The position numbers and the translations under genes were made by a program. Source: a virus. Taken from it: a DNA stretch of 64,000 nucleotides. The notes under the pieces were generated by a model. The model did not search any database. It was not told where the DNA came from and saw nothing but the letters and a program-made list of their open reading frames with translations. Within the stretch, counting starts at the first letter, position 1. Every line of letters starts with the position of its first letter. Location of the stretch: the IMG/VR virus record IMGVR_UViG_3300049489_001303, positions 32,001 to 96,000 of that record. One strand, given 5' to 3'. Shown piece by piece: positions 1 through 64,000 of the stretch.

Positions 1-305
1 TCCTTGAGGAGCTTGATCTGGGAGAGGTAGTTGTTGATAAGCTTGTCGTACGTCTCTGTCTGGACCTTGTAAGCATCCAGCGTGCCCTGCGTGATGAGCC
101 GCCAGCGGTAGAGGGACTGGTACTCATTGGCGATGAGAAGCACGCCCTTCCACTGGACCACGTCGAGGCACTTGTACTCCACGCTGTCCATGGTGACGGT
201 CTCCACGGTTGGGAGCGTGAGCATGGGGGCGTTTGCTACTTGCGCCTGTGAAGGGTTTGCAGCGATTATCGAAGCCAGGATAATTGTGGATAAAAGGGTT
301 TTCAC
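1..305 (-). CDS. Exported/membrane protein, possible second spanin-like lysis component (partial, runs off left edge)
   Basis: Not in the ORF track. Manual translation from GTG at 305 (GTGA overlap with the upstream stop) gives MKTLLSTIILASIIAANPSQAQVANAPMLTLPTVETVTMDSVEYKCLDVVQWKGVLLIANEYQSL..., open to position 1. It has a signal-peptide-like N-terminus and no lipobox Cys. Confidence 0.6.
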   Translation of the reverse strand, partial: MKTLLSTIILASIIAANPSQAQVANAPMLTLPTVETVTMDSVEYKCLDVVQWKGVLLIANEYQSLYRWRLITQGTLDAYKVQTETYDKLINNYLSQIKLLK

Positions 306-685
306 AACCCATACTCCTTCTGAAGCCTATCCAGCTCCTCCATAGAGGTGGCAGCCAGAATCTTCCCCCGCCGCTCCCCCGCAACGACGTCAGCGTCGTG
401 AGCGTCCTTGATGGACTCAGCCACGTTACGCTTTGCCGTGTTCAGTTCTTCCTGAAGCTTCACGGCGTTTGCATCGGCTTCTGCGAGCGCCTCATCCGTG
501 CGGGCAGTGACCAATGCGTCGGCGTTGCCAGCGCCATCACCCCCATCGTCTTTACGCATTAAAGACAACACCCACAGCAGGCCGATGATGATCAGCACAG
601 CGAACGCCAACACCTTCCAATACCAAGGAAGGCGAGCGTACCAGCTTTTGGTGCTGTCGAGCAGAGACTTGAAGTCTATCATCAT
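302..685 (-). CDS. Membrane-anchored coiled-coil protein, i-spanin (Rz)-like
   Basis: N-terminal TM segment (WKVLAFAVLIIIGLLWVLSL) followed by a predicted coiled coil; coupled to both neighbours by stop/start overlaps. Confidence 0.5.
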   Translation of the reverse strand: MMIDFKSLLDSTKSWYARLPWYWKVLAFAVLIIIGLLWVLSLMRKDDGGDGAGNADALVTARTDEALAEADANAVKLQEELNTAKRNVAESIKDAHDADVVAGERRGKILAATSMEELDRLQKEYGL

Positions 686-789
686 TTGGTCTTCTTCAAC
701 TTCTGCAGCAACTCGGCGCTGCGCTTATCCGGCGTGTTCTTCTTCAAGCCTTTTGCCGGGGATCCAGTCTTATGGGGAGTATTAGCCAT
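682..789 (-). CDS. Small basic hypothetical protein (35 aa)
   Basis: Manual translation MANTPHKTGSPAKGLKKNTPDKRSAELLQKLKKTK; fills the gap between genes, ATGA overlap with 302..685. Confidence 0.45.
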   Translation of the reverse strand: MANTPHKTGSPAKGLKKNTPDKRSAELLQKLKKTK

Positions 790-793
790 GCTA

Positions 794-1480
794 CTAATAC
801 ATTCCCCGGAACGGCACACGGTATCTCGGGTCAAATCCAGCTTGCTCCCCCTCAGGGTCGTAGCGTTTCATGGGGGGCATCTGCTGTTGGGCAGGTCCGC
901 CACGTTTCATGAGGGCTACCAGCGCTGCCAAGAGGAGAGCTCCCACCATCGCCCCACCGACGGGGGCGGCTTTAGAAGCCACGATCGCTTTCTCAGCCAG
1001 TGCTTTATAGTGCGGCTTGAGAATATTCTCACCCACCATATAGCCACCAGCACCCCCAAGCCCCAGAGCGGCAAGGTAGTGCATGGCGGAGTTGTCACTC
1101 GATAGGGCTGTCTTCCCCGGGGCCGGGGCCGCGGGAGCTTTCATAGGTGCGGATGCCGGGCTGTTTGTCTTACCCACTCCAGGCATAGGTACCACCGGTG
1201 TGGGGGTAGCCTTGGGGCGGAAGAGCGCGGAGGGAGACTGAAGACCGGCCGCAGCCACCTTGTCACCCTCTCCGGCACGTAAGGAGTCCAACTTCCTGTC
1301 GAAGTCTGAGATGGCCCGTTGATAACGGATGTCCTGCAGCTTGTCCATGATGGCGTTGCGAGCACTGTTGCCTTCAACGATCTGCTGCAGACCAGCTCCC
1401 CCCAACGTCCCACCGAGGATAAGGGCCAGTTCTTTGTCGCCAGCTGAGGCAACTTTCAAAAATGTGTGCAGGTGTGTCAT
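794..1480 (-). CDS. Putative virion internal/ejection protein (K-x-A motif, Gly-rich hydrophobic segments)
   Basis: KVAS, KVAA; hydrophobic Gly-rich helices (LGGTLGGAG, LGLGGAGG, GGAMVGALLLAALVAL). Confidence 0.55.
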   Translation of the reverse strand: MTHLHTFLKVASAGDKELALILGGTLGGAGLQQIVEGNSARNAIMDKLQDIRYQRAISDFDRKLDSLRAGEGDKVAAAGLQSPSALFRPKATPTPVVPMPGVGKTNSPASAPMKAPAAPAPGKTALSSDNSAMHYLAALGLGGAGGYMVGENILKPHYKALAEKAIVASKAAPVGGAMVGALLLAALVALMKRGGPAQQQMPPMKRYDPEGEQAGFDPRYRVPFRGMY

Positions 1481-2034
1481 TGCTTGGCCGCCTCATGCAG
1501 TGCTTTCTGGTTACTGATGTCTTCCATCAACAGGGCGCGAAGTGCTTCACGGGCACTACGCTCACGGGAGCCACTTTCTGAGCGATGCTTCAGCATGCTG
1601 AGCAGCGCACCAGCTCCCGCGCCGGCCACGGGCAGGGCCTTCATGCCAGTGGGCAGGGCCTTCAGGGTCTGTCCCACACTCTGACGGGTCAAGCCTTTGG
1701 CCAGCAGGTCCTTGATGGGCTCAAAGGCTTTTTCGCCACCATGGAGACGTGCACCCACACCCCCCACCGACCCACCGATGAAGGCATTAAAGGCGTGACT
1801 GCCGGGGTCGGAGTGTTCCCGCTCGGAGCGGATGATCTCTTCTGTTGGAATACCGGCTTCCAGCCCTTTGGACACACGCTCGTAAACGTCGATCGGAACC
1901 CACTTGTGGGAGCCGGGTAGACGTTCACGGCGATCTCCGGGAACAGGAATATTAAAAGGCATACCCGGGACATTCACCCACATGGGCAGGTCCGCGGCGT
2001 GCTTGATAAACTGATGGAGTATCGACATGATCAC
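1477..2034 (-). CDS. Putative virion internal/ejection protein
   Basis: N-terminal FIKHAA, Gly-rich segments, upstream sigma70-like promoter. Confidence 0.55.
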   Translation of the reverse strand: MIMSILHQFIKHAADLPMWVNVPGMPFNIPVPGDRRERLPGSHKWVPIDVYERVSKGLEAGIPTEEIIRSEREHSDPGSHAFNAFIGGSVGGVGARLHGGEKAFEPIKDLLAKGLTRQSVGQTLKALPTGMKALPVAGAGAGALLSMLKHRSESGSRERSAREALRALLMEDISNQKALHEAAKQ

Positions 2035-2046
2035 CTCGCCCTATAA

Positions 2047-2074
2047 GTATAGGTTCTACTTGGGCGCTTCCCAA
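2047..2074 (-). promoter_or_regulatory. sigma70-like promoter
   Basis: TTGGGA-N17-TATACT upstream of 1477..2034. Confidence 0.5.
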
Positions 2075-2310
2075 CCCTTTCCTGTGGTCCGGGTAGCTGG
2101 TCTATCCGCGTGGCTGTGAACATAGCCGGCTTTGTGCTTGCGACAACCCGGGTAGTCCGGAATGATAGCTGTCAGGATAGGGGGTGAGCTGGTGTACACC
2201 TTCTCCGCATCCCTCCCACACTCGGGGCAGGGGCACAGATGCATCCCGGCAGGTACCATTTCCTCAAAAGCAGCGTTGCATCCGGGGCAGACAAAATCAT
2301 GTAGGGGCAT
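2056..2310 (-). CDS. FmdB-like zinc-ribbon protein
   Basis: MPLHDFVCPGC...FE...CPECG...KV pattern. Confidence 0.7.
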   Translation of the reverse strand: MPLHDFVCPGCNAAFEEMVPAGMHLCPCPECGRDAEKVYTSSPPILTAIIPDYPGCRKHKAGYVHSHADRPATRTTGKGWEAPK

Positions 2311-2331
2311 GTAGGTGTTTCTCTTTCTTTG

Positions 2332-4371
2332 TCATACAGACAAATTGTCTTTGAAATTGATAGCCATGGCTCCGTCGATAACCTTCAGGGCCATATCCGT
2401 TTTAGACACGGGAGCACAAATGTCCATGGTGCTGTCAGAGCATAGGGGGCACATGTCCGGGGTGAAATTAACGTCCTTTTCAGGGGTGTCGGTGGTGCCC
2501 ATGTTATCCCCGATAACTTGTGACACCGAGGGTATCTCTATGGTTGCCATGAGGGTATCCAGCCAATCTGAGTTGGGCAGATCAGGGTCTGTGTAGCCGG
2601 GAGGTGTCTGTGGCGGATACACCAGCACACCGCTGTTCATATCCTTGTCTTTCCAGATGTCCCCAAAGTCCTCTTTCGATACAACGTCGCTGAAGCTCTG
2701 GAAGGAGTCTTTGGACAACCCGAACAACCATCCCACCGACTCAACGACCTTCTTCACATCAGGGCTGCGCCCACCAGCCAGGAACACCAGCCCGGTGACA
2801 TACTCGTCGCCACGGTGGAAGGGGGGCGCTTTTGGAACGTTGGGGTCCAGCATGTTTACGCAGAGGTCATTCAGGAAGTAGTTGTTACCTCCCATGCCGT
2901 AGAAGCCATGTGTGTAGATGCCAGCCTTCGGGGGTTGCAGGAGGTACAGTAGACGCTCTACCTCACTCACCACTCGGTTGCCGATGCCTACGTATTTGTT
3001 GATCTCATCCTCGATGAATACCAGAAGCTCTTCCAGGGCCTTAGAGGACCCGGCTATCCGCGACGCAAAGAGGGCCATGAGGGCCATGATATCTTCGAGT
3101 ACTCTGGCTACTGGTGGTGCCATCTCCCGCAAGCTTCCTGTGCGGTACCAGTCGGGGCGGTGGCTGCTCGGGACAGTTACACCCATGGTGACTCGTGCCA
3201 CGTTGGATATATCCTGGTAGGGCATTATTCCGGGGACCCCTGAGTATTCACCATCGCGAGCATCTTCGGCCTGTTTGACAAGGGCGTTGACATCATCATC
3301 GGGCCCGAACCCCTGCAGCTGCCACGCAACGGCGTAGTAGTACACGTCGCTCTCCTCGACGTCGGAGGCAATATAGTCCTCATAGGAGATCTTGGTGACA
3401 TTGTACTTACCCTCGTGGATCACCTCAATATCCCCCATGGTGCTCTTCTTACCCTTGGTCAGGATCTCTCCTCCATCGCTGAACAGCTCTGAAACGCTGC
3501 GGGCGGTAGACATACGCAGGGAGTTCTTACCGCGGATAACGGCATAGCGCACAGGTCGGAAACTGGCTCCCCCCAGATCCGTAAGGGATGTGATGGGGAA
3601 CTTGGGGGGATCCCAGGTGAGGGTGACTCGGCAGGATCCGGACTGCCCACTCTTATCCGTGAACAGAGCCGTGCCCCGAGTGACCTTCCCCATGGCTATG
3701 GCCCTTAGATTCAGGGGCTTGGGCCATTTCACGTAGTTGGGGCTGTTGAAGAATATGCGGAAACGCATGAGATCTTCTATCAGATCCAGTATGTTGAGGT
3801 TGGTACCCAACACCACCACAAACCCGGCGACGTAGTCACGTTCGCTGTTGAACTGTGGCCTGTTGAAGTCACCCGCGTCGTACAGAGAGTTTATAACGGC
3901 GTTGACGAAGCCGGCGTTGCCGCCGCTGTAACGGTTGCTTGCGGCGATACGTGCTATCGTCTCTGGGTCGTTATTCTGGGTGGGGGCATCTGAGAATAGC
4001 CTGGAACTGTTATCCCCGTAGGCCGGGTTCTTGAGCACCCCTGTCAGCACAGGTACTTTGGGTATACCCCAGTCAGGTGTGAGGTCGCCCTGTCCGTGGA
4101 AGGTGTGAACGATCCTCTTCTGGATAGGGACGTGCAGCATGTAGCCACCAGCCCCGTCCAGAAGACTCTTCAGAGTGTCCTCAATCTCTTTGATCAGAGC
4201 CTCCAGAGTAGCAGCGATGGGATCATTGATAAGACGCGCCGCTGCCAGAGCTATCTGGGCGGCTTTGAGGATCACGTCTAGTACCAGCCGAGTGGTAGCG
4301 ATGAGCTTCTCGATAGGCTCTACAGGGATATCAGGGGATACTATCTCCAGCCTTTGCCATTTATCAGCCAT
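2332..4371 (-). CDS. Hypothetical protein, probably virion structural (679 aa)
   Basis: Long ORF in the structural region, helical termini and beta-rich middle; no recognised motif. Confidence 0.6.
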   Translation of the reverse strand: MADKWQRLEIVSPDIPVEPIEKLIATTRLVLDVILKAAQIALAAARLINDPIAATLEALIKEIEDTLKSLLDGAGGYMLHVPIQKRIVHTFHGQGDLTPDWGIPKVPVLTGVLKNPAYGDNSSRLFSDAPTQNNDPETIARIAASNRYSGGNAGFVNAVINSLYDAGDFNRPQFNSERDYVAGFVVVLGTNLNILDLIEDLMRFRIFFNSPNYVKWPKPLNLRAIAMGKVTRGTALFTDKSGQSGSCRVTLTWDPPKFPITSLTDLGGASFRPVRYAVIRGKNSLRMSTARSVSELFSDGGEILTKGKKSTMGDIEVIHEGKYNVTKISYEDYIASDVEESDVYYYAVAWQLQGFGPDDDVNALVKQAEDARDGEYSGVPGIMPYQDISNVARVTMGVTVPSSHRPDWYRTGSLREMAPPVARVLEDIMALMALFASRIAGSSKALEELLVFIEDEINKYVGIGNRVVSEVERLLYLLQPPKAGIYTHGFYGMGGNNYFLNDLCVNMLDPNVPKAPPFHRGDEYVTGLVFLAGGRSPDVKKVVESVGWLFGLSKDSFQSFSDVVSKEDFGDIWKDKDMNSGVLVYPPQTPPGYTDPDLPNSDWLDTLMATIEIPSVSQVIGDNMGTTDTPEKDVNFTPDMCPLCSDSTMDICAPVSKTDMALKVIDGAMAINFKDNLSV

Positions 4372-5017
4372 TCAGGTAAGTCTCCAGTCGGGGCTTTGTC
4401 CCGAAGGTCTGAGTCAGCATGGATCCGTAGTCCCTTGCAATATTGAAAGTATAAGGGCAGTCCTGCAGGAGTATAGTGTTCTGCTGCTGAACTGTCCACC
4501 CAGCGATCGTTTTATTGCAGGCTTCAATGCCGTTCATGAAGGATAAGTACAAGTTATTTTCCGTAGCATCCCTGTTGTCCCAGAAGTAGGAGAACGCTGT
4601 GGCTCCCATGACATACCGAAGATAGGCCAGCCGCCAGAAGTCGTCGTTGGGTTTACCCAGTAAATCCCCACACAGGTAGTTCACTTCGTCAGCGTTGGCA
4701 TTCAGGGCGACGCCCCAGGCATAGGCATTCAGCTGTATTTTCTCTATAGAGGTCCACTGCACAGACGCCGCCAGACATTCAGAGGATGTAACCAGCATGA
4801 GACCCATGCGGTTATCCCGGGTGGTTTTTGGTGTGGTCAGACCCTGGGGGTTAACGCGCATCAGGTGACCCACTGCCAGCCCCACAGGTGCTCCCCCGCA
4901 GCCTTCCCTCAGGGTCTTGGAGTACAGCCGATAGAGGCTCCTTGCAACGTCCCTGTCCTGGGAAGCTCGGGCCCGGGCCCGCTTCTCTCCAATGCTCACA
5001 GCGCTGTTAACACTCAT
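4364..5017 (-). CDS. Hypothetical protein
   Basis: 217 aa ORF overlapping both neighbours by a few nt. Confidence 0.6.
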   Translation of the reverse strand: MSVNSAVSIGEKRARARASQDRDVARSLYRLYSKTLREGCGGAPVGLAVGHLMRVNPQGLTTPKTTRDNRMGLMLVTSSECLAASVQWTSIEKIQLNAYAWGVALNANADEVNYLCGDLLGKPNDDFWRLAYLRYVMGATAFSYFWDNRDATENNLYLSFMNGIEACNKTIAGWTVQQQNTILLQDCPYTFNIARDYGSMLTQTFGTKPRLETYLNG

Positions 5018-5220
5018 TAAAACTCCCCGCTGTCTATGATCTTCACGTACACCCGCTTTTCAAAAACTGGCGGTTCAGGTGGTATGAGAGACTGAGCCTC
5101 GAGTTGCTGCTGCTTCTTAGCGGCCAGATACTCTGGCCCCAGTTGCTGTTCGAGTTTCTCAATGGCTTCCTTGGTCAGATAGCTGAAAAGCTGGGTAGCG
5201 AGTTTGCCAACCCGGGCCAT
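5017..5220 (-). CDS. Hypothetical protein
   Basis: ORF 5017..5283; likely start ATG 5220 (MARVGKLAT) with AGGA SD. Confidence 0.5.
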   Translation of the reverse strand: MARVGKLATQLFSYLTKEAIEKLEQQLGPEYLAAKKQQQLEAQSLIPPEPPVFEKRVYVKIIDSGEF

Positions 5221-5294
5221 GTTTCTATCCTGGAGTCCTTGCCATCGAACACTAGTCATGTTCGGAATTGTAACCCTTAACAAAGGAAATTACA

Positions 5295-5480
5295 ATGACT
5301 ATGGTCAAGGTGATCTTCGAGTTGATGCTGAAGTATGGTGGACCTTTACTGGCGATCCTGTTAGAACTTGGTTATGGCTTTCTGTCTTCTATGGCGGACA
5401 AAGCGATGGATTTCATCGTTGTGTACGCTCAGAAGTTGGGAGTCAATGCCAAGTCCGAACTCGCCGCCGCGGGTCTGTGA
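5295..5480 (+). CDS. Small hydrophobic protein (61 aa), stand-alone cassette
   Basis: AAGGA SD, hydrophobic N-terminal half, followed by its own terminator. Confidence 0.5.
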   Translation: MTMVKVIFELMLKYGGPLLAILLELGYGFLSSMADKAMDFIVVYAQKLGVNAKSELAAAGL

Positions 5481-5567
5481 TGCTGCATCATGAACTCAAA
5501 TAGGAGTGTAAGATGAAGTAGAGAACAAGATTTTAAGAGTGTAAAACAGTTTCGTCTCTGTCAATCC

Positions 5568-5602
5568 GAAGTTGGCTGCAACCCGCAGCCAGCTTCTTTT
5601 TT
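5568..5602 (+). terminator. Intrinsic terminator
   Basis: GAAGTTGGCTGC-AACCC-GCAGCCAGCTTC-TTTTTT. Confidence 0.8.
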
Positions 5603-5614
5603 CAAAGGAAAAAC

Positions 5615-6472
5615 ATGAAAGCGAAAGACAAGTTTATGTTGCCGTTAGGGTGCGATAAGTACCAGATGTGTTCGGCGCAGGGATGCTTCGCCGATGCGAT
5701 CACCGAGTTCTACGCCGTAAACAAGACCGGCCGTCTCAAGGTCTTCGGATCCTGCCTTGAGCACCTGGGCGACATGAGAGCTGCTGCTGCGGCCTCAGCC
5801 ATGGGCCAGGCTTACAAGTGTGAGGAGAGTACCACCTTCACATCGGAACCCAAGTCGGACGTGAAGTCCAAGACGGTTGTCGAAAAGGCACCCCCGGCGA
5901 AGAAGGGTGCCATCCCCGCTGCCCCGGCTGCGCTCCCGGAACCGGAGCGGAAGCTCCCCGTGAAGACCAACCATGATGGAACCCCGGCACCCAAGTTCGC
6001 AGGGTATCCCCCTGAAGAAGCGCCGAAGTCCCATAAGAAGAAACCGGTATCTGCCACCATGCTGGCTGCCATGAAAGAAGCTGTGGCTCCGGTTGCCAAG
6101 GCTTCCCCAGTGAGGAAGGCCATTGTGCCCCCTCCCCCGCCGGCAGGAGCACTGACCCATCGAGCTGTTAAAGATTGGGCGTGGCAGAGGCCTAAAGGCA
6201 CATGGATGAGCACCGATGGCACCGTGCTTCAGATCTCTGCACTGTCCGACGCCGAGCTCTGCTCCGCCGCAAAGGCGATGGTGGAAGCCAACTATCAGCG
6301 AAAGATGGACTACACACTCTGGGCAAAGGTGCTGGACCCTAACCCGCTCTGCATGTACCCCAAAGAAGCGATGACCGTCGGGACCGAGCTCGTGCGACCG
6401 AAGCTGCTGGAGTTCCAAATCGAGGCAGCATCCCGCGGCCTCTGTGACCCACCCCCACCCGACAAAGAATAA
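5615..6472 (+). CDS. Hypothetical protein (Cys-rich N-terminus, Pro/Ala/Lys-rich linker)
   Basis: AAAGGA SD, 285 aa ORF. Confidence 0.7.
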   Translation: MKAKDKFMLPLGCDKYQMCSAQGCFADAITEFYAVNKTGRLKVFGSCLEHLGDMRAAAAASAMGQAYKCEESTTFTSEPKSDVKSKTVVEKAPPAKKGAIPAAPAALPEPERKLPVKTNHDGTPAPKFAGYPPEEAPKSHKKKPVSATMLAAMKEAVAPVAKASPVRKAIVPPPPPAGALTHRAVKDWAWQRPKGTWMSTDGTVLQISALSDAELCSAAKAMVEANYQRKMDYTLWAKVLDPNPLCMYPKEAMTVGTELVRPKLLEFQIEAASRGLCDPPPPDKE

Positions 6473-6481
6473 ATCCCATAC

Positions 6482-6521
6482 AAAAAGAGAACCCCCTGCC
6501 AGTTGCAAAGCTGGTAGGGGG
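6482..6521 (-). terminator. Intrinsic terminator between convergent genes
   Basis: CCCCCTGCCAG/CTGGTAGGGGG stem, followed by a U-rich tract on the minus strand. Confidence 0.65.
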
Positions 6522-6552
6522 CTATCCTAAGTTTGAAGCTTAAGTTTTGCTA

Positions 6553-8076
6553 TCAGGCTGTGGTCGCAACAGTGGCGGTAGCAGTCTGGCCGCCGGCCGT
6601 GATATGGATATTGCAGAATTCGCCGGTAATACCGGACAGCGGAGCGGCGGATACGTCGGCGTTGGTTCCAGTGACCAGCCAGAGATTCGTAGCAGCAGTC
6701 AGCGGGACTACCGACACAGATGTGGCCGCCGCGCTGGCAATGGTCATTGTGAGAGGCCCACCGTATGCGGACGAGAACATCGTGGGGGAAATCAGGGTTG
6801 CAGTCTGGGTGCTGCCCGTTCCAATAACCGTAGCGAGGACTGTGTTCGCAGACGCTTCAGCGTTGATTGCGGCTGCAATTTTCGTCATGGTGTTTTCCCC
6901 AGCAGTGGTGCTGAGGGAAACCGTGAATGTAGTGATCCCATCTGCCGTCGCTTTTGCACACGTAGGGTCACTGCCCTGTGCCCCCGCGATAACTTCCAGC
7001 GCGTACATGTCACTGCCACCCGAACCGATAACTTCGGCAGTGAGCCGAACGTATCCAGCAGCTGCAGCACCTGTGATCAGGGCGGATGCTACAGAAAGAC
7101 CCGTTACAACACAGGGGATAGCTGCCGGAGTGTTCACATCAACGGCTGCTTTGTGCACGATTTCGATGCGCGGAGCCGTCAGAGTCACAGGAACACCTAC
7201 ATTGGTGACGCGGTTGTCAGAGCGAACCTGCAGCATCACGTTGGAACCGGTGGCAGCAGTGCCCAGAGACGGGGTGGTTACTGTCAGGGTAACTACGGGA
7301 GAACCTGTGGGAGTGTAGACGTTGGTTGTGACGTTGAAGGTTCCCGTCACGTCGGTAACTACACAAGCAGCGCCTCCGAGGGTTACACTGTAACCGGTTC
7401 CAAGACCACCGGAGAGAGAAACAGCCGCCAGAGCGGTGGTGAACAGCTTGGCGCCGTTACCATAAGCAACCGACTTGGCAACTCCGGCCATAGTGATGTT
7501 GAAAGCAGCGACCACAGCAGAGAGTGCCCGACTGGCGCCGCCGAGGTTAATGTCAACGATCGAGTTTGCGTAGGTGACCGCCAGACCGCCGTTACCGACG
7601 TTCGTGATCTTCACGCTGATGTCGTTACCGGATGTTCCGGCGTTGAGGGCAACGATGTTCATCCAGGACGCGGTGGGATCTTCGTCCGTGATCAGTCTTG
7701 CAGTGGCAAAGGTCTGTGCGCCGAGGAGGTTGTTCACAACAACAGTGGCCGAACCGCCGCCAACGGCGATAGCCGTGGTGCTGTCGATGGCCGGATCAGA
7801 ATCAGAGCCGGGCTGTTCAGCATACGCCGGGAGGTCGTACGTTACGCCGTCACGGATATAAGTCTCCGCGGGGGCCAGTATGTAAGAGATGGCGCCATCA
7901 GCAGCCATACGGTCCAGAACTGGAGCAAGACGCTCAAGCTGACCGTCATCCATGATGATGCTCTTCGTGGTGCCTGCAGCCACTTCCCAGACAAGCTGCT
8001 CAGACATACCCGGACGGGGATCCTGAATAGCGACATTGTTTACGGCCGTTACGTTTACTTTAATCATGATAGTCAA
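6553..8076 (-). CDS. Virion structural protein, beta-rich with sheath-insert-like repeats
   Basis: Ala/Thr/Gly/Val-rich, two similar modules, GGAGG SD, own promoter and terminator. Confidence 0.6.
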   Translation of the reverse strand: MTIMIKVNVTAVNNVAIQDPRPGMSEQLVWEVAAGTTKSIIMDDGQLERLAPVLDRMAADGAISYILAPAETYIRDGVTYDLPAYAEQPGSDSDPAIDSTTAIAVGGGSATVVVNNLLGAQTFATARLITDEDPTASWMNIVALNAGTSGNDISVKITNVGNGGLAVTYANSIVDINLGGASRALSAVVAAFNITMAGVAKSVAYGNGAKLFTTALAAVSLSGGLGTGYSVTLGGAACVVTDVTGTFNVTTNVYTPTGSPVVTLTVTTPSLGTAATGSNVMLQVRSDNRVTNVGVPVTLTAPRIEIVHKAAVDVNTPAAIPCVVTGLSVASALITGAAAAGYVRLTAEVIGSGGSDMYALEVIAGAQGSDPTCAKATADGITTFTVSLSTTAGENTMTKIAAAINAEASANTVLATVIGTGSTQTATLISPTMFSSAYGGPLTMTIASAAATSVSVVPLTAATNLWLVTGTNADVSAAPLSGITGEFCNIHITAGGQTATATVATTA

Positions 8077-8147
8077 TCCTCCAGTTAGGGATTTAGTTAC
8101 AAAGTCCGGCTAAAGTATAGTGCCACAGGCCAGAACAACAACAAAAA

Positions 8148-9674
8148 TTATCCGCCCATTTTAACTACTTTACTTTGTACCAGTGGAACCAGTGCTGGCA
8201 AAACAGTGTTTGACGGCAGTGCTGCTACGGAGCTGGGGCCTGCGGGAGTAGGGTGAGTATGTGTGTCCAGCCAGAGCATCAAAGCGTCAGCGAAAGCCTT
8301 GAAAGGCTCATACAAAGTACCAGAGAAGATACATTGAGTGGGTGGCAAGCCAAGCCCGATGCTACCCCCCATCCCCCCGGAGGCTTGACTCATAGTGTTC
8401 AGCGTCACAGAGGTTCTGGTTGCGGGAAGTTTGGGGGAGGCGCCGATGACGATGTCACCGTTGTGGGCTACGATCTGTATGCCCGGCATCGCTGCGGGGT
8501 TGGCTCCTTTTTTTGGGCTGCCAACCTCCATGATCCAGCTGCCGTTCACTACGTGTTGCTCGAGGCCTACGTTGATGGGCTTCGCCGTGGCGGGGTTACC
8601 GGCGCCAATGGTCTGGCGCATACTTCCGGAAATAATACTGTTCTTGCTCCCACCTATGTTCTCTGAGTCATCCGCCCCGGTTATACGGTTATCTGTTCCG
8701 GAGATCTTTGTGCTACGGGTGGAGCCGAACTTGTAAGCCGCCGGGCCGCCGACCTCTTCCAGCACCGTTGTGAGGATCCGGGTAGACAGAGCGTTGAGGT
8801 CCATATGGGAGTAGGTGCTGCTGCTGTCCACCAGGGATATGCCGTTAGCTCCCTGAATAGTGATTCCACCGCTGGACGTAATACCCACCAGCGCTTTGGT
8901 GGTGCCGTCGGGGTCACAGACCTCCATACGGAAGTATTGGTCAGGAGCACCGATGTCCAGCTTGAAAGTCCACTGCTCCTCCCCGCCACCGCTCTCATCC
9001 AGCTGGTCAATAGCCCCACGGAAAGACAGGCCGTTGCGTCCTTCCTTGTTGTGGATCTTGAGTTCCCCGAAGCCGGTGAAGACCTCATAGTTCTCCGCTA
9101 CCACACGGGCTACGTCCCCGAGCTGGTGGGTTTCAAAGCGTGCTTTTCCGGCGTCCAACGTCCCGAGGATGCTGTAGCCCCCGAGGAGAACACCCACACA
9201 GTTACCATCTGGACCTACAGTGATCCAGTCACCGGGAAGGGCGTCTACTGGAGCGTAGGCTGTCCTGCTGATAAAGCCTGTGGGAGTTAGCGCCGTAGAG
9301 GACATCTGGGCTTCTGGAAGGATCGAAACGCCCAATCTGTTGAGGCTGTCCATGGAGATCGAGTCGAAGTTAATCGCACATTCTATCTTGGGACCCTTAC
9401 CTGTTTTACAGTCTAAAAGAACGTACGTTCCGATGGGGTAGGGGGCCGTAGTCAAGGGGCTCCCCATCTTGACATCTGCCTCAAAAGGACCCCTGGCGCC
9501 CTTGATTCCCGGGCTGCTGCTGTTACCCAGCGCCACAACCTGATATACTCCCCGCTCAGGGCTGAACGAGGTTATCATCGCAATTTCTTTCTCTGCGAAT
9601 TTATTGAGGTCGTTTACCGCGGCGGCGCCCTTGCGGAGGTCACTGTTGAGTTGTCGCTGTGCTCGATTTACCAT
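8148..9674 (-). CDS. Baseplate central spike (gp5/gpV/VgrG-like)
   Basis: Beta-helix-like repeats; C-terminal HTHPTPAGPS (HxH apex motif); adjacent to the tail tube gene. Confidence 0.7.
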   Translation of the reverse strand: MVNRAQRQLNSDLRKGAAAVNDLNKFAEKEIAMITSFSPERGVYQVVALGNSSSPGIKGARGPFEADVKMGSPLTTAPYPIGTYVLLDCKTGKGPKIECAINFDSISMDSLNRLGVSILPEAQMSSTALTPTGFISRTAYAPVDALPGDWITVGPDGNCVGVLLGGYSILGTLDAGKARFETHQLGDVARVVAENYEVFTGFGELKIHNKEGRNGLSFRGAIDQLDESGGGEEQWTFKLDIGAPDQYFRMEVCDPDGTTKALVGITSSGGITIQGANGISLVDSSSTYSHMDLNALSTRILTTVLEEVGGPAAYKFGSTRSTKISGTDNRITGADDSENIGGSKNSIISGSMRQTIGAGNPATAKPINVGLEQHVVNGSWIMEVGSPKKGANPAAMPGIQIVAHNGDIVIGASPKLPATRTSVTLNTMSQASGGMGGSIGLGLPPTQCIFSGTLYEPFKAFADALMLWLDTHTHPTPAGPSSVAALPSNTVLPALVPLVQSKVVKMGG

Positions 9675-9680
9675 GCTGGT

Positions 9681-9709
9681 AGTATAGCAGAAGGAACGTT
9701 GGGTAGCAA
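9681..9709 (-). promoter_or_regulatory. sigma70-like promoter with extended -10
   Basis: TTGCTA-N17-TATACT with TG; the -10 lies 6 nt from the ATG at 9674. Confidence 0.6.
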
Positions 9710-9720
9710 GGAAGAGAGGA

Positions 9721-10485
9721 TCAGGCTATTTCGCTGTCAGAGCTGGCGACCGCCGGATTTATCTCGTTGATGGTTCCGTCAGTGTTCATCGTCCTTCCCG
9801 ATATGAACCCGGTGACTGTGTCCATAGTCTGGCGGCGGACTGCATCATCTGTGGATGCTACTACTGCCAATTCTGCCGGGTGCCACGGGAATACGCGGTC
9901 GCACATACCGGAGACGTTCTCCATGATCATGTTCTGCCCAGCGTTGAAGCCTACACCGTAGCTCTGGATCATGCTGAGTTCCAGATAAACCGAGCCGATG
10001 AGGTCCTTGCCCTTATCACGGAAGATGGCGGCTAAGCCAAACGGGATGTAATACAACTCAGAGTCGAGGTTGATGTAGTACATGTCCTCGTTACTACCGG
10101 ACACGGGGGAGTCATCAAATCCTTTGACATCCAGACCTCCCATAACGGCATTGTGATAGAGTACACGGTTCAAGTTTCGACCGTTGCAGAACAAGCGTCC
10201 GATGTTCCACGAGGTCTGACTCTTACCCGATACGAAAAACAGTCGGCCAGAACCGATCGCTTGAAGAGGCTGAGTGGGTTTCTGGCTGCTGAACTGGAAT
10301 CCTTGAAGCATTCCGATAGCCAGATAAGTACTCTTCTCCTCGTCTATGAACCTCGGCGGCCCCGCCAGAACCAGGGTGTCATCCGGGTGAGCTGATGTGT
10401 AAGCAGCATTATCAGTGAAGCGCTCTACCGAGCTATCCTGAGTGTTCCACTGGCTGATTCCCTTGGTGATTCCTAATCTTGGCAT
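9721..10485 (-). CDS. Tail tube protein
   Basis: IGMLQGFQFSSQK...AIGS and I.SY...AGQ..I.ENV patterns; downstream of the sheath gene. Confidence 0.7.
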   Translation of the reverse strand: MPRLGITKGISQWNTQDSSVERFTDNAAYTSAHPDDTLVLAGPPRFIDEEKSTYLAIGMLQGFQFSSQKPTQPLQAIGSGRLFFVSGKSQTSWNIGRLFCNGRNLNRVLYHNAVMGGLDVKGFDDSPVSGSNEDMYYINLDSELYYIPFGLAAIFRDKGKDLIGSVYLELSMIQSYGVGFNAGQNMIMENVSGMCDRVFPWHPAELAVVASTDDAVRRQTMDTVTGFISGRTMNTDGTINEINPAVASSDSEIA

Positions 10486-10531
10486 AATTGCAACCTCTCT
10501 CTTAGCGCCGCTGATGGGCGTTTTAATTCAA

Positions 10532-10993
10532 TTAAACTCTACTCAGACTGCCGTCCCGCATCAGTTTTGGTGTGGGTTGTGGCTGTATACCTGCTGCTCT
10601 TACCGCGTCATCGGCGCCAGCGCGGGAAGCTGCTTCAAAGCCAGCGGTGACAGGCAAACTGCCCTTAGCCACCGGATTGGCCCAGTTCAGGGCTTTCATC
10701 ACTTTATTTGTTTTGGCCCCGGGCAGGTCTATGCCCAACCGCTTATTTGCCTGCCAGGCTTTCTGACCGAGAGACTTAGCGGCACTGAGACCGCGGGATC
10801 CGAGAGCTCTCGCCCCAGCAGCCAGGCCTCTTCCGGCCAGCCCTTTAAGGGCCCAGGCACCAGCACCACGAAGAGCCGCCAGAAGTCCAGCCGCTACAAG
10901 GGGAGCGACAGCCTCTTTAACGAGGGGGGATGCCACGCCGTAAACAGCGTAAGCATCTCTCGCCCCAGCGACCTTGTAGCGTTCGTCCAGCAT
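10532..10993 (-). CDS. Putative internal/ejection protein (K-x-A, amphipathic)
   Basis: YKVAGARDAYAVYG...VKEA followed by a hydrophobic, basic Ala/Gly-rich region. Confidence 0.55.
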   Translation of the reverse strand: MLDERYKVAGARDAYAVYGVASPLVKEAVAPLVAAGLLAALRGAGAWALKGLAGRGLAAGARALGSRGLSAAKSLGQKAWQANKRLGIDLPGAKTNKVMKALNWANPVAKGSLPVTAGFEAASRAGADDAVRAAGIQPQPTPKLMRDGSLSRV

Positions 10994-10996
10994 CTA

Positions 10997-13780
10997 TCAG
11001 GCCACCAGGTGAAGGCCGATGGTGTTCAACGTCATCGGGATGTCCACAGTTACATAAGCTTCAATGCGGTCGGTGCTGACATCCGAAACCGCTACGCTGT
11101 CGATGTTGTAGCTGTTCAGAGGAGCGCCGATCTTCGCGACGAATTGTTTCTTCAGGGTCTCACCAGAGCCTTTGAGAGCGCTCTTGATGTATTCGATCGT
11201 CGAGGGCAGCACGTTCCAGCGGCCAATGAACGGGATCAGCACATCCAGGAACGTCACGGAGATATAGTCAAAGTTCTTGGTGACCATATACTCGCCGAAC
11301 TCCAACGCAGACACGTCGGTGGTGACTTCGTGGATCGAGTAGGGCAGCGTGGTGGGGGTGTCCTGGATGAAGACGTAAACGCCGCCATTGGACAGATCCG
11401 TGAGCTGCTTCTCGGTGAAGTATCCAGTAGATCCGGAGACCGTGCTGATACCGGAGATCGCCATGTTCGTGAAGCCCTGCTGAGTCGGGTTACCAGCGGT
11501 CTGGCCACCAACGGCGCAGGACAGATAGTAGCCGGGCTGCATGGCCGCCGCAACCGGAGTCGTGGGGTTAACGCGGGTCAGGCTGGCGTCTTTCAGATCT
11601 GCTACGCGCACCGAGTCCGGGTAGCAGAGGAGCATACGCTTGCTGCTATAGCTGGTCGCCGCGGCAACCATGTCAGTAACCTGCTGGTCCTTGGTCATGC
11701 TGCGCACGACTTTGTAGAACATGTTGCCCTGGCTGACCGCAGCGCCACCGATACGCGGGATATTGTGCGGAAGTTCATTTGCAGTCGTGGGTGTGTTCTT
11801 GCCGTGATTGACAATCGTCAAACGAGTCTGAGACTCTCGAGTCGCCACAACGAAGGTATCGTAAGTGGTCCAGTCGCCATCGGTTCCCGGGTTGGGATCT
11901 GCATTGGGGTTAACCGGCATGTAGATATAGTCGCCAGGGATAACGCCGTCAGTCACGAACGTTGCCGTAGAGTCTACCAGGGAGAGGTAGAGCTTGGCTG
12001 ATGGTGTGGGGTCGGGTGTTACCGTAATTGTCTCGGTCCCAGCCAGAGTAATCGTGAAACGGTTGGTAGATGTCCCCTTTTTAATAACCGTAAGGGAATC
12101 CCCAACGGCAAAAGTTGTTGGGCCTGTAGGAACTACGGCGCCAGCGGGGTCCACCTCCACATGTGTAGCATCAATAACGTGCGCCACCGTGAAGTTTGTT
12201 ACGACAGGGCCCGTGGCTTCCGTCAATCTCAGGGTATCACCCGGGAGGACACAAAGATCACCCGTGCCTGTAAAGGTAACACCCGTAAGACCCCCACCTA
12301 AGGCGATCTTAAGAGTGTGGTTAGTCGTCGGCGCTCCCGCATCCACAGTCGCCGTGGTAGCACCGCCAGAGACACCAGTGATGTTCTTCATGGCGAACTT
12401 CTCAACCGAGCCAATGCATACGCGGAACTTCTGCCGGATACCGTTGGCCAGAACGTACGTGGGATCCGAGAGGTTCCGGTTGTTCTGGTCGATCGTCGCC
12501 AGGACGCTGGGGTTCGTGGTCAGAGGCACGATGGCGTAGATGTAACGCTCGCTGCTGATCTTGTCGATGAAGTCCAGATAGCCGGCGAGGGTGTCTTCGG
12601 AGATACCGAACACTTTGACGCTGGTGGAGGTGTTGGCCTTCGCCACCGTAGCACCCACCATCAGCGGGTTACGGGCGTCGTACTTGCCCAGGTCCGCTGC
12701 CATTTCGGCGTAGGAGCCATAGGAGATCGGCATCTGCATGTCCTGGCGGAGAGCCGCGTATTCCATGTAGATGTTGCCGTAGGTCAGCGTCTTGCCTGTG
12801 AGGGTGCTGGAGAGGTCTACAGTAATGGCAGCATCGACCTCTACAGTGTTCTCATCTACCGTGATCTGACTGGCAGAAAGTTCGATGTCATCTACTTCAC
12901 GCTCAATGCGCCATACGCGCTCTGCGGCGGTTGCGGAGTTAGTCAGCGTGAAGTCATCAGCCATACGGAGACAGGTTTCGTTGGTGATTGCCAGAGTCTG
13001 AACTGCAGGGGAGTAGCCCGTAACGGCAACACCGTCGTTGTCCAGGAACTGGAGCGAGAGGGTAGCCCCAGACAATCCATTCACAGTATGGCTAACCCAA
13101 GCCTCACCCTCGGAATTGATGGCGTTTTCAATTTCCAGAATAGTGTTACTACGCACGTTTGCTACCGTATATGTGCCGTTGCGTTTGGTTCCTGCGTGGG
13201 TGTCTTCCGTGATGATAACGGTGTAGCCCGCCAGGATCTTGCCGTAGGTTATATTACCTGAAAGGAAGTCCAGGGTATGCCCGGTAGTATCGTTGATCGT
13301 AGAGCGTACAGAACTGACTACCGAAGTGATATTCGTTGTCGCGCCTGTATTGGTGTTGAGGATGTCACCCGGAGCAACACCTTTGGTCACGAAATCAACG
13401 TCACCAGCTACGGCATACGCTTCGAAGAGGTTATCCCCGGCAGTGTATGTGGCCAGATAGCTTGTATCTCCCACAACGATGCCGTGGATCTGTACCCTCG
13501 CCCCATCAATGAACACTCGAACGCTGTCTGCAGACAGGACGCCGGGCTCTCTGAGGTTGGGGGGCGAAGAGATCAGGACGGAAGCCGCAGGCGAAACGGG
13601 ATTCATGCCATCAAGTGCACCGTATTCTTGCTCGGTATTGCATTCAGTCTTGTCATCCAGGTAGTCCAGCAGCTGGTAGCAGGGGCCTACCACGAGAACT
13701 TCCATGGCGGGGCTATTGGCTACGATGCTCAGAGAGGCAAATTCCTGGTAAACGACAACGTTGGGTCTTGTAACAGCCAT
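10997..13780 (-). CDS. Contractile tail sheath protein
   Basis: N-terminal RPNVVVYQE; C-terminal sheath domain (FTEKQLTDLSNGG, TTD, IDSVAV..DRIEAYV..P.N.I); large insertions. Confidence 0.85.
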   Translation of the reverse strand: MAVTRPNVVVYQEFASLSIVANSPAMEVLVVGPCYQLLDYLDDKTECNTEQEYGALDGMNPVSPAASVLISSPPNLREPGVLSADSVRVFIDGARVQIHGIVVGDTSYLATYTAGDNLFEAYAVAGDVDFVTKGVAPGDILNTNTGATTNITSVVSSVRSTINDTTGHTLDFLSGNITYGKILAGYTVIITEDTHAGTKRNGTYTVANVRSNTILEIENAINSEGEAWVSHTVNGLSGATLSLQFLDNDGVAVTGYSPAVQTLAITNETCLRMADDFTLTNSATAAERVWRIEREVDDIELSASQITVDENTVEVDAAITVDLSSTLTGKTLTYGNIYMEYAALRQDMQMPISYGSYAEMAADLGKYDARNPLMVGATVAKANTSTSVKVFGISEDTLAGYLDFIDKISSERYIYAIVPLTTNPSVLATIDQNNRNLSDPTYVLANGIRQKFRVCIGSVEKFAMKNITGVSGGATTATVDAGAPTTNHTLKIALGGGLTGVTFTGTGDLCVLPGDTLRLTEATGPVVTNFTVAHVIDATHVEVDPAGAVVPTGPTTFAVGDSLTVIKKGTSTNRFTITLAGTETITVTPDPTPSAKLYLSLVDSTATFVTDGVIPGDYIYMPVNPNADPNPGTDGDWTTYDTFVVATRESQTRLTIVNHGKNTPTTANELPHNIPRIGGAAVSQGNMFYKVVRSMTKDQQVTDMVAAATSYSSKRMLLCYPDSVRVADLKDASLTRVNPTTPVAAAMQPGYYLSCAVGGQTAGNPTQQGFTNMAISGISTVSGSTGYFTEKQLTDLSNGGVYVFIQDTPTTLPYSIHEVTTDVSALEFGEYMVTKNFDYISVTFLDVLIPFIGRWNVLPSTIEYIKSALKGSGETLKKQFVAKIGAPLNSYNIDSVAVSDVSTDRIEAYVTVDIPMTLNTIGLHLVA

Positions 13781-13846
13781 GGTAACGCTCCTTGTTCAAA
13801 CCACTAAGTAATATCCATCAACCACTTCAATTATAGGGCAACCGGT

Positions 13847-14587
13847 TCAGCGCCCAACACTTTGTGTGGCTATGTCAACAAAAAATTCCGATGCGGAGGG
13901 TGCCCGGGCATTAATACGCGCCGCAATATCCCGCAGAACCGGCGCAATAGGCTCCGTGCCCCAGCGCTGGTCGAAGATAACCTCGAACTGAACAGCAGTA
14001 ACCCAGACGTCTTTGTCCCTCTTGGAGTACTGTGTGTCACTGAGCGAGGGCTCAATGATGTCGTGCAGGCCGAAGTCAGTCCTGAAGATATCTCTGGTAG
14101 CCAGGATGAATCCCCAGATTGTCTCAGCCAGGGCACTGGACTCTCCGGCGTTGTCCGACTCACACTCGATCGTTATGGCCATGGAGACCATGCAGTGATA
14201 CGCTTTAAGACCAGTTCGCTCCCGAGTGCTGGCCAGATTGTCCACAGAGGTTTTCATAACCTTCAGCGACCCACCCCCACGGCCCACGTAGATAGCGGGT
14301 CGGTAGTTACGGACAGCCTTCTCAGTGTTGTAGGAGGACTCAACCACGACTTTACGTGGTGAACCATCCGGTGGCGGAAAGCCGTCCTGGTCATCCGCCG
14401 GCCGGTAGTCGGGATCATAGACCCAGGGCATCGGGTAGGCGTCACGCAGGGCCAGGCGTTCTCTTATGGCGAACACCCACAGGCCTATGATAGCCAGGGG
14501 GCTTCCGACAAACACATCGGCGCCTTCTGCTTCCAGGCGGGGCAGGGCGTGGTTACGGCCGTCTTTACCTGTGAGTATCAGGGGCAT
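13847..14587 (-). CDS. Tail completion/terminator-like protein
   Basis: RPAIYV.RG and I.CES....ES..LA pattern; directly upstream of the sheath gene. Confidence 0.55.
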   Translation of the reverse strand: MPLILTGKDGRNHALPRLEAEGADVFVGSPLAIIGLWVFAIRERLALRDAYPMPWVYDPDYRPADDQDGFPPPDGSPRKVVVESSYNTEKAVRNYRPAIYVGRGGGSLKVMKTSVDNLASTRERTGLKAYHCMVSMAITIECESDNAGESSALAETIWGFILATRDIFRTDFGLHDIIEPSLSDTQYSKRDKDVWVTAVQFEVIFDQRWGTEPIAPVLRDIAARINARAPSASEFFVDIATQSVGR

Positions 14588-15463
14588 CTAAAACCATCCT
14601 TGATTTACCCAGGGATCTACCGGGATGCTGTATTCTACGGAAGTGGTGGCTATCTCAGAAACCCTGAGCTCCTGGTGTACCACCTGAGTCTGTATAGAGG
14701 TGTTCATTTTACTGTCCACTATGAAGCGCCGGTTATCCCGCAGAAACACCAGTATGTCTTTGGGCTGCACTTCCGGGATGTAGGGCAGCATAACCTGGAG
14801 GTATCGTGTCTCAACTGTGCCAGCGGAAGCCACCTGTTCATCAGGGCCAGCCTCTGTGCGAGAGCCAAAGGTGTATACAGGGCTCCAATAGCCGGTCACA
14901 ATACCTGTGCCGTTGCAGGTGGCGCAGTGGGAGCGGGTAACTTGCCCTGTAGCACTTTTGCAGGTGCAGGCAGTGCCCCACCAACGGCGCTTCAGGATAG
15001 CTACTTCCGTACCATTGCCTTTACGCAGCGCCACATTGGCGTCCCGGCGCAGCTTGCGGATGATACCTTCCCTGCGCTGATCAGCAGCGCTACCGGATAG
15101 CTGCTCTATCACAGTAACTACACCCTCATCGGCGTGGGTGGCAGTGACCTTGTAATAGTGTATGTTGCGGAGATCCATGAGCCCGGGGTGCGTCCTATCC
15201 GCAGGCGCCGAGAAGGAATCGTCCATGTAGTAGAAGGTGTCCGTCAGAGGCGTTGTGGTTAGCAGCTCCCACGGCCCTTCAGGGCTGGCAGAACTCTCCA
15301 CTGTGAAGGTGTAACCTGTGGCGTGGGTTATGCCGGACAGTGTCCACTGCAGGTAGACCTTACGTGGCCACAGCCCCACTAACCGGGTAAACTTTACAGC
15401 GTATTGTCCGGTCTTATACTTCTGCCGGTTGACGCCATAGGTCTCTGAGAGTGGGTGTACCAT
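14588..15463 (-). CDS. Neck/head-closure protein
   Basis: Fn3-like N-terminus; C.C...C..C.GTG..GY motif; position in the neck module. Confidence 0.55.
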   Translation of the reverse strand: MVHPLSETYGVNRQKYKTGQYAVKFTRLVGLWPRKVYLQWTLSGITHATGYTFTVESSASPEGPWELLTTTPLTDTFYYMDDSFSAPADRTHPGLMDLRNIHYYKVTATHADEGVVTVIEQLSGSAADQRREGIIRKLRRDANVALRKGNGTEVAILKRRWWGTACTCKSATGQVTRSHCATCNGTGIVTGYWSPVYTFGSRTEAGPDEQVASAGTVETRYLQVMLPYIPEVQPKDILVFLRDNRRFIVDSKMNTSIQTQVVHQELRVSEIATTSVEYSIPVDPWVNQGWF

Positions 15464-15952
15464 TTACCGGAACCACCGTGCACAGTAAGCATAGCCGGAT
15501 CCCAGACCGTTGCTGATATCACGCCCGTCACCCATGATGGACTCGAGATTCTCCTGCACTTTGATGCGCTGGGCGTAAGTGGCGAACTCTTCCTGGAAGT
15601 GCTGCGCCCACCGCATGTAGATGGTCTCTTTCTCATCCAACCCCACAGGCTCGATGTTGCCGTCCCGGGTCTGCATCTGATTACGCGCCTGCCTCAAGCC
15701 CTCGGACTTGAGCAGAAACCCGCAGGTTCCGCACAGCAGCACATAGCCATTGATGATGGTGGGGTCCTCGATGAAAGAAACAGGGGGTATTGCATTCCAC
15801 TTATACACCGTCAGGCGGATAGCTCGCTCGATGTCACTGTCGAGGAATTCCACGTTGTCGAGCAGGATGTTATGCTCCGGGGTATCCCGCAGAAACATCC
15901 GGATGTCATCTGAGATCAGACCAATATTATTCTTCGGCACAGTTACAGGCAT
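15464..15952 (-). CDS. Head-tail adaptor-like protein
   Basis: Start revised to ATG 15952 (GAGGGA SD); IRMFLRD..EHNILL, helical; neck module. Confidence 0.5.
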   Translation of the reverse strand: MPVTVPKNNIGLISDDIRMFLRDTPEHNILLDNVEFLDSDIERAIRLTVYKWNAIPPVSFIEDPTIINGYVLLCGTCGFLLKSEGLRQARNQMQTRDGNIEPVGLDEKETIYMRWAQHFQEEFATYAQRIKVQENLESIMGDGRDISNGLGSGYAYCARWFR

Positions 15953-15965
15953 CAGCGTCCCTCTT

Positions 15966-16274
15966 TCAAGGCCCTGCGGGCACTTCAGGCTCTTCCGGCG
16001 GCGTTGGCTCTGCAACCACCACTGCGACAGTCGTCGGCCCGTAGGCATTGGACTTGAAGATATATATTACCCAGGAGCCTGCGGAAGCCTCAATGGGGGC
16101 CTTCCAGTCTCCATTTTCGTCAGTTGTTGTTTCCCCGAGCCAGGTGTCGAAATCCCCAGCAGCGTATTGGATAGCAGAAAAAACACGGACAGTGGCGTCC
16201 TCTATAGGATCGCCAGATTGATCCACAACGCGTAGAGCATTTGCAATGGGGTAATTATGGGATAACGCTGCCAA
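15966..16274 (-). CDS. Small beta-sandwich (transthyretin/Ig-like) protein
   Basis: VVDQSGDPIEDATV...TTDENG.W pattern; GGAGG SD before TTG. Confidence 0.55.
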   Translation of the reverse strand: MAALSHNYPIANALRVVDQSGDPIEDATVRVFSAIQYAAGDFDTWLGETTTDENGDWKAPIEASAGSWVIYIFKSNAYGPTTVAVVVAEPTPPEEPEVPAGP

Positions 16275-16341
16275 AACAAAACCTCCCTGAAACTGAGAAA
16301 CAACAGCTTAATTATAGGGGATAAAGTAGAGAAGCGTGGAA

Positions 16342-16671
16342 CTAGACTGTCGGTGGGTAAACAGGCTGGTAGGAGGGGGGCTCAGAAGAGCCGGTCATAG
16401 CCGACCCAAGAGCTGCACCGCCAATGCCGGTTCCAGCGTAGCTACCCACACGAAGAGCCTTTTTGGACTTGGGGCTCAAATCCCTGAGCCACGCCTTGAG
16501 CTTGGCCGCAGCACCGGAACCTTCAATCGGGGCAGCAGATGGAACCCCCCGAGAAACTTCCGAGCGGCCTCTTCGTGCAGCGCGGCGGGCAAAGAATTTA
16601 GGGGACACTTTCATAGCGGCCTCTTTCTTTGTCCGGAAATTCTGAAGAGCTTCCTGTGCTTGTTTAAGCAT
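16342..16671 (-). CDS. Putative internal/ejection protein
   Basis: KQA, KKEAA, basic region and Gly zipper (AGTGIGGAALG); own promoter and GGAGG SD. Confidence 0.55.
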   Translation of the reverse strand: MLKQAQEALQNFRTKKEAAMKVSPKFFARRAARRGRSEVSRGVPSAAPIEGSGAAAKLKAWLRDLSPKSKKALRVGSYAGTGIGGAALGSAMTGSSEPPSYQPVYPPTV

Positions 16672-16738
16672 GATACTTTACCTCCGAATTAGAAATCAAA
16701 CTCAGAGGAATTATAGTGTAAAGTCAGGGGGTGGAGAA

Positions 16739-17350
16739 TCAGGAAAGTTGGGTTTTAGCCCAGGAGAGAATCTTCTTAGAAGCCGACGCAGACAGACCGA
16801 GGTCTACCAGTGCGTCTTTTGTGGAGTTTGCAAGAGATTCGACCGAGTCGAACGCCTCGAGAAGAAGATCGATATTAGTCTCCGTGACTCCCGGCACCTC
16901 GGTGAACACGTCACGAAGTGTTTTTCCGGCCGTCTCAGGAGCGGGCTCTTCCGCGGGGGAAACAGTCTCTACCTCTTCTTCCGTAGCAGTGTCCGTAGTG
17001 GCCGGGGAGATCTCTTCCTCAACTGCAGGGGCTGGTTGGGCCTCTACCGTTACGGGAGCAACTTCCTCAGGCACTTCTTCCATAGCTACTACGGGAGGAT
17101 CGACTACTTCAACCACTTCCGGAGCACTCTCCCGGGGGATGGCGGGGGCAATAGGCTCCACCGCTTCAGTGATACCTTGAGTGACCAGCTCGAGGCTACT
17201 TCCCTGCGGAGGCATAAGCCTCCGAACAGCAGGATGCGCAGCTGTCGCCGGGTGCACTATGATGGTCTCACCGGGGTTTACACGGAAACCACGGACTTGA
17301 CTAACAACGACAATCCCGTCCGTTACGTTTTTGATCTCTTCGAACTTCAT
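16739..17350 (-). CDS. Protein with acidic linker and C-terminal helix-hairpin-helix domain
   Basis: EVPGV.....LL..F.SVE.L......L..LGL....KI; GAGG SD before ATG 17350. Confidence 0.65.
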   Translation of the reverse strand: MKFEEIKNVTDGIVVVSQVRGFRVNPGETIIVHPATAAHPAVRRLMPPQGSSLELVTQGITEAVEPIAPAIPRESAPEVVEVVDPPVVAMEEVPEEVAPVTVEAQPAPAVEEEISPATTDTATEEEVETVSPAEEPAPETAGKTLRDVFTEVPGVTETNIDLLLEAFDSVESLANSTKDALVDLGLSASASKKILSWAKTQLS

Positions 17351-17367
17351 AGCAAACCTCACAAGCC

Positions 17368-18282
17368 TCAGGTAAAGCTGATTTCCTGGATCGCCAGACG
17401 GTTACCGATACCGAGACCGAGAGCCTCATAGCTCCAGAACTCAATAACGTCCGCTTCCTGTTTGATGTACAGAGTAGCATCCTGCAGGAGGTAGTAGTTA
17501 CCCAGGAAGTTGTTGGGAGCCTGGGGAGCAAATACCCACGCCTTGTCGGGCGAGTAGATGTCCTTTTTGATCGTCGTAACGACCGGGAGGCCCCACAGTT
17601 TCTGAGTGGACTCGATACCCTCATCGAAGTGCCGCTTCGCGATGTCGTGACCGACAGTCGTGGCCGGCAGGTCAAGAGCGTCCATGTAGCGGGCCTTCGT
17701 CATGAGCATTTTGCCCACAGGAAGGGTGCGCAGGAGCAGCTTCTTGGCCGCATTCTTGAAGGTAGAGCTTGCGAACGCCCCGGATGTAACCTGTTCGGCC
17801 ACGTTGGCAGAAGTGATCGCAGTGATGAGTTCCGCGAACTTCTTGTCTTCCTGGTCGGCCATGTCTTTAACCGAGTTGTCGGACAGGATCTTGCGAATGT
17901 CAGACGTGTAGGTCATGAGCTCGAACTTCGATTTCGTGAAGCGCTGTGACTCGATTTTACCGAAGTAAACCGAGTAACGGGGCCCACGGAACCAGGTCCG
18001 ACGACCGGTGCCCTGGAACTGTACGAACGTCGCTACAGAATCGGGCTCCTTGTCGATGATCTTCTTCGGCTGGTCGCTGTTCTCATCGCGGTCGAGCTGG
18101 TCTTCCGTGATTCCTTCCGGAACGATGATTTCGCGAACGGCCGCCGACTGACGGAGTTTCTGACGAATGAATGCCGAACTTTCGGCTTCGGCCTCTTTGA
18201 TCTGTCCTTCTTCAAGCTTACGGATGAAGTTGGAATTGATGAAGGAGGCGGAGACTTCCGGGTACTGTGTCATGTAATCCAT
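17368..18282 (-). CDS. Major capsid protein (HK97-fold)
   Basis: 304 aa, strong GGAGG SD, biased codon use, downstream of protease/scaffold genes; FIRQKLR...REII.P and C-terminal YEALGLGIGN. Confidence 0.8.
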   Translation of the reverse strand: MDYMTQYPEVSASFINSNFIRKLEEGQIKEAEAESSAFIRQKLRQSAAVREIIVPEGITEDQLDRDENSDQPKKIIDKEPDSVATFVQFQGTGRRTWFRGPRYSVYFGKIESQRFTKSKFELMTYTSDIRKILSDNSVKDMADQEDKKFAELITAITSANVAEQVTSGAFASSTFKNAAKKLLLRTLPVGKMLMTKARYMDALDLPATTVGHDIAKRHFDEGIESTQKLWGLPVVTTIKKDIYSPDKAWVFAPQAPNNFLGNYYLLQDATLYIKQEADVIEFWSYEALGLGIGNRLAIQEISFT

Positions 18283-18298
18283 GATAGACCTCCTCCGA

Positions 18299-18838
18299 TT
18301 ATGGTTTCGCAGGGTTGATGCCCTGCGGAACGATTACGTTAACGACACCTTTTACAGTGTCTGCGCCATCTTGACCAACAAAGCCCACGATCTGTTCGCC
18401 CTGGGCTGCCACTTTCCACTGACCGGACGTACCGGCGGAACCGACGCCGAGAGCCACACCGGGGGTCATGCCCGCGGAGGTAGCGCCAGCGAGGTTGTCA
18501 GCGATGCTGAGCTGGAACTCACAGCCACCCTGGATACAGGTGATCTTGTGGACCAGTGCACCGTCGAAATCCACGTCGCCGTCGATCGCAGTGAACATGA
18601 CCGAAGGGAAAGCTCCGATCAGAGCGGTGGCGCTGGTAGCCAGAACGGCCTGACCGGCCGAGTTCATGGCAACCAGAGTACCGGCTTTGATGGTGCCAGC
18701 GACGGGAGAGCCCTCGCTGTCAATCCATGTAGCCGCAGGGTTTCCCGGGTATACCGGGAGGACTACCAAAAGCCCTGCCTTCGCATTTGGGTGCGGGTCC
18801 CGTCCGATGATATCGAACTTAGAGTTAAGAATAGTCAT
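18299..18838 (-). CDS. Capsid decoration/cement protein
   Basis: Beta-rich, 179 aa, directly upstream of the capsid gene, AGGAGG SD. Confidence 0.6.
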   Translation of the reverse strand: MTILNSKFDIIGRDPHPNAKAGLLVVLPVYPGNPAATWIDSEGSPVAGTIKAGTLVAMNSAGQAVLATSATALIGAFPSVMFTAIDGDVDFDGALVHKITCIQGGCEFQLSIADNLAGATSAGMTPGVALGVGSAGTSGQWKVAAQGEQIVGFVGQDGADTVKGVVNVIVPQGINPAKP

Positions 18839-18913
18839 TTTTGCATCCCTCCTAATTGAGTGCGGTTTATATCAATCACGCTGGACTCATCCTCCAACGT
18901 AACCAATCAAATA

Positions 18914-19264
18914 TTAGCTCATTATGAAATCCAACAAACGAGAATCGGCATCATATCCGTTCTGAGATGCTACTTTTTCCGTTGTAGCAGGCTCTCCCAT
19001 AGACTCCACACGGTCTGAGCGATCCCCACCGGCGAGCTTCTGAAGCAGTGAAACCACTTCCGGGCCCATCTCGGCCATCTTCGTAACCGTCTGCGGATCC
19101 ACCGAACTCCCTACCATCCCCGAGAGGTTGGAGGCTATCTTCTGTGCGGCAGCATTCTGCTGAGCGGTAGCGATCTGATATGCAGCGGCCTCTGAGGACT
19201 CAATGTGAGCCGCAGTCTTCTCCAGAAGTTCAGCTGCTTGAATCAATAAGTCGTAGTTTTGCAT
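18914..19264 (-). CDS. Scaffold-like protein
   Basis: Helical, five K-x-A motifs, C-terminal LLDFIMS, upstream of the capsid genes. Confidence 0.55.
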   Translation of the reverse strand: MQNYDLLIQAAELLEKTAAHIESSEAAAYQIATAQQNAAAQKIASNLSGMVGSSVDPQTVTKMAEMGPEVVSLLQKLAGGDRSDRVESMGEPATTEKVASQNGYDADSRLLDFIMS

Positions 19265-19277
19265 TTGTCAGTTCTCC

Positions 19278-20051
19278 TTAAAACAAGCTTCCGCCGGTAG
19301 CATCGCCCGCGTTCAGGTCGATGGGGGGCGCATTGGTTTCGGCCACAGTCGGTGCCGGTGTCGGAACTTTCTTTTTCGGGTCGAACACCATGCCCTTTAT
19401 GGGCCTATCCTGCTTGTCCATGTACTGGTAGTAGGTCTTCTCATCTACCGGGAAGAACTTGCCACCAGGTCCAGGCAATTCAAAAGTATTCTGCGCTTCC
19501 TGCACAACCTGATCCCCGTAAACCTGACCACGGGCCTTAGCGGCCCTTTCGGCGTTCTGTTGAGCAAGAATAGGGTCAGCCTGATTACCAGTAGTCCCCG
19601 CATCGGCGCTCCGTACAGTCTCACCACGAGCCTTTGCAGCAGCAGCTTCGCGATCGATAGCAGCCAACCCCGCAGCGTCGCCACCCACCGGCACCGGGGG
19701 TGCTTGTTTGACAGGCGTTCCGGTAGTGGGATCTTTGGCGACCATGTTCGGGAGCACCGTGGGCCTCGGCTGTTTAGCCTGGGGCGGAGGTGCGGGAGCT
19801 GCCGCGGTCTGTCCCGTAGGGGCAACAGGAGCTTTCCCCGCCGTAGCAGGCGCTTGTGCGGGTGCTTGAGCAGGAGCAGCGGGCTGCTGCGCCATCTTAT
19901 CCATGACACTCGCCAGGCTGATCAAACCCTTAGCCCCGGCAAGAACCTGTGCACACTTGATAGTATGCGCATACTTCTGCTCGGCGGCTTGTTTTCGCAA
20001 GCCAGCGGCAGCTTCACGGAGTTGGGTGACCATATTATTGTTGTCAGCCAT
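19278..20051 (-). CDS. Head-associated hypothetical protein (Pro/Ala/Gln-rich)
   Basis: KQAA, KCA, KMA; internal AAKARG repeat. Confidence 0.55.
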   Translation of the reverse strand: MADNNNMVTQLREAAAGLRKQAAEQKYAHTIKCAQVLAGAKGLISLASVMDKMAQQPAAPAQAPAQAPATAGKAPVAPTGQTAAAPAPPPQAKQPRPTVLPNMVAKDPTTGTPVKQAPPVPVGGDAAGLAAIDREAAAAKARGETVRSADAGTTGNQADPILAQQNAERAAKARGQVYGDQVVQEAQNTFELPGPGGKFFPVDEKTYYQYMDKQDRPIKGMVFDPKKKVPTPAPTVAETNAPPIDLNAGDATGGSLF

Positions 20052-20268
20052 CTTTGCGCCCCATCAGATTCTTGGCAAAAGAAAGGACATCTTCGTTCGT
20101 AACATCCGGAACCGCGGATTGGCTTCTAAGAAGGTTGGCCACCTTCTGAAGCTCTTGCGCCAACGGAACGGTCATGCTCTCAGTTGCAGCTGCCTGCTTA
20201 ACCAGAGCGGAATCCGTTCCCTGGATGGCGGCTTGTACGATGGCATCTATGTTCAGTTTGCGTGACAT
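20044..20268 (-). CDS. Small head-associated protein
   Basis: VKQAA, QKVA; operon context. Confidence 0.6.
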   Translation of the reverse strand: MSRKLNIDAIVQAAIQGTDSALVKQAAATESMTVPLAQELQKVANLLRSQSAVPDVTNEDVLSFAKNLMGRKDG

Positions 20269-20274
20269 GTTATC

Positions 20275-21144
20275 TTACTGGCGATTCGGGTCGAAGAGTT
20301 GATTCAGGCCTTCACGAATAAGGGGCCGGGGAGCCGGGTTCCCTGCCATACGGGTGTCCGGCTGGGCTTTAATCGTGGCGTTTCCACCGCGGATCTGCGG
20401 AGCCTGATCCATGTTCACAGTGGCCAAGGGGCTGTTTGCAGGCAGTGGGTCGTTACCCTCATCAATACCGTTAACAACGGCTGACTGCTTCAACAGCTCA
20501 ATCATGATCTCAGTCTCAGCTGCGCCCTTCAGGAATTCTTCCTGGAGTTCACTGGCGATTTTGTCTTCAGCCTCTTTGTAGCCACTTTCGTACTCTTCAG
20601 CGAGTTTCTCGAGAACCGGCATCAGGTTTTCCTGCTGGGCGAATTTCACGAGATCCTCTGGGGAGAGAGCTTCAGAAGCAGCCGCCAGTTTCTCAGCGCC
20701 GGACTGGAGATACTCTTCGTACTCGGCCTGTTTCTGCATGTCGCTGTTAGCGGGGGCGTGGCCCTGCTCCAGGCTATCGAGATATTCCGCGGCTTTCTGA
20801 ATACCAGCTTCGATACCGGCGTTGTAGCCGATACGGGTGGCTTCTTCCACGTCGCTTTCACTGTAGCCACCAGCAGCCGAAGCTACCTTGGCCATTTCAC
20901 CTTCGTAAGAACCGAAGCGGGTGATGATAGCATCGGCCATCGCCTGACCCATCATGGAGGCATGGGCGAGCTCAGCCTGCTTCTCGGCGCCGGAGAGTTC
21001 CGCGGCGATCTTCAGGAGATCATCGACCGCGTTATTCTGCGTGGCGGGCTGAGTATTCGTTACTTGAGGTGCCGGGGCGCTCGCTGTCTTTACGCTGCCC
21101 GTGCGTTCCTGTTCAACCTGATTCAGAATAGTTTGTAAATCCAT
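20275..21144 (-). CDS. Prohead core/scaffold protein
   Basis: Acidic helical protein with about 11 K-x-A motifs; GAGAGG SD before ATG 21144. Confidence 0.6.
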   Translation of the reverse strand: MDLQTILNQVEQERTGSVKTASAPAPQVTNTQPATQNNAVDDLLKIAAELSGAEKQAELAHASMMGQAMADAIITRFGSYEGEMAKVASAAGGYSESDVEEATRIGYNAGIEAGIQKAAEYLDSLEQGHAPANSDMQKQAEYEEYLQSGAEKLAAASEALSPEDLVKFAQQENLMPVLEKLAEEYESGYKEAEDKIASELQEEFLKGAAETEIMIELLKQSAVVNGIDEGNDPLPANSPLATVNMDQAPQIRGGNATIKAQPDTRMAGNPAPRPLIREGLNQLFDPNRQ

Positions 21145-21218
21145 CTTGTTTTTCCTCTCCGTCAGAGTGTTACGCACCTAATCATAGGGTGCGAGTTATA
21201 GTTCAACAACACAAAAAA

Positions 21219-23330
21219 TCAGCCATCAACTATTATCCAACCCAGCCATTCAGCCAATTTATCAAGGTCAACTTCGGGTAGAGTTACCGCGCTGTCCGGG
21301 GTAGCTACCATCTCAGGCAGAATACTGGCGATTTTTTCTCCAGAGGCCAACTGTGAGAGTTTAACTGATGCCGTACCACCTCTAAGGCCTTGTAAGGTGC
21401 CCTCAATAGAAGGCCGCACAGCATTTTCAACACTACGCACAGCCTTCTGTACGCCTGTTCTACCCAGACCTTTATGCAGTAAAGCCGACCCACCGAGCAG
21501 GGAGATAATGGGATGGTTACTGGTGAATTCACCGGCAGTATCCATCATGCGCCGCGGCAGCGGCAGGCCCGGATGCCCTAGGGGAACACCATCATAGCTA
21601 CGACGTTTCTGGTCATATGCCAGAGCAGCCATGATGCCCAGCATCGTCATTGTAGGGATAGCCACGGGGTACTTACCCATAGTGTTGGCTACCGTATTTG
21701 CCACAGAGGACATCTTGGACAGCTCTGTGGTGATAGGCACCGGTACACCCTGGTCTGTCATGTAGTGCTTGCCCATTGTAGGACGCGCAGCATACCCTGC
21801 AGCAGCCAGGCCGGCGGCAAGCAGCGGGTGTTTGATAGGACCTACCGACATACCGCCCTTGGGCAGTGCACTACCGATCAGCTTGTAGGCGCCACCCAGT
21901 AACGCCGCTCCCCCCAACGTCTTAAGGAGGTTGGCACGAGCGATGTCATCATGAGACCTTATAGCAGCCCCACGGGTGGTAGCATAAACCTCTCCCGTAG
22001 CGGGATCTGTCAGTGTAAACTGTGTGGTCTTTCCGGGATCCTGTTTCCAATCTTCAGGAATGGCACGACGCTTGAGGTACTCATAAACACCCCCGCGTTT
22101 CTCAACGAAAGGCGTAAGGGTATCAGTCAAGTCTCCACGAACGTATTCCGGGCCGAAAGCCAGAGCGCCGGTCTTAGCTAACTGCTCCATGATCTGAGGA
22201 TGGTCCTCCAGCAGTTCAATAACTCCGGACTGGACGACTCCAGCGTTGTCGAGCATCCGCTGTGATATCTTCTGAATATGCCCCTGCTTGTAAGCGCTGA
22301 CCTTCAGGAACTCAGCAGCGCTTAACTGCATCCCCCCAACGGCCATCGCCGAAGAGACGACCTCAGGAAGGGAGTAAGAGGCGAGCTTCTGTACAGTCTC
22401 CTCGGGGAGATCCGGGGTGTTCGCCGCAATACCCTGGGCATAGGGGCGCATCTTGATAAGGTTCTGATACTCTTCGGTGGACATATTGTCCGGGATAGAG
22501 TCTACAGACACTCCACGAACGACCTTATCAATAACGGCCAGCTTCTTTGCCGCCAGTTTCTGCTGCTCCATCCCGTCGAGATACTCCCCCGCCGCGGCGC
22601 CGGAAATAACCTCGTAGGCCTGGTTGTTGGCAACCTTCTTGAGCATGAATGCTGTGGCGTCTGCTGGCCTGAACACCCAGGAGATATCAAAAAACTTGGG
22701 AGAGGGATTCAACGCAGCCACCTTCTTACCGTCGATGACTTCTTTCATCTGAAACTTGAGGTGGTTGCAGTATTGGGCGCGGGTGGGAGCCGTATTCCCA
22801 CAAATCGTGCAGCGATCGAACGGGACCCTGGTGCCCATACTCACAGGCGGAAACTCACCAGCTGCAATGCGCTCTGCGAGGTCAGGGGCTTTAGAATTAT
22901 CCAGATCCACCACGAGTTCTACGCGGTGCATTGTAGGATTCCAGAAGGCCCTGAGAACTTTACCCACAGCTTTTTGCGGGTCTTTATTTACATGGTGCCG
23001 GAAGTTGTGCGCCGATTCAAACGACTTGTAGTGCTGCACCAGCGTCTCTTTGTCGCTGATCCAAGGGGGATTCAGGTGCGACATATAGGGGCTCTCAGGA
23101 AACCCATCGCCATTGCGGTTCTCACCGTAAAACTCCCACGACCCCAACGCCAGAACGTAGACAATACTGTGGCCTGGGATGGGGGTGATAGTCTTGAAAT
23201 AGTCGTTGGCCACGCTGGCATGTTTGGTGAACTGCTCATAGCACGGCTTACCATTGGCCCAGAGAACTACGGGCTGGATGGAAGCTTCCCCGGTAGGGAA
23301 GTAGGGATCTATTTCGACTATCTTATGCAT
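21219..23330 (-). CDS. Prohead (capsid maturation) serine protease with C-terminal hydrophobic extension
   Basis: N.NGD.F, H.N (His), VSMG (Ser), C..C/C.H Zn site, FFDISWV..PAD: HK97/herpes-type head protease pattern. Confidence 0.8.
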   Translation of the reverse strand: MHKIVEIDPYFPTGEASIQPVVLWANGKPCYEQFTKHASVANDYFKTITPIPGHSIVYVLALGSWEFYGENRNGDGFPESPYMSHLNPPWISDKETLVQHYKSFESAHNFRHHVNKDPQKAVGKVLRAFWNPTMHRVELVVDLDNSKAPDLAERIAAGEFPPVSMGTRVPFDRCTICGNTAPTRAQYCNHLKFQMKEVIDGKKVAALNPSPKFFDISWVFRPADATAFMLKKVANNQAYEVISGAAAGEYLDGMEQQKLAAKKLAVIDKVVRGVSVDSIPDNMSTEEYQNLIKMRPYAQGIAANTPDLPEETVQKLASYSLPEVVSSAMAVGGMQLSAAEFLKVSAYKQGHIQKISQRMLDNAGVVQSGVIELLEDHPQIMEQLAKTGALAFGPEYVRGDLTDTLTPFVEKRGGVYEYLKRRAIPEDWKQDPGKTTQFTLTDPATGEVYATTRGAAIRSHDDIARANLLKTLGGAALLGGAYKLIGSALPKGGMSVGPIKHPLLAAGLAAAGYAARPTMGKHYMTDQGVPVPITTELSKMSSVANTVANTMGKYPVAIPTMTMLGIMAALAYDQKRRSYDGVPLGHPGLPLPRRMMDTAGEFTSNHPIISLLGGSALLHKGLGRTGVQKAVRSVENAVRPSIEGTLQGLRGGTASVKLSQLASGEKIASILPEMVATPDSAVTLPEVDLDKLAEWLGWIIVDG

Positions 23331-23343
23331 CTATCGCCTCTTC

Positions 23344-23736
23344 CTATTTGCCACTGAAGTCGATGGGCGGCGGTGTGTATCCTGGAAAAGAATTACTGAA
23401 AGGGGGCGCCATGCGATTCGTGGAGTCCTTCTGGCCCTTCTGCTTATTCGCGGCATCTGGCGCCGGTGCTGGAGCCGGAGCCGGAACCGGAACTGGAGCT
23501 GTAGCCGCCGCTTTCTGCAACTGATGCAGAGCGATCAGGCCATCGCCGATACCCTTCCAGCGTTCCTGCCGCTCTGCGACTTTCGTGCACAGGTAGGCAG
23601 TGACGTTCTCCAGGGTGAGCTCTTCACCAACCAGATGCTCGGCCAGCTTGTGGGTGCCATAGGTGGCTACGGCAACCTTGATGCTGTCGGGCATATAGGC
23701 CATCATGATTCTGTCGAGTTCCTGTTCGTTAACCAT
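23344..23736 (-). CDS. Head-associated hypothetical protein
   Basis: Four K-x-A motifs, PA repeat. Confidence 0.6.
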   Translation of the reverse strand: MVNEQELDRIMMAYMPDSIKVAVATYGTHKLAEHLVGEELTLENVTAYLCTKVAERQERWKGIGDGLIALHQLQKAAATAPVPVPAPAPAPAPDAANKQKGQKDSTNRMAPPFSNSFPGYTPPPIDFSGK

Positions 23737-23741
23737 TGCCG

Positions 23742-24416
23742 TTACCTCCAGCTTCCGCCGCCGTGAGCCAGCGCTTTTTTAATGGCCGTCTCAGCAGTAG
23801 CCAGGCCTTCAATTGTTCTGTAGTCGATCGCGCCACCCATCATAATAGCGTTCCTCAGGAAAGACAACACGGCGTGTGGGTCCGTACTGAGGGTGGGCGC
23901 AAACCGGGACATCGTGGCGTAGAGCTTCTCCAGGTCGCCGGGGTGCTCTGTCTCATAGCGCTTGAGAGAGGGCTCAGTTTCCAGAAGGCGCTGGAGAATA
24001 GCCACCCGTGCTTTACGGTGTACGGTCATATCCTTGATGTTGTTGTGGGCCGCTACCATTCCACCGATGCCGGCGTTGGTAAGCTCAGCACCTACGGCGC
24101 CTGCAAAACCACCCGTGAGGCCCATGAGCATTCCACGTCCAGCAGCCTGGCCCAGACCCATTTGGGGGTTAGAATCGGTTGGACGGTGAGCAGCCTCTTT
24201 GGCCATAAGTCGGAACTCGTTAAGGGCCAGAAGATGTGCGTATTTCCCAGTATAACGTTCCATGAGTTTCTCCTCCTCATCTTTGATCTTGTCTTTAGTG
24301 CCGGACACTGAGGCTCCCACGCCGGCAACACCGGTGGCCGTTACCACTTTAGAACGCAGAGAGCTCTTTGCTCCCGCATTCCCGACACCCTTAACAGCTT
24401 TTTCCCAGATACTCAT
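23742..24416 (-). CDS. Putative internal/ejection protein with Gly zipper
   Basis: KEAA, GLTGGFAGAVG. Confidence 0.6.
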   Translation of the reverse strand: MSIWEKAVKGVGNAGAKSSLRSKVVTATGVAGVGASVSGTKDKIKDEEEKLMERYTGKYAHLLALNEFRLMAKEAAHRPTDSNPQMGLGQAAGRGMLMGLTGGFAGAVGAELTNAGIGGMVAAHNNIKDMTVHRKARVAILQRLLETEPSLKRYETEHPGDLEKLYATMSRFAPTLSTDPHAVLSFLRNAIMMGGAIDYRTIEGLATAETAIKKALAHGGGSWR

Positions 24417-25264
24417 CAGCCCACCTTCGGTGCCATTTTTACGGCATTTTCAATACCCACCGCCAACCTCTGAACAGTCTCTCTGTCGGCCCTGGCAGTC
24501 TTTACAAGATTAAGTATATCGCGGCATTCCGGATCCTGTACAGAAACATGATACTCGATAACGTGCGCCACCTTCTCCGGGTCGCCCAACAGCCCTGCGG
24601 ACATATCCATGCTGTTGTAGTGGCGCAGCATCTTCAGCTCGGGAAGCACATCTGCACCCAAAGCCGCCACGGCGTTCTTCTCGAAGTTGTCTACAGCCAT
24701 CTTGCCGACGTAAGTTACGCGCATGAGCTGTGCCGCCTTTTCCAGCTTATCTCCCCAGGCAATCTCAGCCTGACGCTGCTGATCCCGCATGATTTCACCA
24801 GCACGCTTGAACATGGCTTTGAGCTCAACCGGATGTACATCCGGACCCACAGCACGTTCCACGCCGATGTGCACCGTTTCAGAGGCGGTCTTTGTCAGTG
24901 GGGCTTGTTTCATGCTCCCGTAGTAGTCGAGGGCGCGGTCGTAGGACTCGTCAGAGGCTACCTTGCCGAGACCGGACGTGTCGGCCTGAGCCAAGCCTCC
25001 CAGTTGAGAAATGACCTGCTCGGGATCCCCGACGGTGAAATTGAACATCCTGTCCGGAGCGCCCTCCGAGGCGGCCTTACCGAACATGTTCTCGAAGACG
25101 GCCACATTGGACAGACGCACCAGTGTACGGATACCTTCGGGGTTAAGCCCGTTATGCTGGGCCAACTTGAGAGCGAGGTCATTAACGCTTTGAGCCCCAC
25201 CCGAAGAGGTGTGTGTGTTACCGATCTCCTGAGCTGCGCTTTCAAACTGTTGTCTATTCCACAT
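24416..25264 (-). CDS. Head-associated hypothetical protein
   Basis: About 9 K-x-A motifs (KVAS, KTAS, KMA). Confidence 0.65.
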   Translation of the reverse strand: MWNRQQFESAAQEIGNTHTSSGGAQSVNDLALKLAQHNGLNPEGIRTLVRLSNVAVFENMFGKAASEGAPDRMFNFTVGDPEQVISQLGGLAQADTSGLGKVASDESYDRALDYYGSMKQAPLTKTASETVHIGVERAVGPDVHPVELKAMFKRAGEIMRDQQRQAEIAWGDKLEKAAQLMRVTYVGKMAVDNFEKNAVAALGADVLPELKMLRHYNSMDMSAGLLGDPEKVAHVIEYHVSVQDPECRDILNLVKTARADRETVQRLAVGIENAVKMAPKVG

Positions 25265-25291
25265 GGCTTAACTCACTTTCAAGGCACCTTC

Positions 25292-26002
25292 TCAGTGCAT
25301 GATATCCGTTAAAGGTACTCCGAGCTCTTTCGGGTTAACTACATTCTTCCGCTGTTCGATGGCCAGGACAGCGTCCATAGAAGTGTCATTGTCGGTCTTG
25401 GCATTCCGCAGTTCCATCACGGACTTAACAGCAATAGCTCCCCACTTGAAAGCCTCTTTCGCCGCGGCGGAGTTCACAGAAGATCCACGAGCTACCATAG
25501 CCTTGGAATAAGCTGTCATTGTCCACCTGGAAAGGATCTCTTTCTCGGGGATCTCCATCACGTCATTGCCCATGGTCCAGTAATCCATCAGCACGGAAGG
25601 CCCATAGGCCAGACCCACTTCAATCTGTCGCCGGACGTCATCGGTAGCTTTGTTGGCAGCATAGTATTTGCCATACAGACGCCACTCCATCTTGTTCTTG
25701 AGCTGAGTTCTGTCCATGAACAGAGACTCAAAAACACGCAGGACTTCGATCCGTACGCCGGTGCCGTAGAGTATCTGATTAAGGGTAGCCCCGCTGAGAA
25801 AAAAAGAAACAAGGGTGTCCCTCTCATAGGGGACATGGAACAGGTAAAGGGCTTCACGGATAATATCGTCCGGCTTGGCACCGGTGATAACATCGTAAAC
25901 TTCCCGCAAGAATACCTCTTCAGGTGGCGTCTTTTCCTGAACTGCCTGTTGGACCTTTTCCCAACGCCAGTCCGGCGGTAGCGGGGCGGAAAACTTAAGC
26001 AT
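25292..26002 (-). CDS. Hypothetical protein
   Basis: 236 aa ORF coupled to the upstream gene. Confidence 0.65.
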   Translation of the reverse strand: MLKFSAPLPPDWRWEKVQQAVQEKTPPEEVFLREVYDVITGAKPDDIIREALYLFHVPYERDTLVSFFLSGATLNQILYGTGVRIEVLRVFESLFMDRTQLKNKMEWRLYGKYYAANKATDDVRRQIEVGLAYGPSVLMDYWTMGNDVMEIPEKEILSRWTMTAYSKAMVARGSSVNSAAAKEAFKWGAIAVKSVMELRNAKTDNDTSMDAVLAIEQRKNVVNPKELGVPLTDIMH

Positions 26003-28605
26003 CAGGTTGCCTGCGGCTGTTCCTCTGATGTGCTCTGTGCCGAGCTGTACTTATTCAGCTGCAGCACCAGCTCACCCATGTTTTTAAACAGGTTACGCAG
26101 CCGATCTTCCAACTGCGTGAAAGCCTCATCACCGACGTTCTCTTTGGTCTCACGCTCTTTAACCCACAGGGTGAGGAGCACACGACCCAGGTTATCCAGA
26201 GCTTTCTCAAGCTGTGGGATATAGGAAGCTGTGATGTCCTGGAACACAGGGGCGGAAGCCACCATGGCAATAGCCCCGGCATCCATAGTTCCCTGGTCCT
26301 GAAGACCTGCAGCCTGCTCCACAAACGAGGGGTTAACCTGCTGCTGAACCTGTTCCGGAGAAAGGTCGCCTTGCTCCATGAACGCCGGAGGAGGCGGCTG
26401 GGGCGGCGGAACCGGTGCGATCGCCTGTGCAGCTACCTGCGGAGACTGCTCAGCACCAGCGGGAATTTGACCGTTGGAGGCTCCCGACAAGGCCATCGAA
26501 CGCTGCTGAATGCCTTGCAGAACCTGCATCAGCGCTTGGTTCTGCTGCATTTCCATGTCCATCTTTTGCTTCATCTGCTCCATCTGAGCCTGGTTCTGCT
26601 GCTGAGTCAGTTGGTTCTGCTGAGTCAGATTCTGCAGAGCTTCCCCGATAGCAAGATCTGTCGGGGAGATGGGGGCAGGCGCTGGCGCTTGCTGTTGAGC
26701 CTGCTGAGGATCCCCACCCTGCGACCCGGGTTGATCCGGCTGTGCTTTGATAGGTGCCTCAGAACTTTGCGGGGTTTCGGCCGACAGCTTATAGAGCAGG
26801 CGACCGAGGTTGTCCATCGCTGTTTTGTCCAGGATGTAGGTGTTGGCGTGGCCATACTTCTGGGCGTTATTCAGCACTCGGGTAGAGTCATCAATAGACA
26901 GGTGGTACATTGTAGCCACCTTCTGAAGGGCTTCGCCCAGGGTGAACGCATGGCTGTGGCCATCGATCCACCACTCATTGTGTCCTGCGTGCTTCACACC
27001 AGCTACCGCGGCGCCAGCATCTTTGAAGATAGACTTGAGCCATGAGCGGAAGCGGGTGGGATCCGTGATGATCGACTTAACGAACTGCGTCATCTTCCGT
27101 TTGTATTCCCAAGCCTTCTCACCCTTGGCTCCTGGGATTTTCACGAAATGAGCATCATTGGGCAGGAACACACGGGTGCCGCCGGTCTCTGTGTGGGTGA
27201 CAACGATCTTACCCTTAAGGGCCTGATCCTCGGCACCCCGAACAAACATAGTGGGTTCCCCGTCCGCGGTTACCGTGGAGATGCCGTTGGCTTTAATCAC
27301 CTGCGATACCACAAAAGGCTCTGTACACTGCAGGCCCCGGGGAGACGGGTTGATAAAGAAGCCATAGTCCTTCGGCGCGGGGGTATCACCCTCGGTGAAG
27401 TATTTGGAGATCTTGGCTTTCAGCAGGCCATTGCTCTCACTGGGGAAGAGGGGGTCTCCAACCACTTTGTCAGACACAAAGATCTTGGCCATGTCCTTGC
27501 TGATAACCAGGAACTTCTTAGCTTTCTCTTTAGGATTGAACGGGTCCGGATTATGATAGGCTTCTACCTCCATACGCCGCTCTATGGCGCTGGGGGTCTC
27601 TACCAGCGGAACTGCCAGATAGTTCTCGGCGGGACCGTCCAAGGAGTAGATTCGGAGCCAACCGGCGCCGGGGCCCGGAGCCGAAAGACTGACTGTACCC
27701 TCCACCTCTACTGCGATCTTATCCAGACCGACACGGGTGTCTTTAATGGCCAGACCGTACTGCCGGATCGTCGAGAAGGCCTCTCCGGCCATCTTTCCGA
27801 ACACTCTCTTGAGGTCTTCTTTGGAGGCTGTCTTGGTCAGTACATCCAGACTCCCATTAAGCTCCAGAACTGCCTGTTTGATCTGCCCACGCATTGTGTG
27901 TTCTGCAGCATTTCTGGTGTAACCGCTCTGCATAGCTTGAATCAAAGCGGTCTTCCCATAGCAGCTTGCCAGCTTGGAGAACATGCTGGGGTTTTTCTCG
28001 AAGGCCAGCTTGAGGCCATCCAGCGCAACTTTGGGGGCAGCACTGATAACGTCCAGGAAGTGCATCTCGGAGGCTTCGGCCCGCTTGGTCAGCTGGCGGA
28101 GCATCCGCGGAATATCCGACTCAGCATCATCAGCATAGCCTACGCGGCCATACTCTGCAGTAGGAGGCTGCACCAGATTTCGGATGTTAACGTCGGTAGC
28201 TGCACCGGGAGGCATGTCCTGACCGCGGCCCATTTCCGACAAGGACAGACGAGCCAGCTCGTTGATCCAGGCGGTGCTGAGCGGGAGGAAGATTCCCAGG
28301 TTTTTACTGTAAAGAATTTCCAGGGGTTTAAGGCGGCTATCCCCGAGAACTGCCGGGATGTAGACCGTCAAACCATCCTTCACCAGGATGAAAACACCCA
28401 GAGCATCACCCTGTGTAGCATCCATGTTCAGGATCTTAAAGGTAACGATACTGGGGGCCAGATCAGCGAAGCGGGAGAACATGACCTGATAGGCCATGTC
28501 CGAGAAACGCTGCTTGAACATCTGCTCCATGGCCTCAGGCCCTTGGGGCTGCTGCTGGTTGCCGTAAGCCTGAACTTCAGGTGACATTTGAAAAATACCG
28601 GGCAT
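26002..28605 (-). CDS. Large head-associated protein (867 aa, Q/P-rich linker)
   Basis: About 10 K-x-A motifs; GGAGG SD; promoter TTTCCA-N17-TATAAT upstream. Confidence 0.7.
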   Translation of the reverse strand: MPGIFQMSPEVQAYGNQQQPQGPEAMEQMFKQRFSDMAYQVMFSRFADLAPSIVTFKILNMDATQGDALGVFILVKDGLTVYIPAVLGDSRLKPLEILYSKNLGIFLPLSTAWINELARLSLSEMGRGQDMPPGAATDVNIRNLVQPPTAEYGRVGYADDAESDIPRMLRQLTKRAEASEMHFLDVISAAPKVALDGLKLAFEKNPSMFSKLASCYGKTALIQAMQSGYTRNAAEHTMRGQIKQAVLELNGSLDVLTKTASKEDLKRVFGKMAGEAFSTIRQYGLAIKDTRVGLDKIAVEVEGTVSLSAPGPGAGWLRIYSLDGPAENYLAVPLVETPSAIERRMEVEAYHNPDPFNPKEKAKKFLVISKDMAKIFVSDKVVGDPLFPSESNGLLKAKISKYFTEGDTPAPKDYGFFINPSPRGLQCTEPFVVSQVIKANGISTVTADGEPTMFVRGAEDQALKGKIVVTHTETGGTRVFLPNDAHFVKIPGAKGEKAWEYKRKMTQFVKSIITDPTRFRSWLKSIFKDAGAAVAGVKHAGHNEWWIDGHSHAFTLGEALQKVATMYHLSIDDSTRVLNNAQKYGHANTYILDKTAMDNLGRLLYKLSAETPQSSEAPIKAQPDQPGSQGGDPQQAQQQAPAPAPISPTDLAIGEALQNLTQQNQLTQQQNQAQMEQMKQKMDMEMQQNQALMQVLQGIQQRSMALSGASNGQIPAGAEQSPQVAAQAIAPVPPPQPPPPAFMEQGDLSPEQVQQQVNPSFVEQAAGLQDQGTMDAGAIAMVASAPVFQDITASYIPQLEKALDNLGRVLLTLWVKERETKENVGDEAFTQLEDRLRNLFKNMGELVLQLNKYSSAQSTSEEQPQAT

Positions 28606-28703
28606 ATCAATCCTCCAAGGTAATTGAATTGGGCACTAAAGCAACTTAATTATAAGGGCTTGAAAGGGAATTGGAAAGCGTTTTCGGGTGGGATAACGTA
28701 GGA

Positions 28704-29627
28704 CTACAGAAGAGCAGCGCCTACTTTGCGCAGATGCTCGCGGCCTTCAGGTGTGGAAAGCAGGTAGTCCATCGCCTGTTTGGTCCCGACATCGGCCGTC
28801 AGCTGATTGCTGACAGGAGCAGAAGCACCGGGCTCACCGCCGGGATGACCGACGATAGTTCCCACATTGGCTCCCTGCGGAATACTCTGAGCACTGTGAC
28901 CCATGCTGCTGGCAACGGCGCCCGGAATATTGATGTTGTCCGGGAGATCCTTGCGCGGGGCCGGAGCTTTACCCAGACCAGTGTCGCCACCGGAAAGAGA
29001 AGCGCCATCAGCAGCGGACTTACCGAGGTGAGCGAGGATCGCGGCAAGCTTGGACACGTTGCCCATCGGGGCATTTTCCTGTGCGCCAGGCTGAACGTCG
29101 CGTTTCATTTCCTGACCAACGGCGCCGGCTGCGGTGTTGAAGCGGGTGCTTCCCGGCTCGCCGGTGTATTCCGCCGACGGGTAGTTTTTGGCGTCGATCT
29201 CGGCCTCAGCAGTAGCACCGAGTTCAGGTTTCGGAGGGGTCTCACCCGGAACCATCGGTCCACCGGTCGAAGAAGACTCCTCAGCAACTTTCTGCATGAG
29301 GGTATAGATCGATACCGCGGCGGCATCAGCATAGTCCAGAGAAGCAGAAGCTTGTTTGAGCTCTTCTTCTTCGGGACCGATAGCCGCAGGATCGGCGTGC
29401 TCATTGATTGTCTGAGCTACTTCCACGATCTGATCCAGCACGGCTTTAGCCTGCTCAGGAGAAAGACCATCCGGAGGAGTGAGTTCAGGAACTTCTTCCT
29501 CTCCCATATTATCCGCGATGGCGTCCGCAGCTTCGTCTTCAGCAAACTTGGTCGGCCAGGAGACGATACCTTGGCGGGTCAGCTCGTGAACCATTCCACG
29601 GATATGTGCGCGTTTATAAATTCCCAT
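28704..29627 (-). CDS. Head-associated hypothetical protein
   Basis: Seven K-x-A motifs; GGAGG SD; promoter TTGGGT-N17-TATAAT. Confidence 0.7.
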   Translation of the reverse strand: MGIYKRAHIRGMVHELTRQGIVSWPTKFAEDEAADAIADNMGEEEVPELTPPDGLSPEQAKAVLDQIVEVAQTINEHADPAAIGPEEEELKQASASLDYADAAAVSIYTLMQKVAEESSSTGGPMVPGETPPKPELGATAEAEIDAKNYPSAEYTGEPGSTRFNTAAGAVGQEMKRDVQPGAQENAPMGNVSKLAAILAHLGKSAADGASLSGGDTGLGKAPAPRKDLPDNINIPGAVASSMGHSAQSIPQGANVGTIVGHPGGEPGASAPVSNQLTADVGTKQAMDYLLSTPEGREHLRKVGAALL

Positions 29628-29724
29628 AATAATCCTCCCAAGTGGGTTTCGGTGTTGCTCACCGGCTGTTACACTGAACCAATTATATAGCAGTTTGCCT
29701 GGTCACCCAAGCGCAATTCAAAAA

Positions 29725-30309
29725 TTAATATCTCACCGGGCCCGGTTCCCCACCATGCTGTTCCGGGTAAATAGTGTTACCGGCACCAGTAAGATGCCCG
29801 ACACCTGTACCAATAGCGCCACCGATCTGGCCCCCGGCCATCCCACCACCGATAGCACCCAGAAGACCCAGCGGCCCGAAGGCAGCCAAGCTGAGAGCAC
29901 TGCCACCGAGGCTCTCTCCCAGGCGCTTGGCTTTATCACCCTCGGCATCCCCGGCAATGCTGCCCGCTTCATAGGCCGGAAGGCCGTAGAAGAGCGCCTT
30001 GTTAAGGAGCCCGGGTGCTTTGAGTCCTTCACGAATCAGTCCACCTTCGCTGAGGGCTTTGCCACCTTTCAGTTCGTCATAGAACTGGCGAGGTTTACCG
30101 ATCATAAAATTCTTAACGCTGCTGCCAACATCTTTGAGTTTTACGTTTCGACCTTTTTGTATCAGGCCGCTTATGGCATCGCCTATGGCGTTGAGGCCTT
30201 TACCCATGACTGCGCTACCGCCGGGAACACGCAAGGCCACCTTCTCGATACCGTAGCGGTCATATGCTGAATCTTGCCCCAGTTTGTAGAACATCTCAGT
30301 AACGGCCAT
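29725..30309 (-). CDS. Putative ejection protein with glycine zipper
   Basis: Start revised to 30309 (MAVTEMFYKLG..EKVA); C-terminal LGAIGGGMAGGQIGGAIGTGVG. Confidence 0.65.
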   Translation of the reverse strand: MAVTEMFYKLGQDSAYDRYGIEKVALRVPGGSAVMGKGLNAIGDAISGLIQKGRNVKLKDVGSSVKNFMIGKPRQFYDELKGGKALSEGGLIREGLKAPGLLNKALFYGLPAYEAGSIAGDAEGDKAKRLGESLGGSALSLAAFGPLGLLGAIGGGMAGGQIGGAIGTGVGHLTGAGNTIYPEQHGGEPGPVRY

Positions 30310-32098
30310 CTTCACCCTCTCCAAATTCAACACCGTAAGTATACGCCGGGACTGGATGTGTACCATGGATATTTGATTCTTCACCATATGCAGCGGCTTG
30401 CATAATGGATCTCTTGAGACCCTGGTGAGCCATTCGGGCAATCCAATCGGAATGTTTCTTGGGGGCGCTGGTGGCTGACATCATCACAAACTCAACCCCC
30501 GGAGCCCTCGGTGATACTATCACCTGATCTATACCTTTTTCGATCAGCTTGCGAGACACCTCGTGGGTTATATGCGTTCCAGCCGTGTAGCCTGGATATG
30601 CAATACCCAAGGTTTCTCCAATAGCTGCCTTGGTGGGCAACTGCTTGGTGTCCTCTCTGAGCACCTTCCTGAGAGCATTGTATGATACAGTGTCCCCCTT
30701 CAGAAAGTGGGGGGAGTTATCATCAGTGATCAACGCATGGCTCATTACACTCTTGGCCAGCAGCTCGAAGTGGCGGGGATCCATATTCATCCCCTGGCCC
30801 TTGTACAAATTATGCAGGGAGCTGACCATGTACCGTCTACCCTCATCCAGACCCTTCAATCGAGTGATGTCGGTGGGGCGAATGATACCTTCGCTGAGGC
30901 GGTCGCCCTTAGACACCTGAGCATCCTTCTTTACAAGGATGTCCAGCCCGGGTTCGATGTAGTGCCGTGTTTTTTCTACCGTAACAAAGTGGCCACCCTG
31001 CGGCGCCACCTCTACCTTCGTAACTTTGCCCTCAACTTCAGACAGGATAGCCCGGTTCTCAAAGTTCTCCGGCGTTTCGATAATCGCTCGGAAGCCTTTG
31101 ATCCCCTGAACCTGCTGTTTGTCAGACTTGGCCGTGTGACCGCCATGCTTGGCACTCAAAGCAAACTGTGTCAGTGGCTCCGCCATAGCCTGAGCCGAAC
31201 GGATACCCACATTGATACCTTTATGGTGTAAATTCCCCCGCTCGTCCAACCCCTGACAGTGCTTACAAACGCCGTCGGGCGCTTCACAGGTCATAGGAGA
31301 GCGCACCAGGATCCTGGCGCTCAGCTTGGCTATGGCCGGCTGATTGTTGGGGGTTATTAATGTATTATGTTTAAAGGAGTGAACTCCCCGGGCAAGGTAC
31401 CTGTCGATAACGTCCGGGGAAGAAGCATCCATCTCCAGGCCGTTGGTGGTTCCACAGTCATCCTCGGTGATAACCTGGTCGGACATATTGACAACCAGCT
31501 TCTTTGCCAGCTCGCCCGGCTCAGAAACAGAAGTCATACTGGCAATCTGGTCTTTCATGGATTGCCCGGTGGTCGCCCAATAATCAGCGGGTTTGAGGCC
31601 CTCCGAGTAAGTCTTCTCTACCAGCCATGGGATGGGATTGCCGTCAAAATCTCGTACGTAACCAACCCCACCGACGAGGTTGTTATAACCGACCATGTTT
31701 CCGCGGGCACCACTCTTGACCTGCAGGGTCAGCGACCCGGGATGCTTATCTGTGAGGTCCATCAGCGCCGTATGTGCCCCGATAGCGGCGTCCTTCCGCT
31801 TCTCATCTGTGTTGGCCGCCTTGAATTTTGCAATGTGCGGGGCCATCATCTTCTTACGCTTGGCATAGTCTGGAGTGATATCGTCCAGCCCTATGGTGAG
31901 ACCCTCAAGAGTAGCTATGCGATCACCCTCGTGCTTAATCTTTTCAATAGATTCAGCATAGGCTTCGGGATTCTGGTGAGCGTATGTCATCATGCTCTTC
32001 TTGAAAGCTGACTTTGTTACAGGCCCCCTGAGCTTGTGCTCTTCAGGCAGGTGCTGATTGATCAGATAGCGTCCGTAGGTTTCAGACTTTTCAGCCAT
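30296..32098 (-). CDS. rpoC: DNA-directed RNA polymerase, beta' C-terminal subunit
   Basis: SGARG, bridge helix, EDDCGT, VRSPMTC..C..C, G..SAQAMAEPLTQ..H trigger loop, RHFELL; likely start ATG 32098. Confidence 0.9.
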   Translation of the reverse strand: MAEKSETYGRYLINQHLPEEHKLRGPVTKSAFKKSMMTYAHQNPEAYAESIEKIKHEGDRIATLEGLTIGLDDITPDYAKRKKMMAPHIAKFKAANTDEKRKDAAIGAHTALMDLTDKHPGSLTLQVKSGARGNMVGYNNLVGGVGYVRDFDGNPIPWLVEKTYSEGLKPADYWATTGQSMKDQIASMTSVSEPGELAKKLVVNMSDQVITEDDCGTTNGLEMDASSPDVIDRYLARGVHSFKHNTLITPNNQPAIAKLSARILVRSPMTCEAPDGVCKHCQGLDERGNLHHKGINVGIRSAQAMAEPLTQFALSAKHGGHTAKSDKQQVQGIKGFRAIIETPENFENRAILSEVEGKVTKVEVAPQGGHFVTVEKTRHYIEPGLDILVKKDAQVSKGDRLSEGIIRPTDITRLKGLDEGRRYMVSSLHNLYKGQGMNMDPRHFELLAKSVMSHALITDDNSPHFLKGDTVSYNALRKVLREDTKQLPTKAAIGETLGIAYPGYTAGTHITHEVSRKLIEKGIDQVIVSPRAPGVEFVMMSATSAPKKHSDWIARMAHQGLKRSIMQAAAYGEESNIHGTHPVPAYTYGVEFGEGEDGRY

Positions 32099-33515
32099 TG
32101 CTGCGCCCTCGGAAGGTATCGTAGTGGAGACCCTGACCCATAGCACTTACCGCGGTAGACCAGCTGACCGGAGAATTCAGACGCTGCTCAGACGCTGTTT
32201 GACCTTCAGTGCTATTATCGCTGTCTCTACGCGGACCCGGCGCTACCATCTTCTGCATGGCACCTACCAGATCTTGCACAGCTTCGGTATCCCGGGAAGG
32301 TTCATTCTCAGCAGAGACTCCGGCGATGTCCAGACCCATTTTTTGAAACGCAGCTTCGTACCCAAGCTGATAAGCTGATTTTTCCATTGAGGTGCCTCTC
32401 TGCAATAACCACTTGTCCCCGTGAGTTCTGAATATAGTATAGCTCTCATTGGAGGATTCGCGCTTGAATTTTACAGTGTCATCCGTGACCTTCTCTACCA
32501 GGATAGGCTCTTTAACAACGATCTGTACAGTGCCTTTACCGTATCCCTTACCTATCTGCTGCGGCCCCGCGGCCCCGAAATTCATAGCATAGTGTGATGT
32601 ATGTGTCGGAGTCCTGACTGCCAGAAGTTTCTCCCCCGCGGCAGGCAACTTCGCTTTAGGGATAGCCCAGGAGTGCGCATAGGAGGTTCCCGGGTCTACC
32701 AGGCGAAGGTCCCAGTGTAGTCCAGCCTTGTCGGCGTGATGTTCCTGGATAACCAGCGTCCATGTCTGCCCTGTACCTTTGGCCGGAAGCGCGTACATCC
32801 TTCTGGACCGCGGTACCCCCGGAGCGAACTCTTTCTCTTTCAGGATCCTTGCTACGTCGGCGTGATGGGGCTCGAAGTTGCGGAGTTCCCGTTCAGTCAG
32901 TGGCACAGCTACCCGGCCAGTCTCGCTGTTGAGGGAATATTCAGCCCTCAGCGCCCCCATGTTGTGGAACGTGGAGGTGTCGAGCCGTATCTGGTTCGGC
33001 TTTGGGGGCTTCAACACCAGCGGCCCCTTGGCCAGCGGCTTCAAGGTGGCTTCCACAATAGCCCGGACTTTGTCTGTGGGCATCTTCCTGTGCAGATCCC
33101 CGCGCACATGAAACCCGCGCCCACCCGAGTACGTTATCCGGGTGTCTGAAATCTCAGGAACAGTCCCCAGCGCCTGGGCCACCTGCTGAGTCACGCGTTT
33201 CGTCTCATCAAAAGAAACGTCCTTGCCCGGATCTATATCCACCCAGGCTGTCCGTGTGTTCCTCCCTATTGATGGATGGAACTCAGAGTAACGCCGATCG
33301 GTGTACCAAGCCAAATCCTGGGGGTTACTGGTATCACCCTTGGCATCCAGAATCTTGATAGGCTTCCCATCGGCGGCGTTGCGGCGCATGATGAGATTAT
33401 TGTCCCCACGATCCATCACTGCCAGCAGGGGCCTGTTCTGAACCTGTGACAGAATGGCTTCACGTACATGTGGGTCTGAGTAGTACTCAGCGATATCGTG
33501 TTTGGACAACGCCAT
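32091..33515 (-). CDS. LigD-like primase-polymerase (AEP) fused to a LigD 3'-phosphoesterase domain, no ligase domain
   Basis: AEP motifs WVDIDP, YSGGRGFHV, RLD, R.EYSL; PE motifs IQEH, HWDLRL, SWAIPK, LAVRT..H...Y, YG.G.V. Confidence 0.85.
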   Translation of the reverse strand: MALSKHDIAEYYSDPHVREAILSQVQNRPLLAVMDRGDNNLIMRRNAADGKPIKILDAKGDTSNPQDLAWYTDRRYSEFHPSIGRNTRTAWVDIDPGKDVSFDETKRVTQQVAQALGTVPEISDTRITYSGGRGFHVRGDLHRKMPTDKVRAIVEATLKPLAKGPLVLKPPKPNQIRLDTSTFHNMGALRAEYSLNSETGRVAVPLTERELRNFEPHHADVARILKEKEFAPGVPRSRRMYALPAKGTGQTWTLVIQEHHADKAGLHWDLRLVDPGTSYAHSWAIPKAKLPAAGEKLLAVRTPTHTSHYAMNFGAAGPQQIGKGYGKGTVQIVVKEPILVEKVTDDTVKFKRESSNESYTIFRTHGDKWLLQRGTSMEKSAYQLGYEAAFQKMGLDIAGVSAENEPSRDTEAVQDLVGAMQKMVAPGPRRDSDNSTEGQTASEQRLNSPVSWSTAVSAMGQGLHYDTFRGRSNG

Positions 33516-36500
33516 CAGTCTTCACCGGTGATACGCACATGAGTTCCCATGTCTATCTTACCTTCACGGTAGGCCTTAGCAGCTTCCCCCTTGTTCTTGA
33601 AAGTCTTTACGGGGCCATGTTTATCCTCGTTAGAGGCATGAGCTATTCCCATGATAGCTTCGTGGCCGGGGAAGGCATATAAGTCGGACTTGTTCTTGTC
33701 CCCATAGAGCAGCTTGCCCATGGTGAGGCCTTTGACCTCTTCCACAGCTTTGGCGCCGACGGGGACGTGAATCATCATTGTATCACCGTCGTAATCAGAA
33801 TTGGTACCCGATTCAACGAAAGGACTGATACGTATGGTTTTCCCGGGTGCAATCTTCGGGTATGCTCCCACCAAGCTGTAGCGGTGGAGCGTAGGGGCAC
33901 GATTCATCAACACCGGCCGCTCAGCCATCTCCTTCAAAAGGATCTGCTTAGCGGCGTGATGATGGGACTTGACCATTTCTTTGGCTTCAAGCGCGGGATA
34001 GCCATTGGCTACAAGACCCTTCACTATGAAATTGGCATACATCTCCCAGAGCATCGATTCAGGCAGACCGATCTCGTTCATACTCAAGGTGTTGTCCGGG
34101 ACGATTGTACCGCGGCCGGCGAGGTCCTGTCTCCGCTTCATAATCTTGGAGTTGAAGAAGCCTTCCTTGGGAGTATTCTCACCTGAGATGTACGTCAGGA
34201 AGCCCTTGTGTTCTCGAGCTTTGGATTTGGATGATATGGGATCATCCGTGCCGTATACAGCCCCAACAGCTTGCTGCAGTGCTGGGCGGAGTTTCTTCTC
34301 CTCGGAGGGCAGGAGGCCAGACTTCTTGAGTTCTTTGAACTGCTTATTCGTGTAGATCAGATCTCTGTACAACGGGTTGATATCCCCGTACATGATCTCT
34401 TGATTACCGCGACCTGGAATAACGGGGCGCATGACCGGAGGCACAACAGGCACTACGCTTATCGTGTAGGCCTTATCCGGAGACAACTTCATCTTCTGCA
34501 AAGCGTGAATGTACTTCAGCTGCTTGACCTCATCGTCCAGAGAGGTGGCCGACTTGGTCTTCATACTGGCCCGGATCTCTTTTTCCTTCTTAACCAGGTC
34601 AAGCTTGCGAAGCTGGTCCTGAATGTGGCGGCCACCCTTTTCTTTGAGAACGTCATCCAGTTCGGTGCCGGTCATCCCGAGCAACCGACGGACGGGCTCC
34701 TTGAAAATAGGGTTCACCACTGGCTCCACCAGCTTGATATGCCCCCAATTGGTCCCTGAGAGTCCGCCCGTAACAGCGGGGTCGAACAGACCACCGGTCT
34801 CGGGGGCGAAGTTCTTGGCTTTAATCAGGGTAGGTTCTTTGATCTCCCCCATCGACATCTCCATGACATCGGCATCGGTGAGAGGTGATGCGCTGAGCAC
34901 GCTCTTATCCCGGGTGACTTTGACTCCAGCACCAGTCAGCATATGCATGAGCTTATCATAAGCGAAAGGCGCCTTAACCGGCGGCGTCGGGTAGCCCAAC
35001 TGAACCGCTCTCCAGTACTCATCGTTCTTCTGGCTTTTAAGTGTCGCAGCTTCCTGCAGAACGTTACGTGCATTGTGGGCTACCAGAGCATCAAACTCCA
35101 TCTTACCATAGGCCTTCGAGCTCTCGGAACCACCCTTGATGGGCTGCTGATTTACGTCGTAACCACCTTCAGTACCGCGGCCACTGAAATTGGACTCAGT
35201 GGTCTTCATGAGCTTAAGGATGTACTGCCTACCCACAAACACTTTGGGGATAGTCTTCCCCGAGCGCGGGTCAAACATATCCTCTTTGTCTTTGATATCG
35301 TGCTTTTTGAGAAGATCCTTGGCCCACTGCACATTGTCACGGCCCGTCAGGTTCTCCACTACGATGGGCTTGCCAGTCTTCTCGACGACCTTGCCCACTG
35401 CGTTCTCTATAATCTGGGAAGGGTTGGCGCGGCTGACAACGCCGGCGGACGTCAAGATGACATCCACGGTGTTACCCGCCTCATCCTTGAGCATCTGGTC
35501 ATCCGGAACTATCTCGGAAACAACCCCTTTACCACCATACCTGTTGGCTAATTTATCCCCGACTGATACAGGTTCCCTGGTTTTAATCGTAATGGCGACA
35601 CGCTTAGGGGTCTTCACCACGTCGATAACTTCGCCCTCGTGCTCATGATCCCAGAGCTGCATCTGCTCACGGTAAGGCTTCACCAGTGATTTATGGAGCC
35701 GCCCCAGCATCAGGTCGTCGGAAGTCAGGGTGGCTTTACGCAGACCGGCTACCAGCGGGTCGCCCGGCTTAACGATGGTTCCCGGTTTGATAAGACCATC
35801 GTCTGTAAGCTTGCTATACTGATCAGCCGTGTACTTGTGTCCGTAGTAGGACCGGTGATGTGCGGCGTGCAAAGACAGGTCGGCGTCCCGGGGAATCACG
35901 ATCTTGTACATGCGCTCAGAGGTCAGCTTCTTGGCGGCACCCTCACTGACAACGATAGCGTCATTGGAGTTGGCACCGTAGTAGGGCATGTAGGCTACAG
36001 ACAAATTCTTACCCAGAGCCATCCGCTGATCTTTGGTGAAGTTTGACTCTGTGAGCTGCGTCTTCGGGGTGACATCGTCACCCACCTGGACGCGGGGGGT
36101 CTGAGTTAAGTGGGTCTTGGACGCCAAGGGGAAGTGCGTCATGTAAGGCACCTTCACAACGTCATCGTCCTTCTTGGCTGTCTTTTCATGCGCTTTATGC
36201 GCCCCGGCTTTGTGCGGCTTGATGTGAATATGGCTGCCGTCAATGTGCACCACTTTACCGTGTATGGGGGAGCGAGCATTCGTGTGCCAGGCCAGCTCCT
36301 CTTCCATCGGTCGGCCATTGGGGCCCATAACCTGCACATACGGAGCCTCTCTGTCCACCAGCCCCAGAGCCTGGGTCTGCATCTTGGAGCCCATCACCGA
36401 TCGGTTCCCCTGCAGAGACTCGATGAAGGGTATCAGGTTAGTGGTCGGGCCGTAGGTGTATGACGTGTGCGGCATCTGATACTTAACCTTCGAGGCATGC

Positions 36501-37900
36501 ACATGGCGAATCTGGCCATCCTGCAGGGCATCAACCATGCCCTTCAGCTCCTGATTGGGGAACGCCACAATCTCATCCTGCATGGCGCCGGCACGGACAG
36601 CCCCCAGCTTACCCGTCTTCACGTCGATAACCGGGACGTAGATATTGTTGTCCTTGTCCTTGGAAACACCCAGAGCCGCACGGAGGTCAACACCAGCACG
36701 GAAGGTGTCTGGGGTTCGGAAAGGGTCCAGTGCGCCGATGTGGGTGGGGTGCTTCTGCCGGGCTTCCATGGGGATAGCCCGATCGGTACCGATGCCACCC
36801 TCTCCCATAGCAGTCACGCGCACCGCGGAGTCCCAGAGGTCCATGGGATTCGTCTGTGTTGGGACAGTCACCAGCTGTGAGCTGTTGATAAAGCGGAGGA
36901 TGCCCCCGGTGAAAGGCCCCGCCGGCAGAGCCTTGCGGAGCTCGGGAGCTGTTTCCATTTTGAGAATAGCTTTACGCCCGACATCACGAGCATCCAGCTT
37001 GATACGCTCTTTGAAAAAGTCATCCGGCCCGTAAATGCCCTTGAAGTCCAGGTTGTCGCGGTCATCGGGATCTGCCGAGTTACGGTAGATGTCGATCAGT
37101 TTCTTGGAAGAGTCGAGAAGAGCTTCCGGAGTAACCGACTTATGTTCCTTGCCCAGAGTTTTAGAGTTAACGTGCGGATCCATACCTTGCGTCGCATAAC
37201 GTGCAAAAATCTCCTTAGCCATAGCCTCGGTATCAGTAGACTCCCGGTGGTATTCCGGAACCATCTTCTTGTACAGAGCGGCGACAGCCTTGTCCTGTTT
37301 ATGTCCTGTTTCTTTCTCATTCTGGGCGGCCAATCGGTCTCCCCAGGCACGCGAAATGTCCTGTTGAGAAACCCCACCAGCGCGGAGGATCGGATACAAC
37401 GGAATCTTGGCCGAGGCATACTCGAGCTGAGGTGTACCCTTGACCGGATCCATCACGATATTGAAGTTGGAACCTGTGCGAGTGTTGAAGTTGGACTCCA
37501 GAACACCATTGGCCCGCTTGCGGGTATACACCCCGGCCTTGGGGCGCACCTGGTTGGAGATGGAATATTCGTTACCCCCCACGATGATGGTGTGGCGATC
37601 AGTAAACCACGGGATCCGGGCCAGAGTGAAGTTGGGCACCTTGTCCACAACCTTACCTTCAGCGTCCTTCATGATCAGCGTTCCGCGGACGTTCTCATAG
37701 AGGGTGTCCCCCTGGAGGATAGCTGCCTTCTGCTCCTCGGGGCTGTAGTCCTTCTCCTGATAGTGCAGGTCCTGAACCTCAAGGGACTTCGAGCGGGACT
37801 TGATAGGAAAGGACTCCTCCAACCCCTCAACAACCTTCTTACGAATCTGCTCCCGGCGTTTCTCCGGATGGTCAATTATCCTTGTCAGTTCTTCGGTCAT
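33515..37900 (-). CDS. DNA-directed RNA polymerase, beta subunit fused to the beta' N-terminal half
   Basis: beta motifs: GNEY, MGSKMQTQA, GDKLANRYGGKGVV, GKME. beta' motifs: GHIKL, NRAPTLHR, catalytic NSDYDGD. GGAGG SD. Confidence 0.93.
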   Translation of the reverse strand: MTEELTRIIDHPEKRREQIRKKVVEGLEESFPIKSRSKSLEVQDLHYQEKDYSPEEQKAAILQGDTLYENVRGTLIMKDAEGKVVDKVPNFTLARIPWFTDRHTIIVGGNEYSISNQVRPKAGVYTRKRANGVLESNFNTRTGSNFNIVMDPVKGTPQLEYASAKIPLYPILRAGGVSQQDISRAWGDRLAAQNEKETGHKQDKAVAALYKKMVPEYHRESTDTEAMAKEIFARYATQGMDPHVNSKTLGKEHKSVTPEALLDSSKKLIDIYRNSADPDDRDNLDFKGIYGPDDFFKERIKLDARDVGRKAILKMETAPELRKALPAGPFTGGILRFINSSQLVTVPTQTNPMDLWDSAVRVTAMGEGGIGTDRAIPMEARQKHPTHIGALDPFRTPDTFRAGVDLRAALGVSKDKDNNIYVPVIDVKTGKLGAVRAGAMQDEIVAFPNQELKGMVDALQDGQIRHVHASKVKYQMPHTSYTYGPTTNLIPFIESLQGNRSVMGSKMQTQALGLVDREAPYVQVMGPNGRPMEEELAWHTNARSPIHGKVVHIDGSHIHIKPHKAGAHKAHEKTAKKDDDVVKVPYMTHFPLASKTHLTQTPRVQVGDDVTPKTQLTESNFTKDQRMALGKNLSVAYMPYYGANSNDAIVVSEGAAKKLTSERMYKIVIPRDADLSLHAAHHRSYYGHKYTADQYSKLTDDGLIKPGTIVKPGDPLVAGLRKATLTSDDLMLGRLHKSLVKPYREQMQLWDHEHEGEVIDVVKTPKRVAITIKTREPVSVGDKLANRYGGKGVVSEIVPDDQMLKDEAGNTVDVILTSAGVVSRANPSQIIENAVGKVVEKTGKPIVVENLTGRDNVQWAKDLLKKHDIKDKEDMFDPRSGKTIPKVFVGRQYILKLMKTTESNFSGRGTEGGYDVNQQPIKGGSESSKAYGKMEFDALVAHNARNVLQEAATLKSQKNDEYWRAVQLGYPTPPVKAPFAYDKLMHMLTGAGVKVTRDKSVLSASPLTDADVMEMSMGEIKEPTLIKAKNFAPETGGLFDPAVTGGLSGTNWGHIKLVEPVVNPIFKEPVRRLLGMTGTELDDVLKEKGGRHIQDQLRKLDLVKKEKEIRASMKTKSATSLDDEVKQLKYIHALQKMKLSPDKAYTISVVPVVPPVMRPVIPGRGNQEIMYGDINPLYRDLIYTNKQFKELKKSGLLPSEEKKLRPALQQAVGAVYGTDDPISSKSKAREHKGFLTYISGENTPKEGFFNSKIMKRRQDLAGRGTIVPDNTLSMNEIGLPESMLWEMYANFIVKGLVANGYPALEAKEMVKSHHHAAKQILLKEMAERPVLMNRAPTLHRYSLVGAYPKIAPGKTIRISPFVESGTNSDYDGDTMMIHVPVGAKAVEEVKGLTMGKLLYGDKNKSDLYAFPGHEAIMGIAHASNEDKHGPVKTFKNKGEAAKAYREGKIDMGTHVRITGED

Positions 37901-37921
37901 GCATTCCTCCGCGGCACACTA

Positions 37922-37950
37922 AGTATAGAGCCTGGGGCCGTAGATGTAAA
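37922..37950 (-). promoter_or_regulatory. sigma70-like promoter of the RNAP operon
   Basis: TTTACA-N17-TATACT. Confidence 0.65.
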
Positions 37951-38036
37951 ACTAAAACAAGAGGCGGGATTTGGTATAAGATAGTAGACAGCACCCACAG
38001 GATAATCTTGTGGCGGCAACCCTACGGAGGTGTACC

Positions 38037-38201
38037 ATGTGTACACTGATGCTTCTCGCCGCTTTGGCGGCACCCGTTCCCGCACAGTCCCCTGCGCTCG
38101 AAACCCCCTCCGCCCAGGTGGAAACAGCGAAGATGAAACTTCGCAGCAACCCCATGTTCTGGCCCGCCTGGATGTTTCGGCCCTACACCCTTGAGGTGTG
38201 A
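38037..38201 (+). CDS. Small protein with signal-peptide-like N-terminus (54 aa)
   Basis: GGAGG SD; MCTLMLLAALAAPVPAQ.... Confidence 0.5.
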   Translation: MCTLMLLAALAAPVPAQSPALETPSAQVETAKMKLRSNPMFWPAWMFRPYTLEV

Positions 38202-38329
38202 AGCCGCTCGCCTCCTGGATGTAAAACAGCCGGTCACCTGTGTGATAGGCTGTTAACACCCAGGAGGTACTTACATGAAATTTGAGCCTCTGACACCTGC
38301 TATCCCGCCCATCAAACGGTGATAGCTTT

Positions 38330-38360
38330 GAAAGCCTGGAGCAATCCGGGCTTTCTTTTT
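38330..38360 (+). terminator. Intrinsic terminator
   Basis: GAAAGCCTGGA-GCAA-TCCGGGCTTTC-TTTTT. Confidence 0.8.
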
Positions 38361-38362
38361 GC

Positions 38363-38914
38363 TCAGTCTTTTTTGAAAGCCTGTTCGACGTTGGGAGGGT
38401 AGATCTGATTTCTTTTGCGTTCTTCCATCAGTCTCTTTATGCGGCGAGCCTCGTCGGGATCCACTTCCATCCATTCCACATGGACAAAGCGAGCCCCCTC
38501 GGTGGGGAAGGGTTCTTTGGAAACGATGGTGCAGTCCCCCTTGAGGTACTTGTCCATGACAGCCTTATATTCTTTGGCCTGGGTGTGGGGGCATTCGTAG
38601 TCGCCATCTTTGACAGGCAGGATGGCATGACCTGAAGCCAACGCATTCTGGCAGCGGGCGCAGGCTTCCCAGTCACGCCATATACAGAACACTTTGCTGT
38701 ACGCCTGATAGGAGCTCTCAACAGAAGCCTTCTCGGGGGGAGTATCTTTCCGAATATGGGGGTTAACCATAGTATCCAGATCGGTTTCCACCGAGAACAT
38801 GGGCCCCAGTTCCAGGGTGTCACCCCCCGGCCCACCCTGGGAAGGCGCGGGTTGGCTGCGGGCGTTATTGGCAATCGCCAGATAGTTGAAGCCTGAGGAT
38901 GTGGGTTGTGGCAT
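38363..38914 (-). CDS. Hypothetical protein (C..C/C.H)
   Basis: 183 aa, directly downstream of the portal gene. Confidence 0.65.
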   Translation of the reverse strand: MPQPTSSGFNYLAIANNARSQPAPSQGGPGGDTLELGPMFSVETDLDTMVNPHIRKDTPPEKASVESSYQAYSKVFCIWRDWEACARCQNALASGHAILPVKDGDYECPHTQAKEYKAVMDKYLKGDCTIVSKEPFPTEGARFVHVEWMEVDPDEARRIKRLMEERKRNQIYPPNVEQAFKKD

Positions 38915-38922
38915 GGTTTATC

Positions 38923-40683
38923 TCACCCCTGTTGCGGCTGACCCGGCCCCTTAGCCTGCTGCTTAAGAGCTTGAGTCTGCTGCTGCTGTGCTGTTTCCAA
39001 CCGTTGAACAACCACAGCATACATGACAAGGTCCTCCGTTTGCAACTGTTTAAGGCGCGATTTGCGTTCACCCTGTTCAAGACCGAGCAACTGTTGAACA
39101 ACCTGGTCGGCCTGAGAGATGACCTGCTGCTGGTTGTAACCCGAGGGACTCTGCTGCGCTTCGGCGTCAACGCGGATCTGCTCAACCATACTGTTCTGGA
39201 TGTCCCTGACAGCACGCTGAGTCTCAATTTCAGAGCGGGATCTATCCAGGGTTTCCTGCTGAATTTTATCACGCTCGTTGTCCAGATCCAGCGTCAGGAG
39301 CTCAGCCATGGTCTGGTCAGAGATCACCTTGACACCGCTCTGATAGCCGCCCTGCCACAGATTGGCCAGAATCTGCTTGGTGGAGAGGTCGTCCGTCATG
39401 CGGAACTTCGCCATACCCACTTCAAGCTTCTCCCACCCCAGAAACGTAGCGCATTTGTCGTCCACCCACTGCAGGAGGTCCAGCAGGTCATTCACATGGG
39501 TTTCGAGTTGGTTCTCAATGAGGCGTAGGGTAGCTTCCATTCCAGAGCCCGTCAGCCCACCATAGATGAATTCTTGCGGGATACCCAAAGCCGAAATGAT
39601 AGCCTTCTCCGCTTCTTGAATTTCACCCAGGGTAAGCAGTGCGCGGCCTTGACCACCAATCTGCACAACGCCAACAGGCACCGGAGCAAACATCATATGC
39701 AGCGGGTCTTTGCGCCACGCAGCCATGTTGGAAACCATGTTGTCTTTCCACTTGGAAAGATTCATCTGGGTTACCGGGTCGCCCACGCCGGAGGCCTGCG
39801 CCGGGTGTATCACGCGGAAAGGCACCAGGTGGTCCAGGGCGATCGCGGTGTTTGCCTTACGCAGAATCGCCGTGTAGTGGAACAGCGACATGACCGAAAG
39901 CAGCGGGGGAAGGCCCCACTGGGGATTGATACCGGCTGGGCCGCCCATCTTCATATGGAAGACGACACCCTTGGAAAACTTGAACTTTTTGTTGGTCTTG
40001 ACGGCTTCCAGGAAACCAATGGGGAGTGTGTCAATCAGGAACTTGTGTCCACTGTTGATGCGCGTGATTATGTCTCTCGGGATGGTGTAGTAGTAGACGG
40101 ACTCCCCCGTGATAGGGTTGTATTCAATATCCATCTGCTTCGGATCCCACCGAATGAAATTGACGTGCTTGGGAGAGGTCAGCTTCTTGTCAATGATGTT
40201 GTCTTTACCTACCCGGCTCTTCTTATTGCAGCTCGGGCAGTCAAAGATGAACTTCAGTTCCTGAATGTTGAACGTGTACGTCAGCGTTTCGATATTGGTC
40301 AGGGTCTGACAGTGGGGGCACCTCAAAAACCGGATGAACGGTTGGTACATGGTTAAGAAGGCGTTCCCGTACACATACTTGTCGAGAGTCGCTTTGATCA
40401 ACAATTCCCGGGCACGCAGTGTCTTTTCCAGAAGGTCTTTATGCTGGCGACGAAGCGACACGTTGCTTGTGTCGTAGGTCACTTCTGTGATAGGATACTC
40501 ACCAAACTTACGGAGGGCTGAGTAGATTTGAGGGCTATTGTAAAAGAGGTACTCGCACCACTTGAAGAGATCCTTCAGCTTTTTTGGTGTGAACGACTGC
40601 GTGAAATCCTGATAGGGGCTGGGGTGGGTGGCAATATTCTGATTAGTCCCCAGCAAACTGTATGTCTCATTTATAGCCATCAA
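38923..40683 (-). CDS. Portal protein
   Basis: DKYVYGNAF, WGLPPL, ALGIPQEFIYGG, helical C-terminus; CPHC/CPSC zinc insert. Confidence 0.75.
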   Translation of the reverse strand: MMAINETYSLLGTNQNIATHPSPYQDFTQSFTPKKLKDLFKWCEYLFYNSPQIYSALRKFGEYPITEVTYDTSNVSLRRQHKDLLEKTLRARELLIKATLDKYVYGNAFLTMYQPFIRFLRCPHCQTLTNIETLTYTFNIQELKFIFDCPSCNKKSRVGKDNIIDKKLTSPKHVNFIRWDPKQMDIEYNPITGESVYYYTIPRDIITRINSGHKFLIDTLPIGFLEAVKTNKKFKFSKGVVFHMKMGGPAGINPQWGLPPLLSVMSLFHYTAILRKANTAIALDHLVPFRVIHPAQASGVGDPVTQMNLSKWKDNMVSNMAAWRKDPLHMMFAPVPVGVVQIGGQGRALLTLGEIQEAEKAIISALGIPQEFIYGGLTGSGMEATLRLIENQLETHVNDLLDLLQWVDDKCATFLGWEKLEVGMAKFRMTDDLSTKQILANLWQGGYQSGVKVISDQTMAELLTLDLDNERDKIQQETLDRSRSEIETQRAVRDIQNSMVEQIRVDAEAQQSPSGYNQQQVISQADQVVQQLLGLEQGERKSRLKQLQTEDLVMYAVVVQRLETAQQQQTQALKQQAKGPGQPQQG

Positions 40684-40764
40684 ACGCTCCTTGGAAATTT
40701 TCTAACACATGAGATTTTAAATGAAACGTCTCTATATAGCAACAAACATCGAGGTGACCGCTAA

Positions 40765-42792
40765 ATGCTATTTGACTTTACCAGAGTGAACCACACTCCA
40801 GTGCTGTTCGTCAAGACAGATAATCCGGAGTTTGGGCGTATCCTGGGTGCTACGCAGAGCAGCACCATCAAAGGTTGGCTCTACCCGGCATATCTCCCCT
40901 TTCTCCCCAAGGTGCTCGCCGACATCGGGATCCTGGACAAACAGGCGCAGTATACCCCCGCCGCGGAGGCCTACCTGAAAGAGGTCCGAAGCTACGAGCA
41001 GTGGCGGGATGTAGTTGCAAACACACATTTCCCTACACGTAGCCGTGACCATCAGCTGGATGGCACCGCCGAGCTGCTGACGTACCACCGCTGGATGCTG
41101 CAGTGGGGCATGGGGGTCGGCAAAACCAAGATCGCCATAGACACCATCAATATCCTCAGAACGCCGACGCTGGTTCTGTGTCCCCGTGTGGCGGTGGACA
41201 ATTGGATGCTGGAGATCGACAATCATGGGGGTGGTCAGCTGAGGGCCATGACCCTCAAAGGTGCCAGCAAAGAAGCCAAGATGAAAGAGCTGCTGGAGAT
41301 GCCCCTGCATGACGTGGTGATCACCACCTATGACACGGCGAGGCTCTACGGCGTCCCATCGATACCTCCGGCGGCGGTCACTCTGCTGAAGAACGCCCAT
41401 CGAGCACTCCACCCTGATTTGAGGACAGCATTGATGTCCTTGAACGACGCCCAAGCGCAGGAGCGCCTGATCACAGAGTGGCTGGCCGGGCGCAACAACG
41501 CCGAAGTCATCGCTGAGATCCGCCACCTCAGAGAAGGGCGTAGTCACCAGTGGCTGATGGACTGGGACTACCAGACGCTCATCTGTGACGAGTCGCACCG
41601 TATCAAACGCATCCAGAGTAGCCGGACTGCCGCAGTGCTGCAGATGTCGGCCAAGGCATCCCGGAGGATCCTGCTCTCAGGAACCCCTATCCAGGGCAAT
41701 CCTCTGGATGCATTTCCCCAGCTCAAGTTCCTGGCCCCCTATATAGTCAAGGAAGACTATAGGAAGTTCAAACAGAAGTACACCGTGGCATCCCCCTACA
41801 ACGAGAATGCTGTGGTGGGATACAAGAACCTGCACATCTTGAACAGGCTTATCAGCAGTATCAGCAGTAAGCGAGAACTGGAAGAGTGTCTCAGCCTCCC
41901 CGAGCAGGTCTTGACCAAGGTGAACTACAGCTTATCCCCCGCCCAGAAGCGTGCCTACAACCAGGCAGTGGAAGCCTGGATTGTGGATCGAGCCGATCGG
42001 AGTGCTCAGGATATTGTCAATGCCGCAAGCCGGATAAGCAAGCTACTACAGATCTGCAGTGGTTTCGTCTACACCCAGACTGACACGGGGTGCTGCGACA
42101 CTTGCCCACATTTGACTACATGCATCGAAGGAAAGATAACCCCCGGAACACCTCGTTGTTTCAGAAAGGAAGAGATTGGCGAAATCCCACGTGAGACTCA
42201 ATGGTTTGACCCTAACCCCAAAATGGAAGCCCTTAAGGATCTACTGGAAGACATCATTCCTACAAACAAGGTCATTATCTGGGCCGTCTTCACCGCTGAG
42301 TTGGATCTGGTGGAAAAACTCCTACAGAGGGAGAAGATAGGGTACGTTCGAGTAGACGGCTCCAACACAGGTAAGGTCGCTAATATGGCCGCGAAATTTA
42401 ACAGTGAACCTGAGTGTATGGTATATCTGGCCCAGATCAGCACTGGCATCAGTATCACGCTTAACGCTGCTAAATACATGATCTACTACTCTCGCAACTG
42501 GAGCCCTGACGACAGGGAGCAGTCTATGGCCCGTAACCATAGACTGGGGCAGACACAGACAACAGGTGTATATGACCTGTGTGCTTTTGGAACAGTAGAG
42601 GCCCAACAACTTACCGCTTTAAACTGTAAACAGAATATCACCCAGTTATTGACAGATAAGGTTGACTGTCTGGTTTGTTCTCGCTATAGTGCCTGTGTAA
42701 ATACAGGAATAGAACCGTGGGATGACGGATGCATCTACAAGAAAAGCGTAAGCAAAGTCACGGCCAGAGCTGAATCTTTAGAGGAGGATTGA
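40765..42792 (+). CDS. SNF2-family (SF2) helicase/ATPase
   Basis: MGVGKT, DESH, LSGTP, GISITL, Q..AR.HRLGQ. Confidence 0.9.
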   Translation: MLFDFTRVNHTPVLFVKTDNPEFGRILGATQSSTIKGWLYPAYLPFLPKVLADIGILDKQAQYTPAAEAYLKEVRSYEQWRDVVANTHFPTRSRDHQLDGTAELLTYHRWMLQWGMGVGKTKIAIDTINILRTPTLVLCPRVAVDNWMLEIDNHGGGQLRAMTLKGASKEAKMKELLEMPLHDVVITTYDTARLYGVPSIPPAAVTLLKNAHRALHPDLRTALMSLNDAQAQERLITEWLAGRNNAEVIAEIRHLREGRSHQWLMDWDYQTLICDESHRIKRIQSSRTAAVLQMSAKASRRILLSGTPIQGNPLDAFPQLKFLAPYIVKEDYRKFKQKYTVASPYNENAVVGYKNLHILNRLISSISSKRELEECLSLPEQVLTKVNYSLSPAQKRAYNQAVEAWIVDRADRSAQDIVNAASRISKLLQICSGFVYTQTDTGCCDTCPHLTTCIEGKITPGTPRCFRKEEIGEIPRETQWFDPNPKMEALKDLLEDIIPTNKVIIWAVFTAELDLVEKLLQREKIGYVRVDGSNTGKVANMAAKFNSEPECMVYLAQISTGISITLNAAKYMIYYSRNWSPDDREQSMARNHRLGQTQTTGVYDLCAFGTVEAQQLTALNCKQNITQLLTDKVDCLVCSRYSACVNTGIEPWDDGCIYKKSVSKVTARAESLEED

Positions 42793-42793
42793 C

Positions 42794-43234
42794 ATGCAGA
42801 TAGCACTTACCCTACAGGAGTTAGCTCAGATCCTGGAAGCTCATTGGGGAATTGAAGTACAGCCCGAGAACCTAACACTGTCTCCGGACGCCGGGGAAAT
42901 TGTCATCAAAGATGCGTCGTTCAAGATGTTGTTGCAGGGGGCGGATAAGCCTGCAACTCCTGCTGCCAGTCGCAGTAAGGCCGCCTTGCCCCCCAGAGAG
43001 CTTCTGGTCGCTCCTGCCCCGACAGTAGCTACCACAGACGATGACGATGATTTTGGTGAGGATGAAGAGAACACGCCTTTGACTATGGAAGATATTCTGA
43101 ACATAAGCAAAACGGCAATGGTTAACAAGAAGGTGCTGACGCATCCCGAGATTTCTCGGGCACTACGTAACAGCTATGAAACCGACGAACCGCCAGAAAT
43201 GGACGAAGCCGAGTTAGCGGCTAACAGGAGATAA
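42794..43234 (+). CDS. Hypothetical acidic protein
   Basis: GAGGAGG SD, 146 aa. Confidence 0.65.
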   Translation: MQIALTLQELAQILEAHWGIEVQPENLTLSPDAGEIVIKDASFKMLLQGADKPATPAASRSKAALPPRELLVAPAPTVATTDDDDDFGEDEENTPLTMEDILNISKTAMVNKKVLTHPEISRALRNSYETDEPPEMDEAELAANRR

Positions 43235-43236
43235 CT

Positions 43237-44124
43237 TTGACCGAAGAAACCAAAAAACCGGAGCGTGAAGGCCTCGTATTCCCCTATCCCGAGGGTGACG
43301 ACTTCTTTGATCCGGGTATTCCCAAGGGCGTTATATCTCCCTCAGGGTTTACGATGTATCGCAAGTGCCCGAGACAGTTTCAGTATGCCTACGTCCTGGA
43401 AATGAAGAAACCTCCAGCGGTAGCTATGCTCAAAGGTACCGCTATACATAAGGGGGCTGAAGTTGTGCACAAGCACACCATCGAGCACGGCAGTCTCCTG
43501 GGGATGGATGCTGCTGTACAGGCAGTGGATGACCGGTGGGAAAAGGAAGTGGGAGATATCGAGGACTGGGATGATGGCGACGGCAACATCCTGGCCGCCG
43601 GTGTTATCAAAGATATCACGATCTCCAACTTCAGGGCTTACTACGTTCAGGCTGTCCCCCTGATTAAGCCTGTGGCTGCTGAGAAGCCCTTCGCCATGAA
43701 GATCGGGACTGTCCCTATCCGTGGCGTGATTGACCTCATTGACTCCATTCCGGGAGAATACTCCCTCGAGGACGACCCGGAGCAACCCCCACCCAGCATC
43801 GAAGTGGTTGCCGACCTGAAAACCACAAAGATGCGGTGGGCGCAGCAGAAGCTCGACCACGATGTGCAGATGACGATCTACTCCTATGTAGAGAACACTC
43901 CGCAGATCCGTGTAGACCTCCTGCTGGATGCTAAAAAGGGTGCCACTTACTGTCCCATGCGCACGACGCGTTCTCGGCAAGAGAAGAAGGTGATGGTAGA
44001 GGACCTGGAAGAGACAGTGGACCTGATTAAGAAAGGTGTATTCCCGCGCTGTGATCCCACGTCGTGGGCTTGTACACCTAAGTTCTGCGGCTATTACGAA
44101 ATGTGCCGCGGTAAGAAAGGCTGA
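43237..44124 (+). CDS. PD-(D/E)XK exonuclease (RecB/AddB/Cas4-like)
   Basis: SPS....CP, GTAIH, E, G.ID, DLKT, Q...Y, C-terminal Cys cluster. Confidence 0.85.
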   Translation: MTEETKKPEREGLVFPYPEGDDFFDPGIPKGVISPSGFTMYRKCPRQFQYAYVLEMKKPPAVAMLKGTAIHKGAEVVHKHTIEHGSLLGMDAAVQAVDDRWEKEVGDIEDWDDGDGNILAAGVIKDITISNFRAYYVQAVPLIKPVAAEKPFAMKIGTVPIRGVIDLIDSIPGEYSLEDDPEQPPPSIEVVADLKTTKMRWAQQKLDHDVQMTIYSYVENTPQIRVDLLLDAKKGATYCPMRTTRSRQEKKVMVEDLEETVDLIKKGVFPRCDPTSWACTPKFCGYYEMCRGKKG

Positions 44125-44129
44125 TAAGC

Positions 44130-45314
44130 ATGAGACCCCTGACCGATTACCTGAAATTGTCCAAAGTGGCTTTTTGGAAAAAAGTGGATGCTGAAGGAGC
44201 TGCAGCGGAAACGCGCTTCCTCGCAATGTGGAACAGGCTGGACGAGGACATCCCCTCTCAGGAGGATGCCGCCCAGGCCCTCGACGACTTGTTCCTGTAT
44301 TCGCACAAGCGGATCCGGGAGCACAGCAAAGTCGTCGCCAACAACTATCCGACCACTCAGGTAACCAAGAATCGGCTCGGGTCTCAAAAGGCGTTGTGGT
44401 GGGTTGACCACTTCACCGCGGGCATCAGCGAATGGTCCACACTGAATTGGTTCAGCGCTGGAAAAGTAAAGAAGAAGAATGGCTCCATGGGGCTCGCCGG
44501 CGCATCCACTCACTTTGTGATGGGGTACGGCGGTGAGCCCTTTTATATCATCCCCCTGATGCATGGCGCCTGGCATGAGCCGCGGAAAAACAAAGATGGT
44601 CTCAGCATCGAGCATGTCAACTCTGGTGGTCTCAGTCTGAAGGATGACGGCTGGCATTACTGGGCCAGAAAGATGCCGACAGAGCTTGTCCAGGAGCTCC
44701 CCCCAACGCCCCTCGGCGAACCGTTCAAAGGTCTCAAGGTGATGCAGCCCTTCACTTTGGCGCAGATCATTGCGAACATCAAACTTAAACGGCTCGTTAT
44801 CGCCGCTCTGCCCAGTGTCCTGACCCTGGAAAGAATGTCAGAGCATGACGACTGGCGGGAAGGCAAAACAGATATGGGCCCCCTCTGGCCCCGGGAAGAT
44901 TGCAACCAATCAGCGTTTGCCGTAGAGCCTCTTCCGGAGCTTTCTTTTTTGCAGAAGGAAGGCTACACCGGGGGCAACATCAAAGCCTTCGAAATTTTTG
45001 ATGGGAGGATCGACGATAGTGATGTGGATCTTTCTGCCAATCCGTCCTACGGTTTCGACGCCCCGACGCACGATGATGATGAGGATGAGAAAGACTCCCC
45101 CATCTGCAAGAACCCGACGGTAGAGGATCTGCAGAAGAAGCTCTACGCCAAGGGCTACATGCTGACGGTTGACGGTATCTACGGTAAAGAGACCACTGAG
45201 CAGGTAAAGCGCTTCCAGGCAGATACCAACCGCAAAATCAATGACATCAAAGCCCGTCTGAAAGTAGACGGCATTGCCGGCCCTCGAACGATGGCCTGTT
45301 TGTTCAAGGAGTAA
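44130..45314 (+). CDS. N-acetylmuramoyl-L-alanine amidase (Amidase_2) with C-terminal peptidoglycan-binding domain
   Basis: H.TA, ASTHFV, AWH, SIEH, H..., K.D.G; LQ..L...GY...VDGIYG..T...VK.FQ...DGIAGP.T. Confidence 0.85.
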   Translation: MRPLTDYLKLSKVAFWKKVDAEGAAAETRFLAMWNRLDEDIPSQEDAAQALDDLFLYSHKRIREHSKVVANNYPTTQVTKNRLGSQKALWWVDHFTAGISEWSTLNWFSAGKVKKKNGSMGLAGASTHFVMGYGGEPFYIIPLMHGAWHEPRKNKDGLSIEHVNSGGLSLKDDGWHYWARKMPTELVQELPPTPLGEPFKGLKVMQPFTLAQIIANIKLKRLVIAALPSVLTLERMSEHDDWREGKTDMGPLWPREDCNQSAFAVEPLPELSFLQKEGYTGGNIKAFEIFDGRIDDSDVDLSANPSYGFDAPTHDDDEDEKDSPICKNPTVEDLQKKLYAKGYMLTVDGIYGKETTEQVKRFQADTNRKINDIKARLKVDGIAGPRTMACLFKE

Positions 45315-45320
45315 AATCAC

Positions 45321-45746
45321 ATGGATGTAGTAGTAACCAAGGAATGCCCCCGTTGTGGAAAGAAAAGTGATGTGGCTGTTGCTCTGGAAGTGGCTGTTGC
45401 CATGGATCAGAAACGTAAGGAAAAGGAGAACGAAACAGCTGCCCTGGAGCTGGACCTGGCTGAAACGCTGGGCAATATGCAGAATAAACCCCTGTTACTG
45501 GTAGCGGCGCTCAACGCTGATGGCGCAACCTACACCGTTAAGGCCATGAGTGATCTCTGCTCCGGCCAGCGCAGTTGCACCTCACGGATCACCACGCTGC
45601 TCAATGAAGTGTTCGTGCCTGTGAAGCAGGTTGTGAAGAAGAAAGAAGTTCCCAATGAGCGTGAGATGACAGACCCCCCGGCAATGACACTGGAAGAACT
45701 CCGTGCGGGCGGACCTGCACGAATGAGTGAGGATGACAATGGATAA
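45321..45746 (+). CDS. Hypothetical protein with CPRC zinc motif
   Basis: AAGGAG SD, 141 aa. Confidence 0.65.
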   Translation: MDVVVTKECPRCGKKSDVAVALEVAVAMDQKRKEKENETAALELDLAETLGNMQNKPLLLVAALNADGATYTVKAMSDLCSGQRSCTSRITTLLNEVFVPVKQVVKKKEVPNEREMTDPPAMTLEELRAGGPARMSEDDNG

Positions 45747-45903
45747 GTACGGTGTAGAGACGCCCCTGCCGGCGGAGAAGGTGGCAGAAGAGAAAGAAAA
45801 AGAACCTGTGGCACGCTGCCACCGTTGCGGGGCAGTAGTTCGGAATGAGGGTAATACCCTGTTCTGCCCCAACTGTGGCACTGAACCATTTGAGGCACCG
45901 TAA
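45739..45903 (+). CDS. Small zinc-ribbon protein (54 aa)
   Basis: Manual translation MDKYGVETPLPAEKVAEEKEKEPVARCHRCG...FCPNCGTEPFEAP; GAGG SD. Confidence 0.65.
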   Translation: MDKYGVETPLPAEKVAEEKEKEPVARCHRCGAVVRNEGNTLFCPNCGTEPFEAP

Positions 45904-45906
45904 GCC

Positions 45907-46275
45907 ATGACAGATGTGGACAAGCTCAGAGTAATACGTGCCCTATACATTATGGCATACACCTCGGAGAAGAGCCTTGTCCCGATCGCTGTAGAGTTGT
46001 TTCACCTGTTGGGGGACATTCTGGAAGGGACGCCCATCAGTGAGCTGGAGCTGCACAGCATCGATCGCAAGGAATTACTTTTGACCCTTGAGGAATTGTC
46101 GCCTCAAGAAAAGGCAGGTAACGATGGTCACGACTGTGAAACTGAATCAGATACGTGTGACTCACGATTGGAATCGGGAGGATGTGGGCGACATCAGCAG
46201 TCTGGTAACGTCCATAAGGGAAAACGGCCAGCTGCAGCCTCTGCTGGTATGGCAGGATTCGTCGAAGAAGCATAA
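45907..46275 (+). CDS. Hypothetical protein
   Basis: Plausible helical N-terminal 70 aa; its 3' part overlaps the ParB-like gene. Confidence 0.45.
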   Translation: MTDVDKLRVIRALYIMAYTSEKSLVPIAVELFHLLGDILEGTPISELELHSIDRKELLLTLEELSPQEKAGNDGHDCETESDTCDSRLESGGCGRHQQSGNVHKGKRPAAASAGMAGFVEEA

Positions 46276-47017
46276 GCAGCCCGTCTACTACCTGATAGAC
46301 GGCCGCCGAAGATTCGCGGCGCTGCAGATGCTGAAGAAGGATCCATTGGTGGTTATGAGCAGCGCTCAGGATTCCGCCTCAGCCTTTCTGCAGTCCATGG
46401 CTGCAAACCTGGTGAGGGAGGGGAACACCGTATACGAGATCTCCCGCTCCTTCGACCAGCTGGTCACTGAGTACGGTGTGCTGTATGACGACATCGTGAA
46501 GACCTGTGGTAAGACAGCCGGCTATGTGAGCCAGCACGTCACGGCTATACGTGTGGCTCGCAGAGATCCCCAGTTACTGGAGATGTTCAAAGCGGGTGGG
46601 ACTTCCCTCTACGTGTTCCGCTCACTGTGCAAGCTCGACGAGCATGCGGACAGGCCACAGTTCAAGCGTATGGTCAAGCTGCTTGCCGGCGGAGCCACTT
46701 CGGCTGAGGTAGGTCTGCAGGTGGACCAGTACCTGAAGAAGAAAGAGCAGCGCCTCCAGAACACGGCGAAACGCACGGGGGTCAAACTGCCACCGAAGAC
46801 AGGTAAAGTCGCTGCCGACGCTATCCGCAGGAAGTCTTTGACGGACTACCATTCGACTGAGGTCCGCAAGACTATCAAGAAGCTCTCGGTGGCCGATTTG
46901 ATCAAGAAGGCATCTCAGTATCAGGACAAGTTCATCGCCGCGAAGAGTGTCAACATGCAGCGCTACTACCAGGGCTGCATAGCTGCTATTGAGTGCGCCC
47001 TCGGCATCGCTGAGTAA
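46124..47017 (+). CDS. ParB/Srx-like protein with HTH
   Basis: L..SI..GQLQPL.V, LIDGRRRFAA, ANL.R, HTH GKTAGYVSQ. Confidence 0.8.
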   Translation: MVTTVKLNQIRVTHDWNREDVGDISSLVTSIRENGQLQPLLVWQDSSKKHKQPVYYLIDGRRRFAALQMLKKDPLVVMSSAQDSASAFLQSMAANLVREGNTVYEISRSFDQLVTEYGVLYDDIVKTCGKTAGYVSQHVTAIRVARRDPQLLEMFKAGGTSLYVFRSLCKLDEHADRPQFKRMVKLLAGGATSAEVGLQVDQYLKKKEQRLQNTAKRTGVKLPPKTGKVAADAIRRKSLTDYHSTEVRKTIKKLSVADLIKKASQYQDKFIAAKSVNMQRYYQGCIAAIECALGIAE

Positions 47018-47023
47018 CTCCCT

Positions 47024-48043
47024 TTAATACCCCAGGCTATCTCCGTGGCGAGATCGGCGCTTCATCTCCCGCTTCAGCATCTTCACGGCTTTCTCTTTGA
47101 TCTGCCGGACTCTTTCTGGAGTGATCTGGGTGATAGCAGCCAATTGGGGCAGGGTCTTATTGGCGTTTTTGCGCTCTTCTTCGGGGATATTGAAGTACCC
47201 CAGCACAATGTAGAGATCTCGCTTTGATTTGCACACCCGGCGCAGAGTCTGCCGCACCATGAAAGACGCATCATCGCTGATAGCAGTATCTTCGGCAGTC
47301 CCCACAGTGCTGATGTGTGTGTCATCTACCTGCACGGCCGGATGCATTATCGCCGCATCATCGTTGAGAGGGGCTTCAAAGTTGTGACCTCCGGGCGACG
47401 TGCAGGGCAGGGAAGCGTCACAGGCCTCTGGAGTCTCACTGCGTAAGCCGCAAATAGTGCACACGTACCGCCCCTCTTTATATGACTTCCTTAAGTCCCT
47501 TTGCCGGTGGGTGGGTATATGCACCAGGTGTGAGGCATGGATCTCATCCAGCATCTCTTTACGGATCCACCACTCCGCATAGGTCAGGAAGCGAGTGCTG
47601 CGGTTCATGCTGAACTTATCCAGAGCTATCACTAACCCCACGTTGCCCGCCGACACCAGCTTCTGAAAATGCTCAGAATCCTGTGTTATTTTTTTTGCCC
47701 GGCGGATAACAAAGCGGAGGTTGGCCTGGATGATCTTTTCCCGGGCTAACAGGTCTCTGGAGGAGCCACATTTGGGGCAATATACCGGGGGTGCCGAAAT
47801 TTCAAATTTGTCCCCACATCTGGTACAAGCAGTTGCCTTATCCCGACTTTCTTCGGGAGTGGGCTCCCCGCACGTGGGGCAGTTACTTACAAAGGCTTTT
47901 GGCTCAAACAGGTGCGTGCAGTTGGGGCACGTGTAGTAGCGTCGCAAAAGCTCCCGCTCTTCAGCCGCGGTGAGGACCTGATGTTTACCGACTTCATTGT
48001 AGTACTGTGTATAAACCCGATCCCGTGTACTATCGTGTAGCAT
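47024..48043 (-). CDS. sigma70-family RNA polymerase sigma factor with zinc-ribbon insertions
   Basis: Region 1.2 (Y..EV....LT.EEE), region 2 (NLRFV, GNVGL..A.DKF, RFLTYAEWWIR), region 4 (TPERVRQI); GGAGG SD before ATG 48043. Confidence 0.88.
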   Translation of the reverse strand: MLHDSTRDRVYTQYYNEVGKHQVLTAAEERELLRRYYTCPNCTHLFEPKAFVSNCPTCGEPTPEESRDKATACTRCGDKFEISAPPVYCPKCGSSRDLLAREKIIQANLRFVIRRAKKITQDSEHFQKLVSAGNVGLVIALDKFSMNRSTRFLTYAEWWIRKEMLDEIHASHLVHIPTHRQRDLRKSYKEGRYVCTICGLRSETPEACDASLPCTSPGGHNFEAPLNDDAAIMHPAVQVDDTHISTVGTAEDTAISDDASFMVRQTLRRVCKSKRDLYIVLGYFNIPEEERKNANKTLPQLAAITQITPERVRQIKEKAVKMLKREMKRRSRHGDSLGY

Positions 48044-48091
48044 GCAGACCTCCGTGTAGCCGTTTATCCTCCAAATATGATTGAACATCGC

Positions 48092-48126
48092 ACAATTAAT
48101 TAGACATTGCAAGTGTGCTTCGCTAT
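48092..48126 (+). promoter_or_regulatory. sigma70-like promoter (approximate bounds)
   Basis: TAGACA-N17-TATCAT upstream of 48178. Confidence 0.45.
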
Positions 48127-48177
48127 CATCGGTGACGCACCCAACAGATGGGCCACTAAGGCCCGTAGGAGAACAAG

Positions 48178-49191
48178 ATGAAAGAGAATAAAAACACCCC
48201 TGTCTCTGCGCCCCCCAAACCCGAAGTGGCTCCGGTCACTTCCACAGAACTGGCGGTCACCAGTCATGCCTTGACCCCTCTCGCGAACAGCGCCCCGAAC
48301 CTGTTCATGGAGTGTTACAGTGAGAAACTCGAGATCGTAGGCTTCGAGTTGCCGAATCAGCGGGAGATCCGGAAGATCGCGGCGGAACTGCCGGCCGAAT
48401 ATAAGAAGCAGATAGAGCTTCTTCTCAGCCGCACGATGGGCGACGACGCCGGCGGCTACGGTGGTAGCTCCGGTGGTGCCAACTACGTGGAACTCCGGCT
48501 GTTTCACGGCACCGGCAATGATGCCAACCGCCCGGAGGACACGATCCCGGGTCAGTTCTACCTCTCTTCGATGGAAGGCGTGGGTAAGACGTTCGAGGGT
48601 ACGCCTCTGGTATGGTGGGAGGGCTGCACGATGTGGCCGAGCAAAGAGGACACCGTACGCGTACCTCTCTGTCACTCCATGGATCAGAGGGTCGGCTCAT
48701 CTTTCGGGATGTGCAATCAGTGCCCCAACATCCAGTGGCACAACAACCAACCTGGCCCATGCGGTAAAGACGTGGTGATGTTCATGCTCAGCAAGAACCT
48801 CACAGACATCGTGATGGTGCGCTTCGCCAAGACCTCGACGAAAGCCGGGGAGAAGCTCATCGCGATCGCCAAGCGCAATCCGCCGGCGTACTCCAAGTGG
48901 TACAATGTCACCTCCAAAGTCACTGTGCACAAAACGGATCCCAACAAACGTTGGTTCCTGTTTGACGCGGTGCCGCAGACTGGTGAACAGGCTATCGTTC
49001 CTGAAGCCCTGCATCCCCTCCTCAAAGCCCTCAAGCTGTCCATTGAAGCTGCCATCATCCTGCCGCAGATGGCGAACATCTACCGGCAAGCTGAGCAGGC
49101 ACTGGCCCCCGAAGGGGAAAGCGCTGCGTTGCCCGCTTCGGCGGAAGGTGAGCAATCCCTCGGTCAGTGGGGCGGATCCGAAAACGTCTAA
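48178..49191 (+). CDS. Putative ssDNA-binding/annealing protein
   Basis: C.S.D...C..CP...W...C zinc motif, acidic tail, replication context, own terminator; the function is inferred. Confidence 0.4.
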   Translation: MKENKNTPVSAPPKPEVAPVTSTELAVTSHALTPLANSAPNLFMECYSEKLEIVGFELPNQREIRKIAAELPAEYKKQIELLLSRTMGDDAGGYGGSSGGANYVELRLFHGTGNDANRPEDTIPGQFYLSSMEGVGKTFEGTPLVWWEGCTMWPSKEDTVRVPLCHSMDQRVGSSFGMCNQCPNIQWHNNQPGPCGKDVVMFMLSKNLTDIVMVRFAKTSTKAGEKLIAIAKRNPPAYSKWYNVTSKVTVHKTDPNKRWFLFDAVPQTGEQAIVPEALHPLLKALKLSIEAAIILPQMANIYRQAEQALAPEGESAALPASAEGEQSLGQWGGSENV

Positions 49192-49206
49192 GACCCAATA
49201 AGTCTG

Positions 49207-49242
49207 GCAGGGGGCGGCACTGACGCCGCTCCCTGCTTTTTT
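49207..49242 (+). terminator. Intrinsic terminator
   Basis: GCAGGGGGCGGC-ACTGAC-GCCGCTCCCTGC-TTTTTT. Confidence 0.8.
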
Positions 49243-49261
49243 ATCTGAGGAGGTTTCTTCC

Positions 49262-50071
49262 ATGGCTATTATCCCGTCGCAATTCGTAAGGGACCACGCT
49301 CCCTGGTCTATAAGTAAGGCTGAGGTAGCTCGGCAATGCCCCAAAAAGTTCTTCCTGCAGTACGTTGACAAGGTAAAGACAGGGCAGGGCTCTAACTCCG
49401 CCGCACGTATCGGCAAGGCGGTGCATACTGCCATGGAATACATATTGAAAGGGAACCCAGTGGCCCAGGCCTTCAGGCTGGCTGCCAGTGTGCACGAGTT
49501 ACTGAGTGATGAAATCAACACCATTAACGACTACATCCCGGCGGCTAAGAAGTTCATGGCTCACTACAAGAACTACTGCGTGCAGCATAGAGCACAGCCC
49601 CCGGAAGTGGAGCTTAAGCTGGCTGTCGATATCAACGGTAAACCCGTTAGGTTTTTCGACAACGCCAACTGTTTCCTCCGCGGAGTTATAGACTTGGCCG
49701 TTCAGTTCAAAGGACGGTCTGACGTTCTGATCATAGACCACAAAACTGGTGCTGAAAAAGAGTTCGACCACTTCAAACATCAGTTCGCGGCCTACCAGCT
49801 TCTTATCAAGGCCAGATACCCGGCCCTGCAGGCCGCATACGTAGGTCTCAACTACCTCGGAACGGACAAGGTAGTACTTTTACCTACACCATTTTCTTTA
49901 AAAGAGATCGATCCGCTGATGGATAGCGTAGTACAATTTCTGAACGACGCTACAGCGGACGCTGACAACTTCGAAATGACTCGGTGCGGCCCCCTTTGCA
50001 ATTGGTGTGAATATAAAGCGTCAGGGGATTGCCCGATTTACCAGGTGACTAATGGCAAAACAGAAGAATGA
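49262..50071 (+). CDS. PD-(D/E)XK exonuclease (Cas4/AddB-like)
   Basis: S.S....CP, G..VH, E, G.ID, IIDHKTG, Q...Y, C.WC.....C. Confidence 0.85.
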   Translation: MAIIPSQFVRDHAPWSISKAEVARQCPKKFFLQYVDKVKTGQGSNSAARIGKAVHTAMEYILKGNPVAQAFRLAASVHELLSDEINTINDYIPAAKKFMAHYKNYCVQHRAQPPEVELKLAVDINGKPVRFFDNANCFLRGVIDLAVQFKGRSDVLIIDHKTGAEKEFDHFKHQFAAYQLLIKARYPALQAAYVGLNYLGTDKVVLLPTPFSLKEIDPLMDSVVQFLNDATADADNFEMTRCGPLCNWCEYKASGDCPIYQVTNGKTEE

Positions 50072-53000
50072 TTTTTCGCTGACTCGCTCCGCCCTGAAGT
50101 CTCTTTGGTCGTTTATAGGAATAGCACAATGGGAACAGCTTCTTAAAGAACATAAGCGCCCTCACGGTTTTCAACGGGTAAGCAACACTAAGTTGCGAGG
50201 GCTCTGCCTTAACCCGGATCACCATGATACCTCCCCGTCGTACTTTATCGACGTGGAAAAGGGGTACGCCAAGTGCTATGGCTCATCCTGTGAAGCCTAT
50301 GAAAGCGACCCGGTAAGACTCCTGTCCAGCATAATGGGCAAGACGATACCAGAGACTCTCCGTTTCATCGTAAACACTTACAAGCCCCCGTTTATTTCTT
50401 CTAAAGCTGCCGAGAAATTCGAGAAGTTCCAGCGTCATCAGGAGATGAAATCCCAGATCTTCCTTGCCTCCCAGCAACTCATGCTGCAGGCGCTGGCAGA
50501 TATGGAACACCCGGACAACGCCTGGGCCCGGCCGTCGCTGGAATGGCTGATCAACACTCGAAAATTACCTGCAGACTACCTTTATGCGCTCCCTGTAGCC
50601 CTTCTCCCGGACATCCATGCTCTGCAGAGCGTCCTTATACAGGTCTATGCCCTGAAGAAAGAAGAATGGCTGAGTATCCCCACTATCCACCGGGGGCCTG
50701 AGCCGTTTGACCACAGCGGCAACGCTGTGAAGTATCTGGCCGATGCCATTAAGAAGGGTCTCACCGGGGCTGTCATGTTCCCCTTGCACTCTTCCCCCCA
50801 GGACATCTGCCGCTTCAAGCTCAGATCTCCGGACGTTAACATCGGTGACCCCAAGCTGATTTATATTGTTGACGACCTGCAAGATGAGCAGCTGGGCCTC
50901 TACGGCCTTGGGTGGGGACCTTATGCGGCTATGCTCAGAAAGCATGAAAGCACCCGGGAAGTAGCTATCACTGAGGGGGAGTTTGATGCCCTCAGCATCA
51001 TGGCTCATTGTGTCACCCATAAAATAGAGCCCCCCATACCGGTACTGTCTGTAGGTGGTACTGGCGGAGCCAAAGAGATCGAGGCTGTTCTCGACAGTGT
51101 AGATGCCTCCAAGATCTACATGATCGGTGACGCCCCGGATAAGTCAGGTAATGAGGTGATTCAGACCTGGCTTAAGTCCTGCACGAAGATCCCCATCCAG
51201 GTATTCACTGGCTGGGAAGATCTGTCTCCAGCTAAGGACCTGGACGAAGCCGTCAACATGCAATCGGTGGGTATCGAGAAGGTTCTGGACACTATCTTCA
51301 ACCGTAGAGAAGACACCTACACTTCGGTGTGGCGTTGGCTCTACGACTTGACCTGCCCCCAACTGGACCTACTCAAAGAGGACGATGTACGCGGTAAAAT
51401 AGACGTCGTCTCCGGCTTCAGTGGTGTCATCAACAACGCCATCGAACGCCGGCAGTACACTGACGCCATTGCCGAGCATTATGACCTGAATCCCAGCCTT
51501 GTCTACCGGGAAGCCACCACCAAGAACGACACTCCTATGGGGTTTGTTGTGCGGATAGCTGAGGCTATTCTGGACATCATGACCGTTGTAGGCACCCAGG
51601 TCGTGGGTGGTGGCCGTGAGCTTGTGCTATTCAACCGTGGCAGAGAAACCTTTCACACCGTAACACTGGACAGTGAACGCTCCATTATTCAGGAGTTGGC
51701 TCCGGTAACCGGTGTCCTCCACAAGTTCATCGAAGAGCATGTGGGCTGGCCTCCCTTCCTGGAGCCGCTGGACGACGCGGACCCCCTCACTTACAAGAAG
51801 AACAGCGAAGCAATTCGTTCTTACACCAAGGACGCAATTTTGTATTTAGCGAGAGGTACAATGGACATAAATGCAGGCCGGAAATACCGGCAAGGTTACT
51901 ATCGAATAGAACGCCATGATGGCGAAGTTGTCGAGGTTGTTGTCTGCGGAACTTCCGTGTTCCACCTGATCCGGGATGGGGTAGATGTTCAGTACGAACT
52001 CCTTCCCGGGCCGGTGTATAAGGACATCATCTTTGACGTGGGCTTCACCAACAGCGCAGATACCCGTCCGTGGTTTCCGGGCGGACTGAACGTTCCCATG
52101 CTGAACAAAGCCTCCAAGATGGACCTCAAGAGGCTCTATCTGGATCTCGTCAAGGTCTACACTGAAGGTTGGTCCTTCAAAGACCACGACATCACTTGCC
52201 AGATGCTGGCGGCCTCGGTGATGTGCTTTCCCATCATGGATGCCTTCTTCCGTCCTATCGTACTGTTCCTGACGGGCGACTCCAACTCTGGTAAAACCAG
52301 CTTCGTGTCCTCTATCTCCCCTATCGGATACGCGGGCCTGAGGCTCCTGTGGTGCTCTCAGGGTAACGACGGCTACACTGCCGCCGCCACCGCCCGTAAC
52401 ATGGACGGGGACAGCCGTCTGATGGTCCTGGATGAGTTTGAGCGCAATGATGACTCCAAGGGTGCTCACATTCAGGCCATTCTCAGTATGACACGCGGTC
52501 TCGTCTCCGGACACGCCACCCGCGTGTTGAGCAACATGGGTGGCACCAGCAGTACCGGTGCCGGAAGCACCACAACAGACCAGTACTTCCGTCTGCCAGT
52601 GGTGTTCGCCGGTATTCAGGGCGCCGAGCAGCTTCAGGATCTCAATCGACTGCTCATCGTCACCACCCAGAGAAAACTGTTCCACACCAACCCCCAGCAA
52701 TCCGTTTACGCCGCGTTCACCATCGAGCGCCTCGACGAAATGCAGGTGGAACTCAACGCTGGTATTTATGCCTACGCAGATGATCTCCGCACCATTTCTG
52801 AAGATCTGCGCAAGAACTATCACAAAATGTGCATCCGCCTCAACGTTCAGGCCGAAGAGCGTTGGGCCACAGGCCTCATGCCGGCGCTGGCGGTCATGAA
52901 GCTCATCGGTCTTGATTATGAAGCCTTCTTTCAGGCCTACGTAGAAGCCCATAAGTACACGATCAAGCGCGTTGAAACCACTACCGAGTCCCACGCAGCA

Positions 53001-53564
53001 CTCACCTCGATCATGCACAATGCATGCATCAAGCAGGTGGACGGCCCAAATATATCTCTGGCGCAGCTCCTGGTTATCCCGGAACGCCGCTCAGAGGTTA
53101 ACTCGGCAAACAAGGGCGTCTTCTACGACCCTGAGACGCAACAGATCCTGTTCCTCGCTTCTACCGTTTACAACTTACTGCCCCCACATATGCGCCGTTC
53201 CCTGGCAACAGCACAGCACGTGCGCACAGTCCTGGAACGCCATGACTCCGCTATCAAACCGACCTCCATCGAGGAGTCCGGAATTCTTAAAAGGATTGTG
53301 AGCAAAATGGGTGCCAATATCACTCTTAATGACGTTATTGTGCTGGATGCCATGAGCTGGCTCCAGGCTGCCAAAGAAAACCGCATAACCGCGGAAGACG
53401 GAGTGAAGAATGTCGGACAAGCCAAGCTGGATGGACCTGCTTCCAAATCCCCAACCCTTACAGCAGTCGCTGAATCTGACGCTGGTTCCAGAACTGCCGA
53501 TGGCCTTATTGATGGAGCCACTCTCGGAGATGCCTGGGGCGGAGACGACGACTCCGACGCCTGA
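50052..53564 (+). CDS. DnaG-like primase (Zn finger + TOPRIM) fused to a P-loop NTPase/helicase
   Basis: C...H.D..PS...C...C, ITEGEFDALS, GDAPD, KDLDE; Walker A GDSNSGKT, Walker B VLDE. Confidence 0.8.
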   Translation: MAKQKNDFSLTRSALKSLWSFIGIAQWEQLLKEHKRPHGFQRVSNTKLRGLCLNPDHHDTSPSYFIDVEKGYAKCYGSSCEAYESDPVRLLSSIMGKTIPETLRFIVNTYKPPFISSKAAEKFEKFQRHQEMKSQIFLASQQLMLQALADMEHPDNAWARPSLEWLINTRKLPADYLYALPVALLPDIHALQSVLIQVYALKKEEWLSIPTIHRGPEPFDHSGNAVKYLADAIKKGLTGAVMFPLHSSPQDICRFKLRSPDVNIGDPKLIYIVDDLQDEQLGLYGLGWGPYAAMLRKHESTREVAITEGEFDALSIMAHCVTHKIEPPIPVLSVGGTGGAKEIEAVLDSVDASKIYMIGDAPDKSGNEVIQTWLKSCTKIPIQVFTGWEDLSPAKDLDEAVNMQSVGIEKVLDTIFNRREDTYTSVWRWLYDLTCPQLDLLKEDDVRGKIDVVSGFSGVINNAIERRQYTDAIAEHYDLNPSLVYREATTKNDTPMGFVVRIAEAILDIMTVVGTQVVGGGRELVLFNRGRETFHTVTLDSERSIIQELAPVTGVLHKFIEEHVGWPPFLEPLDDADPLTYKKNSEAIRSYTKDAILYLARGTMDINAGRKYRQGYYRIERHDGEVVEVVVCGTSVFHLIRDGVDVQYELLPGPVYKDIIFDVGFTNSADTRPWFPGGLNVPMLNKASKMDLKRLYLDLVKVYTEGWSFKDHDITCQMLAASVMCFPIMDAFFRPIVLFLTGDSNSGKTSFVSSISPIGYAGLRLLWCSQGNDGYTAAATARNMDGDSRLMVLDEFERNDDSKGAHIQAILSMTRGLVSGHATRVLSNMGGTSSTGAGSTTTDQYFRLPVVFAGIQGAEQLQDLNRLLIVTTQRKLFHTNPQQSVYAAFTIERLDEMQVELNAGIYAYADDLRTISEDLRKNYHKMCIRLNVQAEERWATGLMPALAVMKLIGLDYEAFFQAYVEAHKYTIKRVETTTESHAALTSIMHNACIKQVDGPNISLAQLLVIPERRSEVNSANKGVFYDPETQQILFLASTVYNLLPPHMRRSLATAQHVRTVLERHDSAIKPTSIEESGILKRIVSKMGANITLNDVIVLDAMSWLQAAKENRITAEDGVKNVGQAKLDGPASKSPTLTAVAESDAGSRTADGLIDGATLGDAWGGDDDSDA

Positions 53565-56500
53565 GGACGGGGTTAAACCCAAGGCGAAGAGGGGACGAAA
53601 ACCCAATCCCAATGGCCCCAAGCCTAGAAAAAGGGCTCCGGCTAAAGAGGGCACAGACAAGATTCCGAAGGAGATCATAGAGTGCTCCCTGTGTCCTTCG
53701 GATTCCTGCTCCCATGAGGAGTGTGCTGCGTGTCCCGGTAAGGGGCACTACCACTACGCTCCACTGCCCAAGGACCGAGATGTGGATGTCTACTACGTGG
53801 GTATCTCCCCCATGTCCATGCGCGGGCCGTCACCGGATCCCAAGAGCCACTGCTACTGGGGTTCCTCCGAGGAGTCCTTGACGATGAGCGTTGTCTCAAG
53901 GGCTAAGAGCAAGGTGATCGGGGCTGAGACCCTGCAGGGCAGTAAAACCTATGCCGTACGCTGTGACAAAGAACGTCCCGGCGTACGGTTACTGGACTGC
54001 TGTCAGCATGTTCTCCGCAGAGAGATACTGGAAACGGCCAAGCCGGAAGGTCCGATATTTGTTATGGCCTTCGGTCTGGAGGTCGTTACGGCGTTGGGGT
54101 TCAAGGTCCGGAAGTTCAAAGAGGTTCAGGGCAAATTTATGGAGGGGATGCTGGGAGGGCGTAAGATCTACGTCTTCGCAGTTCTCTCTATCAAACAGTT
54201 GCTCAGTAAGTCCGGATACATCGATCTGCTGGAGAAGCAGGCCGAGAACTTCTTCCGTGCTGTTGTGAAGCAACACCGGAAGGGTTCTTCCCCGGTGGAG
54301 CACATGGCCCTGCCCATCGCCCAGCTGGCCGTAAACTACCGATTCCCGAAAACCTTGAAAGAGGTCGAGGAGCTGGTAACGGATATCATCGAATACGCCG
54401 GGCCGGGGATGTCCAAAGAGAACACCCCGATCGGTATCGACACAGAAACCAATACACTTAACCCCCACAAGGCGAAGCTTAAAATTCTCACCCTTGTTGT
54501 CTCCTGGGGACCGGGGCTGGCCGCCTCAATACCGCTGGAGCACTCAGAGTGCCTCTGGGCACTTAACGATGTGTTCCGGTACATTGACGCTCTTCTGACC
54601 TGCCCGAAGCCCAAGGTTGTTCACCACGGAAAGTTCGACTTGCGCGTTGTCATGGCCAAGGGTTTCACCGTCACTAACCTCGCATGGGATACACTCATCG
54701 GTGAGCACCTCCTGTGCGAGGACAAGACTGGCTACTATGGCCTGAAGGCCCTCACCACCACATACTTACCGAAGTATGCCGGCTACGAGGACGAGATGAA
54801 GGCCATCGACAATGCCCATCACACAGTAGGGCAGGACGAAGATAACGGCTTTGCGCATATTCCCCTCAAGGAACTTAACATGTACGGCGCCTGTGACGCG
54901 GATGTTACGCTGCAGCTGGCGATAACACAGCGGCGCAGGATGGCCAGAGAGTGCCAGGAGCTTGAGGATTTGTGCGGTAAGTGGCGTAATCATGGGGTGC
55001 CCAAGATCCGTAACAAGTGGGCCAAGGGTTCTCCCTACAGGAATCCGGGAGAAAACCTTATGCTCTCCCTGGCGCTGCCCCTCACTTATACACTGGCTCG
55101 TATGGAGTCTCATGGCTTCCCCGTCGATCGGGAATACGCCATAAAGCTGGCTGTGGAGCTGGACATCGGTATTGCCGAAGCCAGCAACAAAATATCAGCC
55201 ATGGTGCCGTCGGACCTGTTCGCCGACGGTTTCAACATGAACAGCGGCGCCCAGCTTAAACAGCTGCTGTTCAACACCGGCTATATCCACCCCGTCTCTA
55301 ACACGGTGGTTCACTATAGAGATCTTCCCCCCGAAAGGATCGAGCGCACCGACAACGGAGACATATCCGTCAAAGCCTCTTTCCTCAGGTATCTGAGGGA
55401 CTCCCTGGGATGTGTGCTGTCCGCCGCGTTGCTGGACTACCGGTCCTTGCACAAAGCGCGAAACACGTTCATCAAGAACATCATCGCGCAGAGTGAAGAC
55501 GACGGCCGGATGCACACCACGTTCAACATCACAGGAACAGCTACGGGCCGGCTGTCATCCAGTCACGAAAATATGCAGAACATCCCCTACGTGATCAAAG
55601 TGGGGATGGGGGATGACCGCAAAGAGTACAACATCAAAAAGATGTTCGTACCCACGTCCCCGGATATGCTGATATGCAACGCTGACGCCAAAGCCGCTGA
55701 GGTCCGCATCTACGCGGCATACAGCAATGACCCCAACCTGGTTAAAGCCCTCAAGGACGGGCTGGATCCGCACAGCTTCTTCGCCTCGGTGGTCTACAAC
55801 AAGAAGACCGTTCTCGAGGGTGTGCCCGCGGCCATGCATGATGACGCCCTCAGGGCTATCGGCATTGATCTGGCACACGACTGGAGCTATGACGACTTCC
55901 AGAACAGGAAGGACTTCAAGAAGAGCGACCCAGCCTACTACGCGCAGCTGGACTTCCTCCGCGGCGTTATCAAGAAGGTTGTATTCGGTATCCTCTATGG
56001 TGCCAGCAAGAACAAGGTGTCATCCCTTGTGGGCATCTCCGATGAGCAGGCACAGGCAATCATCGAGGTGCTGTTCCGTATGTTCCCGACGATCCCGGAC
56101 TACATTGACAACGTTAAGTCCCAGGTTCGTGACATCGGTACACTGGAAACGCTCACCGGTCGGCGCCGACGGTTTACACTGAAAGGCGCCTCCGGTAAAA
56201 TGAAAGCCCGAGCTGAGCGGCAAGGCGTTAACTTCAAGATCCAGTCCACGTCTTCCGACATTGTGATGGACACCATGTGTTCCATCGAGCAGCCTATCAG
56301 GGACCTTGGCGGTAACCTTCTTATCACCGTCCATGACTCCCTGGTGTTCCAGGTTCCCAAGAAAAACGTTCACTTAGTCCCCGCTCTTATCCAGAAGTAT
56401 TGTGTGGATCGAGTCGCTGAGAAATATCCCTGGCTCCCCGTCCCCTTCCTATGGGACGTCTCAGCCGGACCTTCCTATGGGGAGCAGTCCGGCATTGAGA

Positions 56501-56571
56501 CTCAGGAAGAGATTGAGGCCATGGACATGGAAGAACTCGAAACTCTAAATACTCTCGAATCCGAGGTATAA
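53410..56571 (+). CDS. polA: Family A DNA polymerase with 3'-5' exonuclease and N-terminal UDG-like domain
   Basis: Exonuclease IDTET, KFD, Y...D; polymerase TGRLSS, AD...E.R, K...FG.LYG, VHDS. The true start is probably near 53512-53530. Confidence 0.92.
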   Translation: MSDKPSWMDLLPNPQPLQQSLNLTLVPELPMALLMEPLSEMPGAETTTPTPEDGVKPKAKRGRKPNPNGPKPRKRAPAKEGTDKIPKEIIECSLCPSDSCSHEECAACPGKGHYHYAPLPKDRDVDVYYVGISPMSMRGPSPDPKSHCYWGSSEESLTMSVVSRAKSKVIGAETLQGSKTYAVRCDKERPGVRLLDCCQHVLRREILETAKPEGPIFVMAFGLEVVTALGFKVRKFKEVQGKFMEGMLGGRKIYVFAVLSIKQLLSKSGYIDLLEKQAENFFRAVVKQHRKGSSPVEHMALPIAQLAVNYRFPKTLKEVEELVTDIIEYAGPGMSKENTPIGIDTETNTLNPHKAKLKILTLVVSWGPGLAASIPLEHSECLWALNDVFRYIDALLTCPKPKVVHHGKFDLRVVMAKGFTVTNLAWDTLIGEHLLCEDKTGYYGLKALTTTYLPKYAGYEDEMKAIDNAHHTVGQDEDNGFAHIPLKELNMYGACDADVTLQLAITQRRRMARECQELEDLCGKWRNHGVPKIRNKWAKGSPYRNPGENLMLSLALPLTYTLARMESHGFPVDREYAIKLAVELDIGIAEASNKISAMVPSDLFADGFNMNSGAQLKQLLFNTGYIHPVSNTVVHYRDLPPERIERTDNGDISVKASFLRYLRDSLGCVLSAALLDYRSLHKARNTFIKNIIAQSEDDGRMHTTFNITGTATGRLSSSHENMQNIPYVIKVGMGDDRKEYNIKKMFVPTSPDMLICNADAKAAEVRIYAAYSNDPNLVKALKDGLDPHSFFASVVYNKKTVLEGVPAAMHDDALRAIGIDLAHDWSYDDFQNRKDFKKSDPAYYAQLDFLRGVIKKVVFGILYGASKNKVSSLVGISDEQAQAIIEVLFRMFPTIPDYIDNVKSQVRDIGTLETLTGRRRRFTLKGASGKMKARAERQGVNFKIQSTSSDIVMDTMCSIEQPIRDLGGNLLITVHDSLVFQVPKKNVHLVPALIQKYCVDRVAEKYPWLPVPFLWDVSAGPSYGEQSGIETQEEIEAMDMEELETLNTLESEV

Positions 56572-56679
56572 CAAAGTATGATCGGCCCACCAGTTTGTTG
56601 GGGATGTTGAAACGGCATCGCTGATGGTTTCCGGGTAAATGAGGATGATCCTCCTGGTGGACATTCCACCTGGAGGATA

Positions 56680-56868
56680 ATGAGCGATCATACATCAAAA
56701 AGTAACTGGCGGACTTCAGGGTCCAGGTGCAGAAACTGCATCACCGAAACCTTGCAAGGGCAGAGGACAAGCCTTAAACTTCCAGCCCGCGGCGCATTTC
56801 TCGAAGACTCGAGATGCGACGCCGGTGCGAAGTTTGAAGCCATTCAGCAGTTGCTTCCGGGGTGCTAA
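56680..56868 (+). CDS. Small hypothetical protein (62 aa)
   Basis: GGAGG SD inside a hairpin; the ORF ends in the terminator. Confidence 0.3.
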   Translation: MSDHTSKSNWRTSGSRCRNCITETLQGQRTSLKLPARGAFLEDSRCDAGAKFEAIQQLLPGC

Positions 56869-56886
56869 CCACACCCCGGTTTTTTT
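56857..56886 (+). terminator. Intrinsic terminator
   Basis: CCGGGGTG-CTAACCA-CACCCCGG-TTTTTTT. Confidence 0.8.
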
Positions 56887-56887
56887 G

Positions 56888-58528
56888 CTACTGGGTGAAC
56901 GTCAGATTGCCTGTGAGGATTTTGTGAGCAACCCACCCAAAGATCGCAGCGTGGAGACAGTCATCGGGTTTTGTGGGGTGTCTGTTCCAGATTTTACGCC
57001 CGGCCTTCGTGACCTCTTCAAAGACAGCCAGCATGTCATCTATGGCTTTCCCCATCAGAGAGAGGTCTGCAAACAGCATCTTCTCGCGCTTAAGCTCAAC
57101 GAAGAAGCTGTCTATCAGCGTGGTTCTGTCCGCCATATAGCGGTCGAGATCATTCCAGTTTATGGCCTTGGTCTGGGAACCATATTGAATCTGCAGGGTT
57201 CTGTGCGGGCCCAGCTTAGAGCGCAGCAGGCTGTTGGCTGTGTGCCCCTCACCCGCATCGCCCAGAACCATGGCCACGCCCCAGGCGTTGCACAGGTGGG
57301 CAATGTCATCGATAATATGGATAGGGTTCTTACCCTCGAAGATCTCATAGTACATTGTCATGAGCCGCTGGTCGCCGGGGCAGTATCCCCAGATCCACAG
57401 AGCTGTTCTGGAGATGCCCGTGGTGCCGCCGCCGCTCCAGTCCACTCCCGCCACATACTGACTGACCAGCTGCCGGTCCTTATCGTCAGGGCCCGTACGC
57501 TTCAGAGTCCTGCCAGTCATGCACAGGGCCTCGAGCTCTTCCTTGGAGATCATTCGAGCGCCCACGGAGTCGGACATGCCCAGAACCTCGTTCTTGAACA
57601 TGGTGGGCGACTGCTCACGGTGCTTGGTGACAATACGATTCCAGCGGCGTTCCGCGGCGTCTACAATATCCTGACTGCGGTAGATGGTCATGGCCGCCGG
57701 CACGTTGCGGGGCATGATCAGCTGGCTGAGGTGGAACCCCTGAATCTTATCCGCGGCGGTCTCCCCCAGGTGCGGTTTCAAGGGGTTCATATCCACCCAG
57801 TGGCCTTCCCGGGGATTCAGGTACTTACCGCATTTCAGACAAATGGGACCCTTGATGCCCATGGCTCGATCACTGTCAATGAACTGGTGCGTACCACACC
57901 CCTCACACTTCATCACCCACTCGGTCTGTGTGGAAAGGTCCCACAAGTACTGAATGGTGTTCTCTGTGGTCTTCGGCGTGCCGGCATAGGTCTCAAAACC
58001 ATAGTCAGAGTTCGACAGAGTTTCGTTGCCCACAGTGATGATCGGGTCGTACAGGAGGTCCTGAATCTCATCGTACATGTTTCTGTGGGTGGAGGGTCCG
58101 CGGAGGCGATCGGCGTTGTCGGTACCGTAAGCGAATAACATTTCGGAACCATTGGTGAATTGCTTGTGTAACACGCGATCGGTAAGCTCTGAGGTAAGGA
58201 AGATTTTATTCAGTATAGGTGAATAACGCATCGTCTTACTAACGCGTGTTGACGAGAACCGAACCGTTTGTTCTTTCGTGGGAGATACGAACATCGTCGA
58301 AAAATGTGGTATCAGAGCACACTCAGTAATGGAGAAGTTTGCCAGCGTGGTACTCTTTGCAACCTGTCGGCTTGTCTTGAAAAGTGTCCGGCGGTATCTT
58401 CCATCATAGAAAGCCCGGTGGGTGGGCCAATCGTCCAACCGAAAAGGCTTACCATCCAACAGGACCCAAGCTTCGGCAATAACACTGAGTGGGGCATTCA
58501 TATGCTGCATAACGTTTACATGTAACAC
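56888..58528 (-). CDS. terL: Terminase large subunit
   Basis: SRQVAKST (Walker A), RLRG....YDEIQD, GTPK, zinc finger, GVDW and DD..HA nuclease motifs. Confidence 0.9.
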   Translation of the reverse strand: MLHVNVMQHMNAPLSVIAEAWVLLDGKPFRLDDWPTHRAFYDGRYRRTLFKTSRQVAKSTTLANFSITECALIPHFSTMFVSPTKEQTVRFSSTRVSKTMRYSPILNKIFLTSELTDRVLHKQFTNGSEMLFAYGTDNADRLRGPSTHRNMYDEIQDLLYDPIITVGNETLSNSDYGFETYAGTPKTTENTIQYLWDLSTQTEWVMKCEGCGTHQFIDSDRAMGIKGPICLKCGKYLNPREGHWVDMNPLKPHLGETAADKIQGFHLSQLIMPRNVPAAMTIYRSQDIVDAAERRWNRIVTKHREQSPTMFKNEVLGMSDSVGARMISKEELEALCMTGRTLKRTGPDDKDRQLVSQYVAGVDWSGGGTTGISRTALWIWGYCPGDQRLMTMYYEIFEGKNPIHIIDDIAHLCNAWGVAMVLGDAGEGHTANSLLRSKLGPHRTLQIQYGSQTKAINWNDLDRYMADRTTLIDSFFVELKREKMLFADLSLMGKAIDDMLAVFEEVTKAGRKIWNRHPTKPDDCLHAAIFGWVAHKILTGNLTFTQ

Positions 58529-58563
58529 ATTGAAAACAAAAACACAATAGGAGGGCTTTATTA

Positions 58564-59781
58564 ATGGCTTCAGAAAAGAAAGCAGACGTCAAGTACACCG
58601 AGATTCTCGACATTCCGCAGGTGACCATCAGCGAAGCCGAAGCGCATCTGCGCCTCAGCCTCGATTCAAATCAGCACCGCGGGGCTGTCATTCTGGTGGG
58701 AGAATCCGGCCTGGGAAAGACACAGATTGTTCAGCAGATTGCCGAGTCCACCGGACGCCGCCTGGCTATGTTAAATCTGGCGCAGTTCCTGACCATGGGA
58801 GCCGGTGTCCCACAGCGAACAGAGACCGGACACTTCACCATCGCCGTTCCAGATTTCTTTCCCAAACCGGGGGAGAAAGCCATCCTGTTCTGCGATGAAG
58901 TAAACCAGGGGGCTCCTCACTCCCTGGCTATGTTCTACAATCTGATTGAGGATCGTAGACTGTACAACTACGTGCTCCCCGACGATTGTTTGATCGTGGG
59001 CGCCATGAACCCCTCCGGAGGTTCCTACGCCGTGAGCGCCATTGAGCGCTCCCCCGCCTTCCGCCGGCGAGTGAAGTTCATGTACGTCATATCGGACTTC
59101 CGAGGATGGCTGGGACATGCAGCATCCACAGCGTTCCACAACGGAAGCAAGGGGCCGGCAAAGGGCAAAGCCTGTCATCCGAATGTTCTGGCATTCATAC
59201 GCGCCCACCCATCGGCACTGTACGATGGCCGCGCCAGAGACGCTGGCAAGCAGTACACCTGTCCCGCCACCGTGGAAACGGTATCAGAGGACTGCTGGAA
59301 TATGTTGGCCAACTGTGCTCATGCGCTGGACAGTGACTTCGCACACACACGATTCGCCTCGTCGATCGGTAACGCCATGGCCACCCAGCTGTGCGAGTAT
59401 ATCCGTGACAGCAGCACCACCATCGGCGCCGACGAGGTATTGACGAAGTACAAGACTGTGCAGGAAAAAGTGATTCAACTCCGGGACAATTCCGGGCAAG
59501 CCCAACTGGCGGACCTCTCTACAAACGTGGTGCAACTCATGTTCGCGACTACGCCCGACGTGGAAAAGACCGCGGACAACTTCCTGGCCTTTCTGCGAGA
59601 TCTTCCCAGGGATCAAATGGCCTCAGTCTGCACGTCCTTACGCACTGTCGCCTCAAACACCAACAGTATGGTCTACTTCCGACAGTTCATTATTGAGCTT
59701 AATGGGCGCCCGGATTGGTGTGCAATACAACAAGACATGGACCAGACTCACAGGTCCATTGCAGACAGTCTTCCGGCTTAA
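58564..59781 (+). CDS. MoxR-like AAA+ ATPase
   Basis: GESGLGKT, LFCDEVN, GAMNP, PAFRRR. Confidence 0.85.
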   Translation: MASEKKADVKYTEILDIPQVTISEAEAHLRLSLDSNQHRGAVILVGESGLGKTQIVQQIAESTGRRLAMLNLAQFLTMGAGVPQRTETGHFTIAVPDFFPKPGEKAILFCDEVNQGAPHSLAMFYNLIEDRRLYNYVLPDDCLIVGAMNPSGGSYAVSAIERSPAFRRRVKFMYVISDFRGWLGHAASTAFHNGSKGPAKGKACHPNVLAFIRAHPSALYDGRARDAGKQYTCPATVETVSEDCWNMLANCAHALDSDFAHTRFASSIGNAMATQLCEYIRDSSTTIGADEVLTKYKTVQEKVIQLRDNSGQAQLADLSTNVVQLMFATTPDVEKTADNFLAFLRDLPRDQMASVCTSLRTVASNTNSMVYFRQFIIELNGRPDWCAIQQDMDQTHRSIADSLPA

Positions 59782-60536
59782 TCGACGGAAGTCAGTCTAC
59801 TCACCTCAGCAGCCATGTGCTGTGCCCTCAAATTAACGTACAGATAGCAAGACGCCAATTGTGCTAACTGAACGTCCAAAGCGTCCTCTCCGAAGCGTCG
59901 TTCGGAGAGGGCTTTCTTATCCAGATGTGCCCAACTCTTTTTTACCTCTCGGGCAAAATCTCGGTTCTCTTCCGGGAGCATATCCAGGAGGGCTTCCTCG
60001 GCCGACTCCAGGCTTCTGGGGGGTGTCACATAGCCTGCCCGGAGAAGGCAGACAGCGATGTACTGCTGAACGTCCTCATCGACCTCTGGCCGAGCCTCAC
60101 TGTCCGGGTCCATACCTCGCAGCAGAATAGCTTCGTACATTGCCCAAGACATCTGCGCAGGGTGGCATTCCAGAAGGCATTCAGGATCGAACATCTCCCC
60201 ACACAGGGACTTAACTCCGCGCTGAAACACCAGATTATCCCAGAAGAATGCCGGGTTACGGATGATAGAAATGGCTGCCATGATCCTGTTGCGGTCTTCC
60301 AGCGACAAGTCGAGCACGTGGTCTCTCAACAGTGTCATCCACAGTGTTTCAGGTTCCCAATAGAGAAAGTCTACACCGTAAAGAGCCCGCAAGGCCATGA
60401 TTAAGGCAGTGGCTGTGGAGTCATCGGACGTTCGAAGAACTTCGACAGCTTGCCCGTTGGCTGACGCCAGTTTACATATCTCAGGGGCAGCGGTTGGCAT
60501 CCACTCAGTTATGCTGGCGAGATCCTCTTCAATCAT
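59778..60536 (-). CDS. Hypothetical protein (probably virion)
   Basis: 252 aa, coupled to 60533..61528; KLAS. Confidence 0.65.
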   Translation of the reverse strand: MIEEDLASITEWMPTAAPEICKLASANGQAVEVLRTSDDSTATALIMALRALYGVDFLYWEPETLWMTLLRDHVLDLSLEDRNRIMAAISIIRNPAFFWDNLVFQRGVKSLCGEMFDPECLLECHPAQMSWAMYEAILLRGMDPDSEARPEVDEDVQQYIAVCLLRAGYVTPPRSLESAEEALLDMLPEENRDFAREVKKSWAHLDKKALSERRFGEDALDVQLAQLASCYLYVNLRAQHMAAEVSRLTSVD

Positions 60537-61528
60537 TTGCTGTAGGCTGCCAGTTGGCGTTCCAGGGTAGCTTTCATATCCGCGGGGAGCGTTGGGAGGA
60601 TCTGCTCGAGAGTCGCCAGGTCCACATGACCATTCGGGGCAATCTCCTTCGCAATGTCTTCTCCCAGAGCGTCCTGCCAGAAGGACAGTGGCAGACCCAT
60701 GAGAAGTGTTTTATTCTGCAGAGCACCCGCGGCCTTTGTGAACTGGGACGAGAACGCCGCCGTGTTGAACACCGTGCGGATGGGATCGTACAGCTTCTTG
60801 TCATAGAAGCCTTCCAGCCCCGCCTGTTTGTCCAGCACATCGATGAGCTTGGCCAGCTTGATCTGCTCTGAGCGGTCCATCAAGTAGGGCTGCACGCCGT
60901 TGACATCTTCAGCCAGCTTGGCAAACACCGGGGCGAGGGGGGAAGCAACCTTGATAGCAGCAACCTCACGCGCACGGATGCGATCGCGCAGAACCTGGGT
61001 GTCTGTGATTGTAAATCCAGCAAGTTTTTGGGTATCAGGCTGTAGCTCGACACCATAATGTTCGGCTATCTTCAGGAGGTTATAGCCAGCCTCGGTGCGG
61101 TCCTCAACCGTCATCTCAGCATACTTGTAGTGGTACGCCCCCTCGACCTCTCTGACATCCGCGGCAGATTTGACGGCAAAGCGCCTCTTCTCCGGGAGGA
61201 GGTAGTCCTCATGAGCTGCAACTTTGACCTGCTCGGACAACGCCGGAATATCGTACAGCTCTACGGCGTCGTTGAGTGTCTGCCTGACGTGGCGGGGAAG
61301 CTCTGAGGCCACTTTGCTATAGCCATAGGAGAGCGCTGTATGCTCCCGATTGTGAATGGGGAACATGCGCTTTTCCGGCCATGCAAATGCTTCTTTGGGG
61401 AGTCCTGCGAAGTCCTCGGGCGCCATACTGGCGGTCTTACACATCTCACGAATCTCGGGAAAACGATCAACTACTACGTGCAAATAGGCGTAACCCGGAT
61501 CTTTTGTCTGGTCTACTAACATAGTCAC
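60533..61528 (-). CDS. Head-associated hypothetical protein
   Basis: About 11 K-x-A motifs; duplicated PEKR.F module; promoter TTGCTT-N17-TATAAT; likely start ATG 61522. Confidence 0.65.
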   Translation of the reverse strand: MTMLVDQTKDPGYAYLHVVVDRFPEIREMCKTASMAPEDFAGLPKEAFAWPEKRMFPIHNREHTALSYGYSKVASELPRHVRQTLNDAVELYDIPALSEQVKVAAHEDYLLPEKRRFAVKSAADVREVEGAYHYKYAEMTVEDRTEAGYNLLKIAEHYGVELQPDTQKLAGFTITDTQVLRDRIRAREVAAIKVASPLAPVFAKLAEDVNGVQPYLMDRSEQIKLAKLIDVLDKQAGLEGFYDKKLYDPIRTVFNTAAFSSQFTKAAGALQNKTLLMGLPLSFWQDALGEDIAKEIAPNGHVDLATLEQILPTLPADMKATLERQLAAYSK

Positions 61529-61597
61529 CTCACGGTTGGCGAAACGCTAACTACGTGAATTATAGCTTTGCAAACATTGTAAAGCAAGGAGTAATGA

Positions 61598-63172
61598 ATG
61601 ACTGCTGAAAACGGTAAGTCTCTCTTCAACATCCCCCCTGATGAAAAGCTGAGCGCCTGGCTGGCCTGGCTGTTCTCCCCACGTGGCGGCAGCAACTTCT
61701 GGGGGCGCATCCTGAATGGGTGCGACCGCCGAATTGAGCGGGGCATGGGAACCATGGCCGTGGCAATGTCCAAGAGGGGAAAGTACACATTCCTGTGGGA
61801 TCCGGAATGCGTCAAAGATATGCCCGACGCGGAGGGCATGATGACTCTGGTCCATGAGGCTGCCCATCTGGCCTACTGCCACCTGGAACGTATGCTGACC
61901 CTAAAGAACCGCCTGGCTGATCCTGCGAAGTTCCGGCATCTGATGCCCATCTATAACATCGCAGCCGACATGGTTGTCAACGACATCGCCGTGCGCCCAA
62001 TGCTCAAGGACTCCAAAATCAAGGGTGAGCAATACAAAGATCGCTTTGTGTTTCCCGAGAATAACGACCCGAACAACCCTCGACGAAGTTACCCTCCAGG
62101 AAAAACCTTTGAAGAGTACGTGGCTCTTCTGCTGGAGGACCTCAAGAAGCCCCCACCGCCGCAATCAGGTGACTCCAATGATCCTGGGAAGCAATCAGGT
62201 GGCGCCAGTAGTTCTAAGAAGCAATCAGGTAACTCTTCTGCCACCAAGAAGGAACCTTCCAATGAAGATGGGGAAGGTGGCAGTGGTGAGGGTAGTGAAG
62301 ATGACGAAGACTCAGACTACAGCACAGAGCTGGCCGAGAGTCCTTCTGAAGAAGAGTTCCCTCAATGGTTACTCGACGAGCTGTCCAAGGGCATGCCCCA
62401 CATTGCATGGGAGAAGGTCTTTGAAGAAGCTACTGACGGGGAGGTTGAACGGGCCATTGATAATGCTCACAAGCAGGCGCAGAGCCTCGTGCGTAAGGCT
62501 ATAGCCGCACACGAGAAAAGCTGTGGAAGCCTCCCACTGAGTATACGCACGGCGACCGACAGCCTGCTGGAAGAACCTAAGGTTCCATGGCAACAGGTGC
62601 TCAGGTCTCATCTACGGTCGGCTGTAACCTACAAGATGTATGATAGCCTGGTGATGCCCAGCATGGCGCTGATAAGCTGTGACGAATATGAGCCTTATCC
62701 AGGCCTGCAACCCGAAATGATCTTCGTCATCAAGGCCTACTTCGACACCTCCGGAAGTATGTCACACAGTGACTTCCGGGATTGCTGCAGTGAGCTGGCC
62801 GGAATCATAAGGGACGTAGAGGGTGTCTCTGTCCGGCTCATCATGTTCGACGCCGGGCTCCAGTTTGAGGCCAACGTGAGTAGTGATGATGAGGATCTTC
62901 AAGAAATGCGCACCAGGCTGCGCTACGGTGGGGGTGGTACTTCGTTCAATGAGCCAATGAAAAATCTGGCTGGAATAGACACCGACGACGATTGGGTGCG
63001 GGGAGCTATACGCCTCCCGGAAAACCCCAAAGCAGACATGGGGATCATGTTCACTGACGGATACGCTCCCATGCCTGAAGACTTACCTGACGTGCCTGTT
63101 ATCTGGTGCCTTACCCGAAACGGGAGAGAGGACTCCGTTATGAACATTGTAGTCAGAATGGAAGACCAATGA
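61598..63172 (+). CDS. Metallopeptidase-like (HExxH) plus VWA-like domain protein, MoxR partner
   Basis: HEAAH, NIAAD..VN; MIDAS DTSGSM, GGGTSF, FTDGY. Confidence 0.85.
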   Translation: MTAENGKSLFNIPPDEKLSAWLAWLFSPRGGSNFWGRILNGCDRRIERGMGTMAVAMSKRGKYTFLWDPECVKDMPDAEGMMTLVHEAAHLAYCHLERMLTLKNRLADPAKFRHLMPIYNIAADMVVNDIAVRPMLKDSKIKGEQYKDRFVFPENNDPNNPRRSYPPGKTFEEYVALLLEDLKKPPPPQSGDSNDPGKQSGGASSSKKQSGNSSATKKEPSNEDGEGGSGEGSEDDEDSDYSTELAESPSEEEFPQWLLDELSKGMPHIAWEKVFEEATDGEVERAIDNAHKQAQSLVRKAIAAHEKSCGSLPLSIRTATDSLLEEPKVPWQQVLRSHLRSAVTYKMYDSLVMPSMALISCDEYEPYPGLQPEMIFVIKAYFDTSGSMSHSDFRDCCSELAGIIRDVEGVSVRLIMFDAGLQFEANVSSDDEDLQEMRTRLRYGGGGTSFNEPMKNLAGIDTDDDWVRGAIRLPENPKADMGIMFTDGYAPMPEDLPDVPVIWCLTRNGREDSVMNIVVRMEDQ

Positions 63173-63750
63173 TCTACTTGGTCAGATCCAGGGGCGTAAC
63201 TCTCAACCGGTTGCGCCACACACCAGTCATCAGATTTCCCTTCAACACTTGCTACATCGCCAAGACCGGCGCCCCCGATACTCAACGACTTCTTAGGGCC
63301 CTCAAGTACGCAGTCACTATTCCGGTAACCTCCGGCATGGTGAGTGCCCTGGGAGGACTCCTGTCGTGCACCATTACCACGTTCGAAGGTATGGGTGGGT
63401 CTCGACCGGTGATAACAGCCGACATACGCAACATCCTACCCCGCCTGGCAGAAGAAAGGGACGACCCTTCGTTCATAATCCCCCTGTATCTTCAGGCAGA
63501 TGAGAATCGGGAATACCGTGGCAGACGACCTCTGACTAAGGCCTTCCGTCCCGGATACTGGGTGAGGGAAAGCCTCCCTGAAGTCGTCCCGGAGATGACA
63601 CTGCATCAACTCAATCAGAAGCCAATCAGTGCCTGCTCCAAATGTTTGAATGTCATTGACCTACACTCAGGAGACTGCTCACCCGGCTCCACCGCGTGCC
63701 AGCGCTCTATGTGTATCATTGTTACTCCGGAGAAGCCATGCACAGAGTAA
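63169..63750 (+). CDS. Hypothetical protein with C-terminal Cys cluster
   Basis: ATGA overlap with the VWA gene; C..C...C....C. Confidence 0.55.
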   Translation: MIYLVRSRGVTLNRLRHTPVIRFPFNTCYIAKTGAPDTQRLLRALKYAVTIPVTSGMVSALGGLLSCTITTFEGMGGSRPVITADIRNILPRLAEERDDPSFIIPLYLQADENREYRGRRPLTKAFRPGYWVRESLPEVVPEMTLHQLNQKPISACSKCLNVIDLHSGDCSPGSTACQRSMCIIVTPEKPCTE

Positions 63751-64000
63751 GTTTCGAAGAAATAGATCCCACTGGATTTCCTGAGAATCTTCCCTTCATC
63801 ATAGACGACGTAACGCTGGCAACCACACTGAACACTTCCCTTAAGGGGCTCTGGAGTGTGCTGCACAACGTGAATGGACAATATCGCGTCTTCCCGCTGG
63901 ATAATGGTAAAGGCAAGATCCGAATAATCCACGCCCCGTCACCATTCATGAAATGGCTTTCCACAAATCTCAGGTACACCCTGCTGGAGCCCCTTCAGGA
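63738..64000 (+). CDS. Reverse transcriptase, retron-like N-terminus (partial)
   Basis: Not in the ORF track. Manual translation MHRVSF...LATTLNTSLKGLWSVLHNVNGQYRVFPLDNGKGKIRIIHAPSPFMKWLSTNLRYTLLEPLQ matches the Y..F.I.K..G..R.I.AP...LK..Q pattern of RT domains 0/1. GGAG SD. Confidence 0.65.
   Translation, partial: MHRVSFEEIDPTGFPENLPFIIDDVTLATTLNTSLKGLWSVLHNVNGQYRVFPLDNGKGKIRIIHAPSPFMKWLSTNLRYTLLEPLQ

Follow-up and report, generated by a model that had tools for sequence, protein, structure and literature searches.

A Lys-x-Ala motif concentrated in head-assembly proteins of a large uncultured phage and its relatives is a probable substrate signal of a gp21-fold prohead protease

The prohead protease gp21 of bacteriophage T4 (MEROPS S77) cleaves gp22, gp67, gp68, gp23, gp24 and internal proteins according to the rule [L/I]-x-E, and the herpesvirus assemblin or UL26 precursor (MEROPS S21) cleaves (V/L/I)-x-A|S at its R and M sites. 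To our knowledge, the prohead-protease rules established experimentally in large phages, those of T4, phiKZ and SPN3US, all place the cut after Glu. The rules of phiKZ gp175 and SPN3US gp245 are [S/A/G]-x-E and A-x-E (PMC10052503, PMC5694885). Within the 170-kb genome of an uncultured phage, of which a window of 64,000 nucleotides was analyzed (IMG/VR record IMGVR_UViG_3300049489_001303, positions 32,001 to 96,000), a few head-assembly proteins contain the tripeptide K-x-A at 4–6 times the chance level, as do those of its relatives. We consider it rather likely that the phage's own prohead protease, encoded at 21219-23330, cleaves its substrates at an extended form of this motif. The system resembles those of phiKZ and SPN3US in belonging to a large phage with a multisubunit RNA polymerase, in having many head proteins with a short motif and in the several motif copies within predicted propeptides, but it differs from gp175 and gp245, which cut after Glu, in that the motif lacks an acidic P1. 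In the literature searched, which took in only a minority of subscription journals, no K-x-A prohead motif is described and nothing relevant is reported on capsid cleavage in phage G or Bxz1.

The predicted prohead protease (21219..23330; minus strand, as are the sites and candidate substrates below unless stated) is a 703-aa protein with a long, mostly helical C-terminal region, lying within the head module with the capsid gene 17368-18282 approximately 3 kb downstream. It matches PHROG 18299, 'head maturation protease' (E 2.4e-11), has more than 700 homologues and was modelled by AlphaFold with a mean pLDDT of 74. As modelled, the protein is shown to carry a Ser protease domain of the T4 gp21/herpes assemblin fold at residues 49-222 (22665..23186): the best structural match is T4 gp21 (5jbl_B; Z 10.8, rmsd 2.6 A, 127 of 164 residues) with the catalytic Ser aligned, and herpes proteases match at Z 9.2-6, the VZV protease at Z 9.2, with unrelated MCE-domain entries in the same comparison at Z ~7, below 5jbl_B. 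Ser164 (in VSMG), His113 and Asp215 are invariant in 103 homologues. A weak hhalign alignment (probability 1%) placed PPVS164M on PGVS140S of gp21, Ser164 on Ser140, with gp21 His85 falling three residues from His113. The gene also resembles that of gp21 in its position among scaffold and capsid genes. The protein is unlike gp21 in its approximately 460 further fused residues, in a similarity to Pfam S77 that is too low for detection and in a cluster of Cys174, Cys177 and Cys188, all invariant, with the nearly invariant His190. A Pfam search with the domain gave nothing at E<=0.1, Peptidase S77 included, HMMER filters dropping most weak matches, and querying PDB sequences with a profile built from the protease alignment gave a single match that was helical and spurious. 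Weak Pfam zinc-finger matches to the domain were seen at E 0.13-1.5.

The domain is bracketed by K-x-A sites. The initial annotation had noted TKHAS (K36) and KKVAN (K232) flanking the protease domain, and both proved 99-100% conserved in the 103 homologues. At the predicted N-terminal autoprocessing site K36-H-A38 (23217..23225), Lys and Ala are present in 99% of homologues and the following Ser39 in 99 of 103; model confidence is low around this site, directly before the domain (block mean pLDDT ~55). The predicted release site K232-V-A234 (22629..22637), directly after the domain, is invariant and falls within a linker (222-240) of pLDDT<50. Two more conserved sites, K258-L-A and K263-L-A265 (22536..22559), are kept in 98-99%, and, like the M site of herpesviruses, K691-L-A693 (21252..21260; 83% conserved) is predicted as a site 10 residues short of the C-terminus. 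The order along the chain, read from the sequence pattern, is thus domain 49-222, K232-V-A in a disordered linker, helical 244-703 and K691-L-A. This layout of protease, release site, helical scaffold-like part and C-terminal site is that of UL26. The two proteins also have a common fold (Z 6-9), and here too the predicted P1 is Ala, with a preference for Ser at the predicted P1'. It departs from assemblin in having Lys rather than a hydrophobic residue at the predicted P3, and from UL26 in having many motif copies in several separate proteins as against two sites, and no nested scaffold gene was seen.

Expected K-x-A numbers were obtained for each protein from 2000 within-protein shuffles. 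The ten neighbour genes of the protease contain 64 K-x-A against 21.9 expected (Poisson P=2e-13). The dense K-x-A previously noted around the protease was confirmed, with counts (5, 12, 12, 13 and 7) equal to or slightly higher than those given, and the enrichment in these genes survives correction for Lys/Ala composition (z 3.4-8.0). It had been called pervasive, but approximately 8 of about 220 genes are strongly over-represented, six of them flanking the protease gene and another at 60533-61528; elsewhere in the genome the count is 223 K-x-A against 215 expected, which is chance level. Replication proteins, earlier described as sparse in the motif, are likewise at chance, with no depletion. 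In the rich set K-x-A ranks top among 2000 gapped residue pairs (62 versus 15.7 expected), and in 67 rich proteins it occurs at 3.75x expectation, compared with 0.86x for R-x-A, 0.69x for K-x-S and 0.64x for K-x-G. In a scan of all genes, all pairs and four gaps no single gene passes Bonferroni alone (best 9e-7, threshold 1.5e-7), and the top ranks of that scan are true repeat proteins. The case rests on recurrence in unrelated neighbours and across lineages. Applied to T4 as a positive control, the same scan recovered LxE in gp22 and IxE in gp68 and gp21. Here, unlike in T4, neither LxE nor IxE is among the enriched pairs, and by these motif statistics no Glu rule is visible in place of K-x-A. 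No common C-terminal tail was found in a search of the protease and rich proteins.

The sites share the extended motif [F/L/M]-[E/T/V]-K-[T/V/I/Q]-A-[S, small]-[D/E], within which Arg, Ser and Gly do not substitute. Over 745 sites, Ser is enriched 3.7x after Ala and I, L, V and K are depleted. By analogy with assemblin, and with Ser enriched and bulky residues excluded at this position, the predicted scissile bond is most likely the one joining Ala to the small residue after it, which would make Lys P3, Ala P1 and Ser P1'. The same protease could alternatively cut the same motif after Lys, as [L/F/M]-x-K|, a charge-swapped version of T4 [L/I]-x-E| with Ala at P2'. Two residues before Lys, F, L and M are enriched 3.6x, 2.3x and 2.1x (LxK pair z 5.2 in the rich set), mirroring P3 and P1 of gp21, and Pro is depleted directly after Lys (0.13x), both as a cut after Lys would have it. 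Ala at +2 is, however, by far the strongest partner, following 54% of Lys in the rich proteins compared with 38% that have a hydrophobic residue at -2, and the preference for Ser and lack of bulky residues after Ala fit P1' as in assemblin; cleavage after Lys is therefore considered unlikely.

Candidate substrates surround the protease gene. An acidic 300-aa protein encoded between protease and capsid genes (20275..21177; 12 K-x-A versus 2.4, z 7.1) is a scaffold candidate; its homologues (26-45% identity) keep 8-15 sites, its motif columns are conserved at 0.67 against 0.21 for other columns, and predicted fragments are 5-32 aa plus an 81-aa tail. A 282-aa all-helical protein (24416..25264; 12 versus 1.9, z 8.0), a core or scaffold candidate, keeps 7-15 sites in 28 homologues, and every predicted fragment is <=38 aa. 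It is modelled as all-alpha at pLDDT 85 with several sites inside confidently predicted helices, so their accessibility to the protease is an assumption; Foldseek against viral models gave generic helical matches only. In a 116-aa acidic protein (18914..19264; 5 versus 0.8, z 5.5) all five lysines lie in K-x-A, and motif columns are conserved at 0.81 versus 0.37. An 867-aa head-region protein (26002..28605; 13 versus 5.6, z 3.4) has K-x-A clusters at residues 174-296 and 528-594 and no family match in Pfam or PHROGs; it was considered as a portal and rejected, since it does not resemble the portal of mycobacteriophage Alice, which is likewise 867 aa long. A 307-aa acidic protein (28704..29627; 7 versus 2.1, z 3.8) is supported by 22 homologues over the longer plus-strand ORF 28671-29690. 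Milder cases are a 130-aa protein (23344..23736; 4 versus 1.2, p 0.02) and a weak candidate of 146 aa, also acidic (42794..43234, plus strand; 4 versus 0.9, p 0.008). The rich proteins have pI 4.4-5.7 and no family in Pfam or PHROGs, and the scaffold or core candidates contain 12-13 sites per approximately 300 residues, with predicted fragments mostly <=40 aa. Being acidic, helical, rich in protease motifs and encoded beside the protease, the candidates resemble gp22, gp67 and gp68 of T4, whose scaffold and core proteins, similarly packed with a three-residue motif of the P3-x-P1 type, are degraded to small peptides. As in T4, the motif also flanks the protease itself and ends predicted N-terminal leaders of cargo.

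In the candidate major capsid protein (17368-18282; PHROG 2522 at a weak E of 0.002, with 80% identical homologues in related loci), a propeptide cut is predicted at K29-E-A31 (18190..18198). The site is present in 34/34 capsid homologues, Arash included, and the same N-terminal K-E-A occurs in the Vibrio D69 and Arash capsid proteins, in Arash gp226 as K27-E-A29; since the site sits in a conserved segment, the evidence is only suggestive. Elsewhere the bare tripeptide is in weak excess in the first 25 residues of proteins genome-wide (30 versus 23.5, p ~0.1). The initial annotation had extended the motif to distant genes, which holds for 60533 (13 versus 2.9) but not for 794, 1477, 10532 and 16342, where counts are at chance. 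Genes 794 and 1477 nevertheless have N-terminal sites among the best-scoring outside the rich genes: with an independently trained matrix, K9-V-A11 in the leader of gene 794-1480 (1448..1456; 5.1 bits) scores highest and K11-H-A13 in the leader of gene 1477-2034 (1996..2004; 4.4 bits) third. The proposal that K-x-A predicts the virion interior proteome is not borne out, because bare K-x-A is at chance in all other genes and its presence alone therefore has no predictive value. What is informative is a high density of sites, or a match to the extended motif close to the N-terminus.

K-x-A might instead be an uncleaved assembly, docking or targeting motif, contacting shell, portal or protease and selected for binding. 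The many sites in well-predicted helices of 24416-25264 are consistent with this, and the conserved capsid-protein site could be structural. Against it, the disordered linkers on both sides of the protease domain contain sites, a placement typical of autoprocessing; site number is kept despite positional turnover, which would be unusual for a structural contact; and in unrelated proteins a site recurs every 20-25 residues, a density that matches degradation of the T4 gp22 type, making a purely binding role improbable.

Among related contigs, drawn from IMG/VR only, K-x-A is the top i,i+2 pair in 50/60 loci with protease identities of 30-57%, and it is likewise top in the proteins of the cultured Salmonella phage Arash and Vibrio phage D69. 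Bacillus phage G and mycobacteriophage Alice show the signal less strongly, and Erwinia and Dickeya phages, whose proteases are more distant, do not show it; megablast of the region against phage records gave no match. Among cultured relatives the closest is Arash (OQ632216), whose gp222 has 36% identity over the 54% of the protein that aligns and 46% over the protease domain. The gene order gp218-gp226 matches that of this phage, and K-x-A is enriched in gp220 (10 versus 3.1), gp223 (8 versus 2.9) and gp225 (7 versus 1.8). Arash gp222 is annotated merely as a structural protein (OQ632216; PMC10585845), and the Arash paper mentions neither a protease nor cleavage, giving virion proteomics as coverage only and, in supplement file 2, sequences rather than peptides (PMC10585845).

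A 331-aa protein far from the head block (60533..61528; 13 K-x-A versus 2.9, z 6.7) is dissimilar in sequence to the rest of the rich set, and its placement counts against the prohead-protease reading. Its gene adjoins that of a zinc metallopeptidase-vWA protein (61598-63172), which, given the DUF2201 match in this genome, might be the enzyme that cuts K-x-A, as might a host protease. Arash, Vibrio D69 and Alice have no DUF2201 match, yet all are K-x-A-enriched beside a gp21-fold protease, and the motif flanks the gp21-fold domain itself, so that another enzyme appears very unlikely. An artefact, whether of composition, of clustered Lys and Ala, of a motif at the DNA level or of repeats within the proteins, is practically negligible: the rich proteins are Ala-rich (12-15%), but within-protein shuffles give z 5-8, the reversed, adjacent and Arg-variant controls A-x-K, K-A and R-x-A are not enriched, synonymous codons are mixed at motif Lys and Ala, placing the signal at the protein level, the rich proteins show no detectable mutual homology or paralogy, and the enrichment recurs in distant lineages.

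Cleavage by the phage's own prohead protease is favoured by the ten-neighbour enrichment with its specificity for K-x-A over R-x-A, K-x-S and K-x-G; by a protein-level signal in unrelated proteins with conserved motif columns (overall 0.5-0.8 versus 0.2-0.37 elsewhere); by the gp21/assemblin fold of the neighbouring gene product, with conserved sites bracketing its domain in low-confidence linkers; and by recurrence across the lineage, recovery of the T4 rule by the same scan and absence of the signal where the protease is more distant, in the Erwinia and Dickeya phages. The initial assignment of K-x-A specificity to this protease is supported computationally by fold, flanking sites, lineage enrichment and the T4 control, whilst the cut bond is one that we infer. 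Inside the prohead, the protease would free itself at K36-H-A|S and K232-V-A in the flexible linkers flanking its domain and, by a cut at K691-L-A, shorten its own helical C-terminal part by the final 10 residues. It would chop the acidic helical scaffold or core candidates 20275-21177, 24416-25264, 18914-19264 and 60533-61528 into peptides, mostly <=40 residues, that could exit the shell, and cut 26002-28605 and 28704-29627 at their clustered sites. It probably also removes approximately 31 residues from the capsid protein and may strip certain cargo proteins of a short N-terminal leader.

The chances are about even that, in a large and mostly uncultured lineage, a gp21-fold protease has moved from the Glu rule to Lys-x-Ala|Ser with a UL26-like build. 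This lineage has hundreds of members, including Arash and Vibrio phages, with a weaker signal in phage G and Bixzunavirus mycobacteriophages. The K-x-A rule is directly testable in the cultured relatives Arash and Vibrio phage D69. Bacterial immune sensors (CBASS) are triggered when phage prohead proteases cleave a bait loop (PMC12991175), and such sensors would need a different bait against K-x-A phages. If true, the rule would provide a sequence criterion by which scaffold and core proteins, and cargo proteins with a leader, could be picked out in hundreds of phage genomes that otherwise resist annotation. It would also tie phage gp21 to herpes assemblin through specificity as well as architecture, and a second rule would show evolution of specificity in this ancient phage/herpes enzyme family.

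ORFs were called over the window and the whole virus record (170,144 bp, of which the window covers bases 32001-96000), and K-x-A counts were set against 1000-2000 shuffled versions of each protein. Enrichment near the candidate protease gene (21219-23330, minus strand), proposed in the initial annotation, was confirmed, with 64 sites seen and 21.9 expected in ten flanking genes (P=2e-13). Sites exceeded expectation in genes 18914-19264 (5 seen, 0.8 expected, all lysines being in the motif), 20275-21177 (12 and 2.4), 24416-25264 (12 and 1.9), 26002-28605 (13 and 5.6), 28704-29627 (7 and 2.1) and 60533-61528 (13 and 2.9), with a weaker excess in 23344-23736 (4 and 1.2) and 42794-43234 (4 and 0.9). 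Of the 2000 residue pairs scanned in the rich set (spacings 0-4), K-x-A stood highest (62 vs 15.7), and homology among these proteins was not detected (every pairwise E-value >0.08). Outside the rich genes the genome contained no excess (223 vs 215 expected); the motif, described earlier as pervasive, is therefore concentrated, and its presence alone does not predict packaged proteins; counts in the distant genes at 794, 1477, 10532 and 16342, listed as further carriers, were at chance level. The identical pair scan applied to T4 head genes gave LxE as the top pair in scaffold gp22 (10 vs 3.3) and enrichment of IxE in gp68 and gp21, IxE ranking first in the pooled head genes, and thus recovers the experimentally known gp21 rule. 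Long plus-strand ORFs at 28671-29690 (339 aa) and 29695-30270 (191 aa) overlap real minus-strand genes, 28704-29627 having 22 homologues in related loci, and represent a longest-ORF trap for automatic annotation.

The window also encodes a multisubunit RNA polymerase and large terminase alongside its minus-strand head module. Among cultured phages, Salmonella phage Arash and Vibrio phages D69, D181 and D148 come closest in protein similarity; their protease-like proteins share 33-36% identity with the window protein across 54-59% of its length. A search with aligned protease homologues yielded 58 IMG/VR loci (30-57% identity). Of 60 loci tested, some near-identical to one another, 50 had K-x-A as the leading pair among all 400 at i,i+2, and three more had it second. 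Homologues of the rich proteins are just 25-50% identical, yet each retains 5-15 sites; conservation is 0.5-0.8 in motif Lys/Ala columns, 0.2-0.37 in the other columns and 0.08-0.21 at non-motif lysines, and some sites shift position whilst the total number is maintained. In Arash, K-x-A led the pair ranking for gp220 and gp225 and came second for gp223; it also led in three D69 proteins, with weaker signals in mycobacteriophage Alice gp90 (19 vs 8.8) and Bacillus phage G gp19 and gp21. No K-x-A signal was present in the negative controls, Erwinia phage pEa_SNUABM_30 and Dickeya phage JA11, with more distant proteases (27-30% identity). Directly past the D69 capsid gene, a 220-aa repeat protein (16747-17409 of the D69 sequence, L063) shows an extreme periodicity of ExE (31 vs 8.6) and VxA (19 vs 3.9).

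Across 745 K-x-A sites from 67 non-redundant rich proteins, all on other contigs, information was limited to positions -2 to +4 around Lys, giving the extended motif [F/L/M]-[E/T/V]-K-[T/V/I/Q]-A followed by a position with Ser enriched 3.7x and I/L/V/K depleted, then [D/E]. An assemblin-like cut between P1-Ala and P1'-Ser, as in herpes assemblin, would fit the small residue past Ala. A less likely alternative is that Lys itself precedes the cut, with [L/F/M]-x-K as a charge-reversed mirror of the T4 rule.

The 703-aa protease matches PHROG 18299 'head maturation protease', and AlphaFold, given 103 homologues, modelled a confident domain at approximately residues 45-220, with T4 gp21 as best structural match (5jbl_B; Z 10.8, rmsd 2.6 A over 127 residues) followed by herpesvirus proteases (VZV, Z 9.2). 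Invariant Ser164 (VSMG) was placed on gp21 Ser140 by hhalign, and His113 and Asp215, also invariant, are putative catalytic residues. As the initial annotation had proposed, K-x-A lies on both sides of the domain: K36-H-A, followed by Ser (99% conserved), in a low-confidence stretch directly ahead of it (pLDDT ~55), and K232-V-A (100%) in a disordered linker directly past it (222-240). The remaining ~460 residues are mainly helical, with further sites at K258 and K263 (98-99%) and K691 (83%), the last conserved site falling 10 residues short of the C-terminus. Herpesvirus UL26 is laid out as protease, release site, helical part and C-terminal site, an order that the window protein would share. 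Within the domain, residues 174-196 (22743-22811) have invariant Cys174, Cys177 and Cys188, a nearly invariant His190 and weak zinc-finger Pfam matches, and look from sequence like a zinc-binding insertion, which T4 gp21 is not known to have. Three long Gly/Ala-rich hydrophobic helices in the C-terminal part (approximately residues 453-578, 21600-21975) are conserved in homologues and resemble membrane spans, which is odd in a head-interior protein. About one seventh of listed homologues (including P0003, P0022, P0038, P0048, P0049 and P0053) are 1057-1095 aa long with intein or LAGLIDADG homing-endonuclease domains (PF14528, PF14890, PF13403, PF05203), indicating that inteins recurrently occupy the prohead protease gene across this lineage.

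Cuts at every K-x-A would leave the products of 20275-21177, 24416-25264, 18914-19264 and 60533-61528 as fragments, most of them no longer than 40 residues. These products are acidic and the 24416-25264 product is modelled as all-helical, fitting T4 gp22-type scaffold/core proteins. In the capsid protein (17368-18282), K29-E-A31 is kept in 34/34 aligned homologues, with an equivalent site in Arash and D69, and is only suggestive as a predicted cut site because the surrounding segment is itself conserved. A motif matrix trained solely on other contigs told the classes apart, mean scores being +0.99 bits for rich-gene sites, -1.57 for other genes and -2.13 for shuffles; outside the rich genes, sites of at least 3 bits occurred at ~4x the shuffle rate, the top-scoring being N-terminal (residue 9 of 794-1480, residue 11 of 1477-2034). 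Three minus-strand proteins (16342-16671 in the window; genome 154000-154890 and 166103-167149, beyond it) start M-[I/L]-K-[T/Q]-A, placing K-x-A at residues 3-5, which may be a minimal leader or chance; a greedy ORF call wrongly favoured plus-strand ORF 16336-16692 over 16342-16671. Two minus-strand ORFs outside the window (genome 161792-162274 and 163463-164200) contain the high-scoring string MWTKEA[S/C]DQ[S/C], at residue 22 in one and residue 116 in the other, the shared sequence suggesting a common leader with mis-called starts, or fused ORFs. In the all-pair scan, the strongest outliers were of markedly periodic composition (genome 164373-165380, plus strand, 135307-136920 and 116887-119667, minus strand, all beyond the window), with 57-58 copies of D-x-D and D-xxx-D and 52-56 of G-xx-G; they are probably repeat or fibre-like proteins.

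A DUF2201 metallopeptidase-vWA protein could be the motif-cutting enzyme, its gene adjoining 60533-61528; however, searches of Arash, D69 and Alice gave no DUF2201 match, and it is therefore not the common factor of these phages. The look-alikes R-x-A (0.86x), K-x-S (0.69x) and K-x-G (0.64x) were not enriched, making a generic helix or charge effect unlikely, and synonymous codon usage at motif Lys and Ala is the same as elsewhere in those genes, ruling out a DNA-level origin. The K-x-A signal is real, lineage-wide and protein-level. The paper on Arash lists 116 virion proteins and mentions neither protease nor cleavage (PMC10585845), papers on T4, phiKZ and SPN3US give only cut-after-Glu rules (phiKZ and SPN3US: PMC10052503, PMC5694885), and a literature search turned up no description of a prohead motif of the K-x-A type. 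The best explanation of these data is a gp21/assemblin-family protease with a new, predicted K-x-A specificity.

Follow-up and report, generated by a model that had tools for sequence, protein, structure and literature searches.

Why should a phage carry a relative of LigD, the end-healing enzyme of NHEJ, between two genes for the subunits of its own RNA polymerase (RNAP), and what would such an enzyme do there without the partners that LigD normally has? The locus that raises this question lies in IMG/VR record IMGVR_UViG_3300049489_001303 (170,144 bp, 95% complete), which IMG/VR classes as linear and free of end repeats. The window, by which we mean the whole stretch of DNA analyzed, comprises 64,000 nt, positions 32,001 to 96,000 of that record. 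An initial annotation had pointed out a primase-polymerase/phosphoesterase gene (AEP-PE) in an RNAP operon and had proposed that the products form a co-packaged, injected complex. What it observed is partly confirmed by the present analysis, and how it interpreted the locus is partly supported.

The RNA polymerase operon and its neighbors

The operon had been described as three co-directional, overlapping genes on the minus strand, and this description is borne out by the open reading frame listing, the Pfam domains, and the junction sequences (Table 1). Read directly from the sequence, the junction of beta+beta'(N) with AEP-PE is TGATG at 33515, an overlap of 1 nt, while AEP-PE and beta'(C) share the 8 nt ATGGCTGA at 32091-32098; the small open reading frame (ORF) upstream meets the large RNAP gene in ATGA at 37897-37900, with GGAGGAA upstream. 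Alignment with relatives placed the true start of beta'(C) at ATG 32098, replacing GTG 32146. The promoter and terminator search returned sites no more frequent than chance, the sigma-70-like sites numbering 10 against 8.1 +/- 2.7 expected, and the single promoter that the initial annotation gave to the operon is putative. For the small ORF there was no Pfam or PHROG match and no homologue among the 80 related loci described below.

Table 1. Genes and domains of the RNAP operon and its upstream neighbors, in window coordinates
Feature	Position	Strand	Description
Portal	38923..40683	-	31% identity to Arash gp204 portal, E 1e-87
Conserved 183-aa gene	38363..38914	-	directly upstream of the RNAP operon, with portal
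Small ORF	37897..38259	-	120 aa; stop overlaps RNAP start; lineage-specific
beta+beta'(N)	33515..37900	-	1461 aa, RNAP large subunit
AEP-PE (middle gene)	32091..33515	-	474 aa, primase-polymerase + 3'-phosphoesterase
AEP domain (LigD-type primase-polymerase)	32826..33515	-	residues 1-230; PF21686, E 7.9e-13
PE domain (LigD-type 3'-phosphoesterase)	32397..32768	-	residues 250-373; PF13298, E 1e-8
X module	32094..32396	-	residues 374-474 of AEP-PE; HMM + hhalign
beta'(C)	30296..32098	-	600 aa from ATG at 32098; Rpb1 domain 5

The large RNAP gene combines Rpb2 domains 2, 3, and 6 with Rpb1 domains 1 and 2 (Pfam; Rpb2 domain 6 at E 3.7e-44), carries the catalytic motif NSDYDGD, and is 34.7% identical over its full length to gp206 of Salmonella phage Arash, a distant relative in culture, and Rpb1 domain 5 of beta'(C) was matched at E 9.4e-20 (Pfam). 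As the sole Rpb2-type gene in the genome, beta+beta'(N) defines the only RNAP that this phage encodes.

That the operon sits among head genes, as the initial annotation had it, was also upheld: the portal resembles that of Arash (Table 1), the major capsid protein shares 42% identity with Arash gp226, and several further Arash structural proteins have homologues near the RNAP operon. These head-module assignments rest on similarity to Arash, since Pfam and PHROG scans of the head-module proteins matched nothing. The RNAP lies between the portal and the head genes in both phages. Of the 80 related loci, 66 keep the portal upstream of the RNAP and 43 keep the 183-aa gene there.

The RNAP subunits rank near the top of the Arash virion proteins by abundance, gp206 having the highest count (3516 spectra) and gp216 having 1210 (PMC10585845). 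That virion proteome comprises 116 proteins and is not clean, since obvious non-structural enzymes are listed in it (PMC10585845). By analogy with these orthologues, which are abundant in purified virions and 33-35% identical to the subunits encoded here, a virion-borne RNAP is plausible in the present phage. A second argument for packaging, from the motif K-x-A in the operon proteins, is void. Counts in the three proteins were 7, 1, and 6, where 10.4, 2.7, and 4.1 would be expected. The motif is thus no commoner than chance, and we rejected K-x-A as a packaging or cleavage mark on these proteins for that reason.

The middle gene encodes an apparently intact enzyme

Both domains of the middle gene product were recognized by sequence and by fold. 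Residues 5-224 cover profile positions 2-243 of the 254 in PF21686 (LigD_Prim-Pol), scoring 49 bits against a cut-off of 27.4, and the AEP domain was modeled by AF2 with pLDDT >90. The top Foldseek matches of that model were the LigD PolDom of M. tuberculosis (3pky, E 7.6e-12) and Prim-PolC (6sa1, E 2.6e-11), followed by the Methanocella NHEJ polymerase (5dmu) and the P. aeruginosa LigD polymerase (2fao), all four at E 1e-11 to 1e-10. The replicative primases PriS and Pri1 were matched only at E about 1e-4, so the fold is nearer to the LigD/NHEJ polymerases. The match to PF13298 starts at residue 257 (35.7 bits; cut-off, 31.1), and residues 254-373 align to positions 5-117 of the 118-residue archaeal PE 3p4h at E 6.4e-9 (phmmer). 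Foldseek likewise retrieved 3p4h, at TM 0.86, together with 3n9b and 3p43.

All three AEP motifs are present: motif I (DxD) as D93/D95, motif II (SGxGxH) as S130-G131-G132-R133-G134-F135-H136, and motif III as D179. All of 42 homologues share D93, D95, S130, G131, R177, and D179; at position 136, His in the present protein, 27 of them have His and 15 have Tyr. In the PE domain, Q257, H259, H267, D269, R271, H305, and Y309 are invariant in the same 42. Mapped onto the P. aeruginosa numbering, these correspond to the PE active site, with its metal-binding His-His-Asp and its Arg, His, Tyr, and Gln. The homologues are only 37-68% identical, yet the catalytic residues of both domains are fixed, bar H136. 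Judged by its active-site residues, the middle gene product is a catalytically intact LigD-type polymerase plus 3'-phosphoesterase.

The partners of NHEJ are missing from the genome

The initial annotation noted that Ku and a ligase are lacking in the window, and this holds for the whole 170,144-bp record, at 95% completeness. Across the whole genome there was no Ku match (PF02735) at E <= 1 and no match to PF01068, PF01653, PF09414, PF09511, or PF01139; ATP- or NAD-dependent DNA ligase, Rnl2-type and Rnl1-type RNA ligase, and RtcB were all missing from the record. A canonical Ku/ligase set elsewhere in the genome, which would make AEP-PE part of ordinary NHEJ, was searched for, and none was found. 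The description of the system as ligase-less therefore stands for this genome, in which no DNA or RNA ligase was found. It does not extend to the system as a whole: in one relative (P0239) the same slot encodes PE joined to an ATP-ligase, which makes the missing ligase a variant of this lineage.

A replication module apart from the operon, on the opposite strand, encodes a Pol A of the phage's own together with two PD-(D/E)XK nucleases. A primase-like gene stands next to Pol A (phrog_47, E 4.8e-10; Toprim_2 weakly). With Pol A and this gene in a replication module of their own, we rejected a replicative primase/polymerase as the main reading of AEP-PE.

The tail of the enzyme is a resident operon protein

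The initial annotation spoke of an enzyme wedged between RNAP genes. The position is as it stated, but the enzyme is not simply wedged in. An HMM built from the AEP-PE tail matches ORFs of 100-180 aa that stand alone in this slot in relatives, and fused tails match stand-alone copies from other clades (hhalign 98.5%, E 3.2e-15). By this profile similarity, the last ~100 residues of AEP-PE are a fused copy of a protein, here called X, that is a separate small RNAP-operon gene in most relatives. X occurs in 58 of the 80 related loci, inside the slot only, and no second or free copy was found in the present genome. Among 1.84 billion representatives it forms 116 clusters, mostly of stand-alone proteins of about 100 aa.

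The module is predicted to be mostly disordered, with three short helices and low pLDDT, and has the motifs aYxxGxxxALxKLG, PAGxLAxxL, and RLNRxTxWG. Read directly from the sequence, it contains an in-frame ATG (M377) at 32387 with AGAGAGG 7 nt upstream, and 18 of 22 fused proteins share this internal Met. The fused state, AEP-PE~X, forms a single clade of 27 rows in the beta'C tree (SH-aLRT 100), and it persists through this deep clade at beta'C identities down to 49%.

X had no Pfam match and no usable look-alike in the ESM Atlas, and it was not detected in Arash or Vibrio D69. Two identities were considered and rejected: an RNAP omega subunit, there being no PF01192 match at E <= 10 in the genome, and a lost piece of beta', since by our reading of the sequence the end of beta'N abuts the start of beta'C, at E. 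coli beta' ~560-580. Two runs of complex prediction for the X tail with beta'C returned "no answer" (score 0.00), a result that counts neither way. X is now defined as a widespread small protein and a candidate RNAP subunit or packaging adaptor of the present RNAP lineage. Its fusion to AEP-PE suggests that end repair may travel with the RNAP.

A variable slot at the beta' split site

Related loci were found with a beta'C alignment as query, and 80 of 134 IMG/VR loci were kept; a search with a single beta'C sequence found none. The clade bearing the slot family is a large one, made up of uncultured phages of about 170-190 kb.

Synteny with the RNAP was recovered in 14 of 14 enzyme-anchored contexts and in 34 of the 80 beta'C-anchored loci, and AEP-PE was found nowhere outside the RNAP slot in any context examined. 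The initial annotation had named a lack of AEP-PE at this position in relatives as grounds for refutation, and this check did not refute it: wherever the gene occurs, it occupies the slot. In eight AEP-PE-anchored loci the large RNAP gene is directly upstream in all eight and beta'C directly downstream in six, the other two (L009 and L011) being on contigs that stop before beta'C. All six encoding contigs are arranged likewise. The divergence of AEP-PE follows that of the RNAP: between the two AEP-PE clades the identity is 39%, and the within-clade trend predicts ~37%.

Of the 80 related loci, 46 lack AEP-PE, as do Arash and Vibrio D69, and the enzyme is therefore an accessory and not a core part of the RNAP. 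It is also dispensable or exchangeable, because, besides those 46 absences, a member of the fused clade (L030) has AEP-PE swapped for an SNF2 helicase and other genes while retaining a free X. Elsewhere the same slot encodes the architectures AEP-GNAT-PE, AEP-P-loop-GNAT-PE, AEP-NUDIX-PE, AEP-P-loop-GNAT-SNF2-PE, and PE-ATP-ligase; taken together, the modules joined to AEP or PE in relatives are GNAT, P-loop (kinase-like), NUDIX, HD, SNF2, ligase, and Peptidase C39. AEP-PE is thus one variant of a modular nucleic-acid end-processing family at the beta' split site. The slot also gathers unrelated cargo, Gly-zipper proteins and DUF5662 among it, so that position alone is weak evidence of a functional link, and the RNAP genes of relatives bear in-frame insertions and homing-endonuclease genes.

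Searches of 50,697 phage records with the operon (megablast) and with AEP-PE (tblastn) gave zero matches, and the literature searched contained no description of a LigD-like enzyme inside a phage RNAP operon.

What the enzyme may do

Our best reading, which we regard as possible though somewhat short of probable, is that AEP-PE heals DNA ends and is tethered to an RNAP that is probably carried in the virion; its function, tethering, packaging, substrate, and timing are what we infer from the features above. AEP-PE~X would be translated along with the RNAP subunits and head genes, and X would tether the enzyme to the RNAP, or direct it into the same packaging route, so that it enters the next cell with the polymerase. 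In the new cell, PE would strip 3'-phosphates or 3'-ribonucleotides, and AEP would fill or extend 3' ends where the incoming phage DNA has breaks, nicks, or termini. Sealing would fall to a host ligase in the present lineage and to a built-in ligase module in some relatives. Polyvalent proteins, which combine primase/Primpol, GNAT, kinase, helicase, and peptidase modules and are encoded with late or virion genes, are delivered with the DNA and are the first to act once inside the new cell (Iyer et al. 2017, PMC5512222). The domain sets of the slot proteins match those catalogued there, an analogy that would support delivery with the DNA. A more specific claim, which we hold to be unlikely, is that X genuinely belongs to an injected RNAP as a subunit or docking factor, and that this RNAP would then carry a tethered end polymerase and 3'-phosphoesterase.

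The diversity of the slot could instead mean that the RNAP operon only tolerates cargo and offers strong late expression. AEP-PE would then be an unpackaged, intracellular repair or replication accessory that acts late on replicating or concatemeric phage DNA, in gap filling, in trimming RNA-primer remnants, or in repairing breaks made by host nucleases. Varied cargo in relatives (SNF2 helicase, DUF5662, Gly-zipper, and homing-endonuclease-like genes) and the absence of AEP-PE from 46/80 of them are consistent with such a role, as is the second fold match, close to the top (6sa1, E 2.6e-11), to the gap-filling repair polymerase Prim-PolC, and ligase-bearing slot variants suit general break repair. 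We nevertheless consider this account somewhat unlikely: it leaves unexplained both a covalent fusion to X kept across the 27-row clade and an occurrence in the slot only (14/14 enzyme-anchored contexts), and Pol A and two PD-(D/E)XK nucleases are already provided by the separate replication module on the other strand. Selfish or neutral cargo, horizontally acquired at a recombination hot-spot and joined to X by accidental loss of a stop codon, would be a further reason for slot content to be so variable and for in-frame insertions and homing-endonuclease genes to occur in the RNAP genes of relatives. Such an origin is very improbable for an enzyme whose catalytic residues in both domains are invariant across homologues only 37-68% identical, whose fused state survives across a clade deep enough for beta'C identity to fall to 49%, and whose divergence follows that of the RNAP.

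A different use of X is conceivable, in which X would belong to the RNAP as a subunit and the enzyme tethered to it would receive the 3' end of the RNAP transcript on RNA-DNA hybrids. PE would trim the transcript and AEP would extend it with dNTPs, priming or restarting replication, so that the RNAP would serve as primase and the enzyme as a hand-over device. LigD polymerase has a preference for ribonucleotides, and on primer-templates PE resects 3'-ribonucleotide tracts, both acting at RNA/DNA junctions; AEP-PE is fused to an RNAP-operon protein; and in some relatives SNF2 (RapA-like) helicase modules are joined to AEP-PE. The genome has a separate primase-like gene adjoining Pol A, however, the ligase-bearing slot variants suit the sealing of breaks better than priming, and the binding of X to the RNAP is putative, and we judge a hand-over role quite improbable.

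Even the plainest reading yields, for biochemistry, a family of >230 compact polymerase-PE enzymes that have neither ligase nor Ku. If, as we tentatively favor, the enzyme rides with the RNAP, it would be the first instance of end processing of the NHEJ type in physical association with viral transcription machinery, and a new way, free of Ku and of a ligase of its own, to protect, circularize, or prime a genome early in infection. The modules of the RNAP slot (polymerase, phosphoesterase, ligase, SNF2, NUDIX, GNAT, and kinase) would in that case amount to a natural library of interchangeable "first responders." Should X dock on the RNAP, the polymerases of sister clades would bear modules of the helicase, kinase, NUDIX, GNAT, or ligase type, making up a transcription machine with an exchangeable DNA-repair or counter-defense toolkit that reaches the genome before phage expression.

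Comparison with known systems

Bacterial LigD, arranged as POL-PE-LIG in M. tuberculosis and as PE-LIG-POL in P. aeruginosa and working with Ku, has the same two accessory domains and catalytic residues as the phage protein, and the folds are closest to LigD PolDom (3pky and 2fao) for AEP and to LigD PE (3n9b) for PE. The phage protein differs in having no ligase domain, in coming from a genome without Ku, and in being encoded in an RNAP operon and fused to X; sequence identity to LigD is only 26-29%, at E about 1e-7. The archaeal NHEJ proteins (Methanocella paludicola, 5dmu and 5dmp; Candidatus Korarchaeum PE, 3p4h) share with it minimal domains and the lack of a ligase within the chain, and 3p4h is the best match to the phage PE in both sequence and structure (E 6.4e-9; TM 0.86). 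Those proteins are separate polypeptides with Ku and ligase nearby, whereas the phage domains share one chain in a genome without such partners. Mycobacterial Prim-PolC, which acts with LigC in short-gap excision repair, is the second-best AEP fold match (6sa1 and 5op0) and likewise a Ku-independent AEP repair polymerase, but it has no PE domain and uses a dedicated ligase of a kind absent from the phage genome.

The relatives of AEP-PE resemble polyvalent proteins and transferred primases (RP4 TraC1 and R64 Sog) in their domain repertoire and variable architecture. The protein in the window is unlike them in having only two enzymatic domains plus X, and its delivery is putative. The survey of polyvalent proteins places Primpol modules in Firmicutes elements only, does not list LigD PE, and describes no linkage to a multisubunit RNAP operon (PMC5512222).

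Like the virion RNAPs of the jumbo phages phiKZ and AR9 (PMC7598289) and the RNAP of Arash (PMC10585845), the present RNAP is phage encoded with split beta and beta'. The Arash subunits are its orthologues, 33-35% identical and in the same position after the portal. As points of difference, the present phage fuses beta to beta'N and has a single RNAP with sigma-like factors. To our knowledge, no repair enzyme is present in the RNAP operons of phiKZ, AR9, or Arash.

The mycobacteriophages Corndog and Omega encode Ku, borrow the LigD of the host, and circularize their genomes. They are like the present phage in that a part of the NHEJ toolkit is carried by the phage and the rest would be supplied by the host. 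The parts are complementary: Corndog and Omega bring Ku and take the polymerase, PE, and ligase from the host, and the present phage, without Ku or a ligase, brings the polymerase and PE.

Operon organization

The initial annotation described three co-directional minus-strand genes, and the ORF listing bears this out: AEP-PE, a LigD-type polymerase (AEP) plus 3'-phosphoesterase (PE), lies between the RNA polymerase (RNAP) genes for beta-beta'N, a fusion of beta with the N-terminal part of beta', and for the remainder, beta'C. Read from the sequence, the RNAP/AEP-PE junction is TGATG, the AEP-PE/beta'C junction is ATGGCTGA, and the RNAP gene is preceded by ATGA and a GGAGGAA Shine-Dalgarno sequence. 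An intact polymerase-plus-phosphoesterase is coupled translationally to both RNAP genes and is fused to a small protein, X. Alignment with relatives placed the true beta'C start at an ATG, not at the upstream GTG.

Features of the RNAP operon and of other regions of the genome (window positions)
Feature	Position	Strand	Description
P0001 (beta-beta'N)	33515-37900	minus	1461 aa; Pfam Rpb2 domains 2, 3, 6 and Rpb1 domains 1, 2
P0002 (AEP-PE)	32091-33515	minus	474 aa; Pfam LigD_Prim-Pol, residues 5-224 (E 7.9e-13); Pfam LigD 3'-phosphoesterase from residue 257 (E 1e-8)
P0003 (beta'C)	30296-32146	minus	616 aa; Pfam Rpb1 domain 5 (C-terminal beta')
beta'C start	32098		ATG
Internal Met of AEP-PE	32387		ATG
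Small ORF	37897-38259	minus	120 aa
Hairpin	38330-38355		11 bp, G+C-rich, flanking T/A runs
Primase-like protein	50052-53564	plus	1170 aa; phrog_47 (E 4.8e-10), Toprim_2 weak
Family A DNA polymerase	about 53560-56571	plus	about 1000 aa; frame 53407-56571
MoxR-type AAA ATPase	58564-59781
DUF2201 metallopeptidase/VWA protein	61598-63172
Reverse transcriptase	63696-64000 and beyond (genome 95696-96844)	plus	PF00078 (E 2e-15)
K-x-A-rich proteins	20275-21177; 24416-25264; 60533-61528	minus

Sites resembling sigma-70 promoters and intrinsic terminators showed no excess over chance, so the single promoter of the initial annotation is putative. The only clear terminator-like structure close to the operon is the hairpin, in a 100-nt gap between a conserved 183-aa gene and a small ORF ahead of RNAP. 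The 120-aa ORF, coupled by ATGA to the RNAP start, has a homologue in 0 of 80 related loci, and small ORFs at the corresponding position in Salmonella phage Arash and Vibrio phage D69 are unrelated to it.

The enzyme and its fused tail

Across 42 homologues (37-68% identical), the AEP motif residues D93, D95, S130, G131, G134, R177, and D179 and the PE active-site residues Q257, H259, H267, D269, R271, H305, and Y309 are invariant; at the motif II histidine position, 27 of the 42 have His, as does the window protein, and 15 have Tyr. The AlphaFold model has a mean pLDDT of 85.9, above 90 in both domains, with the final 100 residues poorly ordered. Foldseek neighbours of the AEP domain were the LigD polymerase domains of M. 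tuberculosis and P. aeruginosa, mycobacterial Prim-PolC, and the Methanocella NHEJ polymerase, and those of the PE domain were archaeal PE and Pseudomonas LigD PE (TM 0.86 to 3p4h); a phmmer search agreed with this placement. By its residues and fold the enzyme is LigD-like and intact.

An HMM of residues 373-474 matched stand-alone ORFs of about 100-180 aa that sit between RNAP genes, often abutting beta'C, both in phages lacking AEP-PE and in phages with a separate AEP-PE. After HMM iteration, X was found in 58 of 80 beta'C-anchored loci, and the matches fall in the space between the two RNAP genes (the slot); the one exception is a weak, paralogous match immediately downstream of beta'C, seen in L047 and L048. 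When the fused tails were compared, profile against profile, with stand-alone X sequences of other clades, the two sets having no sequence in common, they matched at 98.5% probability (E 3.2e-15, 81 columns). Against 1.84 billion representatives the X profile returned 116 clusters, mostly stand-alone chains of about 100 aa consisting wholly of X, and fusions were almost only with AEP-PE or PE. X has three short conserved motifs, aYxxGxxxALxKLG, PAGxLAxxL, and RLNRxTxWG, the rest of the chain being disordered; searches gave no Pfam, omega-subunit, or Atlas match, and no free copy was found in this genome. On these profile comparisons, the AEP-PE tail is identified as a fused copy of the X operon protein. 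X was rejected as a missing piece of beta', since, in our own reading of the sequences, the beta'N end and beta'C start fall next to each other on E. coli beta'.

Of 22 distinct fused proteins, 18 carry an in-frame Met a few residues ahead of the first X motif, and in 8 of these it is preceded by a purine-rich, Shine-Dalgarno-like run (AGAGAGG in the window). This Met is what remains of the start codon of ancestral X, and free X may still be produced from it.

Slot content among relatives

The AEP-PE gene was not found in any cultured phage searched. The distant cultured RNAP relatives, Arash and Vibrio phages D69, D148, and D181 (33-35% identical), have the same split RNAP after the portal gene, but the gap holds other genes. 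Metagenomic contigs as long as 185 kb carry more than 230 AEP-PE homologues, and in the contexts examined the position noted initially in one genome recurs: the large RNAP gene is directly upstream in all eight AEP-PE-anchored IMG/VR loci, beta'C directly downstream in six (the L009 and L011 contigs end before it), and the arrangement is the same in each of six further contigs retrieved because their homologues are longer or more distant. The position of AEP-PE is conserved over deep divergence.

Classified by slot content, the 80 beta'C loci (beta'C 35-57% identical) comprised 26 with AEP-PE fused to X, 8 with AEP-PE and a separate X gene, 24 with X only, and 22 with neither detected. In a beta'C tree rooted on Arash and D69, the fused state forms a single clade that includes the window (SH-aLRT 100), the separate state forms a second, earlier-branching clade (SH-aLRT 100), and X-only clades fall between them. 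Because AEP-PE identity across the two clades (39%) is near that predicted by the within-clade trend against beta'C (about 37%), its history fits old co-inheritance with later losses; transfer is also possible.

Longer relatives have the architectures AEP-GNAT-PE, AEP-P-loop-GNAT-PE, AEP-GNAT-HD-PE, AEP-NUDIX-PE, AEP-P-loop-GNAT-SNF2 helicase-PE, PE-ATP-dependent ligase, PE-ligase-kinase-Peptidase C39, and P-loop-NUDIX-PE-ligase-kinase. All three whose context was checked (AEP-NUDIX-PE, the SNF2 form, and PE-ligase) lie in the slot, and the PE of the ligase-bearing slot protein shares 47% identity with the window's family. Locus L030, within the fused clade, lacks AEP-PE and holds a stand-alone SNF2 helicase, DUF5662, a Gly-zipper protein, and free X. 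Thus, X is what stays constant in the slot, the end-processing protein is often present there but can be exchanged, and the ligase-less state is a lineage variant, not the rule.

Stand-alone SNF2-family helicases occupy the slot in L030 (4950-9542) and L089 (6952-8427) and are fused to AEP-PE in other relatives. RapA is an SNF2 ATPase that binds bacterial RNAP, a resemblance that may hint at RNAP-associated slot proteins.

The beta-beta'N frame runs for 5.4-7.3 kb without a stop in L046 (same contig as L007), L079, L092, L042, L029, and L031, compared with 4.4 kb in the window. By tblastn these longer genes carry in-frame inserted blocks of about 0.9-1.3 kb, which are therefore probably inteins. 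In Vibrio phages D181 and D148 a homing endonuclease is annotated inside the gene.

Genome context

The source record in IMG/VR (170,144 bp), of which the window covers bases 32001-96000, is judged 95% complete. The lack of Ku and ligase, noted initially for the window, extends to the whole record: profile searches at E <= 1 matched no Ku, ATP-dependent or NAD-dependent DNA ligase, Rnl1-type or Rnl2-type RNA ligase, or RtcB. The phage encodes its own family A DNA polymerase, directly downstream of the primase-like protein, and AEP-PE is therefore not the obvious replicative primase or polymerase. A SNF2 helicase, two PD-(D/E)XK nucleases, a ParB-like protein, two sigma-like factors, and only one multisubunit RNAP are also encoded.

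Taken from the first possible start, the polymerase frame shares about 150 nt with that of the primase-like protein; its true start has to be placed by hand, and simple longest-ORF gene calling loses the polymerase. The reverse transcriptase is followed by a 455-aa ORF and preceded by the MoxR-type ATPase and DUF2201 genes.

The tripeptide K-x-A, earlier taken as a mark of the operon proteins, is not enriched in them (7 versus 10.4 expected, 1 versus 2.7, and 6 versus 4.1). Three head-region proteins elsewhere are strongly enriched (12-13 copies versus 2-3 expected; Poisson p 1e-5 to 1e-6), and the motif may be genuine in some proteins of that region, though not in the RNAP operon.

Proposed function

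Mass spectrometry of gradient-purified Arash particles counted more spectra for the beta-beta'N orthologue (3516) than for any other protein; the beta'C orthologue had 1210 and the major capsid protein 1333. Among the 116 proteins listed are also a sigma-like factor and the helicase adjacent to beta'C, but the list is not clean, as it includes ribonucleotide reductase and ligases (PMC10585845). The Arash RNAP is only 33-35% identical to that of the window. The operon lies among head genes, as noted initially. Arash and the window phage share a gene order of portal, small gene, RNAP, and then head genes, which fits co-expression and co-assembly with heads.

We propose that X would dock the enzyme either on RNAP or on the path that RNAP takes into the head and that the enzyme would enter the cell along with RNAP. 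There PE could strip 3'-phosphates or 3'-ribonucleotides, AEP could fill or extend 3' ends where the incoming DNA terminates or is nicked or broken, and host ligase would seal the product. The identity of the enzyme and its fusion to X are held with high confidence, and its association with RNAP stands at even chances; delivery by the virion is tentative, and the mechanism as a whole is plausible at somewhat below even chances.

Alternatively, AEP-PE may act late in infection as an accessory of repair or replication that is not packaged, a reading we consider rather unlikely. That RNAP transcripts are handed over as replication primers is improbable, and neutral cargo is the least probable of these. 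The finding itself holds and has more structure than the initial annotation described; we infer the function.

Full-text literature searches found no description of LigD-type modules in a phage RNAP operon. Polyvalent proteins of phages and conjugative elements are thought to be delivered with DNA (PMC5512222), and their domain repertoire matches that of the AEP-PE slot family. LigD-type domains and the polyvalent-protein theme are already known; what is new is X, its fusion to AEP-PE, and the fixed link to a multisubunit RNAP operon.

Follow-up and report, generated by a model that had tools for sequence, protein, structure and literature searches.

What kind of RNA polymerase (RNAP) does an uncultured phage encode when its beta subunit appears to run on into beta', beta' itself is broken in two, and no gene for alpha or omega is in sight? 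The question is raised by a 64,000-nt stretch (the window) of the viral record IMGVR_UViG_3300049489_001303, for which an earlier note, made from the letters alone, had described such an architecture. Our best explanation, to which we give a probability of about 0.72, is that the genes at 33515-37900 and 30296-32098 (Table 1) encode the phage's only RNAP core, a two-chain enzyme of re-partitioned bacterial type with the mechanism and fission history proposed below. The data confirm that this enzyme is a real and so far undescribed variant of phage multisubunit RNAP.

Its first gene is an open frame of 1461 aa (P0001) carrying Pfam domains of both large subunits, Rpb2_3 and Rpb2_6 (E 4e-44) of beta and Rpb1_1 and Rpb1_2 (E 2e-23) of beta', together with the motifs of both catalytic barrels, which the earlier note had rightly placed in one chain. 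Against the PDB, phmmer matched residues 10-1013 to bacterial beta and 1083-1457 to E. coli beta' 175-550. In a 54-sequence alignment residue 1342 of E. coli beta falls at P0001 ~996, where beta' starts directly and linker-free, as had also been claimed; the first ~15 residues of beta' are missing, and P0001 ~997-1461 is equivalent to E. coli beta' ~15-554. The reported lack of the four-Cys zinc-binding domain appears as a clean 32-column gap at E. coli beta' 68-99, seen in all family members including the full-length fusions described below; apart from it only a few short segments of the universal bacterial core are missing. The clamp helices, said to be retained, align with E. coli beta' 264-309 and are confidently modelled by AlphaFold as a helical hairpin, and a flap-tip-like helix is present in the beta part. 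Between them the two chains contain every universal catalytic element, and the two places where sigma docks (beta' clamp helices and beta flap tip) are also there. The catalytic loop reads NSDYDGD, as noted earlier, against a family consensus of NADYDGD. Structure prediction agrees: a model of residues 940-1461, built with a 61-sequence alignment, reached pLDDT 83.7 and matched bacterial beta' in Foldseek at E 1e-30 (an alignment-free run on residues 900-1461 gave an unusable pLDDT of 38). These observations support a bacterial-type enzyme with both catalytic barrels on one chain. As this chain holds all of beta plus the beta' clamp, clamp helices and Mg-binding barrel, the floor of the active-site cleft would lie wholly on one polypeptide.

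Table 1. Features of the RNAP locus and its surroundings (window positions unless stated otherwise)
Feature	Position (nt)	Strand	Remarks
Head-maturation-protease-like gene	21219..23330	(-)	downstream, same strand block
beta' C-terminal half (beta'C), P0003	30296..32098	(-)	600 aa; ATG at 32098
Trigger loop, in beta'C	31145-31180	(-)	EPLTQFALSAKH; aligns to E. coli trigger-loop helix
Cargo gene P0002	32091..33515	(-)	474 aa; LigD-type primase-polymerase + 3'-phosphoesterase domains
Fusion gene P0001	33515..37900	(-)	1461 aa; RNAP beta + beta' N-terminal half
beta' N-terminal part of P0001	33518..34912	(-)	
Catalytic loop NSDYDGD	33782-33802	(-)	P0001 residues 1367-1373
beta' clamp helices	34253-34381	(-)	P0001 residues ~1174-1216
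Zinc-binding domain deletion point	~34754	(-)	after P0001 residue ~1049
beta part of P0001	34913..37900	(-)	residues 1 to ~996; complete beta
beta double-psi barrel motif GDK..R.GGKG	35522-35560	(-)	residues 781-793; GDKLANRYGGKG at 781-792
Untranslated leader 5' of fusion gene	37901..38362	(-)	462 nt; candidate promoter region
Leader element kept in relatives	37921-37928		CTATACTT
Leader element kept in relatives	37972-37982		TCTTATACCAA
Cys-rich conserved gene	38363..38914	(-)	183 aa; no known family
Portal protein homologue	38923..40683	(-)	31% identical to Arash gp204
sigma-70-family factor	47024..48112	(-)	regions 1.2, 2 and 4; Arash gp196 orthologue
Second sigma, gp10-like	G000:C1:111061-111486	(-)	outside window

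The remainder of beta' is supplied by P0003, which aligns with E. coli beta' 721-938 and 1203-1337 and contains the bridge helix, the trigger loop, a second zinc site (DDCGT, MTCE, GVCKHC) and the C-terminal clamp, bringing the two chains together to 2061 aa (1461 + 600). The trigger-loop letters given in the earlier note were borne out, although not their placement in 33515-37900, since the loop belongs to the beta'C gene. In E. coli beta' numbering, P0001 stops at about 554 and beta'C starts at about 569, ~12 residues N-terminal of residue 1 of cyanobacterial RpoC2, so that the break had been correctly described as near, and not at, the cyanobacterial split. The gap between the two halves is occupied by P0002, in which the ligase domain is absent; it overlaps both neighbours, its start codon with the end of the fusion gene (TGATG) and its stop codon with the beginning of beta'C (ATGGCTGA). 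The cargo genes found in this gap vary among sub-lineages.

The source record is metagenome-derived, and one could ask whether fusion or split merely reflects mis-assembly, a frameshift or a pseudogene, an idea for which no support was found. Identical boundaries recur in 80 independent contigs, in three complete terminal-repeat genomes and in sequenced isolates, neighbouring genes are coupled through overlapping start and stop codons, and the corresponding fusion protein of Salmonella phage Arash (gp206) was covered 100% by peptides (PMC10585845). We regard an artefact as ruled out for practical purposes.

How widespread is the layout? At least 190 IMG/VR contigs encode relatives, and each of the best 80 spans the whole length of the fusion; the relatives were retrieved with an alignment as query, while a single-protein query gave just one unrelated giant-virus contig. 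A separate beta'C gene lies 0.5-5.7 kb downstream on the same strand at every locus with enough downstream DNA, the fusion stop position is constant across relatives, and beta and beta' Pfam domains occur together in >120 protein clusters, with identity within the family falling to 31-35%. Among isolates, the layout is found in Arash (gp206 + gp216, with sigmas gp10 + gp196; OQ632216) and in Vibrio phages D69, D148 and D181, which share with the window the beta-beta'N fusion (33-35% identity end to end), the separate beta'C, the split site, the zinc-domain deletion, a portal gene just upstream, two sigma genes and the lack of alpha. They nevertheless form a distant sub-lineage relative to the window phage: the gap holds about nine genes in Arash and two small genes in D69 instead of the LigD-like gene, and the catalytic loop of Arash reads AADYDGD rather than NSDYDGD. 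The layout is not a one-off but characterises a large phage family, some members of which have been cultured. In the published Arash annotation the two genes appear as 'beta' and 'beta-prime', with fusion, split and missing domains unmentioned (PMC10585845).

Some relatives carry beta and all of beta' in a single chain. Such full fusions account for 22 of the best 150 representative clusters (e.g. P0167, P0194, P0270, all from uncultured phages), measure 1993-2090 aa, with some lengthened by inteins, and resemble the window enzyme in the beta/beta' junction, the zinc-domain deletion and overall length. They differ in that beta' continues across the window's split site, reading VRVAG-KNTSAGRAL where the window has VRITGED-stop / MAEKSETYGRYL, and most retain the canonical NADFDGD in place of NSDYDGD; identity to the window beta'C is ~31-32%. 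Full fusions and the window enzyme form one clade apart from bacteria (SH-aLRT 100), and with the root placed on bacteria the split forms are one clade (SH-aLRT 98, C20 mixture model) arising from within a basal grade of full fusions, a placement limited by SH-aLRT values of 80-90 at the forks concerned, by a quick search and by a root drawn through a long branch. Given this nesting, the split appears to be secondary, and it is most simply read as fission of an ancestral single-chain beta-beta' gene rather than a primitive state. The ancestor would have been a fusion of ~2000 aa, surviving in related phages; a single fission in a surface loop after the beta' barrel would have produced two genes, and the resulting gap may have become a variable cargo slot, holding the LigD-like PrimPol/phosphoesterase in the window. 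Full and split forms within one clade offer a clean natural case of fission in the gene of an essential enzyme, with the site reused for cargo.

The origin of the lineage is harder to place. None of the 16 bacterial phyla sampled encloses the phage clade, whose branch is very long, and nesting within a host bacterial clade was not observed: grouping with Gammaproteobacteria was rejected (AU test, p-AU 0.0026). To this extent the earlier description as 'deep-branching' stands, but the attachment point depends on the model, falling near Campylobacterota under LG+G4 and near a Fibrobacterota/Bacteroidota group under C20 (concatenated set aligned with MAFFT FFT-NS-2; trees without archaeal outgroup or cyanobacteria), and fast evolution may be the cause. 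We give slightly better than even odds to capture from a bacterium after the bacterial radiation, with accelerated viral evolution and domain loss producing the long branch. Capture of this kind would account for the clearly bacterial type of the enzyme (sigma-dependent design, second zinc site of beta', domain order), the shifting attachment, which is the behaviour of a long and fast branch, and an amino-acid composition that departs from the rest of the alignment. It is less easily reconciled with 25-31% identity to any bacterial beta' across >15 phyla, none being closer, with the monophyly of all phyla outside the phage clade and the AU rejection, or with the diversity of the family itself, down to 31-35% identity. 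The present trees do not discriminate between an ancient origin and fast evolution.

The earlier note had seen no alpha or omega gene, and indeed the alpha (PF01000, PF01193) and omega (PF01192) profiles had no match in the whole 170-kb record, while their controls were positive in 14/14 genomes; at 95% completeness, the record may lack a small gene. PF01000 was also unmatched in five complete relatives. A structural analogue of alpha devoid of sequence similarity would escape Pfam profiles. No second RNAP copy was found, leaving one core per genome, and the profile of T7-type RNAPs (PF00940) had no match in the genome, its controls being likewise unmatched. By contrast with alpha and omega, sigma is well represented: the factor encoded in the window matches sigma-70 region 2 at E 6e-13 and carries two CxxC..CxxC zinc ribbons between regions 1.2 and 2, and a sigma gene was found in 5/5 complete relatives. 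The description 'minimal two-subunit enzyme' therefore holds for the two-chain core only, given the two sigma genes. To our knowledge, all characterised sigma-dependent RNAPs need an alpha dimer and carry the beta' zinc domain (RNA-exit/upstream-DNA region), and we know of no recognisable sigma accompanying the alpha-less phage enzymes (phiKZ, AR9). In the present family, a design that uses sigma in bacterial style would come together with covalently linked catalytic subunits and the loss of alpha, omega and zinc domain.

We propose that the covalent beta-beta' link does the work of the alpha dimer in assembly, so that the core would form from two chains alone, and that this core pairs with the phage's own sigmas, as suggested by the retained docking elements and by the co-occurrence of sigma and core. 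Independence from host alpha is what we infer. Assembly might instead be a hybrid affair, the phage giving the catalytic chains and the host lending its alpha dimer, perhaps with omega. Nearly the whole universal bacterial core is kept, so that alpha-contact surfaces could persist, and an assembly factor was not found; the 183-aa neighbour belongs to no known family. We nonetheless consider such borrowing unlikely: with so low an identity to bacterial beta' (25-31%) and hosts as different as Salmonella and Vibrio, contacts to one host's alpha would hardly have been kept, the covalent linkage is an obvious stand-in for the assembly platform, RNAPs of the phiKZ and AR9 type function without alpha (PMC7598289), and an enzyme that is packaged and injected must be complete in the capsid, where the cited part of the Arash virion text names no host alpha (PMC10585845). 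Phage sigmas could alternatively, or additionally, bind the host core.

When would a self-assembling core act? In purified Arash virions, gp206 gave 3516 spectra, the most of any protein and more than the major capsid protein, at 100% coverage, followed by gp216 (beta'C) with 1210 and sigma gp10 with 467 (PMC10585845). A gp10-type sigma would accordingly travel in the capsid with the core, as in Arash virions; the two would be injected with the DNA to drive host-independent early transcription, and the gp196-type sigma, encoded in the window, would redirect the same core later. Alternatively, the polymerase may not be a virion enzyme: the host RNAP, perhaps redirected by a phage sigma, could transcribe the early genes, the RNAP genes among them, and leave the phage core to middle or late transcription. 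The Arash report itself allows that abundant enzymes may contaminate virion preparations (PMC10585845), redirection of host RNAP by phage-encoded sigmas is common among large phages (PMC7824862), and the candidate promoter of the fusion gene, which emerged only once the corresponding regions of relatives had been aligned, has at its end a TATACT box like the sigma-70 -10 element. This division of labour seems rather unlikely to us, though a little less so than borrowing of host alpha, in view of the Arash spectra and of the position of the RNAP genes, embedded between portal and head protease in all relatives; moreover, with one core per genome, a host-independent early phase would need that core in the particle. 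The adjacent portal homologue likewise places the RNAP genes of the window within the head module.

Taken to its furthest, this reasoning yields a self-contained, minimal, sigma-dependent RNAP of two chains, or of one chain in the sister forms, devoid of alpha, omega and zinc domain, packaged in the capsid with its own sigma and injected, switching programme by sigma exchange, and belonging to a lineage that predates the radiation of bacterial phyla. We hold the combination to be improbable as a whole; if true, it would open a view onto an early bacterial transcription machine, not a degraded copy.

Each element of the architecture has partial counterparts elsewhere. In the RpoB-RpoC proteins of Helicobacteraceae and Wolbachia the beta C-terminus is likewise joined to the beta' N-terminus in one frame (PMC7483510, which cites Zakharova 1999 and Lane & Darst 2010); these are cellular, far longer proteins with an unsplit, full-length beta', a zinc-binding domain and alpha2 + omega, and are not specifically related to the phage clade, which falls outside all sampled phyla. 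Cyanobacterial and plastid RpoC1/RpoC2 also have a break shortly behind the catalytic barrel, no more than ~12 residues from that of the phage, but at a different point; beta has its own gene there rather than being fused to beta'N, zinc domain, alpha and omega are kept, and RpoC2 has a very large insertion absent from the phage. RNAPs of the phiKZ/AR9 type are, like the window enzyme, phage-encoded, two-barrel and without alpha or omega, with beta' split after the barrel at the 'cyanobacterial' site and a virion-packaged form (PMC7598289). The earlier contrast with these multi-piece enzymes proved sound: their beta is split too, giving four to five chains, whereas the window beta is intact, and they comprise two paralogous enzymes per genome and no recognisable sigma-70 factor (PMC7598289), against one enzyme and two sigmas in the window phage. 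They are also far more divergent from bacteria, with PHROG matches of only E 1e-14 to 1e-25 compared with 1e-47 to 1e-56 for bacterial-like profiles. The mReC RNAPs (Weinheimer & Aylward 2020, PMC7481178) and those of Kleczkowskaviridae (RHph_TM30) are again compact, bacterial-like beta/beta' enzymes of tailed phages with a reported deep long branch, yet are encoded by separate unsplit genes (beta ~1000-1400 aa; beta' ~900-1300 aa, 1127 aa in Rhizobium phage RHph_TM30). No beta-beta'N fusion is described in PMC7481178, where every beta and beta' in the supplementary tables is a protein of its own and none of the contigs checked is shared with the present loci; a relationship between the window family and the mReC clade may nevertheless exist.

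The family is abundant in metagenomes, yet absent from accessible reviews of phage RNA polymerases. It would provide a natural minimal holoenzyme of ~2060 aa, compared with ~3500 aa for the E. coli core, useful for structures and for the roles of alpha and the zinc domain, and as Arash, which shares the layout, is cultured on a laboratory Salmonella strain, such a pared-down sigma-dependent polymerase is open to bench experiments.

In the leader of the fusion gene, Rfam gave chance-level matches only, and exact k-mer enrichment in intergenic DNA returned no motif. An ORF at 37897-38259, overlapping the fusion start codon, had no match in 82 related loci and was treated as non-coding. The leader contains a terminator-like hairpin just after the preceding gene, and GGAGG stands ahead of the fusion-gene ATG. 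The Cys-rich gene is found in 50 of the 80 related loci, always between the portal and RNAP genes.

The two-chain RNA polymerase (RNAP) encoded at this locus is real, conserved and functional-looking, and it is a variant of the phage multisubunit RNAP, found in a family around Salmonella phage Arash, whose architecture is undescribed in the literature searched. The source record, a 170,144-bp IMG/VR virus that is 95% complete according to CheckV and whose bases 32001-96000 make up the window, carries the RNAP genes within a co-directional block on the minus strand, with a head-maturation-protease-like gene farther downstream on the same strand. A beta-beta'N fusion (P0001) is followed by a LigD-like gene (product P0002) and by the gene for the remainder of beta' (beta'C, P0003). 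The stop codon of P0001 and the start of P0002 overlap in TGATG, as do the stop of P0002 and the start of the beta'C gene in ATGGCTGA, and Shine-Dalgarno-like sequences precede both starts; P0002 is translationally coupled on both sides. The cysteine-rich protein upstream of the fusion is kept between the portal and RNAP genes in 50 of 80 related loci, has no match in Pfam or PHROG, and might be a small zinc protein of either the polymerase or the head.

Features of the RNAP locus, its surroundings and related proteins (window coordinates unless stated)
Feature	Position	Strand	Remark
beta'C gene, 600 aa	30296-32098	-	from ATG 32098; P0003 = from residue 17
P0002, LigD-like, 474 aa	32091-33515	-	
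P0001, fusion ORF, 1461 aa	33515-37900	-	
Untranslated leader, 462 nt	37901-38362	-	before the RNAP fusion gene
Candidate promoter region	37921-37982		TCTTATACCAA...TATACTT
CTATACTT element	37921-37928		
TCTTATACCA(A) element	37972-37982		
Conserved Cys-rich gene, 183 aa	38363-38914	-	between portal and RNAP gene
Portal homologue	38923-40683	-	31% identity to Arash gp204
SNF2-family helicase	40765-42792	+	divergent from portal
Large Toprim-like protein; family A DNA polymerase with 3'-5' exonuclease; amidase with peptidoglycan-binding domain	50052-53564; 53410-56571; 44130-45314	+	neighbour genes
Sigma-70-family factor	47024-48112	-	Arash gp196 orthologue; regions 1.2, 2, 4
Further TCTTATACCA sites	18423, 37089, 154949, 164280, 164348		coordinates on full source record (G000:C1)
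InPase insertions	P0089, residues 593-707; P0107, two copies		related proteins

The earlier note had read this locus as a fusion in which beta runs directly into beta', and our observations confirm it. P0001 combines, in one chain, the beta domains Rpb2_3 and Rpb2_6 (E 4e-44) with Rpb1_1 and Rpb1_2 of beta' (E 2e-23), whereas P0003 carries Rpb1_5. In phmmer searches against the PDB, residues 10-1013 of P0001 match bacterial beta and residues 1083-1457 match E. coli beta' 175-550, while P0003 matches the C-terminal half of beta'. An alignment of 54 sequences, including 35 bacterial RpoB+RpoC pairs, places the last residue of E. coli beta at about residue 996 of P0001, with beta' starting right after it and its first ~15 residues missing; the fusion is therefore one without a linker.

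If a loss is taken to be a run of 8 or more columns that at least 85% of bacteria possess and at least 85% of phage proteins lack, the phage proteins have few losses. The largest takes out the four-cysteine zinc-binding domain (E. coli beta' 68-99), whose deletion had been proposed; beta' 153-175 and a handful of stretches 8-13 residues long make up the rest. P0003 keeps the second beta' zinc site (DDCGT, MTCE, GVCKHC), as well as the bridge helix and the trigger-loop helix EPLTQFALSAKH, and has no lineage insertion. The catalytic loop does read NSDYDGD, but the family consensus is NADYDGD, so that its serine is a local variant. Retention of the clamp helices likewise holds: they align with E. 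coli beta' 264-309 and are predicted as a confident helical hairpin in an AlphaFold model of residues 940-1461 (61-sequence alignment, mean pLDDT 83.7), for which Foldseek ranks bacterial beta' chains highest (E ~1e-30) and also finds a cyanobacterial gamma subunit.

The break in beta' is near the cyanobacterial RpoC1/RpoC2 split without being identical to it, as had been suggested. P0001 stops near E. coli beta' residue 554 and its partner chain begins near 569; against solved cyanobacterial enzymes, RpoC2 residue 19 pairs with P0003 residue 47, which puts the phage break ~12 residues earlier. The beta' split of phiKZ-type enzymes is reported to coincide with the cyanobacterial site (PMC7598289), and thus the loop after the barrel is a recurrent break point.

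An assembly artefact, an alternative raised in the earlier note, is rejected, because the same layout recurs in isolated phages and in independent IMG/VR contigs. In tblastn searches of deposited phages the fusion is found end to end in Arash (34.7% identity) and in Vibrio phages D69/D148/D181 (33%), with the portal gene just upstream and a separate beta'C gene downstream. The protein database contains at least 120 clusters, 50-79% identical, that combine beta with beta' domains, many of them lengthened by inteins or other inserts, and a profile scan of IMG/VR gave 190 contigs, the best 80 of which all span residues 1-1457. All loci that extend far enough show the fusion ORF ending at one common point, with a beta'C gene (~600 aa) 0.5-5.7 kb farther downstream in the same orientation. 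The gap has different contents: relatives at or above ~57% identity carry the LigD-like gene, and other sub-lineages have unrelated small genes on either strand. The occupant of the beta' split site here, P0002, is a LigD-type primase-polymerase with a 3'-phosphoesterase and without a ligase domain.

Other insertions occur within the family. In one sub-clade the beta part of the fusion contains an inserted inorganic pyrophosphatase (Pfam InPase, E 8e-28 to 3e-51), so that the polymerase would itself bring the enzyme that acts on its by-product. The family often carries inteins with LAGLIDADG endonucleases, one of them directly after the catalytic loop (relative P0004, ~1417-1865), and the fusion gene of D181/D148 is broken up, where the match lies over an annotated homing endonuclease. 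In some relatives (P0133, P0208), the domains fused to beta'C are a GNAT acetyltransferase at its C-terminus and a NUDIX domain at its N-terminus, and at a related locus it lies within a 1111-aa ORF (L053:13056-16390).

An exhaustive HMMER search with beta'C returned 5121 hits, and among the best 150 representatives 61 were beta'C alone, 64 carried extra parts besides beta'C (inteins, a GNAT, a NUDIX domain) and 22 comprised all of beta and beta' in one chain (1993-2090 aa, more where inteins occur); one of the latter adjoins an Acb5 gene on a phage-like contig. In alignment, these share with the two chains studied here an identical beta/beta' junction and the zinc-domain deletion, and are continuous through the split site; most have NADFDGD. 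Rooting the beta'C trees on 16 bacteria places the phage superfamily in a single clade (SH-aLRT 100), within which the split forms group together (support 88 under LG+G4, 98 under the C20 mixture model) and the full fusions form a basal grade, with moderate support (80-90) and a root on a long branch. If beta and beta' began as separate genes, as in bacteria, a fusion and then a fission take two steps, and the other order three. We suggest, from topology and parsimony together, that the gene of a single-chain beta-beta' was split only once, by a secondary fission in a surface loop, and that the site later took up insertions.

The best bacterial matches to the beta'N part have 25-31% identity and come from >15 phyla without preference, among the matches listed (599 genomes). 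Concatenated beta+beta' trees, built without an archaeal outgroup, cyanobacteria or Thermus/Deinococcus (LG+G4, 19 phage and 35 bacterial rows, 1926 columns; C20 mixture model, 11 and 25 rows), recover a monophyletic phage clade with support 100, and outside it monophyletic bacterial phyla, except for Bacillota, where a Bacilli row groups with Mycoplasmatota. A tree in which the phages are constrained to group with Gammaproteobacteria, to which the known hosts belong, is 38.8 log-likelihood units worse (p-AU 0.0026), and nesting within the host clade, another alternative considered earlier, is therefore rejected. As for a deep-branching position, the lineage does lie outside the sampled phyla on a long branch (2.0-3.9 substitutions per site), but the claim goes no further, as its attachment point shifts between trees from Campylobacterota to a Fibrobacterota/Bacteroidota group. 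An ancient origin of the phage RNAP lineage could be one reading of this branch, fast evolution another.

As the earlier note had it, no alpha or omega gene is visible: searches of the whole 170,144-bp record for alpha (PF01000, PF01193) and omega (PF01192) were empty while 14/14 control genomes were positive, PF01000 was not found in five complete relatives, and the fusion protein matches a single place in the genome. The enzyme may be self-sufficient without alpha. The record has two sigma-70-family genes, the second, outside the window, at 40% identity to Arash gp10 (E 7e-31). Between its regions 1.2 and 2 the sigma in the window carries an insertion of two CxxC..CxxC zinc ribbons, and a third cysteine cluster follows region 2, which is curious beside a beta' that has lost its own zinc domain.

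In the Arash study (PMC10585845), purified virions were examined by mass spectrometry, and the fusion gp206 ranked first among the proteins in number of spectra (3516, 100% coverage), with 1210 for the beta'C chain gp216 and 467 for sigma gp10; the authors suggested early transcription and also allowed for carry-over of abundant proteins. These data, and the position of the RNAP genes inside the head module in all relatives, suggest that core and sigma are packaged in the capsid and injected, and by analogy with Arash this would hold for the present phage.

Reviews state that jumbo phages with an RNAP of their own have no sigma and that those with a sigma have no RNAP (PMC7598289, PMC7824862, PMC13282480), and none of these describes the beta-beta'N plus beta'C layout; the mReC paper has beta and beta' as separate genes only (PMC7481178). 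Among cells, Helicobacteraceae and Wolbachia are known to have rpoB-rpoC fusions (PMC7483510). In contrast to the present layout, Rhizobium phage RHph_TM30 (Kleczkowskaviridae; L177, MN988521, 6746-10129) has an unsplit, unfused beta' of 1127 aa, which adds a third way in which tailed phages arrange bacterial-like RNAP genes.

The leader of the fusion gene folds at -193.6 kcal/mol (z = -5.2), far more stably than shuffled controls, and has no match in Rfam; four relatives, whose leaders are only ~200-270 nt, lack most of it. Within it lie TCTTATACCA(A) and, ~45 nt downstream, CTATACTT, both of which five related phages retain ahead of the RNAP gene; other intergenic copies exist. With at most one mismatch, TCTTATACCA occurs at ~6 intergenic sites, 37-150 nt upstream of genes and pointing towards them, against ~0.5 expected by chance, and the two elements together constitute a candidate phage promoter.
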